Of a stretch of DNA of 64,000 nt, positions 1 to 64,000 are shown in pieces (the first letter of the stretch is position 1; every line of letters starts with the position of its first letter). This DNA comes from Cladosporium halotolerans (taxonomy: Eukaryota). The stretch covers positions 62,001-126,000 of the forward strand of contig NW_027191480.1 in the NCBI RefSeq assembly GCF_011745625.1. The letters run 5' to 3'. Position numbers and translations under genes: made by a program. The notes beneath the pieces were generated by a model that was not told the origin of the DNA, searched no databases, and worked only from the letters and a program-made list of their open reading frames with translations.

Positions 1-3000
1 TCTATCTACTATAACTAGAATTAAGTCTATAATAAATTTATAGTATATACTTAATAGTAGGTCTATAATAAAATCTATTAATAATTCCTAGAATAGTTTT
101 TTAGAAATTAGTAAAAGTTATATTTACTTAAAAGGGTTATACTTTTTTACTTTATACTTTTAGTATATACTATAGGTTCGTATATACTCCTTTATATTTA
201 TATATAACTCTAACTAGTAGTATTTCTATAAGATCAGTTCTATTATTTTAGTAATACTAAAGTAGCTAGCTAGTTCGTCGTTATAGTATAAATAGAGTAG
301 TTTAGTCTAAACTAAGCTATCTAATAGGATTATAATAGTATCCGATTTATATATTAGACTATTCTATAGTATATATATTATAAATCCTTAGTAGTTTAAA
401 GTTTACTTCTTTTAGGTATTATTTTAGAATATTCTAATTATATCTATAAGATCTTAGTTTAGGCTATTATAGGTCTATTTATTCTTTAAGACTATATTTA
501 CTATACTCTTTAGTATTATATCTAATATATAGGTATAATATAAGGGTTATTTATATTCTTCTTTTAATAAGGTTAATAGACTTTAAATAGTAATAAAAAG
601 CTTTCTATTAAATATACTTTCTAAGCTAGTACTAGCTTTTTTATTATTCTATTATCTTAGCTTATTTTAGAAGATTAGGAATAAGGAGCTTTATATATCT
701 ATTATATCTTCGTAGTCTAATCGATATAATAGTATATTTATTAGATTTATCTTCTCTAAGTAATATTTAATATTAAAGTTAAATAATATTAAAAATATAG
801 CCTATCTAGCTTATTATCTATTTAGCTACTTAAGCTTTATAAAACCTTTTAAGTTATTATAGTTAGTAAGTACCTATATTAGATATACTATACTTTTAAA
901 GTAGTATTACTAGTATTTAAATACGTCTATAATAGCTAATAGTTCTTAGTTATAGGTTTTGTAGTTCTTTTCTATAGATATAAACTTATATAATTAGAAA
1001 GCTACTAGGTACTATTAGAGGTTTTCTTTTCTAATACTAACTAGCTAGGATAATATAGTAGTAGTAGTAAACTTAGAAATATTACTCTTAATCTAAAGCT
1101 TTACTTTTAAGTCGTAATAGACTAGGATAAACGCTTTTATAAAAGCTTTATAGAAGATACGAAATATATACTCTATATTATTAAGGAATTTAAATAGCTC
1201 TTTCTTTTTTCTATTTACTAATTCTTTTAAGAGGCTTATAAGTAGCTAGGCTATTCTTAAGTAGGCTTTAATAAAGTATTAGTAAAAGTTAGTAAACTCT
1301 AAGAATTATTAAACCTTTCTAAATATAGAAGGTATAAGCTATATTATTATTATATCTACTCTTCGTTAATCTATCGAAATACTTTTATTACTAATTATAA
1401 ACCTAAGGAACTCTACTTCTCTTATATAGAAGTAATATTTCTTATAGTTTATATAGAGTACGTACTTCCTTAGTCTTTCTAGTATAAAGTAAATATATTA
1501 TATATACTCTTTATATATTTAGAAGAATATTAAAATATTATTAAAATATATAATATAGAATTCGTTTAGATAACTAGCTAGGACTTTATTAATATAAGCC
1601 TAGAAGGTTATAGTAATATTAGTTAATCTAAATAGTATTACTATATACTTAAAGTATCTATAATAAGTACGAAATATAGTCTTCTACTTATCTTTATACT
1701 AAATAGAGATCCTATAATAGATATTCTTTAAATTAAAAGCTATAAATAGCTTTAACCTACTTAGGTAGTTAAAAGTTTTACTAATTAGTAATAAGAAATA
1801 ATAATTCTTAATCGTTATTATATTTAACCTTTAATAATCTATATAGAAGTAGAGTAATCTATTCTTCTTCTAAGCGAAAAAGATAGATATACCTATTTTA
1901 CTTATACTATACTAGATCTACCTATTCTCTTCTACTTTTACTAAGTAGATTCTTAGTACTATTAGTTTAGTTACTAAGAGATTATAGAAGAGCTAAAATA
2001 GGAATATAGTTCTAGACTAGAGGTTAATCGTATATATAGCTTCTATACTATATATACGTATTTTAGCTAAGTTATTTTTAAAAACGTTTCTAAAATCTTA
2101 TAATTCCTTTAATAAAGAGTCTACTAATATATTCTAAGAATCTTTCTATAAGTCTATTATCTTTATCTTAAAGGTTTAGCTATTTATATTACTAATTATA
2201 TATACCTATACTAGGTACGTAATATTATTACTATATTCTATTACCTTAAAGTCTTAAATACTATAGATCTAAATACTTTCCTAGTCTAGTCTATAGTACT
2301 ACTATACTATAGTAGAGTCTACTATAACTAATTAGTTTTTCTTTTAAGGCTTTTTAAGGATAATATTAGAAGTTATAATATCTATTAAGTAGAAAACGTC
2401 TTCTATTATATATTCTATTCTAGAGGAGTTCTTAAGTTATATCTATAGTATATATATACTATATATATATATATTTATTTTTTAGAAACTTTAGATAGAA
2501 AAAAGAATAGTATCTTCTATTCTTTAAAAGTCTAGTTCTAGGACTTTCTTTTAGAAAACGATATTATAGTTTACTTTATTATTTATAACTATCTATACTT
2601 TAGATTATTACTCTATAGGCGATATAGCCTCTTTATATAAGAAGGATACCTAGTTACTATTAACTCTTCTATTTAAGTTAAAAAGTAAGTCTATTCTTAA
2701 TTCTTTCTTTTTTTTATAATTTTATATAGACCTAAGAAGCTTTTAAGAAATAGAAGTATCTTATTTATACCTACTTTCTACTATACTTAAGCTAGGTCCT
2801 ACTTTATTCTTACTAATAGGTATATAGACTTATAATAGCTCTTTTTCCTATTCCTATAATACTTTATTATATTACTTATTAGTTTTTAGATATAACTTTC
2901 TAGAAGCCTCTACTTTCTAGTCTTTAAAAACTAGCTTTATAGTTATTTATTTTACTTCTACTTTTTATTTATAGCTAGTATACTATAGTTATATATATCG

Positions 3001-4050
3001 TCTATAAGGTTCTTTTTAGAACTTATATTATAAGAAGCGTTTTTAAAGTATTAGACTAATACTATAAAGTCTTTCCTCGTATTTAGTACTTTAGCTTTTA
3101 TAATAATAGCTTTATAGAAAGTAGAGTATAATTTATTTAGTAAGTAGTAGATATACTATACTTCTATATATAACTTATTAAACTAATCTTCTAAGGTTAT
3201 AAGAAGTATTATAAAGTTTATTATACTCTCGTCTTTTTTCTATTTTATATCTTTATAGCTTAGACCTATATTAAGGCTTCTATTTACTAAGTCTATAATA
3301 TAGTCGTAGATAAAGGCTTTAAGATCTATAAAAGTATATCCTAGTAGTAGTTTTATACTATTAGTATAAGACTAAAACGCCTATAGCTCTTTTATTAACT
3401 AGGTACTTATAAAAAAGATCTTCTTATATTCTATCTTATATATTATTAGGTCGATATTAAAAATCACTTTTAGTAATAAAAAGAAGATCTTTACTTCTTT
3501 TAATATATACTCCTCAAATAGATCTAGGTCTTTAAAGTATTTATATTTCGTACCTACTATAACTATAAAATAGTCTTATATCTATAAAGCCGAATTACTT
3601 AGTTCTAGATTATTTGTAAGCTATAATAGTATAAAAGCTAATAGCTCTATTTCTAGAGCTATAGTTCCTAATATAAAGTGCTTTTATTTTAGTTCTATAA
3701 CCTATTCGTATAAGATAACTAATTCTTCTAATTACTTATATTCTTCTTTAAAATAAGTATATTCTTTTTTAAGAATTATTATCTCGCTATATACTAATAT
3801 TTCTATTCTTAGTCTCTTTAAGTAGGTATTAATAGTATTAGATTCTAGTTTAGACCTACTACTAATATAAAGTAGAAACGCTTTAAGAACTTTATTTAGA
3901 AGTATCTTATTCTATAAACTATTACTATAAGTAAAAGCTTTTAAAATTATAATAATCTAATTATAAAGTCTAATAGATTAGATTAAATAGATATATAGTA
4001 GTATATAGGTTAATCTACTACTAAATAGATAGTATAAATTAAGACTAAAA
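1..4050 (-). mobile_element. RIP-degraded Ty3/Gypsy LTR retrotransposon internal region (gag-PR-RT-RH-IN), running off the window start
   Basis: Reversing RIP transitions on the minus strand gives RT motifs near 1500-1740 (DLKNAYHRI..KTxFRTxYxxFxYxVxPFGLTNxPxTFQ..YxDDIL), FLGFxNFYRRFI-like sequence near 1260-1320, integrase-like MDFITDL near 60-90, protease-like ILGKPW near 2350 and gag near 3380-3560. The PR-RT-RH-IN order is Gypsy-type. Confidence 0.8.
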
Positions 4051-4149
4051 GCTATTTTTTAATTAGTATATAGGTCTTTTATATATATATCTTAGAAACG
4101 GTATAGGATAGAATTATTTAATTAATTACGTATCCTATATTATACTATT

Positions 4150-4798
4150 ATATAATATTAGATATAAAAGTAATAGCTAGAGTATAGTACTATTATTATA
4201 CTAGGACTAGAAGAGTATAATAGAATAGGAAACGTAGCTAGTTTCTCTACTTCTATATAAGTACTATATAGGAGTCCTATAAGTAGATTATATCTAAAAG
4301 AGCTAAAGACTTTTAAAAGGAAGACTTTAAAAGAAGCTCGAGACTTTATTTAGTTTTTATAACTAGTCTTTATACTAGTTCCTAATACTTATAATATAGA
4401 ATAGAAGAAGATCTTATATAGTATTATATTTCTTATAGGTAAGCTATATAAGATATAGTACTAGAACTATAATATATCTAATTTAGACGAGTATTTATAA
4501 AAAGACTTTAAATCTCTTATATTTAATTTAGTCGAGGATCCTATAAATCGTAGCCTAAGTATAACTATAGTATATAAGATAACTAGGTAAAATAAGAGAT
4601 AGACTATATAGGCGTTTATAATAGAGCTTATAACTTTAGAAGAATAGATAGATCTATATACTCTAGAATAATATACTTACTATCTTCTTATAAAATTAAA
4701 GCCTATACTATATATAGCTATTATTATATATTATAATATACTAAAGAGAAAGGAAGACTTAGTCTTTCTTATAATAAGGTTAGAGTTTATAAATAGAA
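4150..4798 (+). mobile_element. Second RIP-degraded Gypsy gag fragment, opposite orientation, cut by LTR-like repeat A
   Basis: The de-RIPped plus frame from ~4290 reads PxxFKGKTLKEARDF..LVF..P..Y..E.KKILY...L.GEP..W, which is similar to the minus-strand gag at 3380-3560. Confidence 0.55.
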
Positions 4799-5385
4799 TA
4801 TAAAAACGTAGGTTATAATAGTATAACTTTAATATCTAGATTCTATACTAAGAATAATTCTTAAAGAGCTTTTTCTTTTTTTTAAGAATATTCCTTTCTT
4901 ATATTATACTATATAAGTATCTTATATACTTATTATAAGTTCTATTTTTAATATTAATAGTATTATTATAATATATTATAATAACTTTATAAGTATATTA
5001 TAGCTATTCTAATATAGATACTTATTCTTATATTAAGTCCTATATCTTTATAAGAAGTATATAATTATTTTATAAAAGCTTTAAAGTTATCTTATAGTCT
5101 TTATATAACTATTATATATTTAATTATATTTTTATAAGAGCTATTATATATTATAATAGTTCTATATATACGACTATTATAATATATAGATAGTCTATTA
5201 TTTAAATTTAGTACTTAGTATTAGACTTTCTTATACTAGTACTATATTTATACTATACTTACTTTATAGCTTATACTTTATAGCTTTAAAGGATAGCTAA
5301 TATAGTTAGTATTTTATCTAGCTATTTATATAAAAACTATATATATACTATAGTTATTCTTTATTAAAGAACCTACTTTATAATA
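4799..5385 (-). repeat. LTR-like repeat copy A (RIPped)
   Basis: Its reverse complement aligns along its length with 6299-6983, mostly via transition differences. Ends TAT...ATA are consistent with RIPped TGT...ACA. No matching TSD. Confidence 0.7.
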
Positions 5386-6298
5386 TAATAGTTATAGATA
5401 TTTATAAACGGTTTACTAGACTTACTAGGAATAAGTATAGATATAGCGATATACGTATAAGGATATTAATAATAGCTTATTAGTATCTTTATTAAAAAGA
5501 TACTAGCGAAGTAGTTATATATAGATTATAGGTATAGTAAAAAGAGAAAACGAATAGCTTAAGAATCTCTTACTTTACTTATCTATAGAATTCTTATTAC
5601 TATATTAGTATAGGTATTACTATATAAATAGTTAATACGAAGCTACGTAAAGTAAGTATATACGCTTTATATATAAGGTATAGATTACGAGTTTACTATA
5701 TCTATAGATAGAGTAGCTTAGATTATATACTTTTACTTTCTTAGATATATTATAAAAGATATATTATAGAAGAGGAGGTAATTATTATAGGCTAGATATA
5801 AAGTAATATTCGTATATTATATATATAGCCGATCCTATACTATATACTTAATATTAGTTATATATATATATATAACTCGTGTACTTAATAGTAGTAAAGA
5901 AATAATAATTAGTTTTCTTTATATTAGAGTAGTAATTAATCTAGTATCTTCTATATTATAAAATACTTCTTTTTAGTTATCCTATTTAGAAATACTCTTT
6001 TAATATCTAGCGAACCTTATCTACCTACTAGAGTAGCTAGATAGTATATATCTATATAGAAGGATTATCGCTAGTAATTCTATAGCCCTCCTATAGCTAC
6101 TAACTATAATACTACTATTCTCGTCTTTATAAGACTAGTTAGTAGAATTACTAGGAAATAGGAATAATAGGAGTAGAAGTAGAAGCTATTATTACCTTTT
6201 ATATTCGATCGTAATCTACTTCTTATAAAACATCTCTAGAGTAAAGACTTAATTAGCTATATAGTATTACTAAAGCCTTTTAGTAAGAATAGGTTATA

Positions 6299-6983
6299 TA
6301 TTATAAAGTAGGTTCTTTAATAAAGAACGACTATAGTATATATATAGTCCTTATATAAATAGCTAGATAATATACTAGCTATATTAGCTATCTCTTAAAG
6401 CTATAAAGTATAGACTATAAAGTGAATATAGTATAAGTATAGTACTAATATAAGAAAGTTTAATACTAAGTATTAGACTTAAATAGTAGATTATTTATAT
6501 AATATAATAATTATATATATAAAGCTACTATAGTATATAATAGCTCTTATAAGAATATAACTAAATATATAGTAACTATAAGAAGACTATAAAGCGACTT
6601 TAAGGCTTTTATAAAATAACTATCTATTCTTTATAAAGATATAGGACTTAGTATAAGAATAAGTATCTATATTAGAATAGCTATAGTATACTTATAAAAC
6701 TACTATAGTATACTATAGTAATACTATTAATATTAAGAATAGGAAGCTAATATATACTAATTATAAATAAAATATAAATTAGTAGCTAAGGAATAGTAAG
6801 ACTTTACTATAAGTAAGTAATAGCTAAAGCTATTATTAAGAGCTTATAGTAAATATATAGAATACTTATATAATATAGTATAAGAAGAAAGTATTCCTAA
6901 GAAAGAGAGAAAACTCTTTAAAGATTATTCTTAATATAGAATTTAGATATTAAAGTTATACTATTATAATCTACGTTTTTATA
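6299..6983 (+). repeat. Solo LTR-like repeat copy B (RIPped) with 5-bp TSD
   Basis: Inverted homolog of 4799-5385 with an extra ~100 bp at ~6748-6842. Flanked by TTATA at 6294-6298 and 6984-6988. Confidence 0.7.
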
Positions 6984-8009
6984 TTATAATCGGATATATT
7001 AGAAGACTATATATACCTCGTATAGTAAGAGCTAGTTACGTAGGTAATAATATATAGTAGCTATATTAGAAGAATCGACTATATTATCTATAATAACTAT
7101 CTTTATTAAAGTAACTATAATAGTAGAACCTAGTAATAATAACTATACTATTAGAATTAATATAACGTCCTACTACTACTTTCTAAGAGAGAGCTTTAGC
7201 TAGAACTATAGTAGCTATAATATCCTTATAGCGTAACGCGTTCGATCTATTACTAGAGTATAATAAACTAGTCGCTACTCTTATAGAATAGTTATAGCTA
7301 TTAGATAACTTATTATTATAGGTAAGCTATAGCACGTATAGAAAGTCACTCCGAGGTTATATAATAGGATTATACCTAGAGGTAATCCTACTTTAGGTAT
7401 CCGGAATTCGTAGATAAGTAAGTAAGCCGAGAGTTTGGCTTATTCCTAACTTCGTACTTTATAATCAATATATAGCTTTTCGAGCTACGTCTTATCGATA
7501 GGACTAATATTAAGATTAGTCTTTAGTCTATAGTTAGCTCTATATCCGATCCGTTATACTCTTATACCTACTCTCTACTCTACCTACCTACTACTTATAA
7601 TATCTACGCCTAGTACTCGGGACGCTAACGTAGTAACTTTCGATATATTATCGCTATCGCGGCCTTCTAAGATAAATAGTCCTAAGGGATAACGAGGAGT
7701 AAGCTCTTTATAATACTCTCTATTATACCTAAGGCTACTATCTTACGATAACGATACTATATAGCCCCTCGTAGCTTTATAAAAGGCGGTAGTATCCGAA
7801 GTTAAGACTAAGCGTATATCTTACGTATAGCTAGTAATTGTTTATAGGTCTCTATAAAAGTAGTAGTCGATAGCTAGTTATTAGTACCCTCTTTCGTTAT
7901 ATAGAACTCGACCCCGTGCCTCCTAATAGCGACCGCGGTCTATTCGAAGTTCTAAGTAGAGGTCTAGTAAAGCTACTTCGTAATCTTAGAGGCCTCGCTA
8001 CGCGCTTAG

Positions 8010-11000
8010 GGCTCACCGGGGCCCATGCGAAGATTACGCGGTTGTGGGACTCTTTCAGACGTCTCACATGTTTCAAAATGCCGCTGATGATCCATTGTCC
8101 GGACCTTCGGGTGCCATTCCGCAACGTAACCAGAACGGTGCGGTTGTTGGTGAACACGTGCGTGACTTGGCCTCGCACGCGCGCCGACAGTGTATTGTCG
8201 TACACCGCACTGACGACTAAACCAAGTCCCACTTCGATCGAAGCCAGTGCGGCTGTGTAGGCATCACTTTGCGCGTTGGTGCCTATCGTCTTGTCGTACT
8301 CGCATCGCTCAGAGTTGTTGCGTATCCAGTCAACGCCATCGATGGCGCCGCCGATGCCAACCAACCCATTTCTGGCCGACGCGCTGGTGGCGACACGGAT
8401 GCCCTGGATGCCTTGGGCGCACCCGGCTGCTTGCTCACCGTCGTCTACACTGTTGGCTATGTCGAGTCGCGCGTCCCACGGGGCCGAGATGTAGGGCTGG
8501 GTCGCCTCCAGCTCATCCATCGGTGCTCCGCATGCGGACTCTGCGATCTTCTGCAAGGGTGACGTGTACCTCTTGCACGCCCGACGCCTGATCATCTGCG
8601 TAAGAGGGTGTGTGCTGGGAATGCTGTGCAGATCGACCCACATCCTCAGGGCTTTCCGTGAGTGTCGTTCTCCTATCGTGGGCAAGTTGGCTTCTGCCTC
8701 TGCCACCGCTGCACCGACCGTCTGGAAACACCCGATCACTGCCTGTCCACCGACCCTCTGCACTCGCTTGAGCGCTCTCTCTGCACTGGCCGTCCTGGCG
8801 TGCGTCCATACGGACGATGCGTAGTCGACCACCGGTGCCACCGTCGCGTTGAACAGCTTGCGTGTCACTGACGGCGACAGTCCTCGCAGTCGCTTCAGCG
8901 CCATGGCCGCCTGCAGACCCCTTGTCGCAGCACGCGCGGTATGCTCTTGGTAGCGCAGCCGCGAATCCATGAGCAGTCCTAGAATCTTGACGCTGGATGT
9001 GGGGTGTACCTCTTCCCCTTTGACGCTCATCGTCTCGTCTGCGGACTGACGGCTGTTCCTCGTGAAGTGGATGAAGGCAGTCTTGTCCCCCTCGAAAGAG
9101 GCCCCGCTCCTGCTCTCCCACTCGGTCGCTCGCTGTACGATAGCATTGAGGCGAACCATGTTCTCTGCGGCGGTCGCACCCACGACCCACGCAGTGTAGT
9201 CATCGACAAAAGCGATTGCACCGCCGTTCTGGTCGATACGCTGCTGGACGAGATCCGCATTGAAGAAAAGAAACAGGATGGGTGACAGAGGCGAGCCTTG
9301 CGGCAGGCCAGCCTGTTCGAGGTCTCTCACAGCGGATACCTGCCCATTCACAACAATCGTGGCCGTGCGTTCAGAGCAGAAGGCGCCAATCCAGTTCACC
9401 AGATCTGACGGGATACCTCTGGCACGTAGTCGCTGTAGCAGTCGGTCCTTGTAGACTCCGTTGTACGCCCCCTTCACATCAAAACTGACTAGGCTCACCA
9501 TTTTCTTACTCCTCCACGCCGAGTATATGCGCTCCTGGAGGAGCAATAGCGCCTGCTCCGCAGACCTCTGCTTCCTCGCGCCGAAGTGGTTGGCTGGCAG
9601 TAGTCCATAGGTTTCAACCGCGAACGATAACCTATCGGCGACAACCGCCTCCAGCAACTTTCCCAGAGTCGATAGCAGTGAGATGGGTCTCCATGCCTTC
9701 GCCAGGGTGTAATCGTCCTTGTTGGGCTTCTTGAGCGGGATGATCTTTGCGATCTTCCATTGCTGGGGCAGGGCTCCTGTGTCGAGGGACGTTTGAAAAA
9801 GTTGATGGACACTCTCACTCACGGCTGGCCATATCTGCCTCCACACTCCAGCAGGGAGACCGTCTTCGCCTGCGGCTTTCCATGGCTTGGTCTTCATGAG
9901 ACAGCGTTCGATCTCGTCCACGGTCAGCTCCGGCATGGGTACGGGTTGTCTCTGTGGTCGGTCTTCTTCGTCCTCTATGTTGTCGGGTAGTGGCGGGAAA
10001 AAGGTAGCAAGCAGCTGCTCGGCCTGCTCCGAGTTGTTCGTCGTTGTTGGCCCGTCCGCCTTTTGCAGAGGCGGGATCCTCGACCACCCCGAGCCATCGT
10101 CAGGCTTGAGGTAGCGGCTAGCCTTCCAGATGTTGGTGTCCTCCGACAGGAACTCGTCCCAGTGCAGTCTTTGCTGCTTGCGTATCGCATCATGGTACTC
10201 CTTCGCTGCCGCTCGCGCTTGCTGTTCCAAATCCGGCAGTGCCTCCCCGCCTCGTCTATGCGCACGCGCCCTGTTCCTCCAGTACGTGTGGACCTGGCGG
10301 AGCTTCGTGAGGTCCCTGGTCCACCAGCGTTTCTCGTACGGAGACGGCTTGGCTTTGGGAGTCAGCAAGTTGACCGCGTCCAGGACCGCCTGCATCAAAC
10401 GGTCCGCTTGTCTCTGGACGTCGCCACAAGCTGGTCGATCGTCTAATGCTCGGGAAATGCGCTCTCGAATCGCGTTCCAGGGGGAGCATTCTTGAACAAC
10501 AGGCGAGGTTGGGTGGCGCGATCTGGGACTTCGACGTCAAAAGACGTCTCGATCGCGCGATGATCTGACCCGTGCTCCGTGTCGTGGATCTTGCACTTGA
10601 GGACGTCCGACGCCAAATTCTGCGACGCTAACATGAGGTCGATCGTGGTGGCGTGCATTGCATTCTGCCATGTCTTGGTCCCGCGGGGCAAAAGGCTCTC
10701 GAGGCTCCATCTGTTCATGAAGTCGATGATGGGGTCTGCTTCGCCCTGTCGCGTCGGCAGCAACCCGTCCCCTCCCCACAGCTGGTCATGCCGATTGAAG
10801 TCGCCGGCGACCACTACATCGAGGCGTGGGCCACCGCGGCGCTGCGCCGAGCTTATTGCCATGTCGAGCAGCATCACCGCCTCGCTCAGCGCTGCACCAT
10901 TTGCTCCTTCCACATACACCGACGCGAGCAACACTGCCCTGTCCGGCAGCCGCAGCAGAGCCACTGTGAGATCTGCCGACGGCACCCTCACCTGCTCGCA

Positions 11001-11252
11001 CTCGATGTCTTTGCGCACCCACAGCATGCTCCGCACCGCCCACCGCACATCGTGTCTCTCACTCGGCAGGATGGCCGTCCAGCCCTGATGCCCCATCGGG
11101 CTCGTCCTCACCTTCCCATCCATCTCGAACACGTACGGTTCGCTGACGACGAGAGCCGTGTACTCCTTCAGACTTGCGTCGTTCATCACGCTGTGCTGCA
11201 CCTCTCGCCGTTTCTGCATGTTCAGTTGTAGGATTTGCATCGGCTTAGACAT
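8010..11252 (-). pseudogene. LINE ORF2 (APE endonuclease, RT, partial RNase H), disrupted
   Basis: APE motifs ILQLN, SEP, GDFN, TIDL and SDH. RT motifs RPISLL, FDVKGAY, GLPQGSPLSP and FVDD. Frameshift in the G5 run at 10480-10484 (FKNAP|WNAIRERI continues into the 7897..10398 ORF). Homology stops at FAWAPVSP, ~8010. Confidence 0.88.
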
Positions 11253-12705
11253 CAGTTGCCGGATAGAGGATACGACACTGGCGGCTGGGCGATTCGTGAG
11301 GCCCGTCGCATATGGCACATTTGGGCTGTTCTGCCTGGCAGTCACTGTGGCGGTGGCCTGGCTGGGCATACCTGCTGCAAACCTGCTCTTTGGTGCACGA
11401 AAAGGCTTTGTGTCCGAGGCTTAGACATCTGAAGCACTGCATCGGTCCACGCCTGGGCTCGAACACCCGGGTGAAGGCCGATTCTCCGTCGACAATGAAG
11501 TATTGGCCCTCCAGAAGCCTCGCGGCGTCTGCGCGCTTGGTCACGTACACGACCATGGATCCGTACGCCTTTTGTACGTCCTTCCGGCTGAGCCACGATA
11601 TCTTCGCAGTACTCACCTCGTTCTCCTTCTCTAGCATCTCTACAGCACCCGTTCGAAGCTCGCCGTGCCCGTCCAACACCGCCGTCCGGCACGCATTGTC
11701 CACCTTGACCGGGTACCACTGATCTCGCAGCACGCGCGACCCCACCGCTTTAGTTTTCTCAACCACCTCCTTCACCCGTGCAAGCTCACTCTCATCTCGA
11801 CAGGTGACGCGGATACGGGCAGCATGACGAGGGTCCCTCGTGACTGCAACGCACCGCCAGCCGCTCCCTTCCTCTCCTTTACCCATCTCTTTCTCGATAT
11901 TCTGTCTGATCTTGCTCACACTTGCATTGTCCCTCTCCGCTTCTTCCACGTTGGTCACGTCCACGGTGCAGTACAGCGTATCCGTGAACGTCGACGGGGT
12001 CGTCCGATTGGAGATTGTCCTGAGGTTGCTAGGGCGGCTGCCGGGCGGCGTGCGCGCTACGTCCGCATACGATGGGTTCGGGCTCGAGTGTTGGACGCTG
12101 GACAGCTGTTTTTCGACAATGGCCGTTACCTGCTCCTGTACAATGCTCGTGACCTGTTGTTGGACGATAGCGGTGACCTGCTCCTTGACTATGCTTGTGA
12201 CTTGCTGCCGCACGATGGCGGCGACTCTCCCGTCGACGATGTTCATGACCTCGTGTTGCACGACGCTCCTGATCTCCCGGCGCACTACCTCACTCACCTG
12301 TTGCTGTACCGTTCTTTTGACCTCCTCCCCGATGGCATGTACGATTTCACGCTGCACTGTGACCCTCAGCTGCTCTTGCACTACGTCCTTGACTTCGTCT
12401 GCGACAGCCTCCTTCACTTGACTGACATCCGGTACTTGGTCGATGGCCTCCTGAACCAGCGCGAAGCGCTCGTCGACAGAATCGTGCACGCCGGCGATGG
12501 CCTTCAGGATCGTCTCCAGGCGGGACTCTTGGACATCGCTGCTTTTGTCGGTGCTTTGACTCGGGATTCTCTCCCTTGCCAGAGTGCCTCGGTGCAATCC
12601 TTTGTAGTCAATCGCGGTGCGCGAAGCTCGCGAGCGGCCCAGACGTGTCACCCCCGGCGACGCGCTGTCGTCAGGTTGCGGCAACGGGCGCGCAGCGGCG
12701 GCCAT
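11245..12705 (-). CDS. LINE ORF1 gag-like protein with coiled coil and three zinc knuckles
   Basis: C-terminal CFRCLSLGHKAFSC, CSRYAQPGHRHSDC (second Cys replaced by Tyr) and CAICDGPHESPSRQC. First ATG is at ~12705. Confidence 0.85.
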   Translation of the reverse strand: MAAAARPLPQPDDSASPGVTRLGRSRASRTAIDYKGLHRGTLARERIPSQSTDKSSDVQESRLETILKAIAGVHDSVDERFALVQEAIDQVPDVSQVKEAVADEVKDVVQEQLRVTVQREIVHAIGEEVKRTVQQQVSEVVRREIRSVVQHEVMNIVDGRVAAIVRQQVTSIVKEQVTAIVQQQVTSIVQEQVTAIVEKQLSSVQHSSPNPSYADVARTPPGSRPSNLRTISNRTTPSTFTDTLYCTVDVTNVEEAERDNASVSKIRQNIEKEMGKGEEGSGWRCVAVTRDPRHAARIRVTCRDESELARVKEVVEKTKAVGSRVLRDQWYPVKVDNACRTAVLDGHGELRTGAVEMLEKENEVSTAKISWLSRKDVQKAYGSMVVYVTKRADAARLLEGQYFIVDGESAFTRVFEPRRGPMQCFRCLSLGHKAFSCTKEQVCSRYAQPGHRHSDCQAEQPKCAICDGPHESPSRQCRILYPATDV

Positions 12706-13336
12706 TGATGAATATGCCAACTAGGCACAATAATTACTTAAAAAGCGTCTTTCCTCTCAATAATAAAAACTAGTCCCCACACCTCGGTACCATTGAATGG
12801 TGTGGCGGTGACGTTTCCCCGCTCGCTTCATTGCTTGCTCGTTGATCAAGCCAGCGAATCTTCGCAAATGTAATAATGAGATGTGTCCGCTGTTATTTGC
12901 CATTCATAGTGGCTGAGGCAAATTTCCACTTGAGAGTATATATATACACAATGGCCGAGAAGCCCTATATCACAACGTACACCTGGCCAGAAATGCCAGT
13001 AACTTGTCCAATACAAGTATTCGCACTAATACACAAGCCTCAATGGGGTTTCTGAGCCTCATACATCCATTGCAAGTAGTCGTCCACACCGGTAATCTCG
13101 GGTTCATCGGGTTTCAGCTCCGGCTCCATCTCTGCCTTCGGCTGTCGATCCTTGGTGATCTCAGGCTCAGCGGATCTGCTCTCGGATTGATTCTCAGACT
13201 TCTCAGACAAAGCACCCTCCTTCCAGAGAACCTTATCCTGTCCCTTCTCCATATCATCCAGCTTCCTCCTAAACTTTCGTCCCTGCTCGGCCAGGTTCCT
13301 CAGAGCTCCAGGTAGCCGTTATCAAACTTCCGGAAG

Positions 13337-13890
13337 TTGCCGTCAACTGTATCACTCTCAATCCAGAGTGAACATAGTGAACGGACATGGCTTCTGGAGC
13401 AAGGCAAACAGATTTGCAGGGACTTCGAGCGAGGTGACTGTGTCTTTGTCGAGACGCCTGCTATAAAGTTGCAATGCCCGTGGCCTACCGATCATACGGA
13501 TGATGCCATCAAACCCGCAACTGTAGCTTACTTCTATCGAATTTGTGTGAAGTACATCATGGCCTCACGGCTTCTCCTGGGGTTATCACGTGACGACGGC
13601 CATTGCTTTACAGCTTGTCAGAAACCCAAGCACGGATGGCCTCATTTTGGACACGGTCATATTGTTGGCTATGGCGTGGAATGGGGTAAGAATGCAATCT
13701 TTTTTACCTTGAACGGTAAGAGGCTTGGTAAGTCCACAACCCTGTACGATAGCCAGAACTGTTTTGTAGTTCTCAACTAATTTGGTCCAATGATCAGAAC
13801 CAAATGTTAGCTTCAAGCCTTGCCGGTTGTACCATGCTATAGGCCTGAGTCAAAGCGGTGCGAAGGTCCAGGCAAATTTCGAAGCGGTGG
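13337..13890 (+). pseudogene. Degenerate SPRY-domain gene fragment
   Basis: SWGYH(G)DDG with a 1-nt deletion at ~13590, then GHIVGYGV..IFFTLNGKRLG, a GTAAGT intron at ~13727, and RLYHAIGL..GAKVQANF. Confidence 0.7.
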
Positions 13891-13949
13891 CTCCCGGCCT
13901 TCCTGGCGTCACTTTTCCGTCTTCTGTTTCTTAATGACTTCATTTTGCG

Positions 13950-14815
13950 ACATCCAGGCTATACTGCTGGAGAGGGGTCCTCGGGTTGGATTTGTGCTCA
14001 AAGCAGCCACCATTATCGCCGCGGTAGCCCCAACTGGCCTCCGAATGACCTGGAAGCTTAAAGAGCGGGACATCTCTCTCGCTGAATCCAACACTGATAA
14101 TCCTAGAGAATCTTAGTAGATGTTTAAGACAGGTCACATTATCTTTTGTCGAGGACTTGTACCCTTCACTAGTTTGTACTCACTGGTCAGTGCCTTCAGA
14201 TATGATAACAATCTTGAAATAAAAGTCACCGTGTGGAGAGACAGGATGGTCTGCAAGAACTGCGGCGGGGAGCGTTTCTTGAGCTTTTCCTACCGTCTCA
14301 TCCGTTAGCCTCTTAGATTTCTGATGGCAATACATCGCCTTCTTACCTTCTTCGGGGTGTGAATTGGCCCGAGGTTCAATTTCACATCCGGTTCCGTCAC
14401 ATTGCAGTTGGGGCGACTTTTCAGTCATGCTCCAGGAGCCTGGTGTCTTAAACCTTGAGGGGCTTCCTACTGGAGGCCACGTATCTCCTAGTTGTGACGC
14501 TTCTTCAAGGACCACCAACCCTCCAGTGCACTCACACTGATTCCCAAGCCAGCTGCCGAGGTTGTTCAAGCACATAGCCCAGCATGGGTGGTCGAGCAGA
14601 GTCGCCTACACTGCTTGTCGGGCGGCGTCAATGGCCTCTCCTAGGTCTTTAATCTCTCCATTGCGCTCATACCGTTCTTCCAGCATCACTGCAAATGAGT
14701 AACGTGCAGGATGATTTGCAAGGCTCTGGCCTGCCATTCCCGGACCCTCTCTAGCAAGTTGGATGGCGACATTTAGCTCCTTGATCTCTCATGATTCTCT
14801 GTATACCTCGTAAGA
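13950..14815 (-). pseudogene. Degenerate TPR-repeat plus PRY/SPRY gene relic
   Basis: TPR-like ERYERNGEIKDLGEAIDAARQAV*ATLLDHP..CLNNLGSWL with in-frame stops at 14789-14791 and 14606-14608. Then WSMTEKSPQL, ADHPVSPHGDFYF, a predicted intron and IISVGFSE..LPG..SWGYRGDNG. Confidence 0.7.
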
Positions 14816-15680
14816 GCGGACTGTCTCCGCAACTAAGACGCCGCGACACCTTCCCTATCCATGCTAATATGTTCTGCCAGCTGTTTGTCAAGTAAGTTGC
14901 GCAAACTCAATCTCGTTTAGCGAGAACTCTATCCTTCGATGTAGCATGATATTATACACCGTAGTGGACAATGATCTGGTGAGTTCAGAAAATCACTGAG
15001 GTGGAGACCATAACGAGCCTTTTTCTCATCCTACAAAGCAGATCCCGCGCTGCTGCTTAGCGAAGTTCTCATGTGCTATTGTTATCACGGACCTCACGCG
15101 AAGCTTCCTCCGATGGCTTTCTGCCACTAAGCGCTCTGGCTGTATGTGAGCTTCTTAGCTTACGCTCGACAAACTTTGCACTTGCAGTGTTTTTCTCGAT
15201 TTGGCTTAGAAAGGAAGATGCCTTACATACATTGCACACACGCTAAGTGCAAGGCTCGGCATGTCACAAGAAGAGATATCACATTTCAGATCCAGAAATC
15301 GTGTGCTTGCAGGGAAGTGGGCATGTAACGAGGTCCTGTCTGACACTTTACAGCGCTCGATCCAGGAACGAAGGCCACAGAGTCAGTCAGTAGCCGCATC
15401 TTTGATGCCTCCCGAGTGGCTCGACTAGGAATCAAAAGATCCTGGTGAGGGCTTCCTGGAACCAGGAACCAGAAACCGTGGTCAGGCTCCGTCTGGTTCC
15501 AGCGTCACGCGCAGCTTGTATTTGAGATGCGGGAAGGGCCGCGCGCTTCCCAGGCGCTCGTAGGTGACAACCGGGTTCTCATCATGTTCCTGGAATTTGG
15601 GATCAGCAGCTACGGCACGTGATTTAGAATGTTACTGGGAAGCGCCGAGCCCGTCCAAGGGCAGGTGACAACCGTACACT

Positions 15681-15765
15681 CCGTCCGCTCTGCCATACAT
15701 AAGCACTGAACCGGGCGACTAGTACTAGAGTGGGTGACCATCTGGGAATCCCGCCTGTTGTATGT
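15681..15765 (+). rRNA. 5S rRNA gene, 5'-truncated (about the first third missing)
   Basis: CCGTCCGCTCTGCCATACATAAGC...CTAGTACTAGAGTGGGTGACCATCTGGGAATCCCGCCTGTTGTATGT followed by a TTTT Pol III terminator. The expected ACATAC.. 5' end is absent. Confidence 0.92.
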
Positions 15766-15989
15766 TTTTGTCCTTTGGCTTTCCTTTTTGCACTTTGATC
15801 TGAACTTCACATCCTCGCCCAAGACGGATGATCGAAGACGACTCCATTAAACCTAGGTGTAGTACCACTCTGACCGCTAAAAACTTGCAGTTTGTAAAGT
15901 TACCACGAACAGACGGTGATCAAATCCTCCCTCAGTACAGCCTGAAGTGTTCGCTATTGTCTGTACCTTAACTGTTTGATTGGTCATTA

Positions 15990-17454
15990 CTACTCTGTCT
16001 TTCTACCATCTTCGAGCATCTCATCCGCCGAAGCCCTATAGAACGCCACTCCACCGAGAACCCTCCCAGTAGCAAGATGGTATATCGTGAAACCCCAGTT
16101 TGCGAAATAGACAATAAGCAATGCCAGCAGGAATATCGACGACAGCGCCCGGAACGCCGGAGAATCCAAGGATGTCGACAACAGGATCCACGCAGTGTTG
16201 ACTGTCGCTACCGGGAAGATGGTTCCCCACCAAAGCATCGAAAAAGTGTGCTGGCGATTGATCGCGCCCTCGATCATAGCGCTCAGCGCGAAGAGGGTGA
16301 AGAAGACGGCTAGGCCGAGCAGGAGAAGAGCGACCCAGACGCCGATGCTGGAGAAGGTTGAGCCCCCCATTTGCTGCAACAAGGTACCCTTGCCGTATCC
16401 TCCAAAGTGCATCCTCGAAGCGGTGCCTAGAGAAAGTGCTGCTCCGGCTGCTTGTCCCACAGGCCCGACGAGAAGGAACAGCGTAGGGTATTGGATTGGA
16501 GGCGGCAAGCCGCTGTCGATGAACCGGATCGTGCACGCGGCGAAGACCAGGAGCGCCACGAACAGGCCGACGCCTAGCAGTATGTACGACACGATGATAA
16601 CCGGCACCGCGAGTCGGTCGCTGATCTCAGCGGAGTAGCTTGAAATGAGGCCGCCCACCAGGGCGTTGGTGCACATGCTGACGTATCTGTGAGCGGTCAG
16701 TATCGGTGTGCCGTCGGATCGCTGGGGCAGCGAGCTTACGGGATGACCAGAGCTGGTGCGAGGTCGGCAATGCTCGTCACGGAGTATTTGGCGACCATGA
16801 AGAAGACGAAGACGGCGATGGCCAAAGCCACCGCAGTGCCAATCCACCACATCACGAACGCCACCAGTGTGAAGGCGTGAGAGCCCCAACCGGCTTGGCT
16901 GACCGTGAGGCTAACCTGTCGAGTCCGTCAGTGATGGGAGCGGGCGAGATCAGGATTTGGCGGATGAACCTGAGCGACGAGAGTGAAGTACGCAATGGGA
17001 ACGGTCCCGGTCATACTGAGCTCCACAAGATTTGTCGTCATGTCTTTGGCCATGCGCTTCGGAAATAAAAAGATTCTCACCAGGAGAATAAGTGTGAAAA
17101 GAATGAAAAGCACTAGATTAAAGACGAACATGATGGTCGAAAGTATACCCAGGCCCGCGAACTGATTTCCTGTTATTCGATGTGCAATTTAACAGGTGAT
17201 AAGCCCCGGCTTCGAGATGGACATACCTGGTAGGGATTTTGATGCATTATAATCGATACTGATCGCGAAAATGTCAGCAGATCTTTCTGTTGCAACTGCA
17301 GTCGCGTGCTTACGTATGCCTGTGTCCATCAACACGGTGAACCTGCTCATATGTCAGATAGCACACCCATCGTTGTGAGCCCGACAAACCAAAGAAAAGA
17401 AAAGTTCTCAACAACCACAGAGGGTAGCGACCGTGTGTCATGTTGTGTATCCAT
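15990..17454 (-). CDS. TDT/SLAC1-family (Mae1/Ssu1-like) anion or dicarboxylate transporter, multi-exon
   Basis: Spliced reading MDTQ..NFSFLWFTVLMDTGILSIIMHQNPYQF.., then LLVGPVGQAA and FSMLWWGTIFP, with many TM helices. About five GT-AG introns. Confidence 0.85.
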
Positions 17455-17968
17455 AGTAGTATTTTATCGACTGTCGTTCGGCCAGAACGATTATGCTGAA
17501 GCCTGATTCTAGCGATCAATGCCGACTGAGAGTAATGTGACAGAGCTAATGTGACGAAGCAATGTCTAATTGTTGTAGCTTTTGGCGTAGACAAAGGATT
17601 GCTAGGTATTATTATTAGAGATTATCACACGACTATTGAATATCCTGCTCTTCCGGGGTAACCGCTTGCAAAGCTGCCGTATATCAAGTTCCTCGTGACG
17701 TCTGCGAATAGTTGTGATGTCAGTGTGAGTATTATAGATGAGATTGTATGGCGTCGACGTTTCGATCCGGCAACCCGGATCTGAGTCCGTGTCCGAAGAA
17801 AGCCAAATAATAACTTCACCAAGATAGTGACTGCATCTACAGTCGCGAATCAAATACTGCAAGACGCCTGTAAGCTGTGTACGGTTTTTTCGAACACGGG
17901 TGACATGGCCACTACCTCCAAAAAGGTGCATGAAATCCAACTACAGAAGCTCACGCCTGCGTGCTCCA

Positions 17969-19322
17969 CTACCACACGACTGGCATGGCGGTGACACCCA
18001 TGTTTTGCGTAGCCGGCGTATACTCCAGGCTTTCCACGGGCACCGCGAGTTTCAAGTCCGGTAGTCGCTGATAAAGGACGGCTGCAGAAACCATTAACCG
18101 GATGGCCCCATGTATCCACCTCAGGAGCGTACCTACCGAAGACTTCTTCCAACTCAACCCGAGACAGCCACTCGCCCTGACAACGATGCGGACCCCAGCC
18201 GAACCCCAGGACGTCCTTCGGCTCTACTCGGCGGTGGATGTCGAAGCGGTCTGGGTGCGCGAAGTGCTCTTCGTCGCGGTCCGCGGACTGCACCGAGCAG
18301 ATAAGCTTATCGCCTTTCCTCATGCTCTAGGGTCGCCGTTCGCGTCAGTATCTAGATCATGCTCTCTCGAGCGCAAATGGATGCAATATGGCAAGACTCA
18401 CCTGTCCGCCAATCTCAACATCCTCGTTGACCGCGCGCCGGCTGTTGAGCGCCGACGTCGTGTTATAGCGCGTCAGCTCCAGCACGACGTCCTTCGCGAG
18501 TTTCGGGTCCTCCTTCAGCTCGTCGCGCTGGCCCGCGTGCAAGTGCAGCGTCACGACGCCCAGCGCGATCGAGTTGATGAGCGCCGCGTTGCCGGCGACC
18601 AGCACGAGGAAAGCCAGGTTCACGATCTCCTCCAAGCTGAGCTTGCCCTGCTTGTACGGGCCCGCGACCAGATGGCTCACGAGATCGTCCTTCGGGCTCG
18701 GGCTTTCAATTCGCCCTTTCACGAACTGTTCCATGTAAGCCTGCAGGTTGCGGTTAGAGCTCTGCGCCGCGTCGCGCGCCGTGCTGGTGCGGACCTCGCT
18801 GTCCCTCGACAGCGCCGGGATGTCCTCCTCGGGGATCCCCAGGAGGTGATAGATGACCTGCGGCGGCACGAGGCCCGCGAACTCCTGCACAAAGTCCACG
18901 GGCTCGCGCGTGTGCTCGCCATGCTTCCCGACGAGCTCGTCGAGGTTAGCCTCGACGACCCGCCTCATCATCGGCCGCATCTTCTCTGCCGCCTGCGGCG
19001 TGAACCAAGCCTCCAGCATGCCGCGCTGCTCGGCGTGCGCCGGGTCGTCGAGGTTCACGAACGTCGGCGTCTGCGCCTTGGCCTTGCCGCCGCCCTCGTG
19101 GATCTCCGGGTACGCGGCGTGCCGCCTGTCGGCGGAGAGCTGGGGCGCGGCCAGGGCGGCGCAGCAGTCTTTGCGCTTGGTCAGTAGCCAGGATTCGCTG
19201 TCGTCGAAGAGCTTTACTTTCACGATGGGGCATTTGTGACGCAGTTCTGCATTCTCCGGAGGCGGGTGGAATGTTTCGCGTCGTGCGAAGGGGAAAGTCA
19301 ATGTTTCGGTAGGTGCGTGCAT
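17969..19322 (-). CDS. CYP55: Cytochrome P450nor-like (CYP55, soluble bacterial-type P450), 3 exons
   Basis: FPFAR..HPP, PTFVNLDDPAH..QR, I-helix AFLVLVAGNA, ELTR (ExxR) and heme motif FGWGPHRCQG. No membrane anchor. Introns at 18401-18327 and ~18136-18083. Confidence 0.85.
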
Positions 19323-20328
19323 CGCCGACTTGAATAGCAGTGATTCTTGCGTGCTAGATAGCGAGGACGCAATCGCGGACTTGAACGAGCAATATTGTAT
19401 AGCGCCGCTGCCGCTCTTTTGGTCAGGGATCGGTCCTATGTACCTCCAATCGGGCAAGACGGCAGAGGCGGCATAGCCGGCCCAGGTTCCACGACATCAT
19501 AATGTACGCATTGCCTGAGTGACGAAGTAAGCTCAACAACATCCTACAGCTTCTCCACGGATTGGCGGCAATGTAGGTATGGAACAGGAGTGTTTTAACT
19601 GACACAACTTACGTGCCTTGATTCGGACAGAGCGCCCTTGACTTTCGCGGGAAAAGTAACCCAGACAGCTCTGTGATTTTCCCTTCCAGACTGTTCCATG
19701 TCATGACGGAACGATACGTTGGCGAAGGCTCCGGGAGGCGTCGAAGGGCGATTTGTCCAGTCTCCCATTCTCATTGCAACCAGCCCTTGGCTCGCGAAAG
19801 CAGGATGGGAAAAAAGGGGCCAGGTTTGATAAAAATTGGTATCATTCATAATACTCAGCGTAAAACACAAAAGGTATCAAACAAGAAGCCAAAAAAAGTA
19901 AGTAAGTATACTCCCCTACAAGTCCCCAGAGCAGAGTAGAGCGAAAGCGAAACGTCAAAAAAGCATTTTCGTATCGTCAGTGAGTTCTCTCACCAAGACC
20001 GTAAACGTCCCTCCCCCTATTCCCAAATATCACAGCAGCCATCTTCAGGCCTTCCTTCCTCTTTCCCATGGGCTTGAGCGGGAGCGTCTATCCACCTGTG
20101 TGTCCTCAGCTCAGCCTAGGCCCGGATCCTTTTTTTCCTCAAATTGCTCGATCATTACAAGGAATCGTGAAGCGAATTGTGTTTAATTTTTTAGGTTCGA
20201 TCTTCCTCTCCCGCATGCCGGATCCGTAAAGCGTGTGAAATCGTTGCAGTGACTGTTGGAGCTCCGTGCTCTGAGCTCGCCGGATCCTGCAGCGCTGGCC
20301 AGAAGCGATCAGAAAGCCATGCGTTGGT

Positions 20329-22665
20329 TTACTTGTCTCCTCCACCACCAGGCTGCAACGCGTGCGTGTGGCCAGGCGCTCTGAAGACGGCGCCGTTCTC
20401 TTCCTGGCGACACACCAGGGCATTCTGCACCCAGGGGTCGGCGAGGACCTCGTCCATCGTGGCGCGCTTGCGCGGGTCGAGCTCCAGCATGCGGCCGATG
20501 ATGTGCCTGGTCTCGCGCGGGAGGAGACGGAGCAGGCGCATGGGGCCCTTGATGGTGCCTGATTCGGAGGAGTTGGTGGACTGGCGTGATGCGGGTTCGG
20601 TGCGGGGCTGCGAGTCGTTGTGGTGGTGGTGGTGGTGCTTGTGCTGGTGTTCAGAGCTCGTGTCGTTGGTCGAGCCCGTCGGGTTGCGGGATGCGGGCTC
20701 GGATTGAGTGCCGCGCTTCGAGTCGTCCTGACTGCGGTGGGAGTGAGGTGTGATTGAGCGGCGGTTTGCGTCCATGAGACGATCCTGTTCGGGATCGGGG
20801 GGAGAGACGAAGAGTCGGTAGGAGTTGTCCGAGATCCGCGGCGCTTTCCAGGGGAATCGGCGAAGAGTCATGCAACAGAAGATTATAGCTATTGACCAGA
20901 TATCCGCCGGCCTAGGGTCGTATCGCTGGTTGTCGTATACTTCGGGTGCAAGGTACGGATCAGAACCGACGACGCCTGAGAATTGTTAGTTGACTACACG
21001 TCTAGTGGCCTTCCGAGGATTGTGTTGCTCACCTGTCGCCAGTACGACCTCATTCTCAAACGGATAGCGAAAGACAACCGCACTCCCGAAATCGATCAAC
21101 TTCATGATGCCGTGCTCGTTGATAACAACGTTGTCCAGCTTCAAATCACGATGCGCCAGACCCATCTGGTGCAGGTAGCACACTCCGCTGACAATCTGCA
21201 GCGTAGCGCACGTAATCTCGTCTCTCGTCATCTTGCCAGTCATGACCGTCGCGAACAGGTCGAACGGCGCATATTCCATAACTTCGTACCACTTGCCCTT
21301 CTCGTGGACAATGTCGATCGTCTCGATGATGTTGCCGTGGTGCAGAGTCGACCCTATACAGAACTCTGCGGTGACCTTCTTGTTGTACTCTCTTTCGCTC
21401 TCGTATGCGTGGCGATCGCGGAATTGCTTCACAGCGAATGTCACGCCGTCTCCAGTGCGCTTCATCAGGCGAACAGAGCCTCCAGCGCCAGAACCGAGGA
21501 TCTTGCCGAATTTTCCATATTTTGATGCAAGACCATGGTCGTCCGCAAACGGAATAGTAGGAGTCTGCGTGCCATTGGTAGGCGGCGTCTTCGTGCCGTC
21601 TCTTGACTCCGACCTGCGCTTGGCTTCCTTCTCCTTCTCCTTTTCCTTGTCCTTGTGCTTGTACTCGCCAATTTTGAAAAATCGCTTGAGGTTCGACTTC
21701 GAGCTGCCGTGTTTCTCGTGGCCGCTGTCGTCATCGTGCTTTTTGCTGCCACCGAAAAAGCTTGAGCGTTTGTTCTCGTGTTTCGTCTCACTGAGGTTCG
21801 CTGAGCTTCCTGGTGTGGACCGGGGAAGACCAGATACAGTTGCAGGCATGGTGCCTGGAATTGTACCCGAGCTCGAGAAGCCTTGCGCGGGGTCTCGGTT
21901 GCCGAACCTGAATCGCTGTTCTGCTGTAGACGGCTGTCTAGAGTGGGACGTCGGTTGCATTGCAGGAGTGCCAGGCGCAGTGTTGGATGGGCTCACGTCA
22001 GAAGAAGGCGGCTCCGAATCTCCAGTGGGACCAATCGAGAAGCGTGGTGTCTGTTTAGGGTGCGCAGGAACGCCTCCCGCCTGCTCTGATTGAGGTGCGG
22101 ACGTGGGAGCTCTTTGCGGGGAGGAAGATCGCTGTGGTGTCATGACATCGGGTGCCGGACGTGGAAGCTGCACAGGGTTGTAGAAAGGCTTGCTGTCGCG
22201 GCTCTTGGTTGCGGTCGGAGTTAGCGGGGGAGAATGCACTGCAGTGGTCGGCGGAGACGGTCTAGGAGATGCTTCGGTTGAGCCAGCAGGCAGATGCCTC
22301 CTGCTCGGTGTTGCAGCGCCAGAGGGCGTTGCTTGGCCTGAGGGTACCTGAAATTGAATGTCAGCACTGGGAAAACGTACTCAAGCGGTGAAAATGCTCA
22401 CTCTAGAAGCTGGCATGGAGCCGGGGAGTGACACGGGTTCGAAGGCATGGTGTTGCATGCGCGACGACTGAATGTTGTTCTGGAGGGTGGTCTTCAGTTG
22501 CGCCAGCTCCTGCTGGGCCTGAGGGTTCAGGTCTTCTCTCTGCCTGTCGGCAGAATTGGAAGAATCAACATCCTCCAAGCTGTGTTCGGGCGCAATCTCT
22601 TGGTTCTCGGCCGCGAATCGCACACCCGTCTTCTCCATCTGCGGGTCCTCCATGGGAGTGCCCAT
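20329..22665 (-). CDS. hal4: HAL-family (Sat4/Hal4-like) Ser/Thr protein kinase, 3 exons
   Basis: [31 protein letters not shown] and RRFPWKAPR. Introns at ~22401-22348 and ~21032-20977. Confidence 0.88.
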
Positions 22666-24728
22666 GACGTCTGAGATGGGATGTGCAGATGACTGCGAAA
22701 GTCTGGTCGAATTTTTGCTGCTCTCGCAGACACCCGCCGTCCTGTGGCAGCTCCGGTGGTGCGGTGTCTTAGCTCAGAGATCCCTCGCGAGAATCAGTCC
22801 AGAGACACTCTCCGCGGTGGAACCGAATAGTACGTGTAATGCCGACGTCAGCGGAAGAATACAGGCGACACGGCGAGCGGGCGACGATGCTGAATACAGC
22901 GCGATGGGGTCTGGCAGTCCAGCAGTCTATGGTATAGGCAATGGGCGGTGGAAGGTGAGAAGTCGGAAGAGGCGCCGGGGTCGGCGTTCGGAATGGCTTG
23001 ATGCAGTAAAAAAGCTATGCGGATGACTCTAGCGCGGGGTGGGCTGCTGACCGGAGCGGCGTGCAGAGAGGGAAGGAGGGAGTCGGCACTGCGCAGCGAC
23101 GGGGTGCAATACTGGCAGACGGGCAGCAATGGACGAAGCGATGTGGCCGCAGCGGTGTGTGTGAGTGGTATGGACGAGAGGAGCAGCAGAGGCCGTGGGC
23201 CGGGAAGAGTGGGAGCTGTCTGGCTCGGGCGTGGGGGAGTAGCACGACAGGCGGGCGGCACAGATTGCGCTGGACGGGCGTAGGGCGGAGACGTAACCAC
23301 GCCTGGCTGCACCGACGGGCGATGGACACGCTACCTCACGACGCTGCTACTGGCCGACTGCTGCTTCTGCGCCGGCCTCTGGTTGCTTGGAGCGCACGCG
23401 CAGCCTGCACGCCTTCACACGGTGGAGCCCGCATCAGACCCTCTCGTGCCTCTGCTCGCCGTAGCTCGCCATGGGTGAAGCATCCATCCCTACCTTCCAT
23501 GCTGCACCCGCCCTTCTCCCGCCGCCGCTCAACCTCTCACTCGCCGCCGCCCTACGCCACACCCGCGACATGTACCTAGCAGAAAAAAAATTCACGTGCA
23601 ATTTTCGGGCGAAGACGTCTCCTGCAGGTATACCGCTATCCAACTCAGGCAACGGCACGCCGCCCAGCGCCAGCGATTCGGCACGGCTGCCGGCTTGGGG
23701 CGGCGTGTGGAAAGGCTTGCGCAAAGCCTTCCGCACTCCCTGCCGCCGATCTCCAGCGCAGCCTCCAGCGCAAGCAGCCGACGCGCATGTCATTATTCGT
23801 GCTCGATCCATCGCAGCGACCGCGCTACGAGAGTCCAGGCCCGCGGCACGAGCCCGCCGCATGCCGTGCACTCGCCGTCCGCGAATTGCACGTCGACGAC
23901 GGCCCTCTGAGGGTGTGCTCGCTGTGCTTGAGACGCGCTCCCTTGCCCACCGCCACGCACCCTCCTCGTGCTGCTGAGGCGGTCGTGGCGCTGTTTCATC
24001 CCACTCTGCCCGTCGCGTTCCTGCATGATCGTACGGCCGACGGCAGGGGTGCCGCCGCGTAGGGTGTTTGGTACTGGCCGACATTGGGAACACTCGAGCT
24101 TCCCCAACGCGCAACACATGGTTGATGGGGTGGTCTTTGTGCTGCCTGTCAGCTTCAGTCGTCTGGGCGTGTGCTCTTGTTGGGCCGCGTCGCCTGATTT
24201 TGACTCTGTTGGACTTGGGTGCTGTTTCACCGCAACGGGGTTTGCCAGCGTGATGTTCAGATGCCTATACATGCCCAAGAGCCAAGGGCATGAAAACAGG
24301 CCCGATAGTAGACTTGATCCCAATCCCCCACATCACCGTCCCGGTTGATGCGGCATTCTAGAACAACCCTACGGTGGGATCGGTGAGAGTCTCGCAACAG
24401 TATGCCGTCATCTATGAACTCAGAGCACATTCACATGCACACAACTGTTGTGATGACGTTGTCAATTGCCGTTGATCGCAAACACCGATACTAGAAACAT
24501 CTGAGATCGAGTTTCTGGAGCCTGTGAACCTAAGCAGACGAAGGATGCAGTGGAGTGATACGGCTCGTACACATGAAGCCGTGAAGCTTGTGTACAGATC
24601 CTGTCGTGCGTTTACTTTCCGCAACTGGTAGTGTCGTGGATCGTTCATCGCAACCAGCACACCCGGGCATTGCAGCTTTGAACGAGCAGTGCCGTCACCA
24701 AACCCGAGCAGCAGATGGGCAAAAGAGA

Positions 24729-24811
24729 AGGTCTTACCCGGAATCGAACCGGGGTTGCCGGAAGGCCGATGTAATCAGAATCCGAAGTGCTAACCGCTAC
24801 ACTATAAAACC
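24729..24811 (-). tRNA. tRNA-Gln (CUG) with 11-nt intron
   Basis: GGTTTTATAGTGTAGCGGTTAGCACTTCGGATTCTGA[TTACATCGGCC]TTCCGGCAACCCCGGTTCGATTCCGGGTAAGACCT. The cloverleaf folds. Confidence 0.93.
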
Positions 24812-26054
24812 CGTGTTGCATGGTTTGATTTCGCTTGCACACAAAATATTCGTATATTTTTTTCCTGTGCAACGCCTGATCACTAACATCCGTATCGTAT
24901 CTAGGCATGCCCGTGGAAATTGACCGGGATGGTTTTACTGGAAATAATACAGATGCGGGCTGATGAGCCTCTTGAAGGGTACTCCGTACTGGACGGCATC
25001 ACTCTTGCAGGGCTTAGACCGGGGAACGTCTTGCTGCAGTTTTTGCTGAAGAGTCGTGGAGCACATAATGCTCGCCAACAAGGCCACTTGTGAAGCTTGT
25101 AAAGCTTTGAGTCTTCGACGCATAGTCAGAAAACCTCGCCGTCCCCAAGTCTCGGATTCCCAAGCTGAAGAGTGCGCAGGAAGACGGGCGATATTGACAC
25201 CCTAACCCTAACCCTGCTTACCCTTATCTACGGTCGACGGGGTGGTCGTTGTTTCGACCACTGGCTAAGGTAGATATGGAGGTCGCTCAAATCGCAACGC
25301 GCTCTTGTCTTCAGAATGTATGTCGAAAACAAACGCTCTCTGAACGATCGTCGTGAAATACACTGGCGACGGTGGAAGAAGTCATCCATGAATCGACAGA
25401 CGGTTTGGTGGTGTATCTCAATCAAGCGCAGGCGCAATGAGTCCCAAACAAATCGAACACTTCAAGTGAAATCATTATGGCTACGGAAAACATCAATCAT
25501 CGGCATTACGCAATTGACACACACACTCGCTCTACAGCCTCACTCTGTCCCCGAGTATCGATTGAATGGCTTCCTCAGGCACGGACAGAGAAGCGTCAAC
25601 AAACAGCGGAAGCACGACACCGTGCGATACAATCAATGATATGGAGACTGCCGCTTAACCCAGGCTGCGCATATTACATGAAGATCATGCGAGGGAATCC
25701 CTTTCGAAAATGCACCTCAACAAGTGAGCTTGTCAAGCAATGCCGTCCATCGAAGGTGATCTGGCTCAGCACGTCGAGTGTTACCAGCACCTCAACAACG
25801 AATGAAGCACTAAGTCCGCACCTCTCGTGCTTGTGCACACACAACACAGACCGTGCAAAAACACTACGGCTCGACATCCCAGCAATCCAGCAACCTATCT
25901 CGTAAGCGTCTTCAAGCCATGACCGCTCGCTGGAGTCGCGCCAGCAGAAGCCTCAGGCCGCAGCCACACCCCCGCGCCTCGCCGCAAAGCTTGGCGCCCG
26001 CGCAGCACCTACAAATTATTCCACGCGCTCGCGATCCCTCTCTTTCCTTTCTTC

Positions 26055-26354
26055 ACGCGACTTTGTGAGTACTCCCCAGGCCACCCATACTGTGGCCTCT
26101 CCAACTCCAAAAGCCATGAGGACTAACGAATTCTCCCACGACAGACTTCATAGAATCATTTCTATAGTAAACGTCCATAACTGTGTTCTCTACATGAGCC
26201 ACAGACTCCAACCTGGCTGATGAGCCGATGCCCCGGGCCCAAGAGTGATGCCGACGTGCGCGAGCCTCGTCTCGCGCGGCGATGATCTCAGCCCAGCTCA
26301 GTGTCTGGCTTCGGCCGGCTGTGCTGGGAGGGTCTGGCGGTATGTCTGACAGGT
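26055..26354 (+). ncRNA. U3: U3 snoRNA with a spliceosomal intron (26065-26144)
   Basis: GAC box, then box A'/A ACTTCATAGAATCATTTCTATAG, C' GATGA, B AGAGTGA, C GATGATC and D CTGA, with terminal stem ACCTG/CAGGT. Intron GTGAGT..GACTAAC..CAG. Confidence 0.93.
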
Positions 26355-26984
26355 CTTTTCATCTGTTGGTTTCGCGGCTGCCTTCGCGGGACCATGGGAG
26401 AAGAGGTGCGAAGAGGAGGACCGACGATGGCAGGTGGGAACATGCATGGATTGGCGGGCGGTGAAGAGATATCTTGCGGTTGGGAGGTCATGATATGGTG
26501 CAATGATTGCATAGCTTGGGCCATAACTGCGAACAGCTCTGAGTGAAGGAGAATTGCTGCAGCAGAGATTTCGCTTCGAGAGGCTAAAGTTGGAAACCAC
26601 GTCGTGTACCAGCAAAAGCTTTGTTCAAGAATTGCTATTGTCACCATCTCTCATGCATCCGGGAAGCCTCGTGAATCCACCGTGGCGCAACCTTGTATTA
26701 CTGTAGAGACATACGAATTACAGCTCCAAGATGAAGCCGGTATAGTAGCAAGGCCTGCCATTCCCCATCATGACCCCGTGAATCTTCTGCGCAAAAAGTT
26801 GCGTTCGCAGACAACCGGTATTCGTAGTGTCGCCTTCGTGAGATCGCCTCGTCGGGCACATCAATGGCACGAAAAGCTTGCCAGCAGACCACGATCAGAC
26901 TTCTCATAGGCAAACGAACGCGCCGCAAGCCGCCGCGCAAAGGACCTCACATCACGCGCGTGATGGGCAAAAGAGAAACACTCT

Positions 26985-27065
26985 CGACGTTGGCAGGACT
27001 CGAACCTACGCCCCCGAAGGGAATTGATTTCTAGTCAATCGCATTAACCACTTTGCTACAACGCC
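26985..27065 (-). tRNA. tRNA-Ser (AGA), no intron
   Basis: GGCGTTGTAGCAAAGTGGTTAATGCGATTGACTAGAAATCAATTCCCTTCGGGGGCGTAGGTTCGAGTCCTGCCAACGTCG, with a long variable arm. Confidence 0.95.
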
Positions 27066-29659
27066 TTGATGACATGAGCGTGTCTCACATTAACTATATA
27101 CGTAGCAAAAATTACAGCTGCCATCATCCTATAGCTTCGACCCAACCCATCCTATCGCTCAACGACCAACGAAACAACTACAGTTTCACCTACTTCAGAC
27201 ATCTACTCACGCACAATCACACCCACCACCCGGACCGTCCTAGACGCTCCCAACCACACGATCACGGCCCTCAACATCCGAAAGTCTAGACTCACCAACC
27301 CTGCCCCGATCCACTCCACGACAAAACCAGCGACAAGGCAACTCACACTTTCTCGGATGCGCGTCCGAACAAGCAGCAAGCCACAAACGTACTCCGCAGC
27401 TGCGCGCAGGATCCGCCGTTGAGGCGGTCGGCGGCAGCAGAGCTCCTTCCGTTGTCTGTGGCAAGCGGCTTGTCTGACGCACGCCGGGGATGTGTTGATC
27501 TGCAACACTGCAGTGCGCGAGTTTACGATCGTCACGGGTTTGGCTGGCGAAGCCAAGCGGAGAGCCGACTGGGCGGCGTGATGCGCCGGGTTGGTGGTGG
27601 TGGTGGTGGCTATGTGCGGGCGGCCTGCTGCGAGGGAGGTCGGGATAGAGTTGGCTCCTACCTGTGCAAGTGGAGGGGCTGGCATGGAGGAGCTCCCTCG
27701 GGTGGTGGTAGAATAGCCGATCGATGGGCTTCGAGGTGTTTCGAGCTGTGGGTTGGGGCTGGGGTCGAGAAACGATAGGTTGGGTCGAGGCTTGGGGATT
27801 GTGAAACGATAGCGATGGGTCAAACGGGTGCGTGGTTTTCGTAGGGCTGGCTAGATGGGCGTCGGAGGGCTTTTGCTGCTGCGTGTCCACGGACTGGGGC
27901 CTTGGGTCTGGACGGGGCGCGAGGTGGCCGCTGACCTTTGTGGTCGCCGCAGGGCTGGATGGAGCTTGTTACATATTGCAGAGCGCAGGGTCAGGCAATG
28001 TTGGACGGACTCGTCGTCGGCCTAGACCGAGGATAACACGTCTTTGTTGTCTGAGAGATGGCAGATGCGAGTATCGGTCCGCATTGGCGAGGAGGCGTTC
28101 CGGTCTCGCGACCGCTCGGTAAATGCGTGCGCCACTGTGTATAAGCCTCGCGCTCAGGACTCGAGCTCCGAGTTTTTGGGTTTCGTCCAACGCTTCACCA
28201 TCAGTGACACCGAAAGCTAAACCTTACGACGGAGCGCCAGGTCTCAAACGCGCGGGTATGTGTGTTGGGCCCAAGCTTGCAGGGAGCGATATTCGGATGC
28301 CGGCGGTGTTCCTGACTGCCGCCAGGCAAAAAATCCGTCCAGTCTGGACCAGCCCAGGACGCTGCATGGTCTTGAGGAGCGCGTGCCTACAGGTCTCGGG
28401 ATGCCCGCTGGTAGGTAGCGGAGAATGTCAGGTGAGTAGGTGGAGACCTTCAATGTCCCTATATGAATCCTGTCAAAAGTGACGCGGCCTTACCAGTGGT
28501 CGAAGTCCCGACGCGTGAGAGTTGGACAGCGGTGCTGGTACCTTAGTCGACCAGAGTCTCGACCGAGTCCAGACCCTCACGGCGTGCAGCTTGAGTGCTC
28601 GAAGGTCCGGACCGCGGCGGCAGCACCCTTGCGCCACAACGGTCGCAGCAGTGGGCGAGAGCTTGTTCGTGATCCTGCTGTGCCGGACAGGCCGAGGATG
28701 AGGAGGCGTTCTTTAGGTTCAAAACAGTCTTGGGTCTCATGACAGACAAGCAGCACAGCGCTGGGCCGAAGAGTGCATTGGCGTCTGCAGCGCGGCTGGG
28801 ATGGATGGCCTGAGGGTGCCTCTGATACAGCGGGCAGCCAAAACGCGCCAGCCCCGGCAGGATGATTGCGCAGAGGCTGCGACGCTGCGCCAGCGTTTAA
28901 TCAAACTGATGTGACTCAGCCTGGGCGTGGGCACCCGCACGAGCCGGTGTCGCGCGCGGTCCGGTATCAGGCATCGACGACGAGGGCGCCGATGGCCGAT
29001 GGGCGATGGCAGGGCGGCGTCGCGTGCCGGGCGGATGCGCACGACGACAGATCGCGCAGATGGCGGCTGAGGATCACAGATGGCATCGAGCACCCAAGCA
29101 CCGCAGCGCAGCGCATCTCTGGCTGGCGAGCCGCGGGCTTGGGACGGCGGGAGGCACTGCTGCGCTGACCGTTGGCGCGCCAGCGAATGACACGGCGCGA
29201 TCGTGTGGCAGGGCGACATCGACACCTTGGACTGCCCTGGTGCGCGGACGGCAGATTGCACGGCCGCCTCCCGAGCAGCGCCAGGGTTGCGCAGGGCGGC
29301 AGCGAGCACGGCGAGCGCGCCGGCGGGGCCAAGATGCTTGCGAACTCGCGACGTCGACCACGCTAAAACTCAAACCAGCCCTGGACGCTCCCCTCTCCGG
29401 GGCCTCTGTGCTACTGTACGGGCCCGGAAGGCAGAATCTCGATGTAGGCCGCCGCATGCCTGTACCGCCGGGGCGATCCTCGATTTGCGACTTGATACAA
29501 AGCCTGCCATGGCGCCACTCGTCTGGCCTCGAATCCTTTTCCACCGTATCCGACTACGCCCATAACACCCTCACGCTGCTCCTCTCCGGCACTTTGAAGA
29601 CACTCGTCTTCGACAATCACCCTTCTCAACGACCAGGCCCTCAATCACATCAACCGTCG

Positions 29660-29935
29660 ATGTCAGCCTCTGCCCACTCGACCAGGCCACAACCTAAGCC
29701 TCAGCAAAACATGCTTCACGTCACCAGCGACGACTCTACTTCCTCGGGCTCCAGTATGCACTCGACTGGCAGCAACCGCGACATCTTCTCGACGCCAGAC
29801 CTGGCAAGGTGCTCTCGGTGTCACCGCACGCCTAGCATCGACGTCAAGACCGGCAAATCCAACATGGTCCAGTATGGTCTGAACCAGTACTACTGCTCCC
29901 GCTGCGCCGCCATGGTTGGCTTCTACGCCCGTTGA
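29660..29935 (+). CDS. Small (91 aa) protein with CxxC...CxxC zinc ribbon
   Basis: MSASAH..RCSRCHRTPS..NMVQYGLNQYYCSRCAAMVG. Coding-like codon usage appears only in this 3' part of the 309-aa ORF. Confidence 0.7.
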   Translation: MSASAHSTRPQPKPQQNMLHVTSDDSTSSGSSMHSTGSNRDIFSTPDLARCSRCHRTPSIDVKTGKSNMVQYGLNQYYCSRCAAMVGFYAR

Positions 29936-31536
29936 GCATTCGATGCTTGGCATGTCTGCAGCACTGCAACATGCCTTATCCACCATACACCACTTCTGAG
30001 GCAACATCATCAACCTCAACCTACGGCCTTCGCAAGAGCCACTCCCACTGGCTGCAGTGCAACGCCCAGCACCCGCCAGCTTTATCCAATGGTCAAAAGC
30101 CCGCTTCAGAACCATGACACATTGGCGCACAGCATTGCACCCCTCAATCGCTTACCTGGAAAGATGGCCCCAGCAGTCGATCCAGCAGCAACCGATCAAC
30201 GCTGCGACCGACACAGTACAAACACACAGTGTCAGGGCTGATACCCATGAACAAACGCATCGACGGGCAGATGCAGAGACGACGACTATGACGACCGGGC
30301 AGTGGATGATCTTGCGCGCTGCGGGACAGCGCCGACATCGTCCCCCCTGTATACGACTACAATACGTATCACGCATGCTTTGTTTTTTCTTCGATATAAG
30401 ATACCCCATACTGTAGCTATGATGAAATAGAAATTGCGTCTGTACACGCACACACGTCAATCCATGACATCTCGATCCATACCTTTTCACCACCAAATCC
30501 CTAAAATCTTTCCCCTACGAGCACCATCAATAGCGACAGTTCATCGCATCGCATCGCCACGACCAGATACCCCTCGCCCAGCGGCAGCGGCGTCCGTCCG
30601 CCCAAAAAATTCCCGGGGGATCGGCGCTGGCAGATCGATCGCCACAATCGCCGATGCAGCCCGACGTTTTGCCCGCCGCGGCGGCGGGCGCGTTGCTTTT
30701 TCCTCAGATCCGACTGCGGCTGTGGACTTTCTGCGATGTTGACCGAGGGTCCGATCGGGGTCGTGGATGCCCTACTGCGAAGGGAGGTCCTACTGCTGCT
30801 GCTGGGCTGCGCGCGCTGGCGCGGCGGAGGGGTGACCGCCGGTTAGGGAGGTTTGGCGTGGCGCGCTCGGTTGTGAGAAGTGTCTACCTGGCATACGTTA
30901 CGGTCCAGCGTCCGCGTTTCACGTGGTGAACTGGTACGTGGCCAAGCGCTCCGTCATTCTTCGCGGTGCGAAGCATGCACAACTACTACGGTACGAATAG
31001 CGACGTACAGCAGGTACCTCTACCATGACCTACCCATGGAATTCCGGATCTTGGTACTGGTGCCGTGATGGAAAATCTCCTCTGCATCGCGCCATGCTAG
31101 ATCTTGTGGCCTGAGGGTGGTGCTCCAAAGCTACCTTGTCACTGTAGGTTCCCCGTGGCATCAATTGGCTCTGAGGAAGTCACTCGCTCGCGAAGCTTTG
31201 CAAGCGTCCCGGCTTGCCATTTCCACGCATCACATGGGATTTGCGTTTCTCTGTGGGATATCTTCTCTGAATGTGGCAACTCTGATGCCCCTTCCCCGCA
31301 ATCACCATGATCACAGGATACTGCGCGTTATTTGCGATCCATGGTCGTCGGCAGCACAGCTGCTGGTATGGTAGTCCACAGACTTGATCATCAGACTACG
31401 GTCTCTACGTACAAGCAAACCCGCCACGTGCCCCCGCCCCGCGTCCGCCGCCGTCGCAACAGCAGCCTAGAAGGATAGGCTGCTAAAAGCTCCATGTAAG
31501 CACACAATAGGAGGAGACGGCTCCGGGAGGGTAGGT

Positions 31537-31910
31537 CGGAGCGGACACCGATGCGCCGGCGGCGAATGACAGAACGGACGAACATGCGGTTCGTACTTGA
31601 GTTGCGCATCCTTGATCCGCGAAAGCCGTGTTCCCCCAATGACATGTGCACATGTGTGTACCCTTGTCCCTGTTCTGGTGAAAGACGACGGTGTTCGGAG
31701 CACACACCGGCGGCGCATGACAGAACGGACGAACATGCGATTCGCAAACCCTCAATTGTCCATCCTGGATCAGCGAAGGCCGTGATTCCCCAATCATGAC
31801 CAGAGCACATGTGTGTATGGGCCCTTATTCCTGACAAGGTAAAAGACGGCGAGTGTCCGGAGCGCACACCGGGCCGCCGGCGGGCATTATTGCGGACAAA
31901 CACCTGTGCA
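31537..31910. repeat. Degenerate ~160-bp tandem repeat, ~2.3 units
   Basis: Units start CGGAGC at 31537, 31696 and 31858. An identical 23-mer occurs at 31566-31588 and 31717-31739. Confidence 0.85.
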
Positions 31911-32863
31911 GAATGGCCATTATTGCTGGTCGGCAGAGCAAGGCGTACTATGTAACTTTGTTCTTTTTGCTCTCGACGATGGGGTTGTCGTTCACGCGAG
32001 GCTTAGACAGACGTCGAAAGTAATCCGAGGAGCTAGACGGGAGTGACTTGACAGAGCGGCATGGCGGCGTATGTGCCGAAACCCCCCTGCCCTAATATGC
32101 GTACCGTGTGTACACGACCGACCGCGTTGCAGTGCGTAAGCCGTCATGCAGATATGGTGGGTAGGTGAATCAGCGTGCGACAAGCGAGATACTTTTGAGC
32201 CCCCTGTCATAAAGAAATCAACAACATCACGAGGACCTCACTGGAAAGGCACACTCGGAGTCTTCTCCCGCCTCCTCACGCATGGGAATAAGACGTGTGG
32301 GACAAGTCCCATCGAACGTCATCAACCTGATACCGCGAAAGCACGTCACCAAGCCGAGCCGTTGATCGTGCAGAGGAGCGCTCAAGACGTCGATCAAGGG
32401 ATCACTGCAAGCAGTCTCGACACCACGCGGCGACCGCGTCACGATGCTGCAGACTGCATCGTATCGTCGGGACACTCGACCCACAGAGGGGTTGCGATGC
32501 TGTCTGCCGTGTCGGGGAACATCGATCGGTCGCGAAGTGACTTATATATCGATCTGAAGACTTTGACTTTGGGATCGAACGCGATGTGGTCGCTCGATTT
32601 GTTGCGAGCCGGAGGATGAATCGCCTAGGGAGAGAGAGAAAGAAATCATGTCGCGCCCTGGCGACCGATTGTGCTGTGGCGCATGGGATTCGCGTGGCTT
32701 TGCGGATTGCGGATTGTCTGCGCCGCATGACTCGAATTTTGAGAGATGGCAAATTTGACTTTGCATGCATGGAAGAAAGACAGGCACACCAGCGAAAAGG
32801 AACCAAAAGTCGATTTGGCATTATTATTTGACCAAAGCAATTGAATCACGTTAGCGTACTGCC

Positions 32864-35009
32864 ATGGATCAATACAAGGCATCCGTCAAGAGCGTTGATG
32901 AGGCGCTGGCAAGGCTCAATGCGACCTTGGCGTCGTACAAAGTGTCAGGAAATCTGCCTAAGAAGTCCGCGGCAGACATCTTGCCAGAGACTCGAGTGCC
33001 TGTGCCTACGGAAAATACGCAGCGTGTGCCGAATGACGTTCGTGGCACGCTGAAGCATCACGTGTTCCAAGTCGTCTCCAAGGTTGCCAGCGAGCCGGCT
33101 GATTGGGAGACATGGAGTTCTGTGAGCTATGCGGAAGGTCTGCAGAAGTATCAACATGTAAGTATCATCTGATCCTCGACTGCGGGACATGGCTCAGTCG
33201 ACTAATCGATCAATAGATCCAGAACGATCAGCTACGAGAACTTCTCGTCGCTCTCTCCGAGCTGTTTAACCTCGTTGAGGAGCAGCCATACTGCCTCCTG
33301 GTCTACCTCGAGCTGGCCTCGACTTACCTCCTCCTGGGATATCCAGACCTTGCTGCCGGATCTGCGTACAAGGCTTTGCTTCTCACAGACGCCGTTCGCG
33401 ATGACAGTGACGAGTATCACGAGCAGGCCTATGAGGTCTTCGCGCAGATCATCTCGCGCATCCCAGCTGAGACTCGCTTGTTGGCAATGGAGAGGGCGTT
33501 GGAGAACGACCCCGAACGTTACCTGACCGATGCGGACGTTTCTTCATCCGACGAGCCCGTCGTGGAAGACGATTTCGAGACGCTTATGGCATGGTGTGAG
33601 AACTTTTACCAAAGGGCGACGTGAGTATTATGCAATCCTCGAGGATTCAATGCGTACTTTGCTAATGCTTCCGTAGATATAAAATCCTCATCAAGTCGCT
33701 CATGCTCTGCGGCGATCTTTCCGCTGCCGGTATCTACATGGAAAAGGGCCTCAGCATGTACAAATACGACGATTCTTTTGTGGACCTGGATCAGACCCTC
33801 ACGCAGCTCGTCGAAGCGCGCTTCAGGAAACCGCTCAAGGATCTGTACGACGATGAGAAAGTCCCTTCTGGCTGGCCCTCAGCTTCTCTCGTCAGAAGAG
33901 AGGTTTACCCCTGGAGCGAGTACGAGCCCGATCGATTCGCAGAGGTCGACGAGATCAACGAAATGATGAATGAAGTCGCGCCCAAGTTCGAGGTCAAAGC
34001 CGTTGATCTGCCCGCACTGACAGGAACATCCGTGTCTGGCGTCTCGAAGCAACTCGGCGTCTTTGCGAAGGAGGATGTCGCTCCCGGTAAGGTCGTGCTC
34101 GACGAGACTTCTCTGCTTACGGTCAACAACCGCCTGCAGGACATGCTCTGCGACGCCTGCAGCTCTGAGATCCCTGATCTGCGATCCGCAAACAGAGACT
34201 CGGTGGCTGCGTGCTCGGCCTGCGAGGTTGTCTTCTGCAGCCAAGCCTGCCACGACGCCGCCCTGGAAAACTACCACCCTGCCGTCTGCGAGACCGACGC
34301 CGAATCGATCCTCAAAGACCCTAAGCCCAGCGACGCCGCGGACTCCCTCTACTCTCTCTTGCTCCTCCGCTGCTTCGCCCTAGCCGAGACCCGCGGCTGC
34401 CACCCTCTCGACCTGCAAGAAATCAAATACATCTGGGGCGACTTCCACTTCACCGACATCGACAGCGGCTTCCAGCCTCCCAAGCCCTCCGATAAAGACA
34501 CCGCCTTCGCCGGCCTCCCGCGCTCCCTTCCCTTCCAATTCGAGTACAACATCCGCCTACCATTCCACATGCTCGAGAAAATGGACATCGACATCTTCGC
34601 GAACCCGCAGTACGACGTCTGGGTCTTCAACACGCTCTTCGCGAAATTCAGAGGCACGGCGTCTGCTCGCCTGTCCGGCTCCGGCGGCTCCGTGGCCCGC
34701 GGCCCGGACGTCTGCGCCGTGCATCCCATGTGGTGTCTTGCGAACCACTCGTGCGATCCGACCGTGACGTGGGTTTGGGGCGGCAGTATCAAGATGTCGA
34801 CGAGGGAGAAGCGCGCGGAGTGGCAGGGTAAGGATGGGAAGAAGGTGGTGAATGAGCCGGGGCTTAAGCAGGGTGAGGAGATTCTGAACCATTATTGCGA
34901 TCTGGATTTGCCGGTGCAGGAGCGGAGGGAGTGGGCTCGTGGGGCTTTGGGTGGCGATTGTCAGTGTGAGAGGTGTGTTTGGGAGGAACAGCAGCAGAGC
35001 GAGGGTTAA
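32864..35009 (+). CDS. MYND zinc finger / SET domain protein, 3 exons
   Basis: LGVFAKEDV..G, CDAC..CSAC..FCSQAC..YH..VC, LANHSCDP, GEEILNHY and post-SET CQCERC. Introns start near 33158 and 33621. Confidence 0.85.
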
Positions 35010-35564
35010 CTGAGTTTGCTACGACCGGGTGGTGAGAGGATTTGTGGTGCCTTGGATCTGGACGTCTGGGTTACTTGAGCTTCGTCATGCGCAAAACGTT
35101 GTCGTGATCACGACAATTTTCAAAATGCCACGAAGTAGTTACATTCGTCACAATCACCAAGGCTGCTTGTCCATGGGTCAAATCTGACTCGCTATTCGAT
35201 GACAATGGTACCTCAAAAGGTATCCACGTGGATATACAGACAGGTGGCTGGCAGCAAACTACACCATCATTGCTTTCACTCCCTCCACGGACGACTCAGC
35301 CTCGATTCTCTGGAAGGTGTCGCAATATGTGTTTGTTTACCACCCTCACGTTCGGTGTGCGTGGCCTCCTCATGTCTACAACGCACGGCGAGAAGTCGTT
35401 TGCTTAGAGACAGAACGATGGTTATATATATGCGGACTTCTCGTCCTCCTGAACTGTACTCGAAGCTCTTTTCTGGCTCAAAAAGCTCATTTACTACAAT
35501 TCCGTTCTCTGATCATTTCTTGTGCCTCATCCAATCAGTAACACTAACACGAACAACACTGACC

Positions 35565-37287
35565 ATGAACATCACGAGTCTTCTCGCGGCATTCCTTACG
35601 ACTCCTCGGTAAGAGCGCACTATTTTGTTTTCCATACAATAGCTAATGCAGGAACTAATTCTCAAGAATCACCGTACCCCCAGGTGTCACTCTGCACACG
35701 ATAACTCTGCCCACGATCACTGTGACAGGTGATGTAGCTGGTATAAGTGGCCTGAGATCCTCAACAGTCGTCACCGCTGCTACGCCACCCAAGCAGACGG
35801 TCAATTCCACCAAGATGTTGACATCCACCCTCAACCCGATCGGCATCCCACGTCCGACCGTCACCGTTACGAAAGTCGTGCGTGCCCGAGACGTTGCGTC
35901 GAGCTCTGGTGATGACGAGGAGCTCTACGTGAGCGTTGAAGGTCTCGAGGGCGAGGATGAGGGTGAAGATGCAGTGATCACCACCAGCGAGAGCACTGCT
36001 TCAGCCAATAGTACCACCTCTAGTACTTCTTCTTCTAAGAAAGCTACCATTTCCGGCGCTATCTTTGCGAACCGCACAAGCGCTGCTGTCAGCGCTCACT
36101 TAGCGACCGGCACCGATAGGGGCGGGTCCCTTTCCACCAGTTCGGTTGCAGAGGAATTACCTGGGGACCTCTGTCCGTCGGCCAGCACCGTCTATAGGAC
36201 CAAGTATTTCACTCGCACGATATGCCCACCGAAGCTCGCCTCTACATCCGGGATGCATACTTCTGCTGGGCACGGCCACGCTTCTCTCCAGGCTACACCC
36301 CTGAGCAGGTTCGAGCCAATCCCAGGCTTGGTCGTGGAGATCTATACGACAAATATCAGTCCAGCCGCTGTGACGTCCAGCTCCGAAAACAAGCCTGGTG
36401 TTCATAACCCAACAGCCAGGAAGGAAAATAATAGACAGCCCAGCCATGCTCCGCACGACCAACCCCAAGCCTCTTTAGTGGGAGCGAATCGGACACTGAC
36501 TATCGGACCACTGCCCACAACATCATCGACGTCTTGCAGCTCGAGCGACTTGCGTACAACAGTGCCCGGAGTCCCGACGCCACCGAGGAACGACCCGACC
36601 TCTTCTTCACAAGCGCCGGACCCTTCACACTTTGCCCAGGCCCTCACTCCAACCGCAATCAAGCCTAACATCCCCTACGGCCATCCCCCAGACCTCCGGA
36701 GCCTGCCAGTCCGCTCCAACTCCTCATCAGCACCACCCAATCTGCCTCAAGCAGAAATATCAACCAACCTCCAAAGCCCCTCCCAACCAACCCCCCCTCC
36801 GCCCCCAACAACCTTCAACCCCAACCCCCTCTGGGGCGACCCCTCATCAACTCCCGCCGCCGCCTCAAACAACCAAGCAGCCCAGACTTCAACCTCTGAC
36901 CCTACCCTGACGCCCTCTCCAACAATGCTCCAACCCAAGCTTCCCCTCTCCAACGCCTGCACAACAACCTTCCACTACGCCACGACCCACCCCTGCACCA
37001 GCACCGTCTTCGCGCGCACGACGACTTTCGGCGCAAACTGCTGGGGCTGCGTCGGCGCGCAGCCGCCGGCTTTCCCGCCGCCGGGCGAGATTTGCGAGGG
37101 GCAGAGGACGACGGTGAGGGAGGAGGTGAGTACATTGAGCACGTGTTTGCCGTCAGAGACGATGGTGGGGATGGGAATGGGCAATGGAGGGAGCAGTGGG
37201 TTTGTGACGGCGGCGGCGTCGGTGAGGTTGGGGAGTGTGCCGGGGCCTGTGAGGGGAGGTTGGAATGGGAGTGGGGAGGGTGAGTGA
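35565..37287 (+). CDS. Ser/Thr/Pro-rich, possibly secreted protein with a Cys-containing C-terminal module
   Basis: Short hydrophobic exon 1 (MNITSLLAAFL). An intron at 35609-35665 restores frame with the 521-aa ORF. Confidence 0.55.
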
Positions 37288-37694
37288 GAGGTTGGTGGGA
37301 TCGGTTGATTTTCTTTTTCTTGGTGAGATGAGGTCTTGCAGGGGTGTTGAGTGATTTGCGATCTGACTTCCTATACGGCGATGCAAGGCAGATGATGGCA
37401 AACAAGTCATGAAAGTGTGCACAGATACCACTGATGATGAGACTTGATGGAATGAATCTGATGATTTGGAGGTAGTTGACAATTTTGTACGTCGGAACTT
37501 CTTAAATTCGTATCATGTCCCTTCTAGAACCACACCGTGATGCGGTCTAGGTGGCTACGTAGAGTACAAGCGCGTGAAAAGTAGGAAATTAGAAAGACCA
37601 CTCAATGAGTTTTTGTATCAAGAACGCCCATTGCTTCTCCAGCCATAATGCATGATATTAGTCGAGTAGACTGTTTCATTCAGAGGCGACACGC

Positions 37695-39797
37695 TTAGTC
37701 GACCTCCTCCATGGCGCTCTCGCCGGTGGCGGCCTCGGCAGGGGCGTCGGTGGAAGCCTCCTCGGCGGTGGAGGCCTCCTCGTCGACGTTCAGGCCGAGG
37801 GAGACGAGCTTGTGGATGCGCTCGGCGTAGGCGGCGGGCTCGTCGATGGTGAAGCCAGAGACGAGGAGAGAGGTCTCGTAGAGAAGGGTGGTGATGCTCT
37901 TGACGGTGCGGTCGTTCTCGCCGTCGTTCTCGACCTTGGTCTTGAGCTCCTTGATGATGGCGCTCTTGGGAGAGATCTCGAAGGTCTTCTTGGAAGACAT
38001 GTAAGAGGACATGGAGGTGTCACGGAGGGCCTGGGCCTTCATGATGCGCTCCATGTTGGCGGACCAACCGAACTGGCCAGTGCGGATGGCGCAAGGGGAG
38101 TTGACGAGCTTGTGGGAGACAACGACCTTCTCGACCTTGTCGCCAAGGACGTTCTTGAGAGACTTGGTAAGACCCTCGTAGGACTTCTCCTCCTCCTCGC
38201 GCTGCTTCTTCTCCTCGTCAGACTCCTCAAGCTCGAAGTCCTTGGTGATGTCGACAAGCTTCTTGCCATCGAACTCCTTGAGCTGAGTGAAAGCGTACTC
38301 ATCGATGGGGTCAACGAGGTAGAGAACCTCGAAGTTCTTGGCCTTGAGGGCGTCGAGGAAGGGAGACTTCTCAACGGCCTTGATGTTCTCGCCAGTGATG
38401 TAGTACATGTTCTTCTGGTGCTCAGGCATGCGGGTGACGTAGTCCTGGAGGGAGGTGAGGTCCTCGCCAGACTTGGTGGAGTTGTAGCGGAGGAGCTTGG
38501 CGAGGGTGTTGCGGTTCTGGCTGTCCTCGTGGACACCAAGCTTGATGTTCTTGGAGAAGGCAGTGTAGAACTTGTCGAACTGCTCCTTGTCCTCGGCAAT
38601 CTCAGTGAAGAGCTCGAGGGTCTTCTTGACGATGTTCTTCTTGATGACCTTCATGATCTTGTTCTGCTGGAGGGTCTCACGAGACAGGTTGAGGGGAAGG
38701 TCCTCAGAGTCGACAACACCCTTGACGAAAGAGAGCCACTCGGGGACGAGGTCGGTGGCATCGTCGGTGATGAAGACGCGGCGGACGTAGAGCTTGATGT
38801 TGTTCTTGGTCTTCTTGGCCTCGAAGAGGTCGAAGGGAGCGCGCTTGGGAACGAAGAGGACGGCGCGGAACTCGAGCTGACCCTCAACGGAGAAGTGCTT
38901 GACGGCAAGGTGGTCCTCCCAGTCGTTGGAGAGCGACTTGTAGAACGCACCGTACTCCTCCTGGGAGATGTCGGCGGGGTTGCGAGTCCAGATGGGCTTG
39001 GTCTTGTTGAGCTCCTCCTCCTCGATCTTGCTCTCCTTGACCTTCTTGGTCTTCTTCTCACCCTCCTTCTTCTCGTCCTCCTCGTCGACCTCCTCGACCT
39101 TGGGCTTGTTGTCGCCCTCGTCCTTGCTCTCCTCAGCCTCCTCATCGGGGACCTCCTTCTCAGTCTCCTTCAGGACGTGAAGGTAGATAGGGTAGGAGAT
39201 GAACTCGGAGTGCTTCTTGACGACCTCCTTCAGCTTCGCCTCCTTGAGGTAGTCGGTCTGCTCGTCCTTGAGGTGGAGGATGATCTTGGTGCCGCGGCCG
39301 ATCTGCTCGCCCTCGGTGTCGTGCTTGATGGAGAAAGTGCCACCGGCGCTGGACTCCCAGACGTACTGCTCGTCGTCGTTGTGCTTGGAGACGACAGTGA
39401 CCCTGTCGGCAACGAGGTATGCGGAGTAGAAACCAACACCGAACTGACCGATCATGGAAATGTCGGCGCCAGCGGTGAGGGCCTCCATGAACTGCTTGGT
39501 ACCAGAGCGGGCAATGGTACCGAGGTTGTTGACAAGGTCGGCCTTGGTCATGCCAATACCGGTATCCTTGATGGTGAGGGTCTTGTTGGCCTCATCGGGA
39601 ATGATGTCGAGACGGAGGTCCTTGTTCGAGTCGAGCTTGCTAGGGTCGGAGAGAGCCTCGTAGCGGATCTTGTCAAGCGCATCGGAACCGTTGGAGATCA
39701 GCTCTCTCAGGAAGATCTCCTTGTTGGAGTAGACGGTGTTGATGATGAGGGAGAGGAGCTGAGAGATCTCGGCCTGGAACTCGAAGGTCTCAGACAT
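37695..39797 (-). CDS. hsp90: Cytosolic heat shock protein 90
   Basis: [21 protein letters not shown] and C-terminal MEEVD. 700 aa with strong codon bias. Confidence 0.99.
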
Positions 39798-40143
39798 GAT
39801 GGCGGTGGTGTGCGGGGATTAAACGGTAATTGAGAGGTGTAGGTCTGGAGTAAGGTGTAAGCGACTGAGTATCTGGCGAGAGGCGCGGTATAGAGGCCGG
39901 CCGCAGAGATTGACCGATTGCCCAGGGCAACGGCGGCGGCGGGCGTGTCGCTAGGCGCTGGAGACTTACGGTTTGCGGAGTCACGGGAGAGATGTGTGAC
40001 GGTGAGTGAGGTGGTTGTGGGATGGCAAACGCCGGGTATAATTGCAGTGATGTGGAGGAGGAGGTATGAGTGATGCGGCTGAAGAGCTTCTTTAAGAGCG
40101 ACGTGGGAAAAATCCAGCCCGTTCCAGCAATCGCGCTCGCTCT

Positions 40144-40166
40144 TTCTAAATCCTTCTACACGATTC
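40144..40166. promoter_or_regulatory. Step-type heat shock element upstream of hsp90
   Basis: TTC-N7-TTC-N7-TTC at 40144, 40154 and 40164. Confidence 0.6.
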
Positions 40167-40532
40167 TGGGGGAGCATCGAGCTTGGGTGCTCGGGCCTCA
40201 GGCACTCCGCCGCACCGACCAGCCTCTCCACTCGCCTCCAGTCCAGACGAGCGGGAGAACGCTGTATCGTGATGTTATCGGATGCAAAATCCCGTGACAA
40301 TTCATAACTGGCAGTGCACCTGTTCGGCTTCCGTCGTTGTGCGGCTGCTTCAGTCTCAATGCTTCGGTACAGCCTTCACATGCGGACATCACTTCCTAGC
40401 CCGGCCAACAACACGCGCTCCATGCTCAATCCGCGAACCATCAATGTACTCAGCCGTGAAGCATCTATCATTTGAATGCACGAATATGTCGGCGTCAAAA
40501 TCACGTATTTATTGATTCCACCGTCCACGCAT

Positions 40533-41836
40533 TCATCCCAGCAGATCACCAAGCTTGTCCACGTACGCGGTCGGAACCACGCTCGCACCCTCAGCAAGGA
40601 ACTCCTCCTTCTTGCTGACACCGGTCAACACGCAAAGCGTGCCACCAAGACCGCCCTCAATACCGAATTGAATATCGGTGTTGAGACGGTCGCCGACCAT
40701 GCAAGCCTTCTTGCGGTCGAACTTGAACTTGCCCTCAATCGCATCCATCATCGCCTGGCTCGGCTTACCGAGCGCCAACGGCTCCTGGCCGGAAGCCTTC
40801 ACCAGCGGCGCGCTCATGGAGCCCGCACCGGGGAACAATGAGCCGGCGCTCGGTAGAGTTGAGTCGATGTTGGTGGCGAGGAATTTGGCGCCGCGGCGCA
40901 GGTAGGCCTGGCCGAGGGCCGTCTTCAGGTAGTTCATGTGATAGTCGAGTCCGGTGAGGACGACGGCGACGTTCTCGTCGAGGTCCTCGCCCTTGGCGAT
41001 GCGCTCGAAGTCTTCAGGTTGGACGTCGCGGCGCAGGGCGGGGTCGGTGCCGCCGATGTGCGGGACGCCCTCGGAGTCGAGCTCCTGCTCCATGCCGGTC
41101 TCGCCTAGGATGTAGACCTTGTTCTTAGGGGCCTGGAGCTTGAGGATGCGCGAGATGTAGATGGCTGCGCTGTAAGAGGAGCCGAAGACTTCGTCCTGGT
41201 GCCATTATGAGCTTCTTTCCAATTCCGGCGTGCAAGATCATTGACCATACCTCAGAGGCACTGATACCCATGCCATCAAACTTCTTCTTGTAGTCCGCGC
41301 GAGACTTGGTGCTGTTGTTGGTCACAAACACAAGTTGTTTGCCTGGGCGCATTCCGTGAGCTACTGAGCTACCTGCGCGTGTGCCCGTTTCTTGAGACCA
41401 GATCGTACCTTTGCTCCGAAGCATATCAATTGTCTCCGCTGTGCCAGGGAATTTGTGCTCGCCAGACCAGAGTACGCCTATCCTTCTCGTATCGTCAGTC
41501 CGCTGTGCCATCTTTTGATCCGCTTGCCGACCGGGGCATGTTCGTCCAATCTCGAAGGTATCGGGTAAAGCGTACCATCGCAGTCAAACAGGAAAACCTT
41601 TTACAAGTCAGTATTCCCACCATCATCTTGGGAATATGCCAATGCAAACTCACATCGAACTGGTCAACAAACGCATCGATGCCGGCCTTGTCGCCGGTGA
41701 GGTACTTAGGTGCCATCCTGGTTTGATTGGTGGACAAGGAACGACCGAATCGTAACTGTAGATGGAATTGCGGGATGAATGCTGGCTTAGAGGGAAATGA
41801 CCGAGTAGCAACACGTATAGCGCGGGTACACAGCAT
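40533..41836 (-). CDS. pho13: HAD-IIA 4-nitrophenylphosphatase / phosphoglycolate phosphatase, multi-exon
   Basis: FLFDCDGVLW (across introns), FVTNNSTKSR, ATNID, GKP and MVGDRLNTDI. ATGs at 41836 and 41716. Confidence 0.92.
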
Positions 41837-42256
41837 CGGTTCGCGTTGGGACTTTTTTGGGGCCGAATGGCTGCCCGCATGACGATGGAGTCATCCCACT
41901 TCGCGGTGGCCGAACCTCGGAGCTTGCTGTCCGACGACTTCGGGCTTTGCTTTGCTGTTGATGAAATGGCTTCCAAGTCCTTGTTCATCCCGTTCGTCAC
42001 CCTTATGAGACAAATCTTTCAAAGCAAACATCCGCATCGCGTATATAATAAGTGTGAGGGCGAGTTAGCTTCATGGACAGGATGAGAGTGGCTTCGTATC
42101 ATCGCGGCAATCATGACGGATCTTCATATTCACATCCTCATAGCCACCTTCTTCACTAGGTATCTACTGAACAAGAAGATTACAGCAACCCAGGTTCCTC
42201 AAGTACCCGAATTTGAAAGCCTTTTAGCTCAATCACGCACACATACCACGCTCACC

Positions 42257-45200
42257 TCATTTCTGACTTTTGTACGCCCCGCTCAAACCCCCATGCGTCC
42301 TGACTCTCCTCCGCAAGCTTCTCTCAATCGCCGCAGCCTCCTGAACGGCTTCATGCAGCTCCGCACGCGAAACCACCTGCTTGACTTTGTACGGTGCTGG
42401 TAGCGAACTGGAAGGTTGACTATGCTGCTGCGGAGGCCATTGATCGACTACCCTTGCGTGCTTTACTGGCTCAGGACTCTTGATTGACCAGGGCGACAGG
42501 GGAGCAGGTGTCAGAGGGAAGTGTCCAGGCGGCGGTCTTAGAATCGTGTTTGCGGAAGATGACTTGGCGAGGCGGTTCACTGGTTGCTGGCTAGCAGGTG
42601 TCGATGATGATGGGGCGTAGTCTGCGGCGCGTAGGATGGACGAAGGAAGACCGGTGGGTGATTGTAGGGAGTGTTTGCGGGACGACAATGCTGTAACGTA
42701 GGTGGACGAAGGCGATTGCGGGGACTTAAATGAGGGTGCCGCTGCCGTGACAGTCTCACTCAAAGGGATTGGTGTCGTGGGCGCAGTTAGAAGACTGTCA
42801 GCGTCCTCGCTTAGTAAAAGCGACTGTCGGGATAAAGAAACGCGTCTGGTTTCTGCCTGCGCATCTTCTTCAGCAGCCTTTGAGAGGTCGATGCTCATTT
42901 CGCCAGCTATCTCATGCAGCGATTGTAGTAGATCGCTCATGGAATCGATGGTCAGGCTGCGCGATCGCTGGTTCGGCGGTTCGGCTTTGACCACGGTAGG
43001 CTGGACTTTGTTCTTCTCAACCAACACCTTATACTCGTCGACAGAGCCGAGTTCGGCAACAGCCTTTGACACCTTGACAAGGTTGTCTGATAATCTGCGA
43101 GTGGAATCGCGTGTGAGAGGGCCTCTGCGAGGATCAGTCACGACTCGATCGAGAGTTCCCTCGTGGCGGACGACGACGATAGCACTAGTGTTGTTCGGCA
43201 GCTCTGTCTCAATCGCCTTTGTTGTAAGTTTTGCGGGGACTGCTGCTACAACGGCCGTCGACTCTGGGTTTTGCCCTTGAGGACCAGCCAACGGTGTTGC
43301 ATCAGGCGGCCTTTTGGCTTCTTCGATCTTCAAGTCTCGCTCTACGGCGCAGTCCGGACAAACGTCTTCTGCATGTGATCTCTTAGCTCTTTCTAGGAAG
43401 CACCAGGGACTGGTGGCCTCTAATTGGGACCGATGGATCATGCCAATAGGGATGTACGCACCACTTCGACCGCGTTCGACCATGTCTTTGGTCGGTCCAG
43501 AACTTGGGCCAACGCGATTCGCAGTCTGGGGGCGACGGCCGTGCCTCACGCAGTTGTTGATGGTGCCGAGGAGGTGAGCTGGGGTTGAAATTCGACCATA
43601 TCCTACTTCCTAAGGTTGGCGGATGGTGAAGCTTTTGCTTGCAAGGCGGGAATTGCTCGGTATCGGAGGTCTCGAATCATAACTGTTGCTTGACGTATCC
43701 AGGTGCTCGGGTATATGCTCTGGCTCCGGAGGGTCTTTCAGCATAGGCATAGACCGAGAAGGCTGAGGTGAGTGAATGTAGGGTTCGTCCTCAGGTATCG
43801 AACGATGTAGTGGAGTCTCAGCCCGGTATGGAGATCCGGTGCTTGTTCTACGCGGAAAACGATGGACGTGTAAGGGGAAGACCAATTGCACTGTTGGCGC
43901 TTCATGCCGAGGACCGTGAGCTCTCCTGCTCGTCTCCTTCATGTGCCTGTAGTGTCCAGCAGGCTGCCAATGGTGCGGCATAGGTATAGCGCTTTTCAGC
44001 TCCCAGTCACGAACTTTGTTCGCCACCTGGCCAAACCTCTGCGACGGCCGTCGTTCTACTATTCCAGTCTGCCGTGCTTTGGCTTCGGCTTCCGAAGAGC
44101 CGTCCAGACAGAACGGACTGTGGCTTTCGGGTGCCAGCGCGTTCGAGACCTCTTTTGTCCCAGAGCTGCGTTCTCCACGTGAGTCTCCTGCGACGCATCG
44201 TTCTCCAAGGCTGAGTTGCCGGGCGATATAAGGGCTGGATCCGCCGACGAAGTCGAGCTCCCGGCAGATACCACGGCTGTTGTGCTTGTTGCCATGGGCG
44301 TGGAACCTAACACCGCAGGGGACGTGACCGGGAGCGCAGGTGTGCTTCTGGTAGCATCCAAGATTTCCTCTCGAAAACGGGATGACGGCAGGCTGGGTGA
44401 TCCCTGGCCTGGATGAGGTTCCAATGCGGTACGTGAAGTCGTCTGACTTGCTTCGGCAGGATCTGTGTGCGTACCCACCGCGTGCTTTGTATTGACAGCC
44501 CTGTTGAGGACCTTGGGTTCCGTCGTCGTGGGACCCGCCGGAAGCTCTGAAGTCAGAGTTACAGGGCTCGATGCCGAACATGCTTCTTGAGTAGATTCTA
44601 CGATCGTTGCACACGGCTCGTGCGAGTCTGCAGCTTTGGCAGCCGAATGTGCATCGGGGCCAGTTTTTCCTACTGGAGCGCCAGCAGCAGACTTCTCCGA
44701 CGATGATGCGCTCGGAGTCAGAGACGGAGGCTTTGGGTGTAGGGCTTCGACTTCGGCAGCCATACGTTCGGCCTCCAACCTCGCGATAGCCTCGCTGAGC
44801 TCCGCGCTTTGCATGCCTGTCGAGCCCAACTGCTTCATCGAAGGAACAGGTTCTGACGAAGTCGACATCTCGTGTTTGCACTTCTCGCAGATCGATGGTC
44901 GGTGTCTCAGTTCCGCCTTTTCGTCCGCGTGAGCTGCCTGTAGCTCCTGTCTCGACCCTTTCTGCTTCAGTATCCCATGTAGTGCCTTTGCCTTTTTCGG
45001 CGAGAATGGCTGCCGCTGTCCTTCCGTTTCCCACGTCATTCCCTCGGACTCTGTCTTTGGCGTCGACATCGGCGTCAACAGGGGGGTCAGCAGAGTTGCC
45101 CGACTCTGAGTGCGTGGAGTGCCGTTCATGAAAGGCGTATGGCCGGCGCTGGGCTGGTCGTCCTATGAATCCATCCGAGACACATGGCCCGTGAAATGAA

Positions 45201-45624
45201 AGATCGACCGTGTCGACGATCCGAAGCGCTCTGTCGACGTGTCTGAATAAGGACTCACGCCCGCCGAGCTCGGGTCTGCGGAGATCGAATTGCCTGAGAT
45301 CTGTCGTGAGAGGTTGCCGTGGCTGCCTTGCTGGTTTGGTAGGTTCGCCGCTGATGCGCGAGGCGTGCGTGAGCCACCGGAAGCGGTGTTGGTCAAGCTC
45401 GCTTTGCTTGATCCGGCTGCTAGGCGGGAGAGCTTCCTGCGCTATTCGAAGTGATGTTAGTGTCCAAAACAGGTTTCAGGACATTCGGGCTGTGGCGTGC
45501 AAGCCTGTGGGCAAACTTCTCCCCCATTATTTCTCAAGACAGGCGTCAAGTGTTGGGGGCCATGTGCGGAAAATTGCTCAAGCCCGCGCACTTGCAATAA
45601 TGGAGAATGACAGTCGCCGGGCAT
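42257..45624 (-). pseudogene. Large low-complexity uncharacterised gene with an apparent frameshift and an in-frame stop
   Basis: Consecutive coding-like minus ORFs joined by plausible introns (~45591-45445 and ~45258-45163). A frame change at ~44100-44200 has no visible intron, and an in-frame TAG sits at 43610-43612. Confidence 0.5.
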
Positions 45625-45934
45625 CAAGCGATGTCTTTGTGGTGCATGGAGAGAGCGATCTGTACGAAGTCGCACCCAGCGGTAGCAAATATCTGGAACG
45701 AATTGATGCGAATGGAAGACTGACAAAGGCGAGGTTCGAGGCGATCACTCGGCCAGTTGATTTCTGGATTTTCGAAGTTCGAAAGGGTATCGAGCAATTG
45801 CCAAACACGAGAATAGAGGTGGGAAGCTGCAACAGCCGGAAGAGGTGGAAAGTGCGATGCGCCCAGTCGTCGAACTCTTAATCAAGCAGGTATAATACAC
45901 AGCAAATCTACGCTGTATTTACAAAGAGAACATG

Positions 45935-46852
45935 CTACTTGAGGACAGCCTGCAGGCTCTCGAGGACCTAATCGCGAGTTAGTCACAGAATCATCATGAT
46001 GGCTGGATATGTCCGGACTACAAACCTCAAGCTCAATCTTGGCCTCAGCAATGTCCTGCTCGCTACCGCTGCCACCGGCAATCTTCTGAGCCTCCGCGAT
46101 CTGGTTCTTGACGGCCTCCGCGCTGAAGTCCTCAAGGGCGTAGCCCTCAACGGCGTTGATGCTCAACTTAGAGCCGGGCTGGACAGTGGCGAAACCGCCA
46201 GAAACTGTGGCCAAATACAGTCAGCCTTATATCCACCCGGTATCCACATTCTTGTTTCCTGATCTCGCCTGCTGATTCCTTGGGACGATATAACATACGG
46301 AAGAACTGCTTGCTGCCGCCAGCCTCCTCAATGATCTCAACAAGGCCGGGCTTGAGCTGCTCGATGGCCGGAACGTGGCTGGCGAGGATACCCATCTCAC
46401 CGGACTCGGCGGGGATGTTCACCTGGGTGCTGAACTGATGTGTTAGTTCCGTAGTTCGCGTAATTTCTCGGTGTTCGGTCGCGCGTTGCTCGAAGGTCAG
46501 ACGTACACATCCTGGGACTTGTAGATGGCCTACAAAAATCATTGTCAGCATTCGGCCTTCATCTCTCAAGTGCGTCCCCGCTCCAATGCCATTGAATCCC
46601 AATTCCACGTCTTCTCATCCTCCAGCGTCACAACTCCTGACATCCTTTTTTCACCCTTTCCCTCTACTGCACTCTCCTAACTTCTCTTTCCTCCATTGAC
46701 ACATCCTCCAGCTTTCCCAAACGTACCTGGTGAGGCAGGGCCAGGCTGAGCTGGATCTTGTCGGCCGCGACATCAGCGTATCCGCGGCGCTGGACGGCGC
46801 GGAGGGTGTTGAAAGCCGGGCGGGCGGCGCGAGCGACACGGAAGGCGTTCAT
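45935..46852 (-). CDS. atp16: Mitochondrial F1 ATP synthase delta subunit, 5 exons
   Basis: Presequence RRGYAD, QVNIPAESGEMGILASHVP, SGGFATVQP and AEAKIELEVLESLQAVLK. Confidence 0.95.
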
Positions 46853-47632
46853 TATGGCGGATCGGTGAGGTGGGAGGGATGTGCGGGTGCGGGAGCGATG
46901 GGGTGGTCCTACTGCTGCGGTCGCAAAGCTGGTGCTGGAAGGATACGGAGTCGGCCAGGATCGCGGAAGGGGTCCGAGCTTTCCCGACGCTTGGCCTGGT
47001 TGATCACGTGTTCGGCTTTTCTGGATGAACGCCTCAACTACGAAGGCACTACCTACAGTACATCAAATGAAAAATCTCATGGTATCAAAAATGATGCGTG
47101 ACGCTTCTGCATATCTCAGTTGACCTGGAATTCTCGGGCGTTCCTCATTTTCTAATATCTCGTTCACACGAATATCATGGACGAAAATCAAGCAACTACC
47201 TAGTGTCCAATGGGCTTACCTTTACCTGCCAATAATGTAACCCTGTGCCTCTGCATGCAATCTTCGAGGTAACTACTCTATTGTCAGATTCAGTATGATA
47301 CTCGATTCCATTAATCTCGTCGGGGTCTTTGGTGACAACGGTGACAACCTCCATTCCATCACATCCCTTAGATTTTAGTGCTACGACCCGAGGAGAGCTC
47401 CACACGTTTCTGGATCGATTAGATTGACGCTGGGCCACCTGGTTCTTGCAGCTTTACAAAAAAAAAAAAAAGGAAAAAAAGGAAAAGGTATCTGCTTTTG
47501 CTGCCCTTGGCCGTCTCAATCAAAGGACAACAACAAAATAATGTAGCGTACAGGACATCTAATCTGCGCTATCTTGAATAGCAAGCCAGCTCCGTCCAGT
47601 CTTTGTTCTCTCAAGACTTCCGACAGCTGATA

Positions 47633-48703
47633 TCAGCGAAAACCCATACCACCCATCGGCCGACTGCTGTTCATCCCAGTCCTACTGATGTAACCACCAG
47701 GCTGTCTTCCGACCTTGATGCCCCTCATGCTGTAGTCAGCTCCACCTCCCAAGGAATATGCGTTCTGATCAAGATTGCCTAGCGGTTGGCGGAATGGAGT
47801 TCCTGGTGGGTTATTCGTGGTAGACAAATAGCCAGGACCCAGCTGAGATCCGCGAGGAGCGAAAGCCGATTGGGGATGCTCACGGCGGGAGGGAGTCATC
47901 ATCTGTATTTGTGGGCTCCCTATGCGTTGTTAGTGAGATACATATCGGTTAGGACGTGTATACGTACTCGCGCTCTGTAGTCCGCTGCGAATGTTACCAT
48001 TATTAGGCCCAAAAATGCCACTCCCATGACGCCGTCCATTACTGCCCACACTGCCATTGCGACTCGTCCTCACACCACCAAAGTCGCCGCCCTGCGCCGC
48101 AAAAGCCGCATTCTCCTCCGCCGCGTTCTCAATATCCGGCACGAGCGCCTTCTGCTTAAGCTTCTCATACGACACGCGGTACCTATTGCGATCCCTCTCG
48201 AGCGACTTGCGCCCCTCCTCCATCTCCGCCAGCGAACGCGAGAGCTTGTGGATCTTGTCCGAAGCCTCGTGCAGCGCCTCCTCTAGCCCGCCGATCTGCT
48301 CGCGCGCCGCGCCCTTGACTCCGCCGAGCTCCTGGTTCTTGGCGTCGAGCTGCTGCTTGAGGCTCTTGTTGGCGTGCTCCTGGTAGTAGATCTCCTGCGA
48401 GCTCTGGTAGGCCCAGAAGGCCAGGCCGCTGTTCGCGCACTCCATGATGACGGTGGGGCTGAGGCCGCTGAGGATGCTCATCTTGTAGTCGTCCGTGGGG
48501 CTGAGGGCCGCCACGGTCACGTCGTAAGGCTTCTCGAGCGGCGTGCCGCAGGCCGGGCAGGTTCTGGCGGCGCTGTCGCCAGCGCCGAGCGTGGAGGAGT
48601 CGGAGCAGGCGAGGCAGAAGATGTGGCTGCAGGTTGTCACGACGGCTTTGTCTTTGGGCTTCTCGCGGCAGCGGAGGTGGTTGCAGCGCAGTTGGAAGTC
48701 CAT
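47633..48703 (-). CDS. hei10: HEI10/CCNB1IP1 meiotic RING E3 ligase
   Basis: LRCNxLxCR..AVVTTCSHIFC..C..CPAC and LSGLSPxxIMEC, followed by a coiled coil. One intron near 47968-47903. Confidence 0.88.
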
Positions 48704-49375
48704 AGTTGATGTGTACGAGATGGTTTAGGTTGGGATGCCTATGATGCGCTGGTTTGCGCAGCTGATGTGCATAAGTTGCTGTGCTGTCACAGGTGCGACC
48801 GTAAAGAGCACTATGAGTGTCGAAGTCCAAGTGAAGTCGAAGTAAGCTTACCCAGAATTCAATTGGAAGGCGCGAGCAACTTTGCGTGCAGGCCGATGAG
48901 TCGTTCAATGAAACAGTCAGTCAGAGGCGGCTTGGTTGCAGAACCATACATGTAATAGTATATAACCCTAGAGTAATCCCACATACTTTCAAAAGGGCGT
49001 CTATGTATGTACATAGCGTGAACCTTCAAATGGTGAACTTGAAGCTCCCTCCGTAAAAGTCGAAATCGACATTGTCAAGAACATTACAAGAAGGCCGTCA
49101 AAGGGAAGAGAACAAATCCGTCGACATATGAGAGATCGATGCAGCCTCGACTGAAAGGCCACTTGGCTTTTCTTCCAGGTGAGTCTTTCCGGAGCAGCTG
49201 TGTAAACAGATGGAAAGAAGCAGACAAAAGCAAATTGTTCGTTGTTCGCTCCGGTAACGCCGCACGTCAGCTAAGGTATCTTCGTTTCTCCAGAAGCAGT
49301 AGGTGATTGCAAATAAACGTGTTAGAAAGGCAATGGACAAAAGGCGCGAGAAAGCGAGGCGGCCATAGAAGAGGC

Positions 49376-52240
49376 CTAAGACAGGGCTTCTTCCTGTCTG
49401 TTCGAGAGTCTCGACGAGCTGTATTTGGTTACAGGCTCTTCAGGAACCTCTGGGCCAAGCTCGCCAACGCCTTCGTTATCGACGATGCGAGTCGGCACCT
49501 CAGGGATTTCCTCGTGGATGGGCTTGTATTGGCTGTTGATGCTGTGACGCTGGGGTGTGACAGCAGTGCTGTCGCTTCCCAAGCTCATACTAGTAGAGCT
49601 GCGGTTGTGCTCGAGCTCAGGCGTAGGAGGGATGCTCGAGACGCGACGCGGGTGGAGGTAGCTGGTGGCCTCACTTTGGGCGTCACCATACTCGGAGCCA
49701 GACGCGTTGCTAGTCCGCTCAAGGCTCTCGGGGTCAGCCGATGAGGCACGCTGCATGCGCCTCTTACCATACCGCTTGCTGCTGTCGGAACGAGCATCGT
49801 CGTTCTCGGTGCTGACGCTCTCAGCGCGGCGTGCGAGGTCCAGGCCTTCGACGGCGGCTGCGCACTGCTCCGAAATGTTGCGGATGATATAAGCGATGGA
49901 ATCGGTCTTGTCGCGCAGGTTGCGGTCTCCGACATCACTCATGCTGAGCATAGAGAAGCGCTTGCTCTTACGCGAAGAAGACTGGCGACGCTCGTCGCCT
50001 TCGGCGCGACTCGAGACTCGGGTGCTGCTGCGAGAAGACGCTCTGGAATCGACCGTGCGCTCCTCCGGAACAGCTGCAGCTGCACTCTGCTCGGCCTCAA
50101 GCTCGCTCACGAGGCCATCAGGTGAGTCGCTGATAGTCTTGACAATGTGCTCCATATGGTGAGCCTGGCCATCGATGAGCGCCCGCAGATGAAGGACCAC
50201 GCGTTGCGCCTCGTCACGCTGCCTGAGGAGCGTAGTGTTTGTGTGCTGAAGAGCAGAGAGATCTTTCTTGTTGCGCTTGCGCTCACGCTCGAGCTCTTCG
50301 GCGATTTCCTGCTGCAAGACCAGGGCCTCGAGAGAATCATCTCTCTGCTTCTCGGTACCAGCCAGGCGTACCGTAAGTCTAGCGACAGCCTCTTTCTCTT
50401 GCTCGATTTGCGAGCCGAGACGACGGTTCTCACGCTTGTGGTTCTCGATCTTGATCTTGAGCTCATTGGTCTCCTTAGTGAGCTGCTCGGCAAAAGCCTG
50501 AAACTTGAGGAACTGCTGCTTCCAGCTCTCCAGTTCATCGACGAGGAAGTTGTTGCGCTTCGTGACCTTGGTAAGCTCGGTGTCCATGCGGCCCTTGAGG
50601 TTGATGAAGTCTTGCCACGCCTCCTGAGCGTCGCGAGAGTACTGGTTGCGCTCGCGAACGATCTCGTTGAGGTGGCGCATGGAAACCTTAGTCATCAGCG
50701 GTTTCTTCTGGGAACCACCAAAAACGGCCTTGATACCGGTGTTCTTGCCCTGTAGATAAATGTCAGTGCGGCTCGCAGATCTGCGAGAGAAATCTTCACT
50801 TACCAGCTTCTCACAAGCGTGGTCCATGACCTTCATGACATCCTCCTGATTCCACCAACCGGGGTCCTGGACGCTCTCAACCTCGCCTCTCATGACAATA
50901 ATCTGACCGGCAGGGATGAGCTTGCCACCGCCGTATGCAGAACGCAGGTGCTGAGGGACACCAGAAGGAGCGACGTTGCCATTGAGCGCCTCAGTCATGC
51001 GGTTGACGAGCTTGGAGCGCTGCTTCGCGGACCATGCGTTGGGCGGGTTCGAAGTGAGAACAAAATTGCGGTCCAGGTCAACAACCAGCGCGTCAGGAGG
51101 CGCAGTAAACAGTGTGCGACACTCGGCAGTAACTCCGAGGATGTAAGGACCAGGCTCCTGAACAAGGTCCTTCGCGTGGCGAGCGTGGACGACAGGCACG
51201 TAGAGACCGCTCCATTCGTAGACGCGAACCATGTAGCGAATGGTCTCGGCGGCAATCGTAAGCATCGCCGGGTAGTGAGAGATGAAAATGATGCGTCGGG
51301 TTGGCGAGACCGCAGCCTCAAGAACACCCACAATGTTCGGGATGCTCAAGCAGCTGAACAGAGGCCACATCGCGAAGTTCTGAAAGCCGGTCGGGGATGA
51401 CGGAAACTGGTAGCACAGAGCGTAGTCCTTCATGTCAATGCGGACAAGATCGTTCAGTCTGGGCGCGGGGAAGCTGAGAATGCGCGAGACTTCTTCAGCG
51501 TGAAAGAGGTTTGTTGCCTTGTTCCAGTGGATCCACATTCCACGAAGATAGTCACCCAGAAGGTTGTAGAGAGGGTAGCGGGAAAGGAAGCTCAAGCAGT
51601 AAGGGATCCAGTAGGTCTCGCCGGGAGTGTCGAAGTAGTCCGGCTCAGTGCGCTTGCGAAGGTCACGAATGGTTTCAGCGCGCTTGTCATCGGCGCGCGA
51701 CCATACGCGGAGTGCAATACCGTACAATGTGTGCGACGAGTCCTGCTGCAGAACGAAGGCATGGTGCACGCAATGGGGCTGGCTGTTACCGGTGCAGATC
51801 TCAACATCATGGGGAAAACACGCCTGTAAATGTTAAGACGATATACCATTTAGTCAGGAGAGCTCGATCGAACATACCCTCATTGCGGCGTGCAAAGACC
51901 TCGCGATCTCATTGTCTTGCTCCAATCTTGGGCTGCTTCCCAAGATCTCGGGCAACCAGAACTGACCAACTGCACCCTTCATATGCCCGATCTTTCCCTG
52001 CGGCGGAGTGGGCGCTTTGGTCCATTGAGAAGGCTCGCGGCCAACACCGCAGACCATGTAGGCATGGGTAAGCGTTTTGGGCGCCCGCTGGTTGACCTTT
52101 GGCTGATTCATTTGGCCGGTGGGCTGCGCGATCCGCGAGTGCAGCGAGGATGTGCGGTTCGGAATAACAAGGTCGTCCTGGTCGCGACTGGCTGGTCGTG
52201 AGGCACTCGAACGCGGCCTTGACGAGAAGGATGGGGCCAT
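49376..52240 (-). CDS. DENN-domain protein (putative Rab GEF) with coiled coil, 3 exons
   Basis: uDENN-like HHAFVL..YGIAL, YCLSFLSRYP, cDENN RIIFISH..L and PGPYILG, and VVDLD. Confidence 0.85.
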
Positions 52241-54100
52241 GGTATAGTTGTTGAGGGAGTCGGTGTGAAACCTAGGCTTAGGGCGAAGGCTTATAACGGA
52301 CTTGAGAGACCTCGCAGGTGCAAGGTCCAGGATCGTCGGGCGACAGCTGATGTCCTCCTCAGGCGATCAAGTCTGGTAGACGCTGTGGGCGGCGTAAGCG
52401 GACGAGTCCAGCGTCCAGGGCAACGAGGCACCGTTTGCTCGCAGGCACAGCAGCGAGCGGATAGTGACAGCGCAGCTCGTGAGCTCTCCGGTCGACGAAG
52501 GAAGGCAAGGAGAAGACGAGCTCGGCTGGTATCAAGAGCGGGCAGCAGCTGGAGCGCAGGCCAGTCCGAGCGTGGGCGCGAGGTGGGAGTCTTGAACGCA
52601 ACGGACGGGCGCAGGCACCCCAGGACGCGCCGGCCGGCTGTTGTACCCCTGCGATGGACGGCTTAGCGCGCAAGGTCGAATGCCTCTGCAGGCCTAGCGG
52701 CGCATACGCTTGAACGATCACCGAAGTCTAAGCGCAGCAGGCAGGGTGGAGATGCCGGCTGCGGAACCCCGGGAGGATCGAGCGTCCGATAGTGCGAGCC
52801 TGCGGCGTACCTATAGGGAGTGCATCAAACTCTATCCGGGCCTGCGTTTCGAGCTGCGCAACACTCCCGCCGACCGCTCAGCAGCCGTTCGTCGCGCTGC
52901 CACGGCGGCCTCTCGCAACGGCGTGTCGTGCGATTGCGCTGCCGTGTGCGGGAGTCAGCAAGCTCGGCCGGTGCGCAGCATGGGCGTCTGGCATTGACGA
53001 TGCCGCCACCCGGGCGAACGTGCAGACGGCGGCGCTAGGCCTAGCAACATCGCTTGCGCCGTGATACCACTCCCGAAAGGGGTCTATGGTTATATCCGCG
53101 TGGCTGCTAACACAGGCTCGTTTGCGCCTTCACGGCGACCTGCAGCACCGCGAGGCATTGTGACACCGCGGGTGATATCGTCGAACATGCGGGTCAACAT
53201 TCCGCTGTCAACCTAGCAGTTTGCGAACAATAAGTACCCAGGGCCCCTGTCGGCTCGCGTGGAGTGTCTTCCGCACTGTTGCTCGCTTACATGGAGCACT
53301 GTCGTGAGGGCATCACTTTGCAAATTGACAGCTCCGGGCCCCGGCGACGTAGAAGTCATGTACCACCACACCATTTCACGTGTGAGCAAACGACCTCACC
53401 TGGTGGGTGGTCTGGTGTCAGCTCGGCTTCACCCTGCCACGCCTGCCTTGCTGTGACTGCATGCCACCCGTTGGTGCGGGATCTTGCGCGCGAAGCTCTG
53501 TCTCACACATTAACCTCGATATCCACCCATTACTCCGCGGCGTTATGCGTGACGGTGCCCCAAGCGCAATGCGAGTCTGTATCCGCCGGCACGCAGATGC
53601 CGTGGCACACTTTGAGTGCATCGTCATCGCCTTGTCGTAGTCGTCCGGTCTGTCTGGCCGTCAAGATGCAGGTAAAGCTATGCGCTGTCGTGGACGCGAA
53701 ATCTGTGTCTGCTGTCCCGCCACGGCTCTCCGCGTTGCAGACCACCTCCCAGCCAGACTGATGGAACCGGGCCCACTCCATCTCCAGGCGGCACGTTGTC
53801 GTGCAAGGAAGACGCTGTACGCTGGCCCTACGCTCTACGATCGCCATCCTTGTGTCACCCTGATTCGCCAGGCGAATCGACATCTCTTACGCCTAGCAAT
53901 CGCTACGTCTCCGCTTTTCCCTGCGCTCGCTTTTGGCTTTGCGGCAGGCCGTCCAGCCAGCGGCCTCACAGCCCAAGCCTTCACGACCGCGTCAATCTCC
54001 GTCGGAGTCCCCCACACACCGTCCTTCCTCATCTCAACACCGCTCCATCATGCACGATTACGACGGCTGCGCAACGGTAGCCTGAATCTTCACGGTCATC

Positions 54101-55453
54101 ATGAGCGACCAGCCGCAGTCTCTGGCCGAGCTGTGCAGCATCTGGTAGGTCTCTTCACAGAATTTCCCGCTTGACCTGCTCTCCGGCCTTTTCTACTTTC
54201 GGCATTTGCAGCTCGTCAACGTCACGTGCGCCATCGCACGGTATAGTTTCCCATATTCAAAAACTATGTGACTGACCTCACGCAGTTACACGGAAAAGCC
54301 AAAGTATCGCTGCCCACGCTGCAAGACGCAGACGTGCTCTCTGACCTGCTACAAGCGCCACCAACAGCGTGCATCATGTAACGGTCAGCGAGATCCCGCG
54401 GCGTACCTCAAACGGTCTGAATGGGCCACGCCGTCCGGCATCGACCGCGACTACAACTACCTCAAGTCCGTCGAGAGACATGTAGATCGCACTGGCCAGG
54501 ATGTGCGCGAGCGCGGTATCAACACCAGACAGCCTGGACGTGGCGGCCCCGAGAGGGGATCTGCCGGTAACAGAAAAGTTTCCAAGGCTTGGATGCCCGG
54601 GAGCGCCTTGCAGAAGTATCTTACCGAGAATGATGTTAGAGTTGAGAAGGCGCCGGTGGGTATGAGCCGACAGAAGACTAACCTCACGAGAGTGACGCAC
54701 AAGGGGAATGTCATGTGGACTGTCGAGTGGATAGAGGGCGACGGCAGGAAAAGCGTCGACGATGACAGCTCGGAAGGCAGGCCGATCAAAGACCTGTGGG
54801 GAGAAGTCATGGCGAAACGATTGAATGCCGAGAAAGGAAAGAAGAGGAAACGGGAGGCTGAAAAGCAACCAGCTCTACCGAAGCCATCTGCGCAAGAGGC
54901 TGAGCAAGGCCAACCAAACGAAGCTGAACTCCAGCAACTGCAACCTTCGCAAGCTGAAACCAATCACGATCAACAAACTTCGATTCCCGCAGGCGAAACT
55001 CCAAACGAGCCTTTGACCGATCCCGACAGCAATCCGCCGAAGTCCGCGGAACAAACCCAAGACGAATCAAACCGACCAGAAGAGAAAATGGAAGATGCTC
55101 GACCTGGGAAATCAGAGCATTTCTACCTGGTCAAGCCTTTCACGGCGTCGAAAGCGACTGTCTTAGTCCCTATAAACGCGGATCAAACGCTTACGGCATG
55201 TCTAAAACGACAGACTGTATTGGAGTACCCTACCATATATGTGTTACCAGAGGCAGCAGATGCATTACCAGAGGGCTTTCAGCTGGAGGCAGAGTATGTG
55301 AAGTTACAGAAAGCTGAAGAAGCAGAGGTGGAAGGTCTGATGCAGAAAACGAATCAAAGCACAGGCGGTGCTCTGAATGCTACGCAGGAGGAAGAGAAAT
55401 CTCTGGATGCGAACAGCATTCTCGACATGCTCAAGCGCGATGTTGGGGTATAA
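54101..55453 (+). CDS. bcd1: Box C/D snoRNP assembly factor with zf-HIT, 2 exons
   Basis: CSIC..KYRCPRC..TCSLTCYKRH..C.G.RD, DYNYL, WTVEW and LEYPTI. Intron at ~54146-54286. Confidence 0.88.
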
Positions 55454-55864
55454 ACGTAGCAATAAATCATCAATAATGTATATTATCTGCAAAACCGAAC
55501 ATTTGCTCTGGTGCTCATGTTCGAAACAAATTGGACGAGTCGGGTCGTGTTTCACGGTCACCGCCTTAAAGCTTGTGGCGGAAGCCGCCCGCCAGGAGGA
55601 CGACTGACCAAGGGTCCTCAGGCTTCAGAACTGACCACGGCCAGCTGATGGCACGACCTCACCTTCTCATACCCCGCCATAACCGCCCCCAGCGCACAAA
55701 CCAACATCTAGAAACGCCCGTGGCGACCTGCGACTCAAAACCACTGTACACGTGAACCGCCCGCACAAACGCACATACGGACATACAAAGCACGAAACCC
55801 CCAACCGCACTCGCGTGACTTCACCGCGCTCCCCCTCCACCACCCCAGAACCACACACAACACA

Positions 55865-57332
55865 ATGGTGCGCGACCGCGACCCCGACGTGCCCCAGCCG
55901 GGCCCCGCAGTCCTGACCTCGCACGCCGGGCCCGACGAATGGCTCGCGCAAGCCAAGCTCTGCCGCTACCTGCCCGAAGCGGACATGAAGCGGCTGTGCG
56001 AGACGGTGAAAGAGTGCCTGATGGAAGAGAGCAACATCCAGCCGGTCGCGGCGCCCGTGACGGTCTGCGGCGACATCCACGGGCAGTTCTACGACCTGCT
56101 GGAGCTCTTCCGCGTCGCGGGCGGGATGCCCGGCGAGGCGGAGGAGAAGGAGAAGGCGGCGGCCGAGGCGGCCAAGGCGGGGCCTAAGAGTCCGAGGGTC
56201 AATAGCATTAACCCCGCGGATATCGAGCCGCCGACGCAGATCAGCGATCCGAAGGTGAAGAGGAAGATGAAGAGGCGGTTTCAGAAGGATTCGGCGTACA
56301 CGAGCGATGCGTCGAATGCGGGCTCGGAGTTGGGGGAGGAGGACGAGGAGCCGAGGGGGCGGGTGAGGAGTCGGAGCTTGCAGCAGGAGGAAGAGGAGGA
56401 GTTTGAGGAGGAGGATGATAGTGAGGATAGTGGTGTGGGTGTCAGGAGCCCGGGGCCGAGTCGGAGCAAGAGCGCGGCGACGAGGAAGGACCATGCGAAT
56501 GGGAACCAGAACTTCATTTTCTTGGGCGATTTCGTGGACAGAGGGTACTTCTCGTTAGAGACGTTCACATTGCTCATGTGCTTGAAGGCTAAGTGAGTCG
56601 CCGCAACGAGGAGTGCTACCATGGCAGTATGCTAACCCTCACAGATACCCCGACAAGATCACGCTCGTCCGCGGCAACCACGAGTCGCGCCAGATCACAC
56701 AGGTGTACGGTTTCTACGAGGAGTGCCAGCAAAAGTACGGCAACGCCTCCGTCTGGAAATCCTGCTGCCAAGTCTTCGACTTCCTCGCTCTCGCCGCCAT
56801 CATCGACGGGAGAGTGCTCTGCGTCCACGGCGGCCTTTCCCCCGAGATCAGGACCCTCGACCAAATCCGCGTCGTTGCCCGTGCGCAAGAAATCCCGCAC
56901 GAAGGCGCCTTCTGCGATCTAGTCTGGTCCGACCCCGAAGACGTCGACACATGGGCCGTGTCGCCCCGAGGCGCCGGCTGGCTGTTCGGCGACAAGGTCT
57001 CATCAGAGGTAAGCCTAAGCCGCGATCCCCAGCCCAGCTCACCAAATAGAATTCACTAACACCCCATCGCACAGTTCAACCACGTCAACAACCTGCAGCT
57101 CATCGCCCGCGCGCACCAGCTCGTCAACGAGGGCTACAAGTACCACTTCCAGTCGCAGGAGGTCGTCACCGTCTGGTCCGCGCCCAACTACTGCTACCGC
57201 TGCGGCAACGTGGCCTCCATCATGACGCTCGGCGAGGACCTCGAGCCCGACTTCAAGATCTTCAGCGCCGTGCCGGATCACAGGCGTGCGGTGCCCGCGG
57301 GCAGGAGGGGCGCGGGCGAGTATTTCTTGTAG
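55865..57332 (+). CDS. ppg1: PP2A-like Ser/Thr phosphatase catalytic subunit (Ppg1 type), 3 exons
   Basis: [29 protein letters not shown] and C-terminal YFL. A long acidic insertion follows the GDIHGQ region. Confidence 0.85.
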
Positions 57333-60055
57333 GCTTGTGAGTACTCGCTCGGGGCAACGAGCTAGGCATCCCCGCGATGGGATGGTTGGCATGACACGAG
57401 AGATACGGGTTGCATAGCCTGGTCGGGAACGGAGGTCAAGAGCAGGTGGGGTTGTTTTTCTGGCGTCAACGGCGTTCAGGGTGTGTTGTCCGGAGACTTT
57501 TGTGTAGAAAGACTATACGAGAGGCCGTGGTGTCGGCCGATTAGATTGATGAAATGATACCCAGAAATTCATGACATCTTTCTCCGATTGCGTCCAGCAT
57601 CCTACACTATGAGATCAATTGCTCATCGTCTACAGCGCTGTCATGCTTTTGCAGACCCAGCCCTAAGCGTTTCTCGAAACAGGTCAAGTGACCGTTTCCT
57701 GCGACAAACTGCACGACATGGAGGAGGATTGCCGCATGACTCTTTGTCAGCCTGAACAAGCTGCCCGTTGAGAAGGCCCACGATTCACGCAGACACCGCG
57801 TTTGACGGTGGATCACGACTACTCGCACCGAACTCTCGGGCCGGTGGAATCAGCGTCGTGGAGCAGAAAAGTTCGGCCCGCGTTAGATTGAGGCCGGTTT
57901 GCCGCAAGAAGTGAACGCACGACGCTATTTCCGATGTTGTGGGAACTGTGGGAAAATGTCCACGATTGTGGGACTGCTGCTACGACTCGGCATGCTGCCC
58001 GTGACGGGTTCGTGGGATGCAGGGAATGGACATGGGAGGTGGTTGGCGTGCACGGGGCATTTTGGTCGGGGAGGTGGAAGCAGGTGGCTTGGGGAGAGAC
58101 TTTTGGGGAGGACGGATTCGTCCATCGCGGACATGGATTTGGAGACAAGGACGAGGTCGATCGGCGACGATTTCCCATCATCGCAGAATCAAGAAGTCAT
58201 ACGAAGAAGGTTCCGTATCACTTGCTCAAGTTCAGCCACGTCTTGAAGCCTCAGGCTATGGAGCGCCATGGCACAAAAGGAGCCGCGATGCTTTGCAAGT
58301 GCCGTGCTTCACAGATGCTTCTGCTGCATATGATTTGTCGCCGTCACATCATTGCAGATCCACATTGTGAGCATCAATAGAGTTGCGAGATCAACCTTCC
58401 CTGAGATCGATGTGATCGTCCTGGCGATTGGTGAGGGCTATTGGATTCCAGCGTCAACCTGTTGCGGAGATTGCGAGCATCCCGTCTTTGGCGACGTACC
58501 GAATTTCTGCTGCTCGCGAGGTCTGGATTCCCACCTCTGGGGATTCGCGGTCGGGGATTCCGACGCCTTCATTAATAATGCGGGTGCTAGCCAGAAGATC
58601 ATGATGCGCAGCGCAATCATGCATGCTGCATGCCGCGCGGACGGAAATATTCAGCTAAACCCCATGGTGGCAGACGAGTCGCCCAGCCGAAAAATGGCCG
58701 GCGAAGGCGTTGTGGGCGTTCGAACGCCGTCGGCCGACCCGAGAGTAGAGAGCGGCGGTTGAGTGGAGACATTATTTCTCGTGAAGCCTTTCAAGGGTCT
58801 CGATTCTGGGCGGTGCGCAGGTCAATGCTGGCCCGGTCTCTTAGGGTTTGCGGGCAACTGCTGTCTCCTTCACGTGCATAGAGCACAAGCTACAAGTAAT
58901 GCTCGGTCCGTCACAAAGCATGCCGTCGAAGCAAGCTGTGCGCACCGCTAAGCGGAGATGATGCGATTCGCTGTCGGTGCCGTTGAAGTCTTCAGGAGTA
59001 TCTTCCGTCCAGGACCACTACTCCAGACTAAAGGAGCGTGGGTGAACTCAAACCTGCAGAAACCTTGGCCTCTTCATGCCGCAGAGCTTGTGGTTGGCCA
59101 AGAATCTCTAAGGCCTCCATTTCTTCTATGCACGATCGAGCGAAAAGTAGGAAATGTAGGTCGACGTGTAAACTGCACGAGCTTTTGGATAACGCACGCA
59201 CTCACGTGACATGCCGATGAGGAAGGAGAACCTTGGGCGAGCCGAGAGTGAAGAGGCGAGAGCTCTCGGTTAGGCAGTTTAGATTGCCTGGGCTGACGCT
59301 TCACTCATGCAGTGGCTCAGGGGCCGCAGGAATACTCTCCGCCCGTTGGAGGGAGATCCTGGCTTGTCACTCGCAAGCTGCAGGCGGCGCTGTGTTTCAC
59401 AGGCCGCAATGGAGGTACGCGCAAAGGCTACCTCTGCGGCGAGGAGGTACACATCATGCGTGCAGGCACACCGGATCGACGCGCGGGCGTCGGCGGTGGC
59501 GTGTGGAAATGTCTAATCCGGGCCTCGCCTCGTCGGGCACCATTCACTACTCCCCCCAGAGCGCAGCAGCACGGCGGAGAGTTTGCGCTTGCAGGTGCCT
59601 TGTTTCATCGCGCGGCGCACCCTTGTCGCTCCACGTGAGCGCAAGATTAAACACTCGTCTTTGCCCGTTTGGTCGGCGTGCTCGGGCTCTTCGCCGCGCA
59701 AGGTTCGCGGGCCCCAGCGACCGGCAGCCCTTCGCGAGTCGTGCGGACATCGCCATCTCCAGCCCTCCACTGCCATTGCGCCCTCCTCGCTCGCTCGCCG
59801 CGCCATTGCACTGTGACTCGCGCGCCGGCCGCAACCTTGCCGACTCCCTCCCTGCCCGCCGCCAGCTCTGCGACGCCCATCGCGTCCTGCCTGCCTGCCC
59901 GTCACTTCTTACTCGCCGCGCTGCCTCACCGCCCGATCGACCGCTAGCCGACCTCTCGCTGCCCGCTGCCCGCGTGAGACATTATTTGCAGTTGCCAGGC
60001 TCCAGCTTAGCGCGCTCGCGCGCTCCCGGTAGCAACCGGGTTTGTTCCAGACAGC

Positions 60056-63000
60056 ATGCAGGCCGACGCAACCGGCTCCATGGACGACCCTGCCGTCCCT
60101 GAGAGTCCTGCCAGCGGCACCTCTTCTGCACCCACACAACGCCAGCGTTCGCTCACCGCAAATGCGGCGGAAAGAATGCGCTCCAACCGCAGCAGCAGTC
60201 GCATGAGCCGTAGCACGCCTAGCAAGCACGGCGACGACGACCCGAGCAAGACCGCGGTCAAAGTTGGTAAGTCGCGAGACCCCAGGGTAGCCCACATGTC
60301 CGATATTGGCTAATCTGAATGACTTTAGTGGTTCGAGTGCGACCGCCTCTCAACCCTACCGACCCCGGCTACGACCTCATACCGCAGCGCTTTCGCGACT
60401 CGACCTGCGAGGTCTCTTCGAATAAGAGCTTGGTCGTGCACTCGCAACAAGGCAAGAAGCCATTCTTCTTCGACCACGTCTTCAACGAGGATGCCACCCA
60501 GCAAGATGTCTGGGGGTACGTCAACGACAGCGTCAACTCCTTCGTTCAGGGCTACAATGTTTCCATCCTCGCGTACGGCCAGTCTGGATCGGGAAAGTCG
60601 TACACGATGGGCACAGCAGGCCCGCAAGAGCAGGGCGATCCGACACACATGGGCATAGTCCCTAGGGCGGCGCAGACCCTGTTCGAGAAGCTCAATGGAG
60701 GTCCAGCGAGACCAGCGTCGGGTATCAGGACCCCAAAGCGATACTCGGTGCATACCTCTGCGCAAGGGAACAATGGGAACAGCGCCGACCGAAACTGGAC
60801 AATCAAGGCCACCTATGTTGAGATTTACAACGAGCAACTTCGCGATCTCCTCGTGTCAGAATCAGTTCCCCAAAGCGATCGCGCGACAGTCGCGATCCGC
60901 GAAGACACGAAAGGACGAATCCTTCTGACCGGCCTAACCCAAACAGACATTACCTCTGCGGACGACATTTACAGGGCTCTCGCTTTCGGCTCATCCATTC
61001 GTCAGACTGACGCGACTGCCATCAATGCCCGCTCGTCTCGCTCGCATGCCGTCTTCAGCTTGAACCTCGTCCAGAAAAAGACGGAGGTCAGCATGGGAAC
61101 AACCCCAAAGAAGGACAAGCGCATGTCGGTGCCGGTCGAGAACGCGACACCTACCGAGAGCATAGTGACGGTAGACAGCAAACTGCACTTTGTCGACCTG
61201 GCTGGCAGCGAAAGGCTGAAGAACACCGGAGCGACCGGCGACCGCGCAAAAGAGGGCATCTCGATCAATGCTGGACTCGCCAGCCTGGGAAAGGTCATTT
61301 CGCAGCTTTCTTCGAAACAGGGAAGCAGTCACATCTCATACCGCGACTCTCGGCTGACGCGCCTATTGCAAGACTCTCTTGGAGGCAATGCTATCACTTT
61401 CATGATCGCCTGTGTCACGCCGGCTTCCTTCCACATGAACGAGACCCTGAACACCCTTCACTACGCCCACCGAGCACGCGCCATCCAGGTGCGACCCGAG
61501 ATCCAGCAAAATCACGAGGACGGAGACAAACAAGCGACAATTGACCGCCTGCGCGCCGAGGTCGCCTTCCTTCGGGACCAAGTCCGCCATTCTGAGCACG
61601 GTCTTGACCGATCGGGTAGCTTGCGCAACGGTCAGGTTGACCGCACAGGAAAGCAGCAAGCAGAGATGCAGAACCAGCTCATGGATATGCAGGAAAACTA
61701 CAATGCGCTCAGTCAACGCCACGCGAAACTCATCTCCGAGATCTCACGGGCTCGGGACGATGAGGACGCAGATACACCTGTGTTGAAGGAAGCCATTGGC
61801 GGCAGCGCTATGGAAAGATTGAAGCGCTCGAACAGCTTTGCCGAGGCTGTCGAACAGGTCGTGCTTGAGTACGAAAAGACGATCCAGAGCCTGGAGATCT
61901 CGCTATCGACGACTCGCGGAACGCTTGCTAGCACCGAGAGCTCGCTGCTCGAGAAGCAGACGCGTATCGCTTACATGGAAACGATTCAGCAGCAACTCCA
62001 AGCCCGCCTTCAGAAAGCCACCGACCGCGAACAAAACAGCGAATCTTACCTTCGCGACTTGGAAGCCAAGATGGAAGGGTCTGCCACAGGCGAAGAGCAC
62101 AGTGCTACAGTCATCGCCGAGCTTCGGAAAGAGTTGTCCCGCACCCGCGAAAACAGCAGCAATGTGGAAGAATACGTCTCGACTCTTGAGGAGCGCCTGG
62201 CGGAGGCTGAGCAGGACCAAGAGATTATGCAGCGCGACATCGACCGTCTTGAGCAAGTCATCGAGCGACAGAGGAGCATTGGACGTCTGGACAATCTGCT
62301 TTCCGAGTTGGACAATGTGAAAGCCAAGAAGAGCTCGCCTGAGGAAGCTGCCCAAGAGGACGCTCCGCAGAAGACCAATGGCCACAGAGACAGCTACGAC
62401 CCGTACAGGCCAGTCTCCACCAGCGCTAGCTCAGCAGACGACGTTTTCACCGACGCTGCCGCGAACCGTTCAGCCATGGCATCTCGGCAGGACGATGGGC
62501 CAGCACTCGCCCCTGCTCCTGAAGTCACCGCTCAGCCAGGATCACCCGCGACTCTACTTGCCCCCCGCAGCCCGGCACAAGACGACTTCATGGCCGACAA
62601 GCTCGAGAATCTTACGCAGGAGCTCTTCGACCTTCGCTCTGAGCACGAGACCGTCGTCACCGACTACGACAACCTACAGCAGAAGTACCAGACCGCGTTG
62701 GAGACGCTCGCCAAACTCGAATATGACAAGGAGTCGACGAAGACCCCCACGACTGCGTCTGGGAGCCGGCCAGAGTCTTTTTTAGCGGAAGCGGGGGTGA
62801 AGGACGAGGAGAAGGCCGACCGAAGCGGAGAGCAACCTTCATCCTCGCGGTCCTTGTTGGAGGAGCTTTCGTCGCGTGGGGAGTTGACTACTGGCAGCGA
62901 CGGCGAGACGACGCCGCGTGGCAATTCTGATGAGGACGAGCGCCTGAGCATGCGCGATGAAATCGCGGTGCAGGATGATGCGCCGCCTGTTGTGAATGTG

Positions 63001-64000
63001 GCTAGAGGCGAGGAGACGGGTGTCAAGAACCTCAGACGTGTCAACGCGGAGAAGGACGCTTCCATCCGCGAACTCACGCAGAACTACAAGAGCTTGGCGG
63101 AAGAACACCACTCGGCTCTGCTGCACGTTGAAGACCTCAAGCAAGAGCTCAACCGCTTGTCTTCCATGCGCCCTCCCGTCTCGCCCTCTGTCGCCAGACC
63201 CGTATCCCCAGGCCTGCCCAGCCCAAGCTATGGAAAATACAACCCTCGCCGCAAGTCCGAGGACCAACTTGGCTCTGACAGGGCTTCGAAGAGTTGTGCC
63301 TCGCTGAAGAGCATCGCTCTTGATAATCTCGAGAGCGATTCTGTCGCGAGGCACAACTTCGAGCTCAACCTCCACCTCGTCATGACCGAGCTCCACAGCA
63401 GGTCCGACAGGGTGCAGAGTCTGGAGGCGGAGCTCACCACGGTGAAGAAGGAGATGGAAGGCAAGCAGGCCATCATCTCAGGCTTGACCAGAGAGCGATC
63501 GAGTTTGAAGGCCAACAGCAGCAGCGTCGACTTCTCGGTCGTCGGCCAGATGCGCGACCAGCTGATGGAGAGCGAGCAGCAAATCCGCAACCTGCACGAG
63601 CAGCACGCGGTGAGAGAGAAGGAGTTCCAAGATCAGATCGATTCTCTGAAGGTTGGCCTCGAGCAGCACCGTGAGAACACAGTCGCTTCTGCCAAGAGAG
63701 CTTCGATGGCGGGCGATGAGCACATGCCAGGGTTCTTCCCTGAGACGCCGGCGCAGGAACTCTCGCAAGCCGAGGCCGGCGCGCCCCGTTCTATCAGCGA
63801 CGACGCACAGGTTGCCAATGTCGAACACTTGCAGTCAGAGCTGGCTGCATGGGAGACTAAGCACAACAGTGCTATGGAGAGCATGAAGGCTTCGGAAGCC
63901 AACCTGCTCAACACAATTTCAGAGCTGCAGGAGTCTCTCCGTCAAGCCGAACAGGGTACGGGCGGCCCGCGTGGACTTGGCATTTCCGGTGGCTCCATGT
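60056..64000 (+). CDS. Kinesin (N-terminal motor plus long coiled coil, kinesin-4-like), incomplete at window end
   Basis: VVRVRP, AYGQSGSGKSYT, YVEIYNE, NARSSRSH, VDLAGSE and HISYRDSRLTRLLQ. Intron at 60267-60328. Confidence 0.93.

Follow-up and report, generated by a model that had tools for sequence, protein, structure and literature searches.

The window, a 64,000-nucleotide stretch of the Cladosporium halotolerans genome (contig NW_027191480.1, positions 62,001 to 126,000 of the forward strand), contains a 5S rRNA gene that starts abruptly next to foreign sequence, which raises the question of what has cut this gene. A first reading, made from the sequence alone (the sequence-only reading), proposed that the foreign side is the end of a giant 5S-targeting mobile element of the Starship type. 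The analysis described here addresses this proposal through the cut gene itself, its counterparts in metagenomes, the DNA on either side and the elements known from the literature. That the 1-15680 side is the end of a mobile element integrating site-specifically into 5S genes is held with high confidence, and that this element is a Starship or a Starship remnant is probable, although by a smaller measure.

The cut 5S rRNA gene

The letters at the junction read ...GGCAGGTGACAACCGTACACT|CCGTCCGCTCTGCC..., and the sequence is 5S-like from 15681 onward, reading CCGTCCGCTCTGCCATACATAAGC...GTTGTATGTT followed by a T-run. The 5S fragment at 15681-15766 (+) corresponds to positions 35-120 of the 120-nt gene, and 86 of its 86 bases match the consensus of intact genes, which was derived from 82 metagenome loci. 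This gives an exact form to the earlier estimate that about 85 nt of the 3' part are preserved behind an abrupt start at about 15681. The break falls between 5S positions 34 and 35, within the motif CCCGTCC (5S positions 34-40). The sequence-only reading had named CCCGTCC as the motif at the breakpoint, with another copy inside the foreign side. The inner copy is real and is discussed below, but the junction itself reads TCCGTCC, the full CCCGTCC being the letters of the intact gene. The fragment keeps the internal control region; the native upstream region is gone, as are the first 34 nt of the gene, which foreign sequence replaces. The native region 3' of the gene is present (15765-15789, +), with a T5 terminator at 15765-15769 and a second T5 run at 15785-15789; such a second T-run downstream of 5S is seen in 99 of the 104 metagenome loci that have at least 40 nt of downstream sequence.

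In the Rfam search, the 5S model RF00001 matches 15647-15766 (+) with 34.7 bits (E 5e-05 when 1.5 kb is searched, E 0.0021 for the whole window), which is under the gathering score of 38. The alignment is clean in the 3' two thirds only, and non-standard pairs are flagged through helix I and helix II. The stretch 15681-15766 is a fragment of a 5S gene and not a gene, since it lacks the full-length RF00001 match that includes helix I. RF00001 matches slightly under the threshold can flag element ends. The same search gave no second 5S match in the 64-kb window. The missing 5' part would read ACATACGACC...GGGCATCCCGTC; intact 120-nt 5S genes of the metagenomes start with ACATACGACCATAGGTCAGTGA(G/A)AACTGGGCATCCCGTCCGCTC, and their positions 1-40 end in ...GGGCATCCCGTC. 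The 5' 34-mer was not found on either strand of the window with up to 8 substitutions, nor with up to 4 substitutions when C and T or G and A were merged to allow for RIP, and the earlier statement that the 5' part is unrecognisable in the window therefore holds even when mismatches are allowed. A Logan contig from run X22 covers 12703-15707 with one mismatch and spans the junction, indicating that the join is not an artefact of this one assembly; X22 is the best-matching run and probably the source sample, and is therefore not independent.

Recurrence of the breakpoint and the modular terminus

With a 30-mer from the 3' part of the 5S gene, 120 JGI metagenome loci (L001-L120) were retrieved, 34 of which are too short upstream to judge. 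Among the 86 judged loci, 82 are intact and four (L036, L043, L067 and L075) are interrupted at the same breakpoint nucleotide by a related terminus (...GGGAAGCGCCGAGCCCGTCCAAGGGCAGGTGACAACCGTGTACT|CCGTCCGCTC). The terminus of the window reads ...GGGAAGCGCCGAGCCCGTCCAAGGGCAGGTGACAACCGTACACT|CCGTCC, that of L075 ...GGCGGGTGACAACTGTGTACT|CCGTCC and that of L043 ...GGGAAGCGCCAAGCGCGTCCAAGGGCGGGTGACAATCGTGTACTCCGT|CGTCC, and in L067 the terminus ...GGGAAGCGCCGAGCCCGTCCGAGGGTCGGTGACAACCGTGAACT is followed by 11 extra nt. L036 has GGGAAGCGC in common with them, also spaced by 44 nt; its last 18 nt resemble a 5S sequence altered by transitions, and it reaches 43.4 bits with RF00001, over the gathering score. 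Judged by these features, L036 may be a mutated whole 5S gene instead of a cut copy, so that the loci comprise three clear copies and one doubtful one. The downstream flanks of the four loci show no similarity to each other, to the window or to any other locus, indicating separate insertions and not one inherited locus. A related terminus at the same nucleotide in 4 of 86 loci thus bears out the central proposal of the sequence-only reading, namely that the foreign DNA to the left of 15681 forms the end of a site-specific 5S element. No empty-site alleles were found among the fetched loci, since none of these shares a flank with L043, L075, L067 or L036.

The inserted element ends at the junction in a terminal module (15637-15680, +; GGGAAGCGCCGAGCCCGTCCAAGGGCAGGTGACAACCGTACACT) that is conserved in L043, L067 and L075 and diverged in L036. 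The inner copy of CCCGTCC, the target core, lies in this module (15650-15656). It is not there by chance, since the module is conserved in L043 and L067. A second, degenerate subterminal module (GGGAAGGGCC...AGGTGACAACCG) is found at 15520-15582 (+) from a direct repeat and a module scan; the direct repeat AGGTGACAACCG occurs at 15562-15573 and 15663-15674, and the start-to-start distance of the two modules is 101 nt. In L043, three tandem modules are present, 3, 75 and 158 nt from the junction, against two in the window. An element end has between one and three subterminal modules, each about 75-100 nt long; every module ends in GGTGACAACCGTGTACTCCG, and most also contain CCCGTCC. Beyond the modules, a conserved terminal region (15370-15680, +) can be aligned with L067 by blastn, with 77.1% identity over 15370-15767 and 73.8% over 15370-15687. 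The upstream length that copies have in common ranges from about 45 to about 320 nt.

The 34 nt before the break were also compared, in register, with the 5S positions that they replace. The match is 17/34 in the window and in L075, 16/34 in L036, 17/34 at each of the three module offsets in L043 and 18/34 at an 11-nt offset in L067, where shuffling gives an expectation of about 8.5 (p 0.001-0.005); per sequence, as many matches are also found at 1-4 of some 600 alternative offsets, and the copies are themselves related. The resemblance of the termini to the replaced 5S segment is weak and no more than suggestive. A single tyrosine recombinase that binds similar arms in element and target would lead one to expect such a resemblance. 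Going by their arrangement, the modules are predicted to be recombinase-binding sites of the arm or core type, or else scars of tandem integration. A more specific version, in which each tandem module ends in about 20 nt that mimic, in register, the 5S segment replaced (helix II to loop C), most modules add a spare copy of the core CCCGTCC, and the modules serve as arm and core sites stacked by serial tandem integration (accretion), or alternatively in which a new 5S-specific class without a DUF3435 captain is at work, is put forward tentatively and is rather unlikely. If true, the modules would be the first sequence-level picture of target recognition by a 5S-targeting giant element.

Phage and ICE tyrosine integrases integrate into tRNA genes through a short common core in a hairpin-forming small-RNA gene; the arms of the element resemble those of the target (attP/attB), and repeated arm-type sites lie near the end. 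The likeness to the 5S element would consist in the core within a small-RNA gene, the arm resemblance and the repeated arm-type sites. The difference is that the phage and ICE systems are bacterial and that their integration usually restores the gene from an element-borne copy.

Several other origins of the terminus were considered and rejected. A 24-nt insertion between two CCGTCC copies does not apply, as no 5S sequence precedes the first copy. An origin from a LINE or SINE was discarded because the terminus has no coding capacity, the copies share only 45-320 nt and there is no 5' half at the similarity boundary. With up to 4 substitutions allowed, neither the window nor the 120 loci contain the terminal 19-mer in inverted orientation, and a partner end may lie beyond them; the viral contigs gave 0 matches for the terminal module and 0 for the 5S 5' part. 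No TIR or DR string in the available part of the starfish supplement (PMC11162782) had a relevant match to the terminus. As separate observations, a contig of single-copy depth in run X22 joins 15660 back to 15587 (window 15587-15660), which points to an additional tandem copy of the 74-nt subterminal module, either at another site or on another allele. The only extra match between the interrupted loci is a 107-nt segment with 84% identity, inverted between L043 (1613-1719) and L067 (11-117, both in 5S-oriented coordinates); the segment belongs to the interior of both element copies and is possibly a small nested repeat.

The DNA on either side of the junction

The sequence-only reading described everything to the left of the junction as debris of transposable elements and gene relics. 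The left side is indeed rich in transposable elements and holds weak gene relics, but one of its parts is not debris. The interior next to the element end (12721-15369) has no intact gene. It holds two SPRY relics (13316-13777, +, and 13940-14176, -) and a TPR_10 relic (14477-14854, -), all of them under the curated Pfam cut-offs (SPRY 17-23 bits for a cut-off of 26.3; TPR_10 19.4 bits for a cut-off of 27.5). A further relic ORF at 14180-14602 (-) had no Atlas match and no homologue among longer proteins. Next to this interior lies a nested Tad-like non-LTR retrotransposon (LINE; 7897-12720, -) with an RVT_1 domain (E 5.8e-27) and an Exo_endo_phos_2 domain (E 7.2e-21). Its ORFs encode a protein of 491 aa with a weak zinc knuckle, a 308-aa endonuclease and an 833-aa reverse transcriptase, its GC content is normal, about 58-60%, next to RIP-like DNA, and its depth in run X22 is 200-660, compared with about 33 for single-copy DNA. 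Being GC-rich, multi-copy and equipped with long ORFs, this LINE is not debris. It is multi-copy in runs X22, X1, X2 and X4, and one variant lacks 11277-12619. The remainder of the left side (1-7890) is an AT-rich, RIP-like block with a GC content of 20-28%, in which a Gypsy-type RT_RNaseH relic, recognised when stops are read through (about 790-1152, -), and a 446-nt inverted repeat with 88% complementarity (4942-5387 and 6297-6742) are present.

Neither the ORFs of 1-15680 nor a six-frame translation that ignored stops yielded a DUF3435 (PF11917) gene or any other recombinase gene. In the 3 kb next to the terminus, L043, L075, L067 and L036 contain no coding domain and no DUF3435, and in 12721-15680 of the window there is likewise no coding domain by Pfam. 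Such a domain-free 3 kb is expected for an end that lies far from the captain. The Starship accessory genes DUF3723, FRE and PLP were not detected in the left side, and the only NLR-type signal there is the sub-threshold TPR_10 match; genes of these kinds, including NLR genes, are frequent in Starships and not obligatory. NLR-like cargo, named in the earlier proposal, would in the window be represented by this TPR_10 relic only. A left end, a junction with the 5S 5' half and an inverted terminus were found neither in the window nor in any fetched locus. We infer that all of 1-15680 belongs to the element, and its size and its recombinase are deduced in the same way.

The first gene of the conserved right flank is represented by an exon of an anion channel of the SLAC1/TDT type (15990-16889, -; PF03595, E 4.4e-35). 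Runs X1 and X2, from organisms A and B, cover 15744-26999, and a contig of X1 covers 15744-18933 with 18 mismatches (about 99.4% identity). In both runs the depth is 0 in the bins 7000-7666 and 13003-15003, and about 57-59% of the bin 15004-15670 is covered, as estimated from bin depth against contig depth. The partly covered bin may represent the same terminus and cut 5S with another interior, or a copy elsewhere. This pattern of cover places the boundary between variable and shared DNA at the 5S break or within about 400 nt of it, and the depths fit an accessory region of at least 8.7 kb that ends at the 5S gene. The junction marks the boundary between accessory and core DNA of the contig.

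The sequence-only reading had suggested that relatives be compared at the right flank for an empty site with an intact 5S gene. The relatives in X1 and X2 keep the flank and lack the unique DNA sampled on the left, but no contig with an intact 5S gene was found at the right-flank locus, as the contigs in all runs break inside the 5S repeat (15707/15744); for this reason an empty site is not demonstrable there. When the TDT protein was used to look in the metagenomes for the orthologous site in its empty state, 35 pattern matches resulted, none of them a relative. The evidence from relatives leaves aside the parts not covered by X4 and the low shares of runs X5-X21. Also present in the conserved right flank are a fungal U3 snoRNA (26137-26354, +; 125.8 bits) and two tRNA genes (24729-24811, -, and 26985-27065, -), one of which has a 13-nt insert in the region of the anticodon loop in the alignment. 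With this snoRNA, intron-bearing tRNA genes and RIP-like AT-rich sequence, the window resembles the DNA of a filamentous ascomycete.

Relation to Starships and competing explanations

Starships move large gene blocks within and between fungi, and to our knowledge the target choice of their recombinases is known experimentally for very few of them. The most likely identity of the element is an Arwing-like 5S-targeting Starship, or a decayed remnant of one. Of the curated Starship insertion sites, 23% lie in 5S rDNA, and the Arwing, Enterprise and Voyager families have mostly 5S insertions, at five or more different sites, the core motif of Arwing being CCCG/GGGC (Gluck-Thaler & Vogan 2024, PMC11162782, as far as the available parts of the paper and its tables go). 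In Table S7 of the same work (starfish), the direct repeats of a set of DUF3435-captained elements are given as 'cccgtc' (up) and 'cccgtcc' (down); the hosts are Fusarium equiseti, F. fujikuroi, F. oxysporum (two assemblies), F. proliferatum and F. redolens. The family was looked up for two of these captains, those of F. equiseti and F. proliferatum, and both belong to fam09 in Table S4, that is, to Arwing (PMC11162782). In these Fusarium elements, captain and 'up' repeat share a strand and are 1-4 kb apart, and the available portion of the supplement does not itself place the elements in 5S genes (PMC11162782).

Where Arwing elements insert at a CCCG/GGGC core, mostly in 5S rDNA, the break in the window lies within CCCGTCC of a 5S gene. 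The direct repeat of the Fusarium elements is identical to the 5S core at this breakpoint, the 'down' repeat has the orientation of 5S, and the captain is at the end opposite the 5S 3' part. The Fusarium layout predicts a captain far to the left of the junction in the window. As far as the source describes them, the Fusarium elements are also large and carry NLR and TE cargo. There are differences as well. The window holds the right boundary only, where CCGTCC of the 5S core follows the terminus, and its junction repeats only CCGTCC or CCG. The Fusarium termini that are given (...atgaaagaaac beside the direct repeat) are unrelated to ...CCGTGTACT in the window, and subterminal repeat modules are not mentioned for Arwing in the parts of the source at hand.

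In the proposed mechanism, the positions up to 15680 would be the distal, non-captain end of an element integrated into a dispersed 5S gene, with recombination within the core CCCGTCC at 5S positions 34-40, in the hairpin of loop C and helix III. The far end would encode a DUF3435 tyrosine recombinase that pairs the core common to the circularised element and the 5S gene. Strand exchange at the core would then split the gene: its 5' part (1-40) would come to lie beside the captain, beyond the limits of the window, and its 3' part (35-120) at the non-captain end, as in the window.

Other 5S-targeting elements are less close. Voyager of Macrophomina phaseolina is a giant DUF3435 element whose insertions always fall in one variant of the dispersed 5S genes and split it, and its empty sites carry intact 5S (Gluck-Thaler et al. 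2022, PMC9156397, available sections). However, its site lies 20 bp from the 5S start (target GCCCTGTATTCT), compared with positions 34-40 here (PMC9156397). Osiris navis, of the Enterprise family in Aspergillus fumigatus, is specific to 5S rDNA, fragments the copy and gives rise to strain-variable regions according to the sections available, but belongs to another family (PMC12153272). In the available part of Table S7, the Lasallia pustulata element laspus2_s07456 (captain clade01) has the site cggacgggatgcccagt, the reverse complement of 5S 25-41 (PMC11162782), which is the same 5S stretch as the one cut in the window. Its orientation is the opposite, the captain end abutting the 5S 3' part, whereas no DUF3435 is present within 3 kb of the junction in the window.

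Three other explanations have to be weighed. It is unlikely, although not negligibly so, that the terminus belongs to a 5S-specific element other than a Starship, be it an undescribed one, a non-autonomous one or one in which another tyrosine recombinase or a DDE enzyme uses the same core. The subterminal modules and the conserved end of about 320 nt are not a described Starship feature in the available parts of the literature examined, and neither a captain nor a Starship accessory gene was seen in window 1-15680 or in 3 kb of the four loci. The exact core and its orientation nevertheless match the DUF3435-captained elements in the available portion of starfish Table S7. Furthermore, Crypton-like elements are compact, measuring a few kb. 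A recombinase of such an element should appear within 3 kb of the terminus in L043 or L075, and none was found. The lack of an inverted terminus or a 5' half within 15.7 kb in the window and 3 kb in the loci also means that the element is not small. A chimeric repeat, in which about 320 nt and a variant 5S with a diverged 5' third were copied as a unit and no insertion into a pre-existing 5S gene took place, is less probable still. It would agree with the in-register resemblance of the 34 nt before the break to 5S positions 1-34 (17/34 in the window and L075, 16/34 in L036), with the Rfam alignment over the full 120 positions and with the score of L036. Yet in independent loci a single nucleotide separates sequence of about 50% identity from sequence of 100% identity (86/86), which indicates site-specific exchange and not divergence. 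All copies, moreover, keep the downstream T-run pattern of genuine 5S loci, the breakpoint nucleotide falls in a published Starship repeat (Table S7, available portion), and the upstream length in common varies between copies.

By far the least probable explanation is a one-off deletion or rearrangement that truncated the 5S gene, or a misjoin of the assembly at a repeat. Truncated 5S pseudogenes occur in filamentous fungi, dispersed 5S repeats break assemblies, and 15707 and 15744 are indeed contig ends. However, three to four unrelated loci have this breakpoint and a related flank, and this recurrence cannot be explained by a one-off deletion or a misassembly. A misjoin at the repeat would in addition leave the 5S gene intact, and the X22 contig, probably from the same sample, spans the junction. 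An Arwing-like Starship end thus remains the preferred reading. Since this kind of element and its target have already been described, with 5S-targeting Starships and the CCCGTCC core in print, the finding adds to the known picture without altering it. The precise, recurrent breakpoint between 5S positions 34 and 35 and the conserved modular terminus are features that can be tested experimentally.

Some observations concern the intact 5S genes of the metagenomes. The only ORF families that recur near the 5S loci are NLR-ankyrin, 2-oxoacid dehydrogenase E2 and a permease fragment, and DUF3435 is not among them. The intact genes comprise two common variants, which differ at position 23 (GAGAAC or GAAAAC at positions 21-26), and the cut copies cannot be typed by variant because these positions are lost. 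Long NLR-type ORFs (NPHP3_N/NACHT with ankyrin repeats) are found about 0.3-3 kb upstream of the intact 5S gene in L015, L029, L046 and L068; they run past the locus edge and may reflect either orthologous loci or a real association between NLR genes and 5S.
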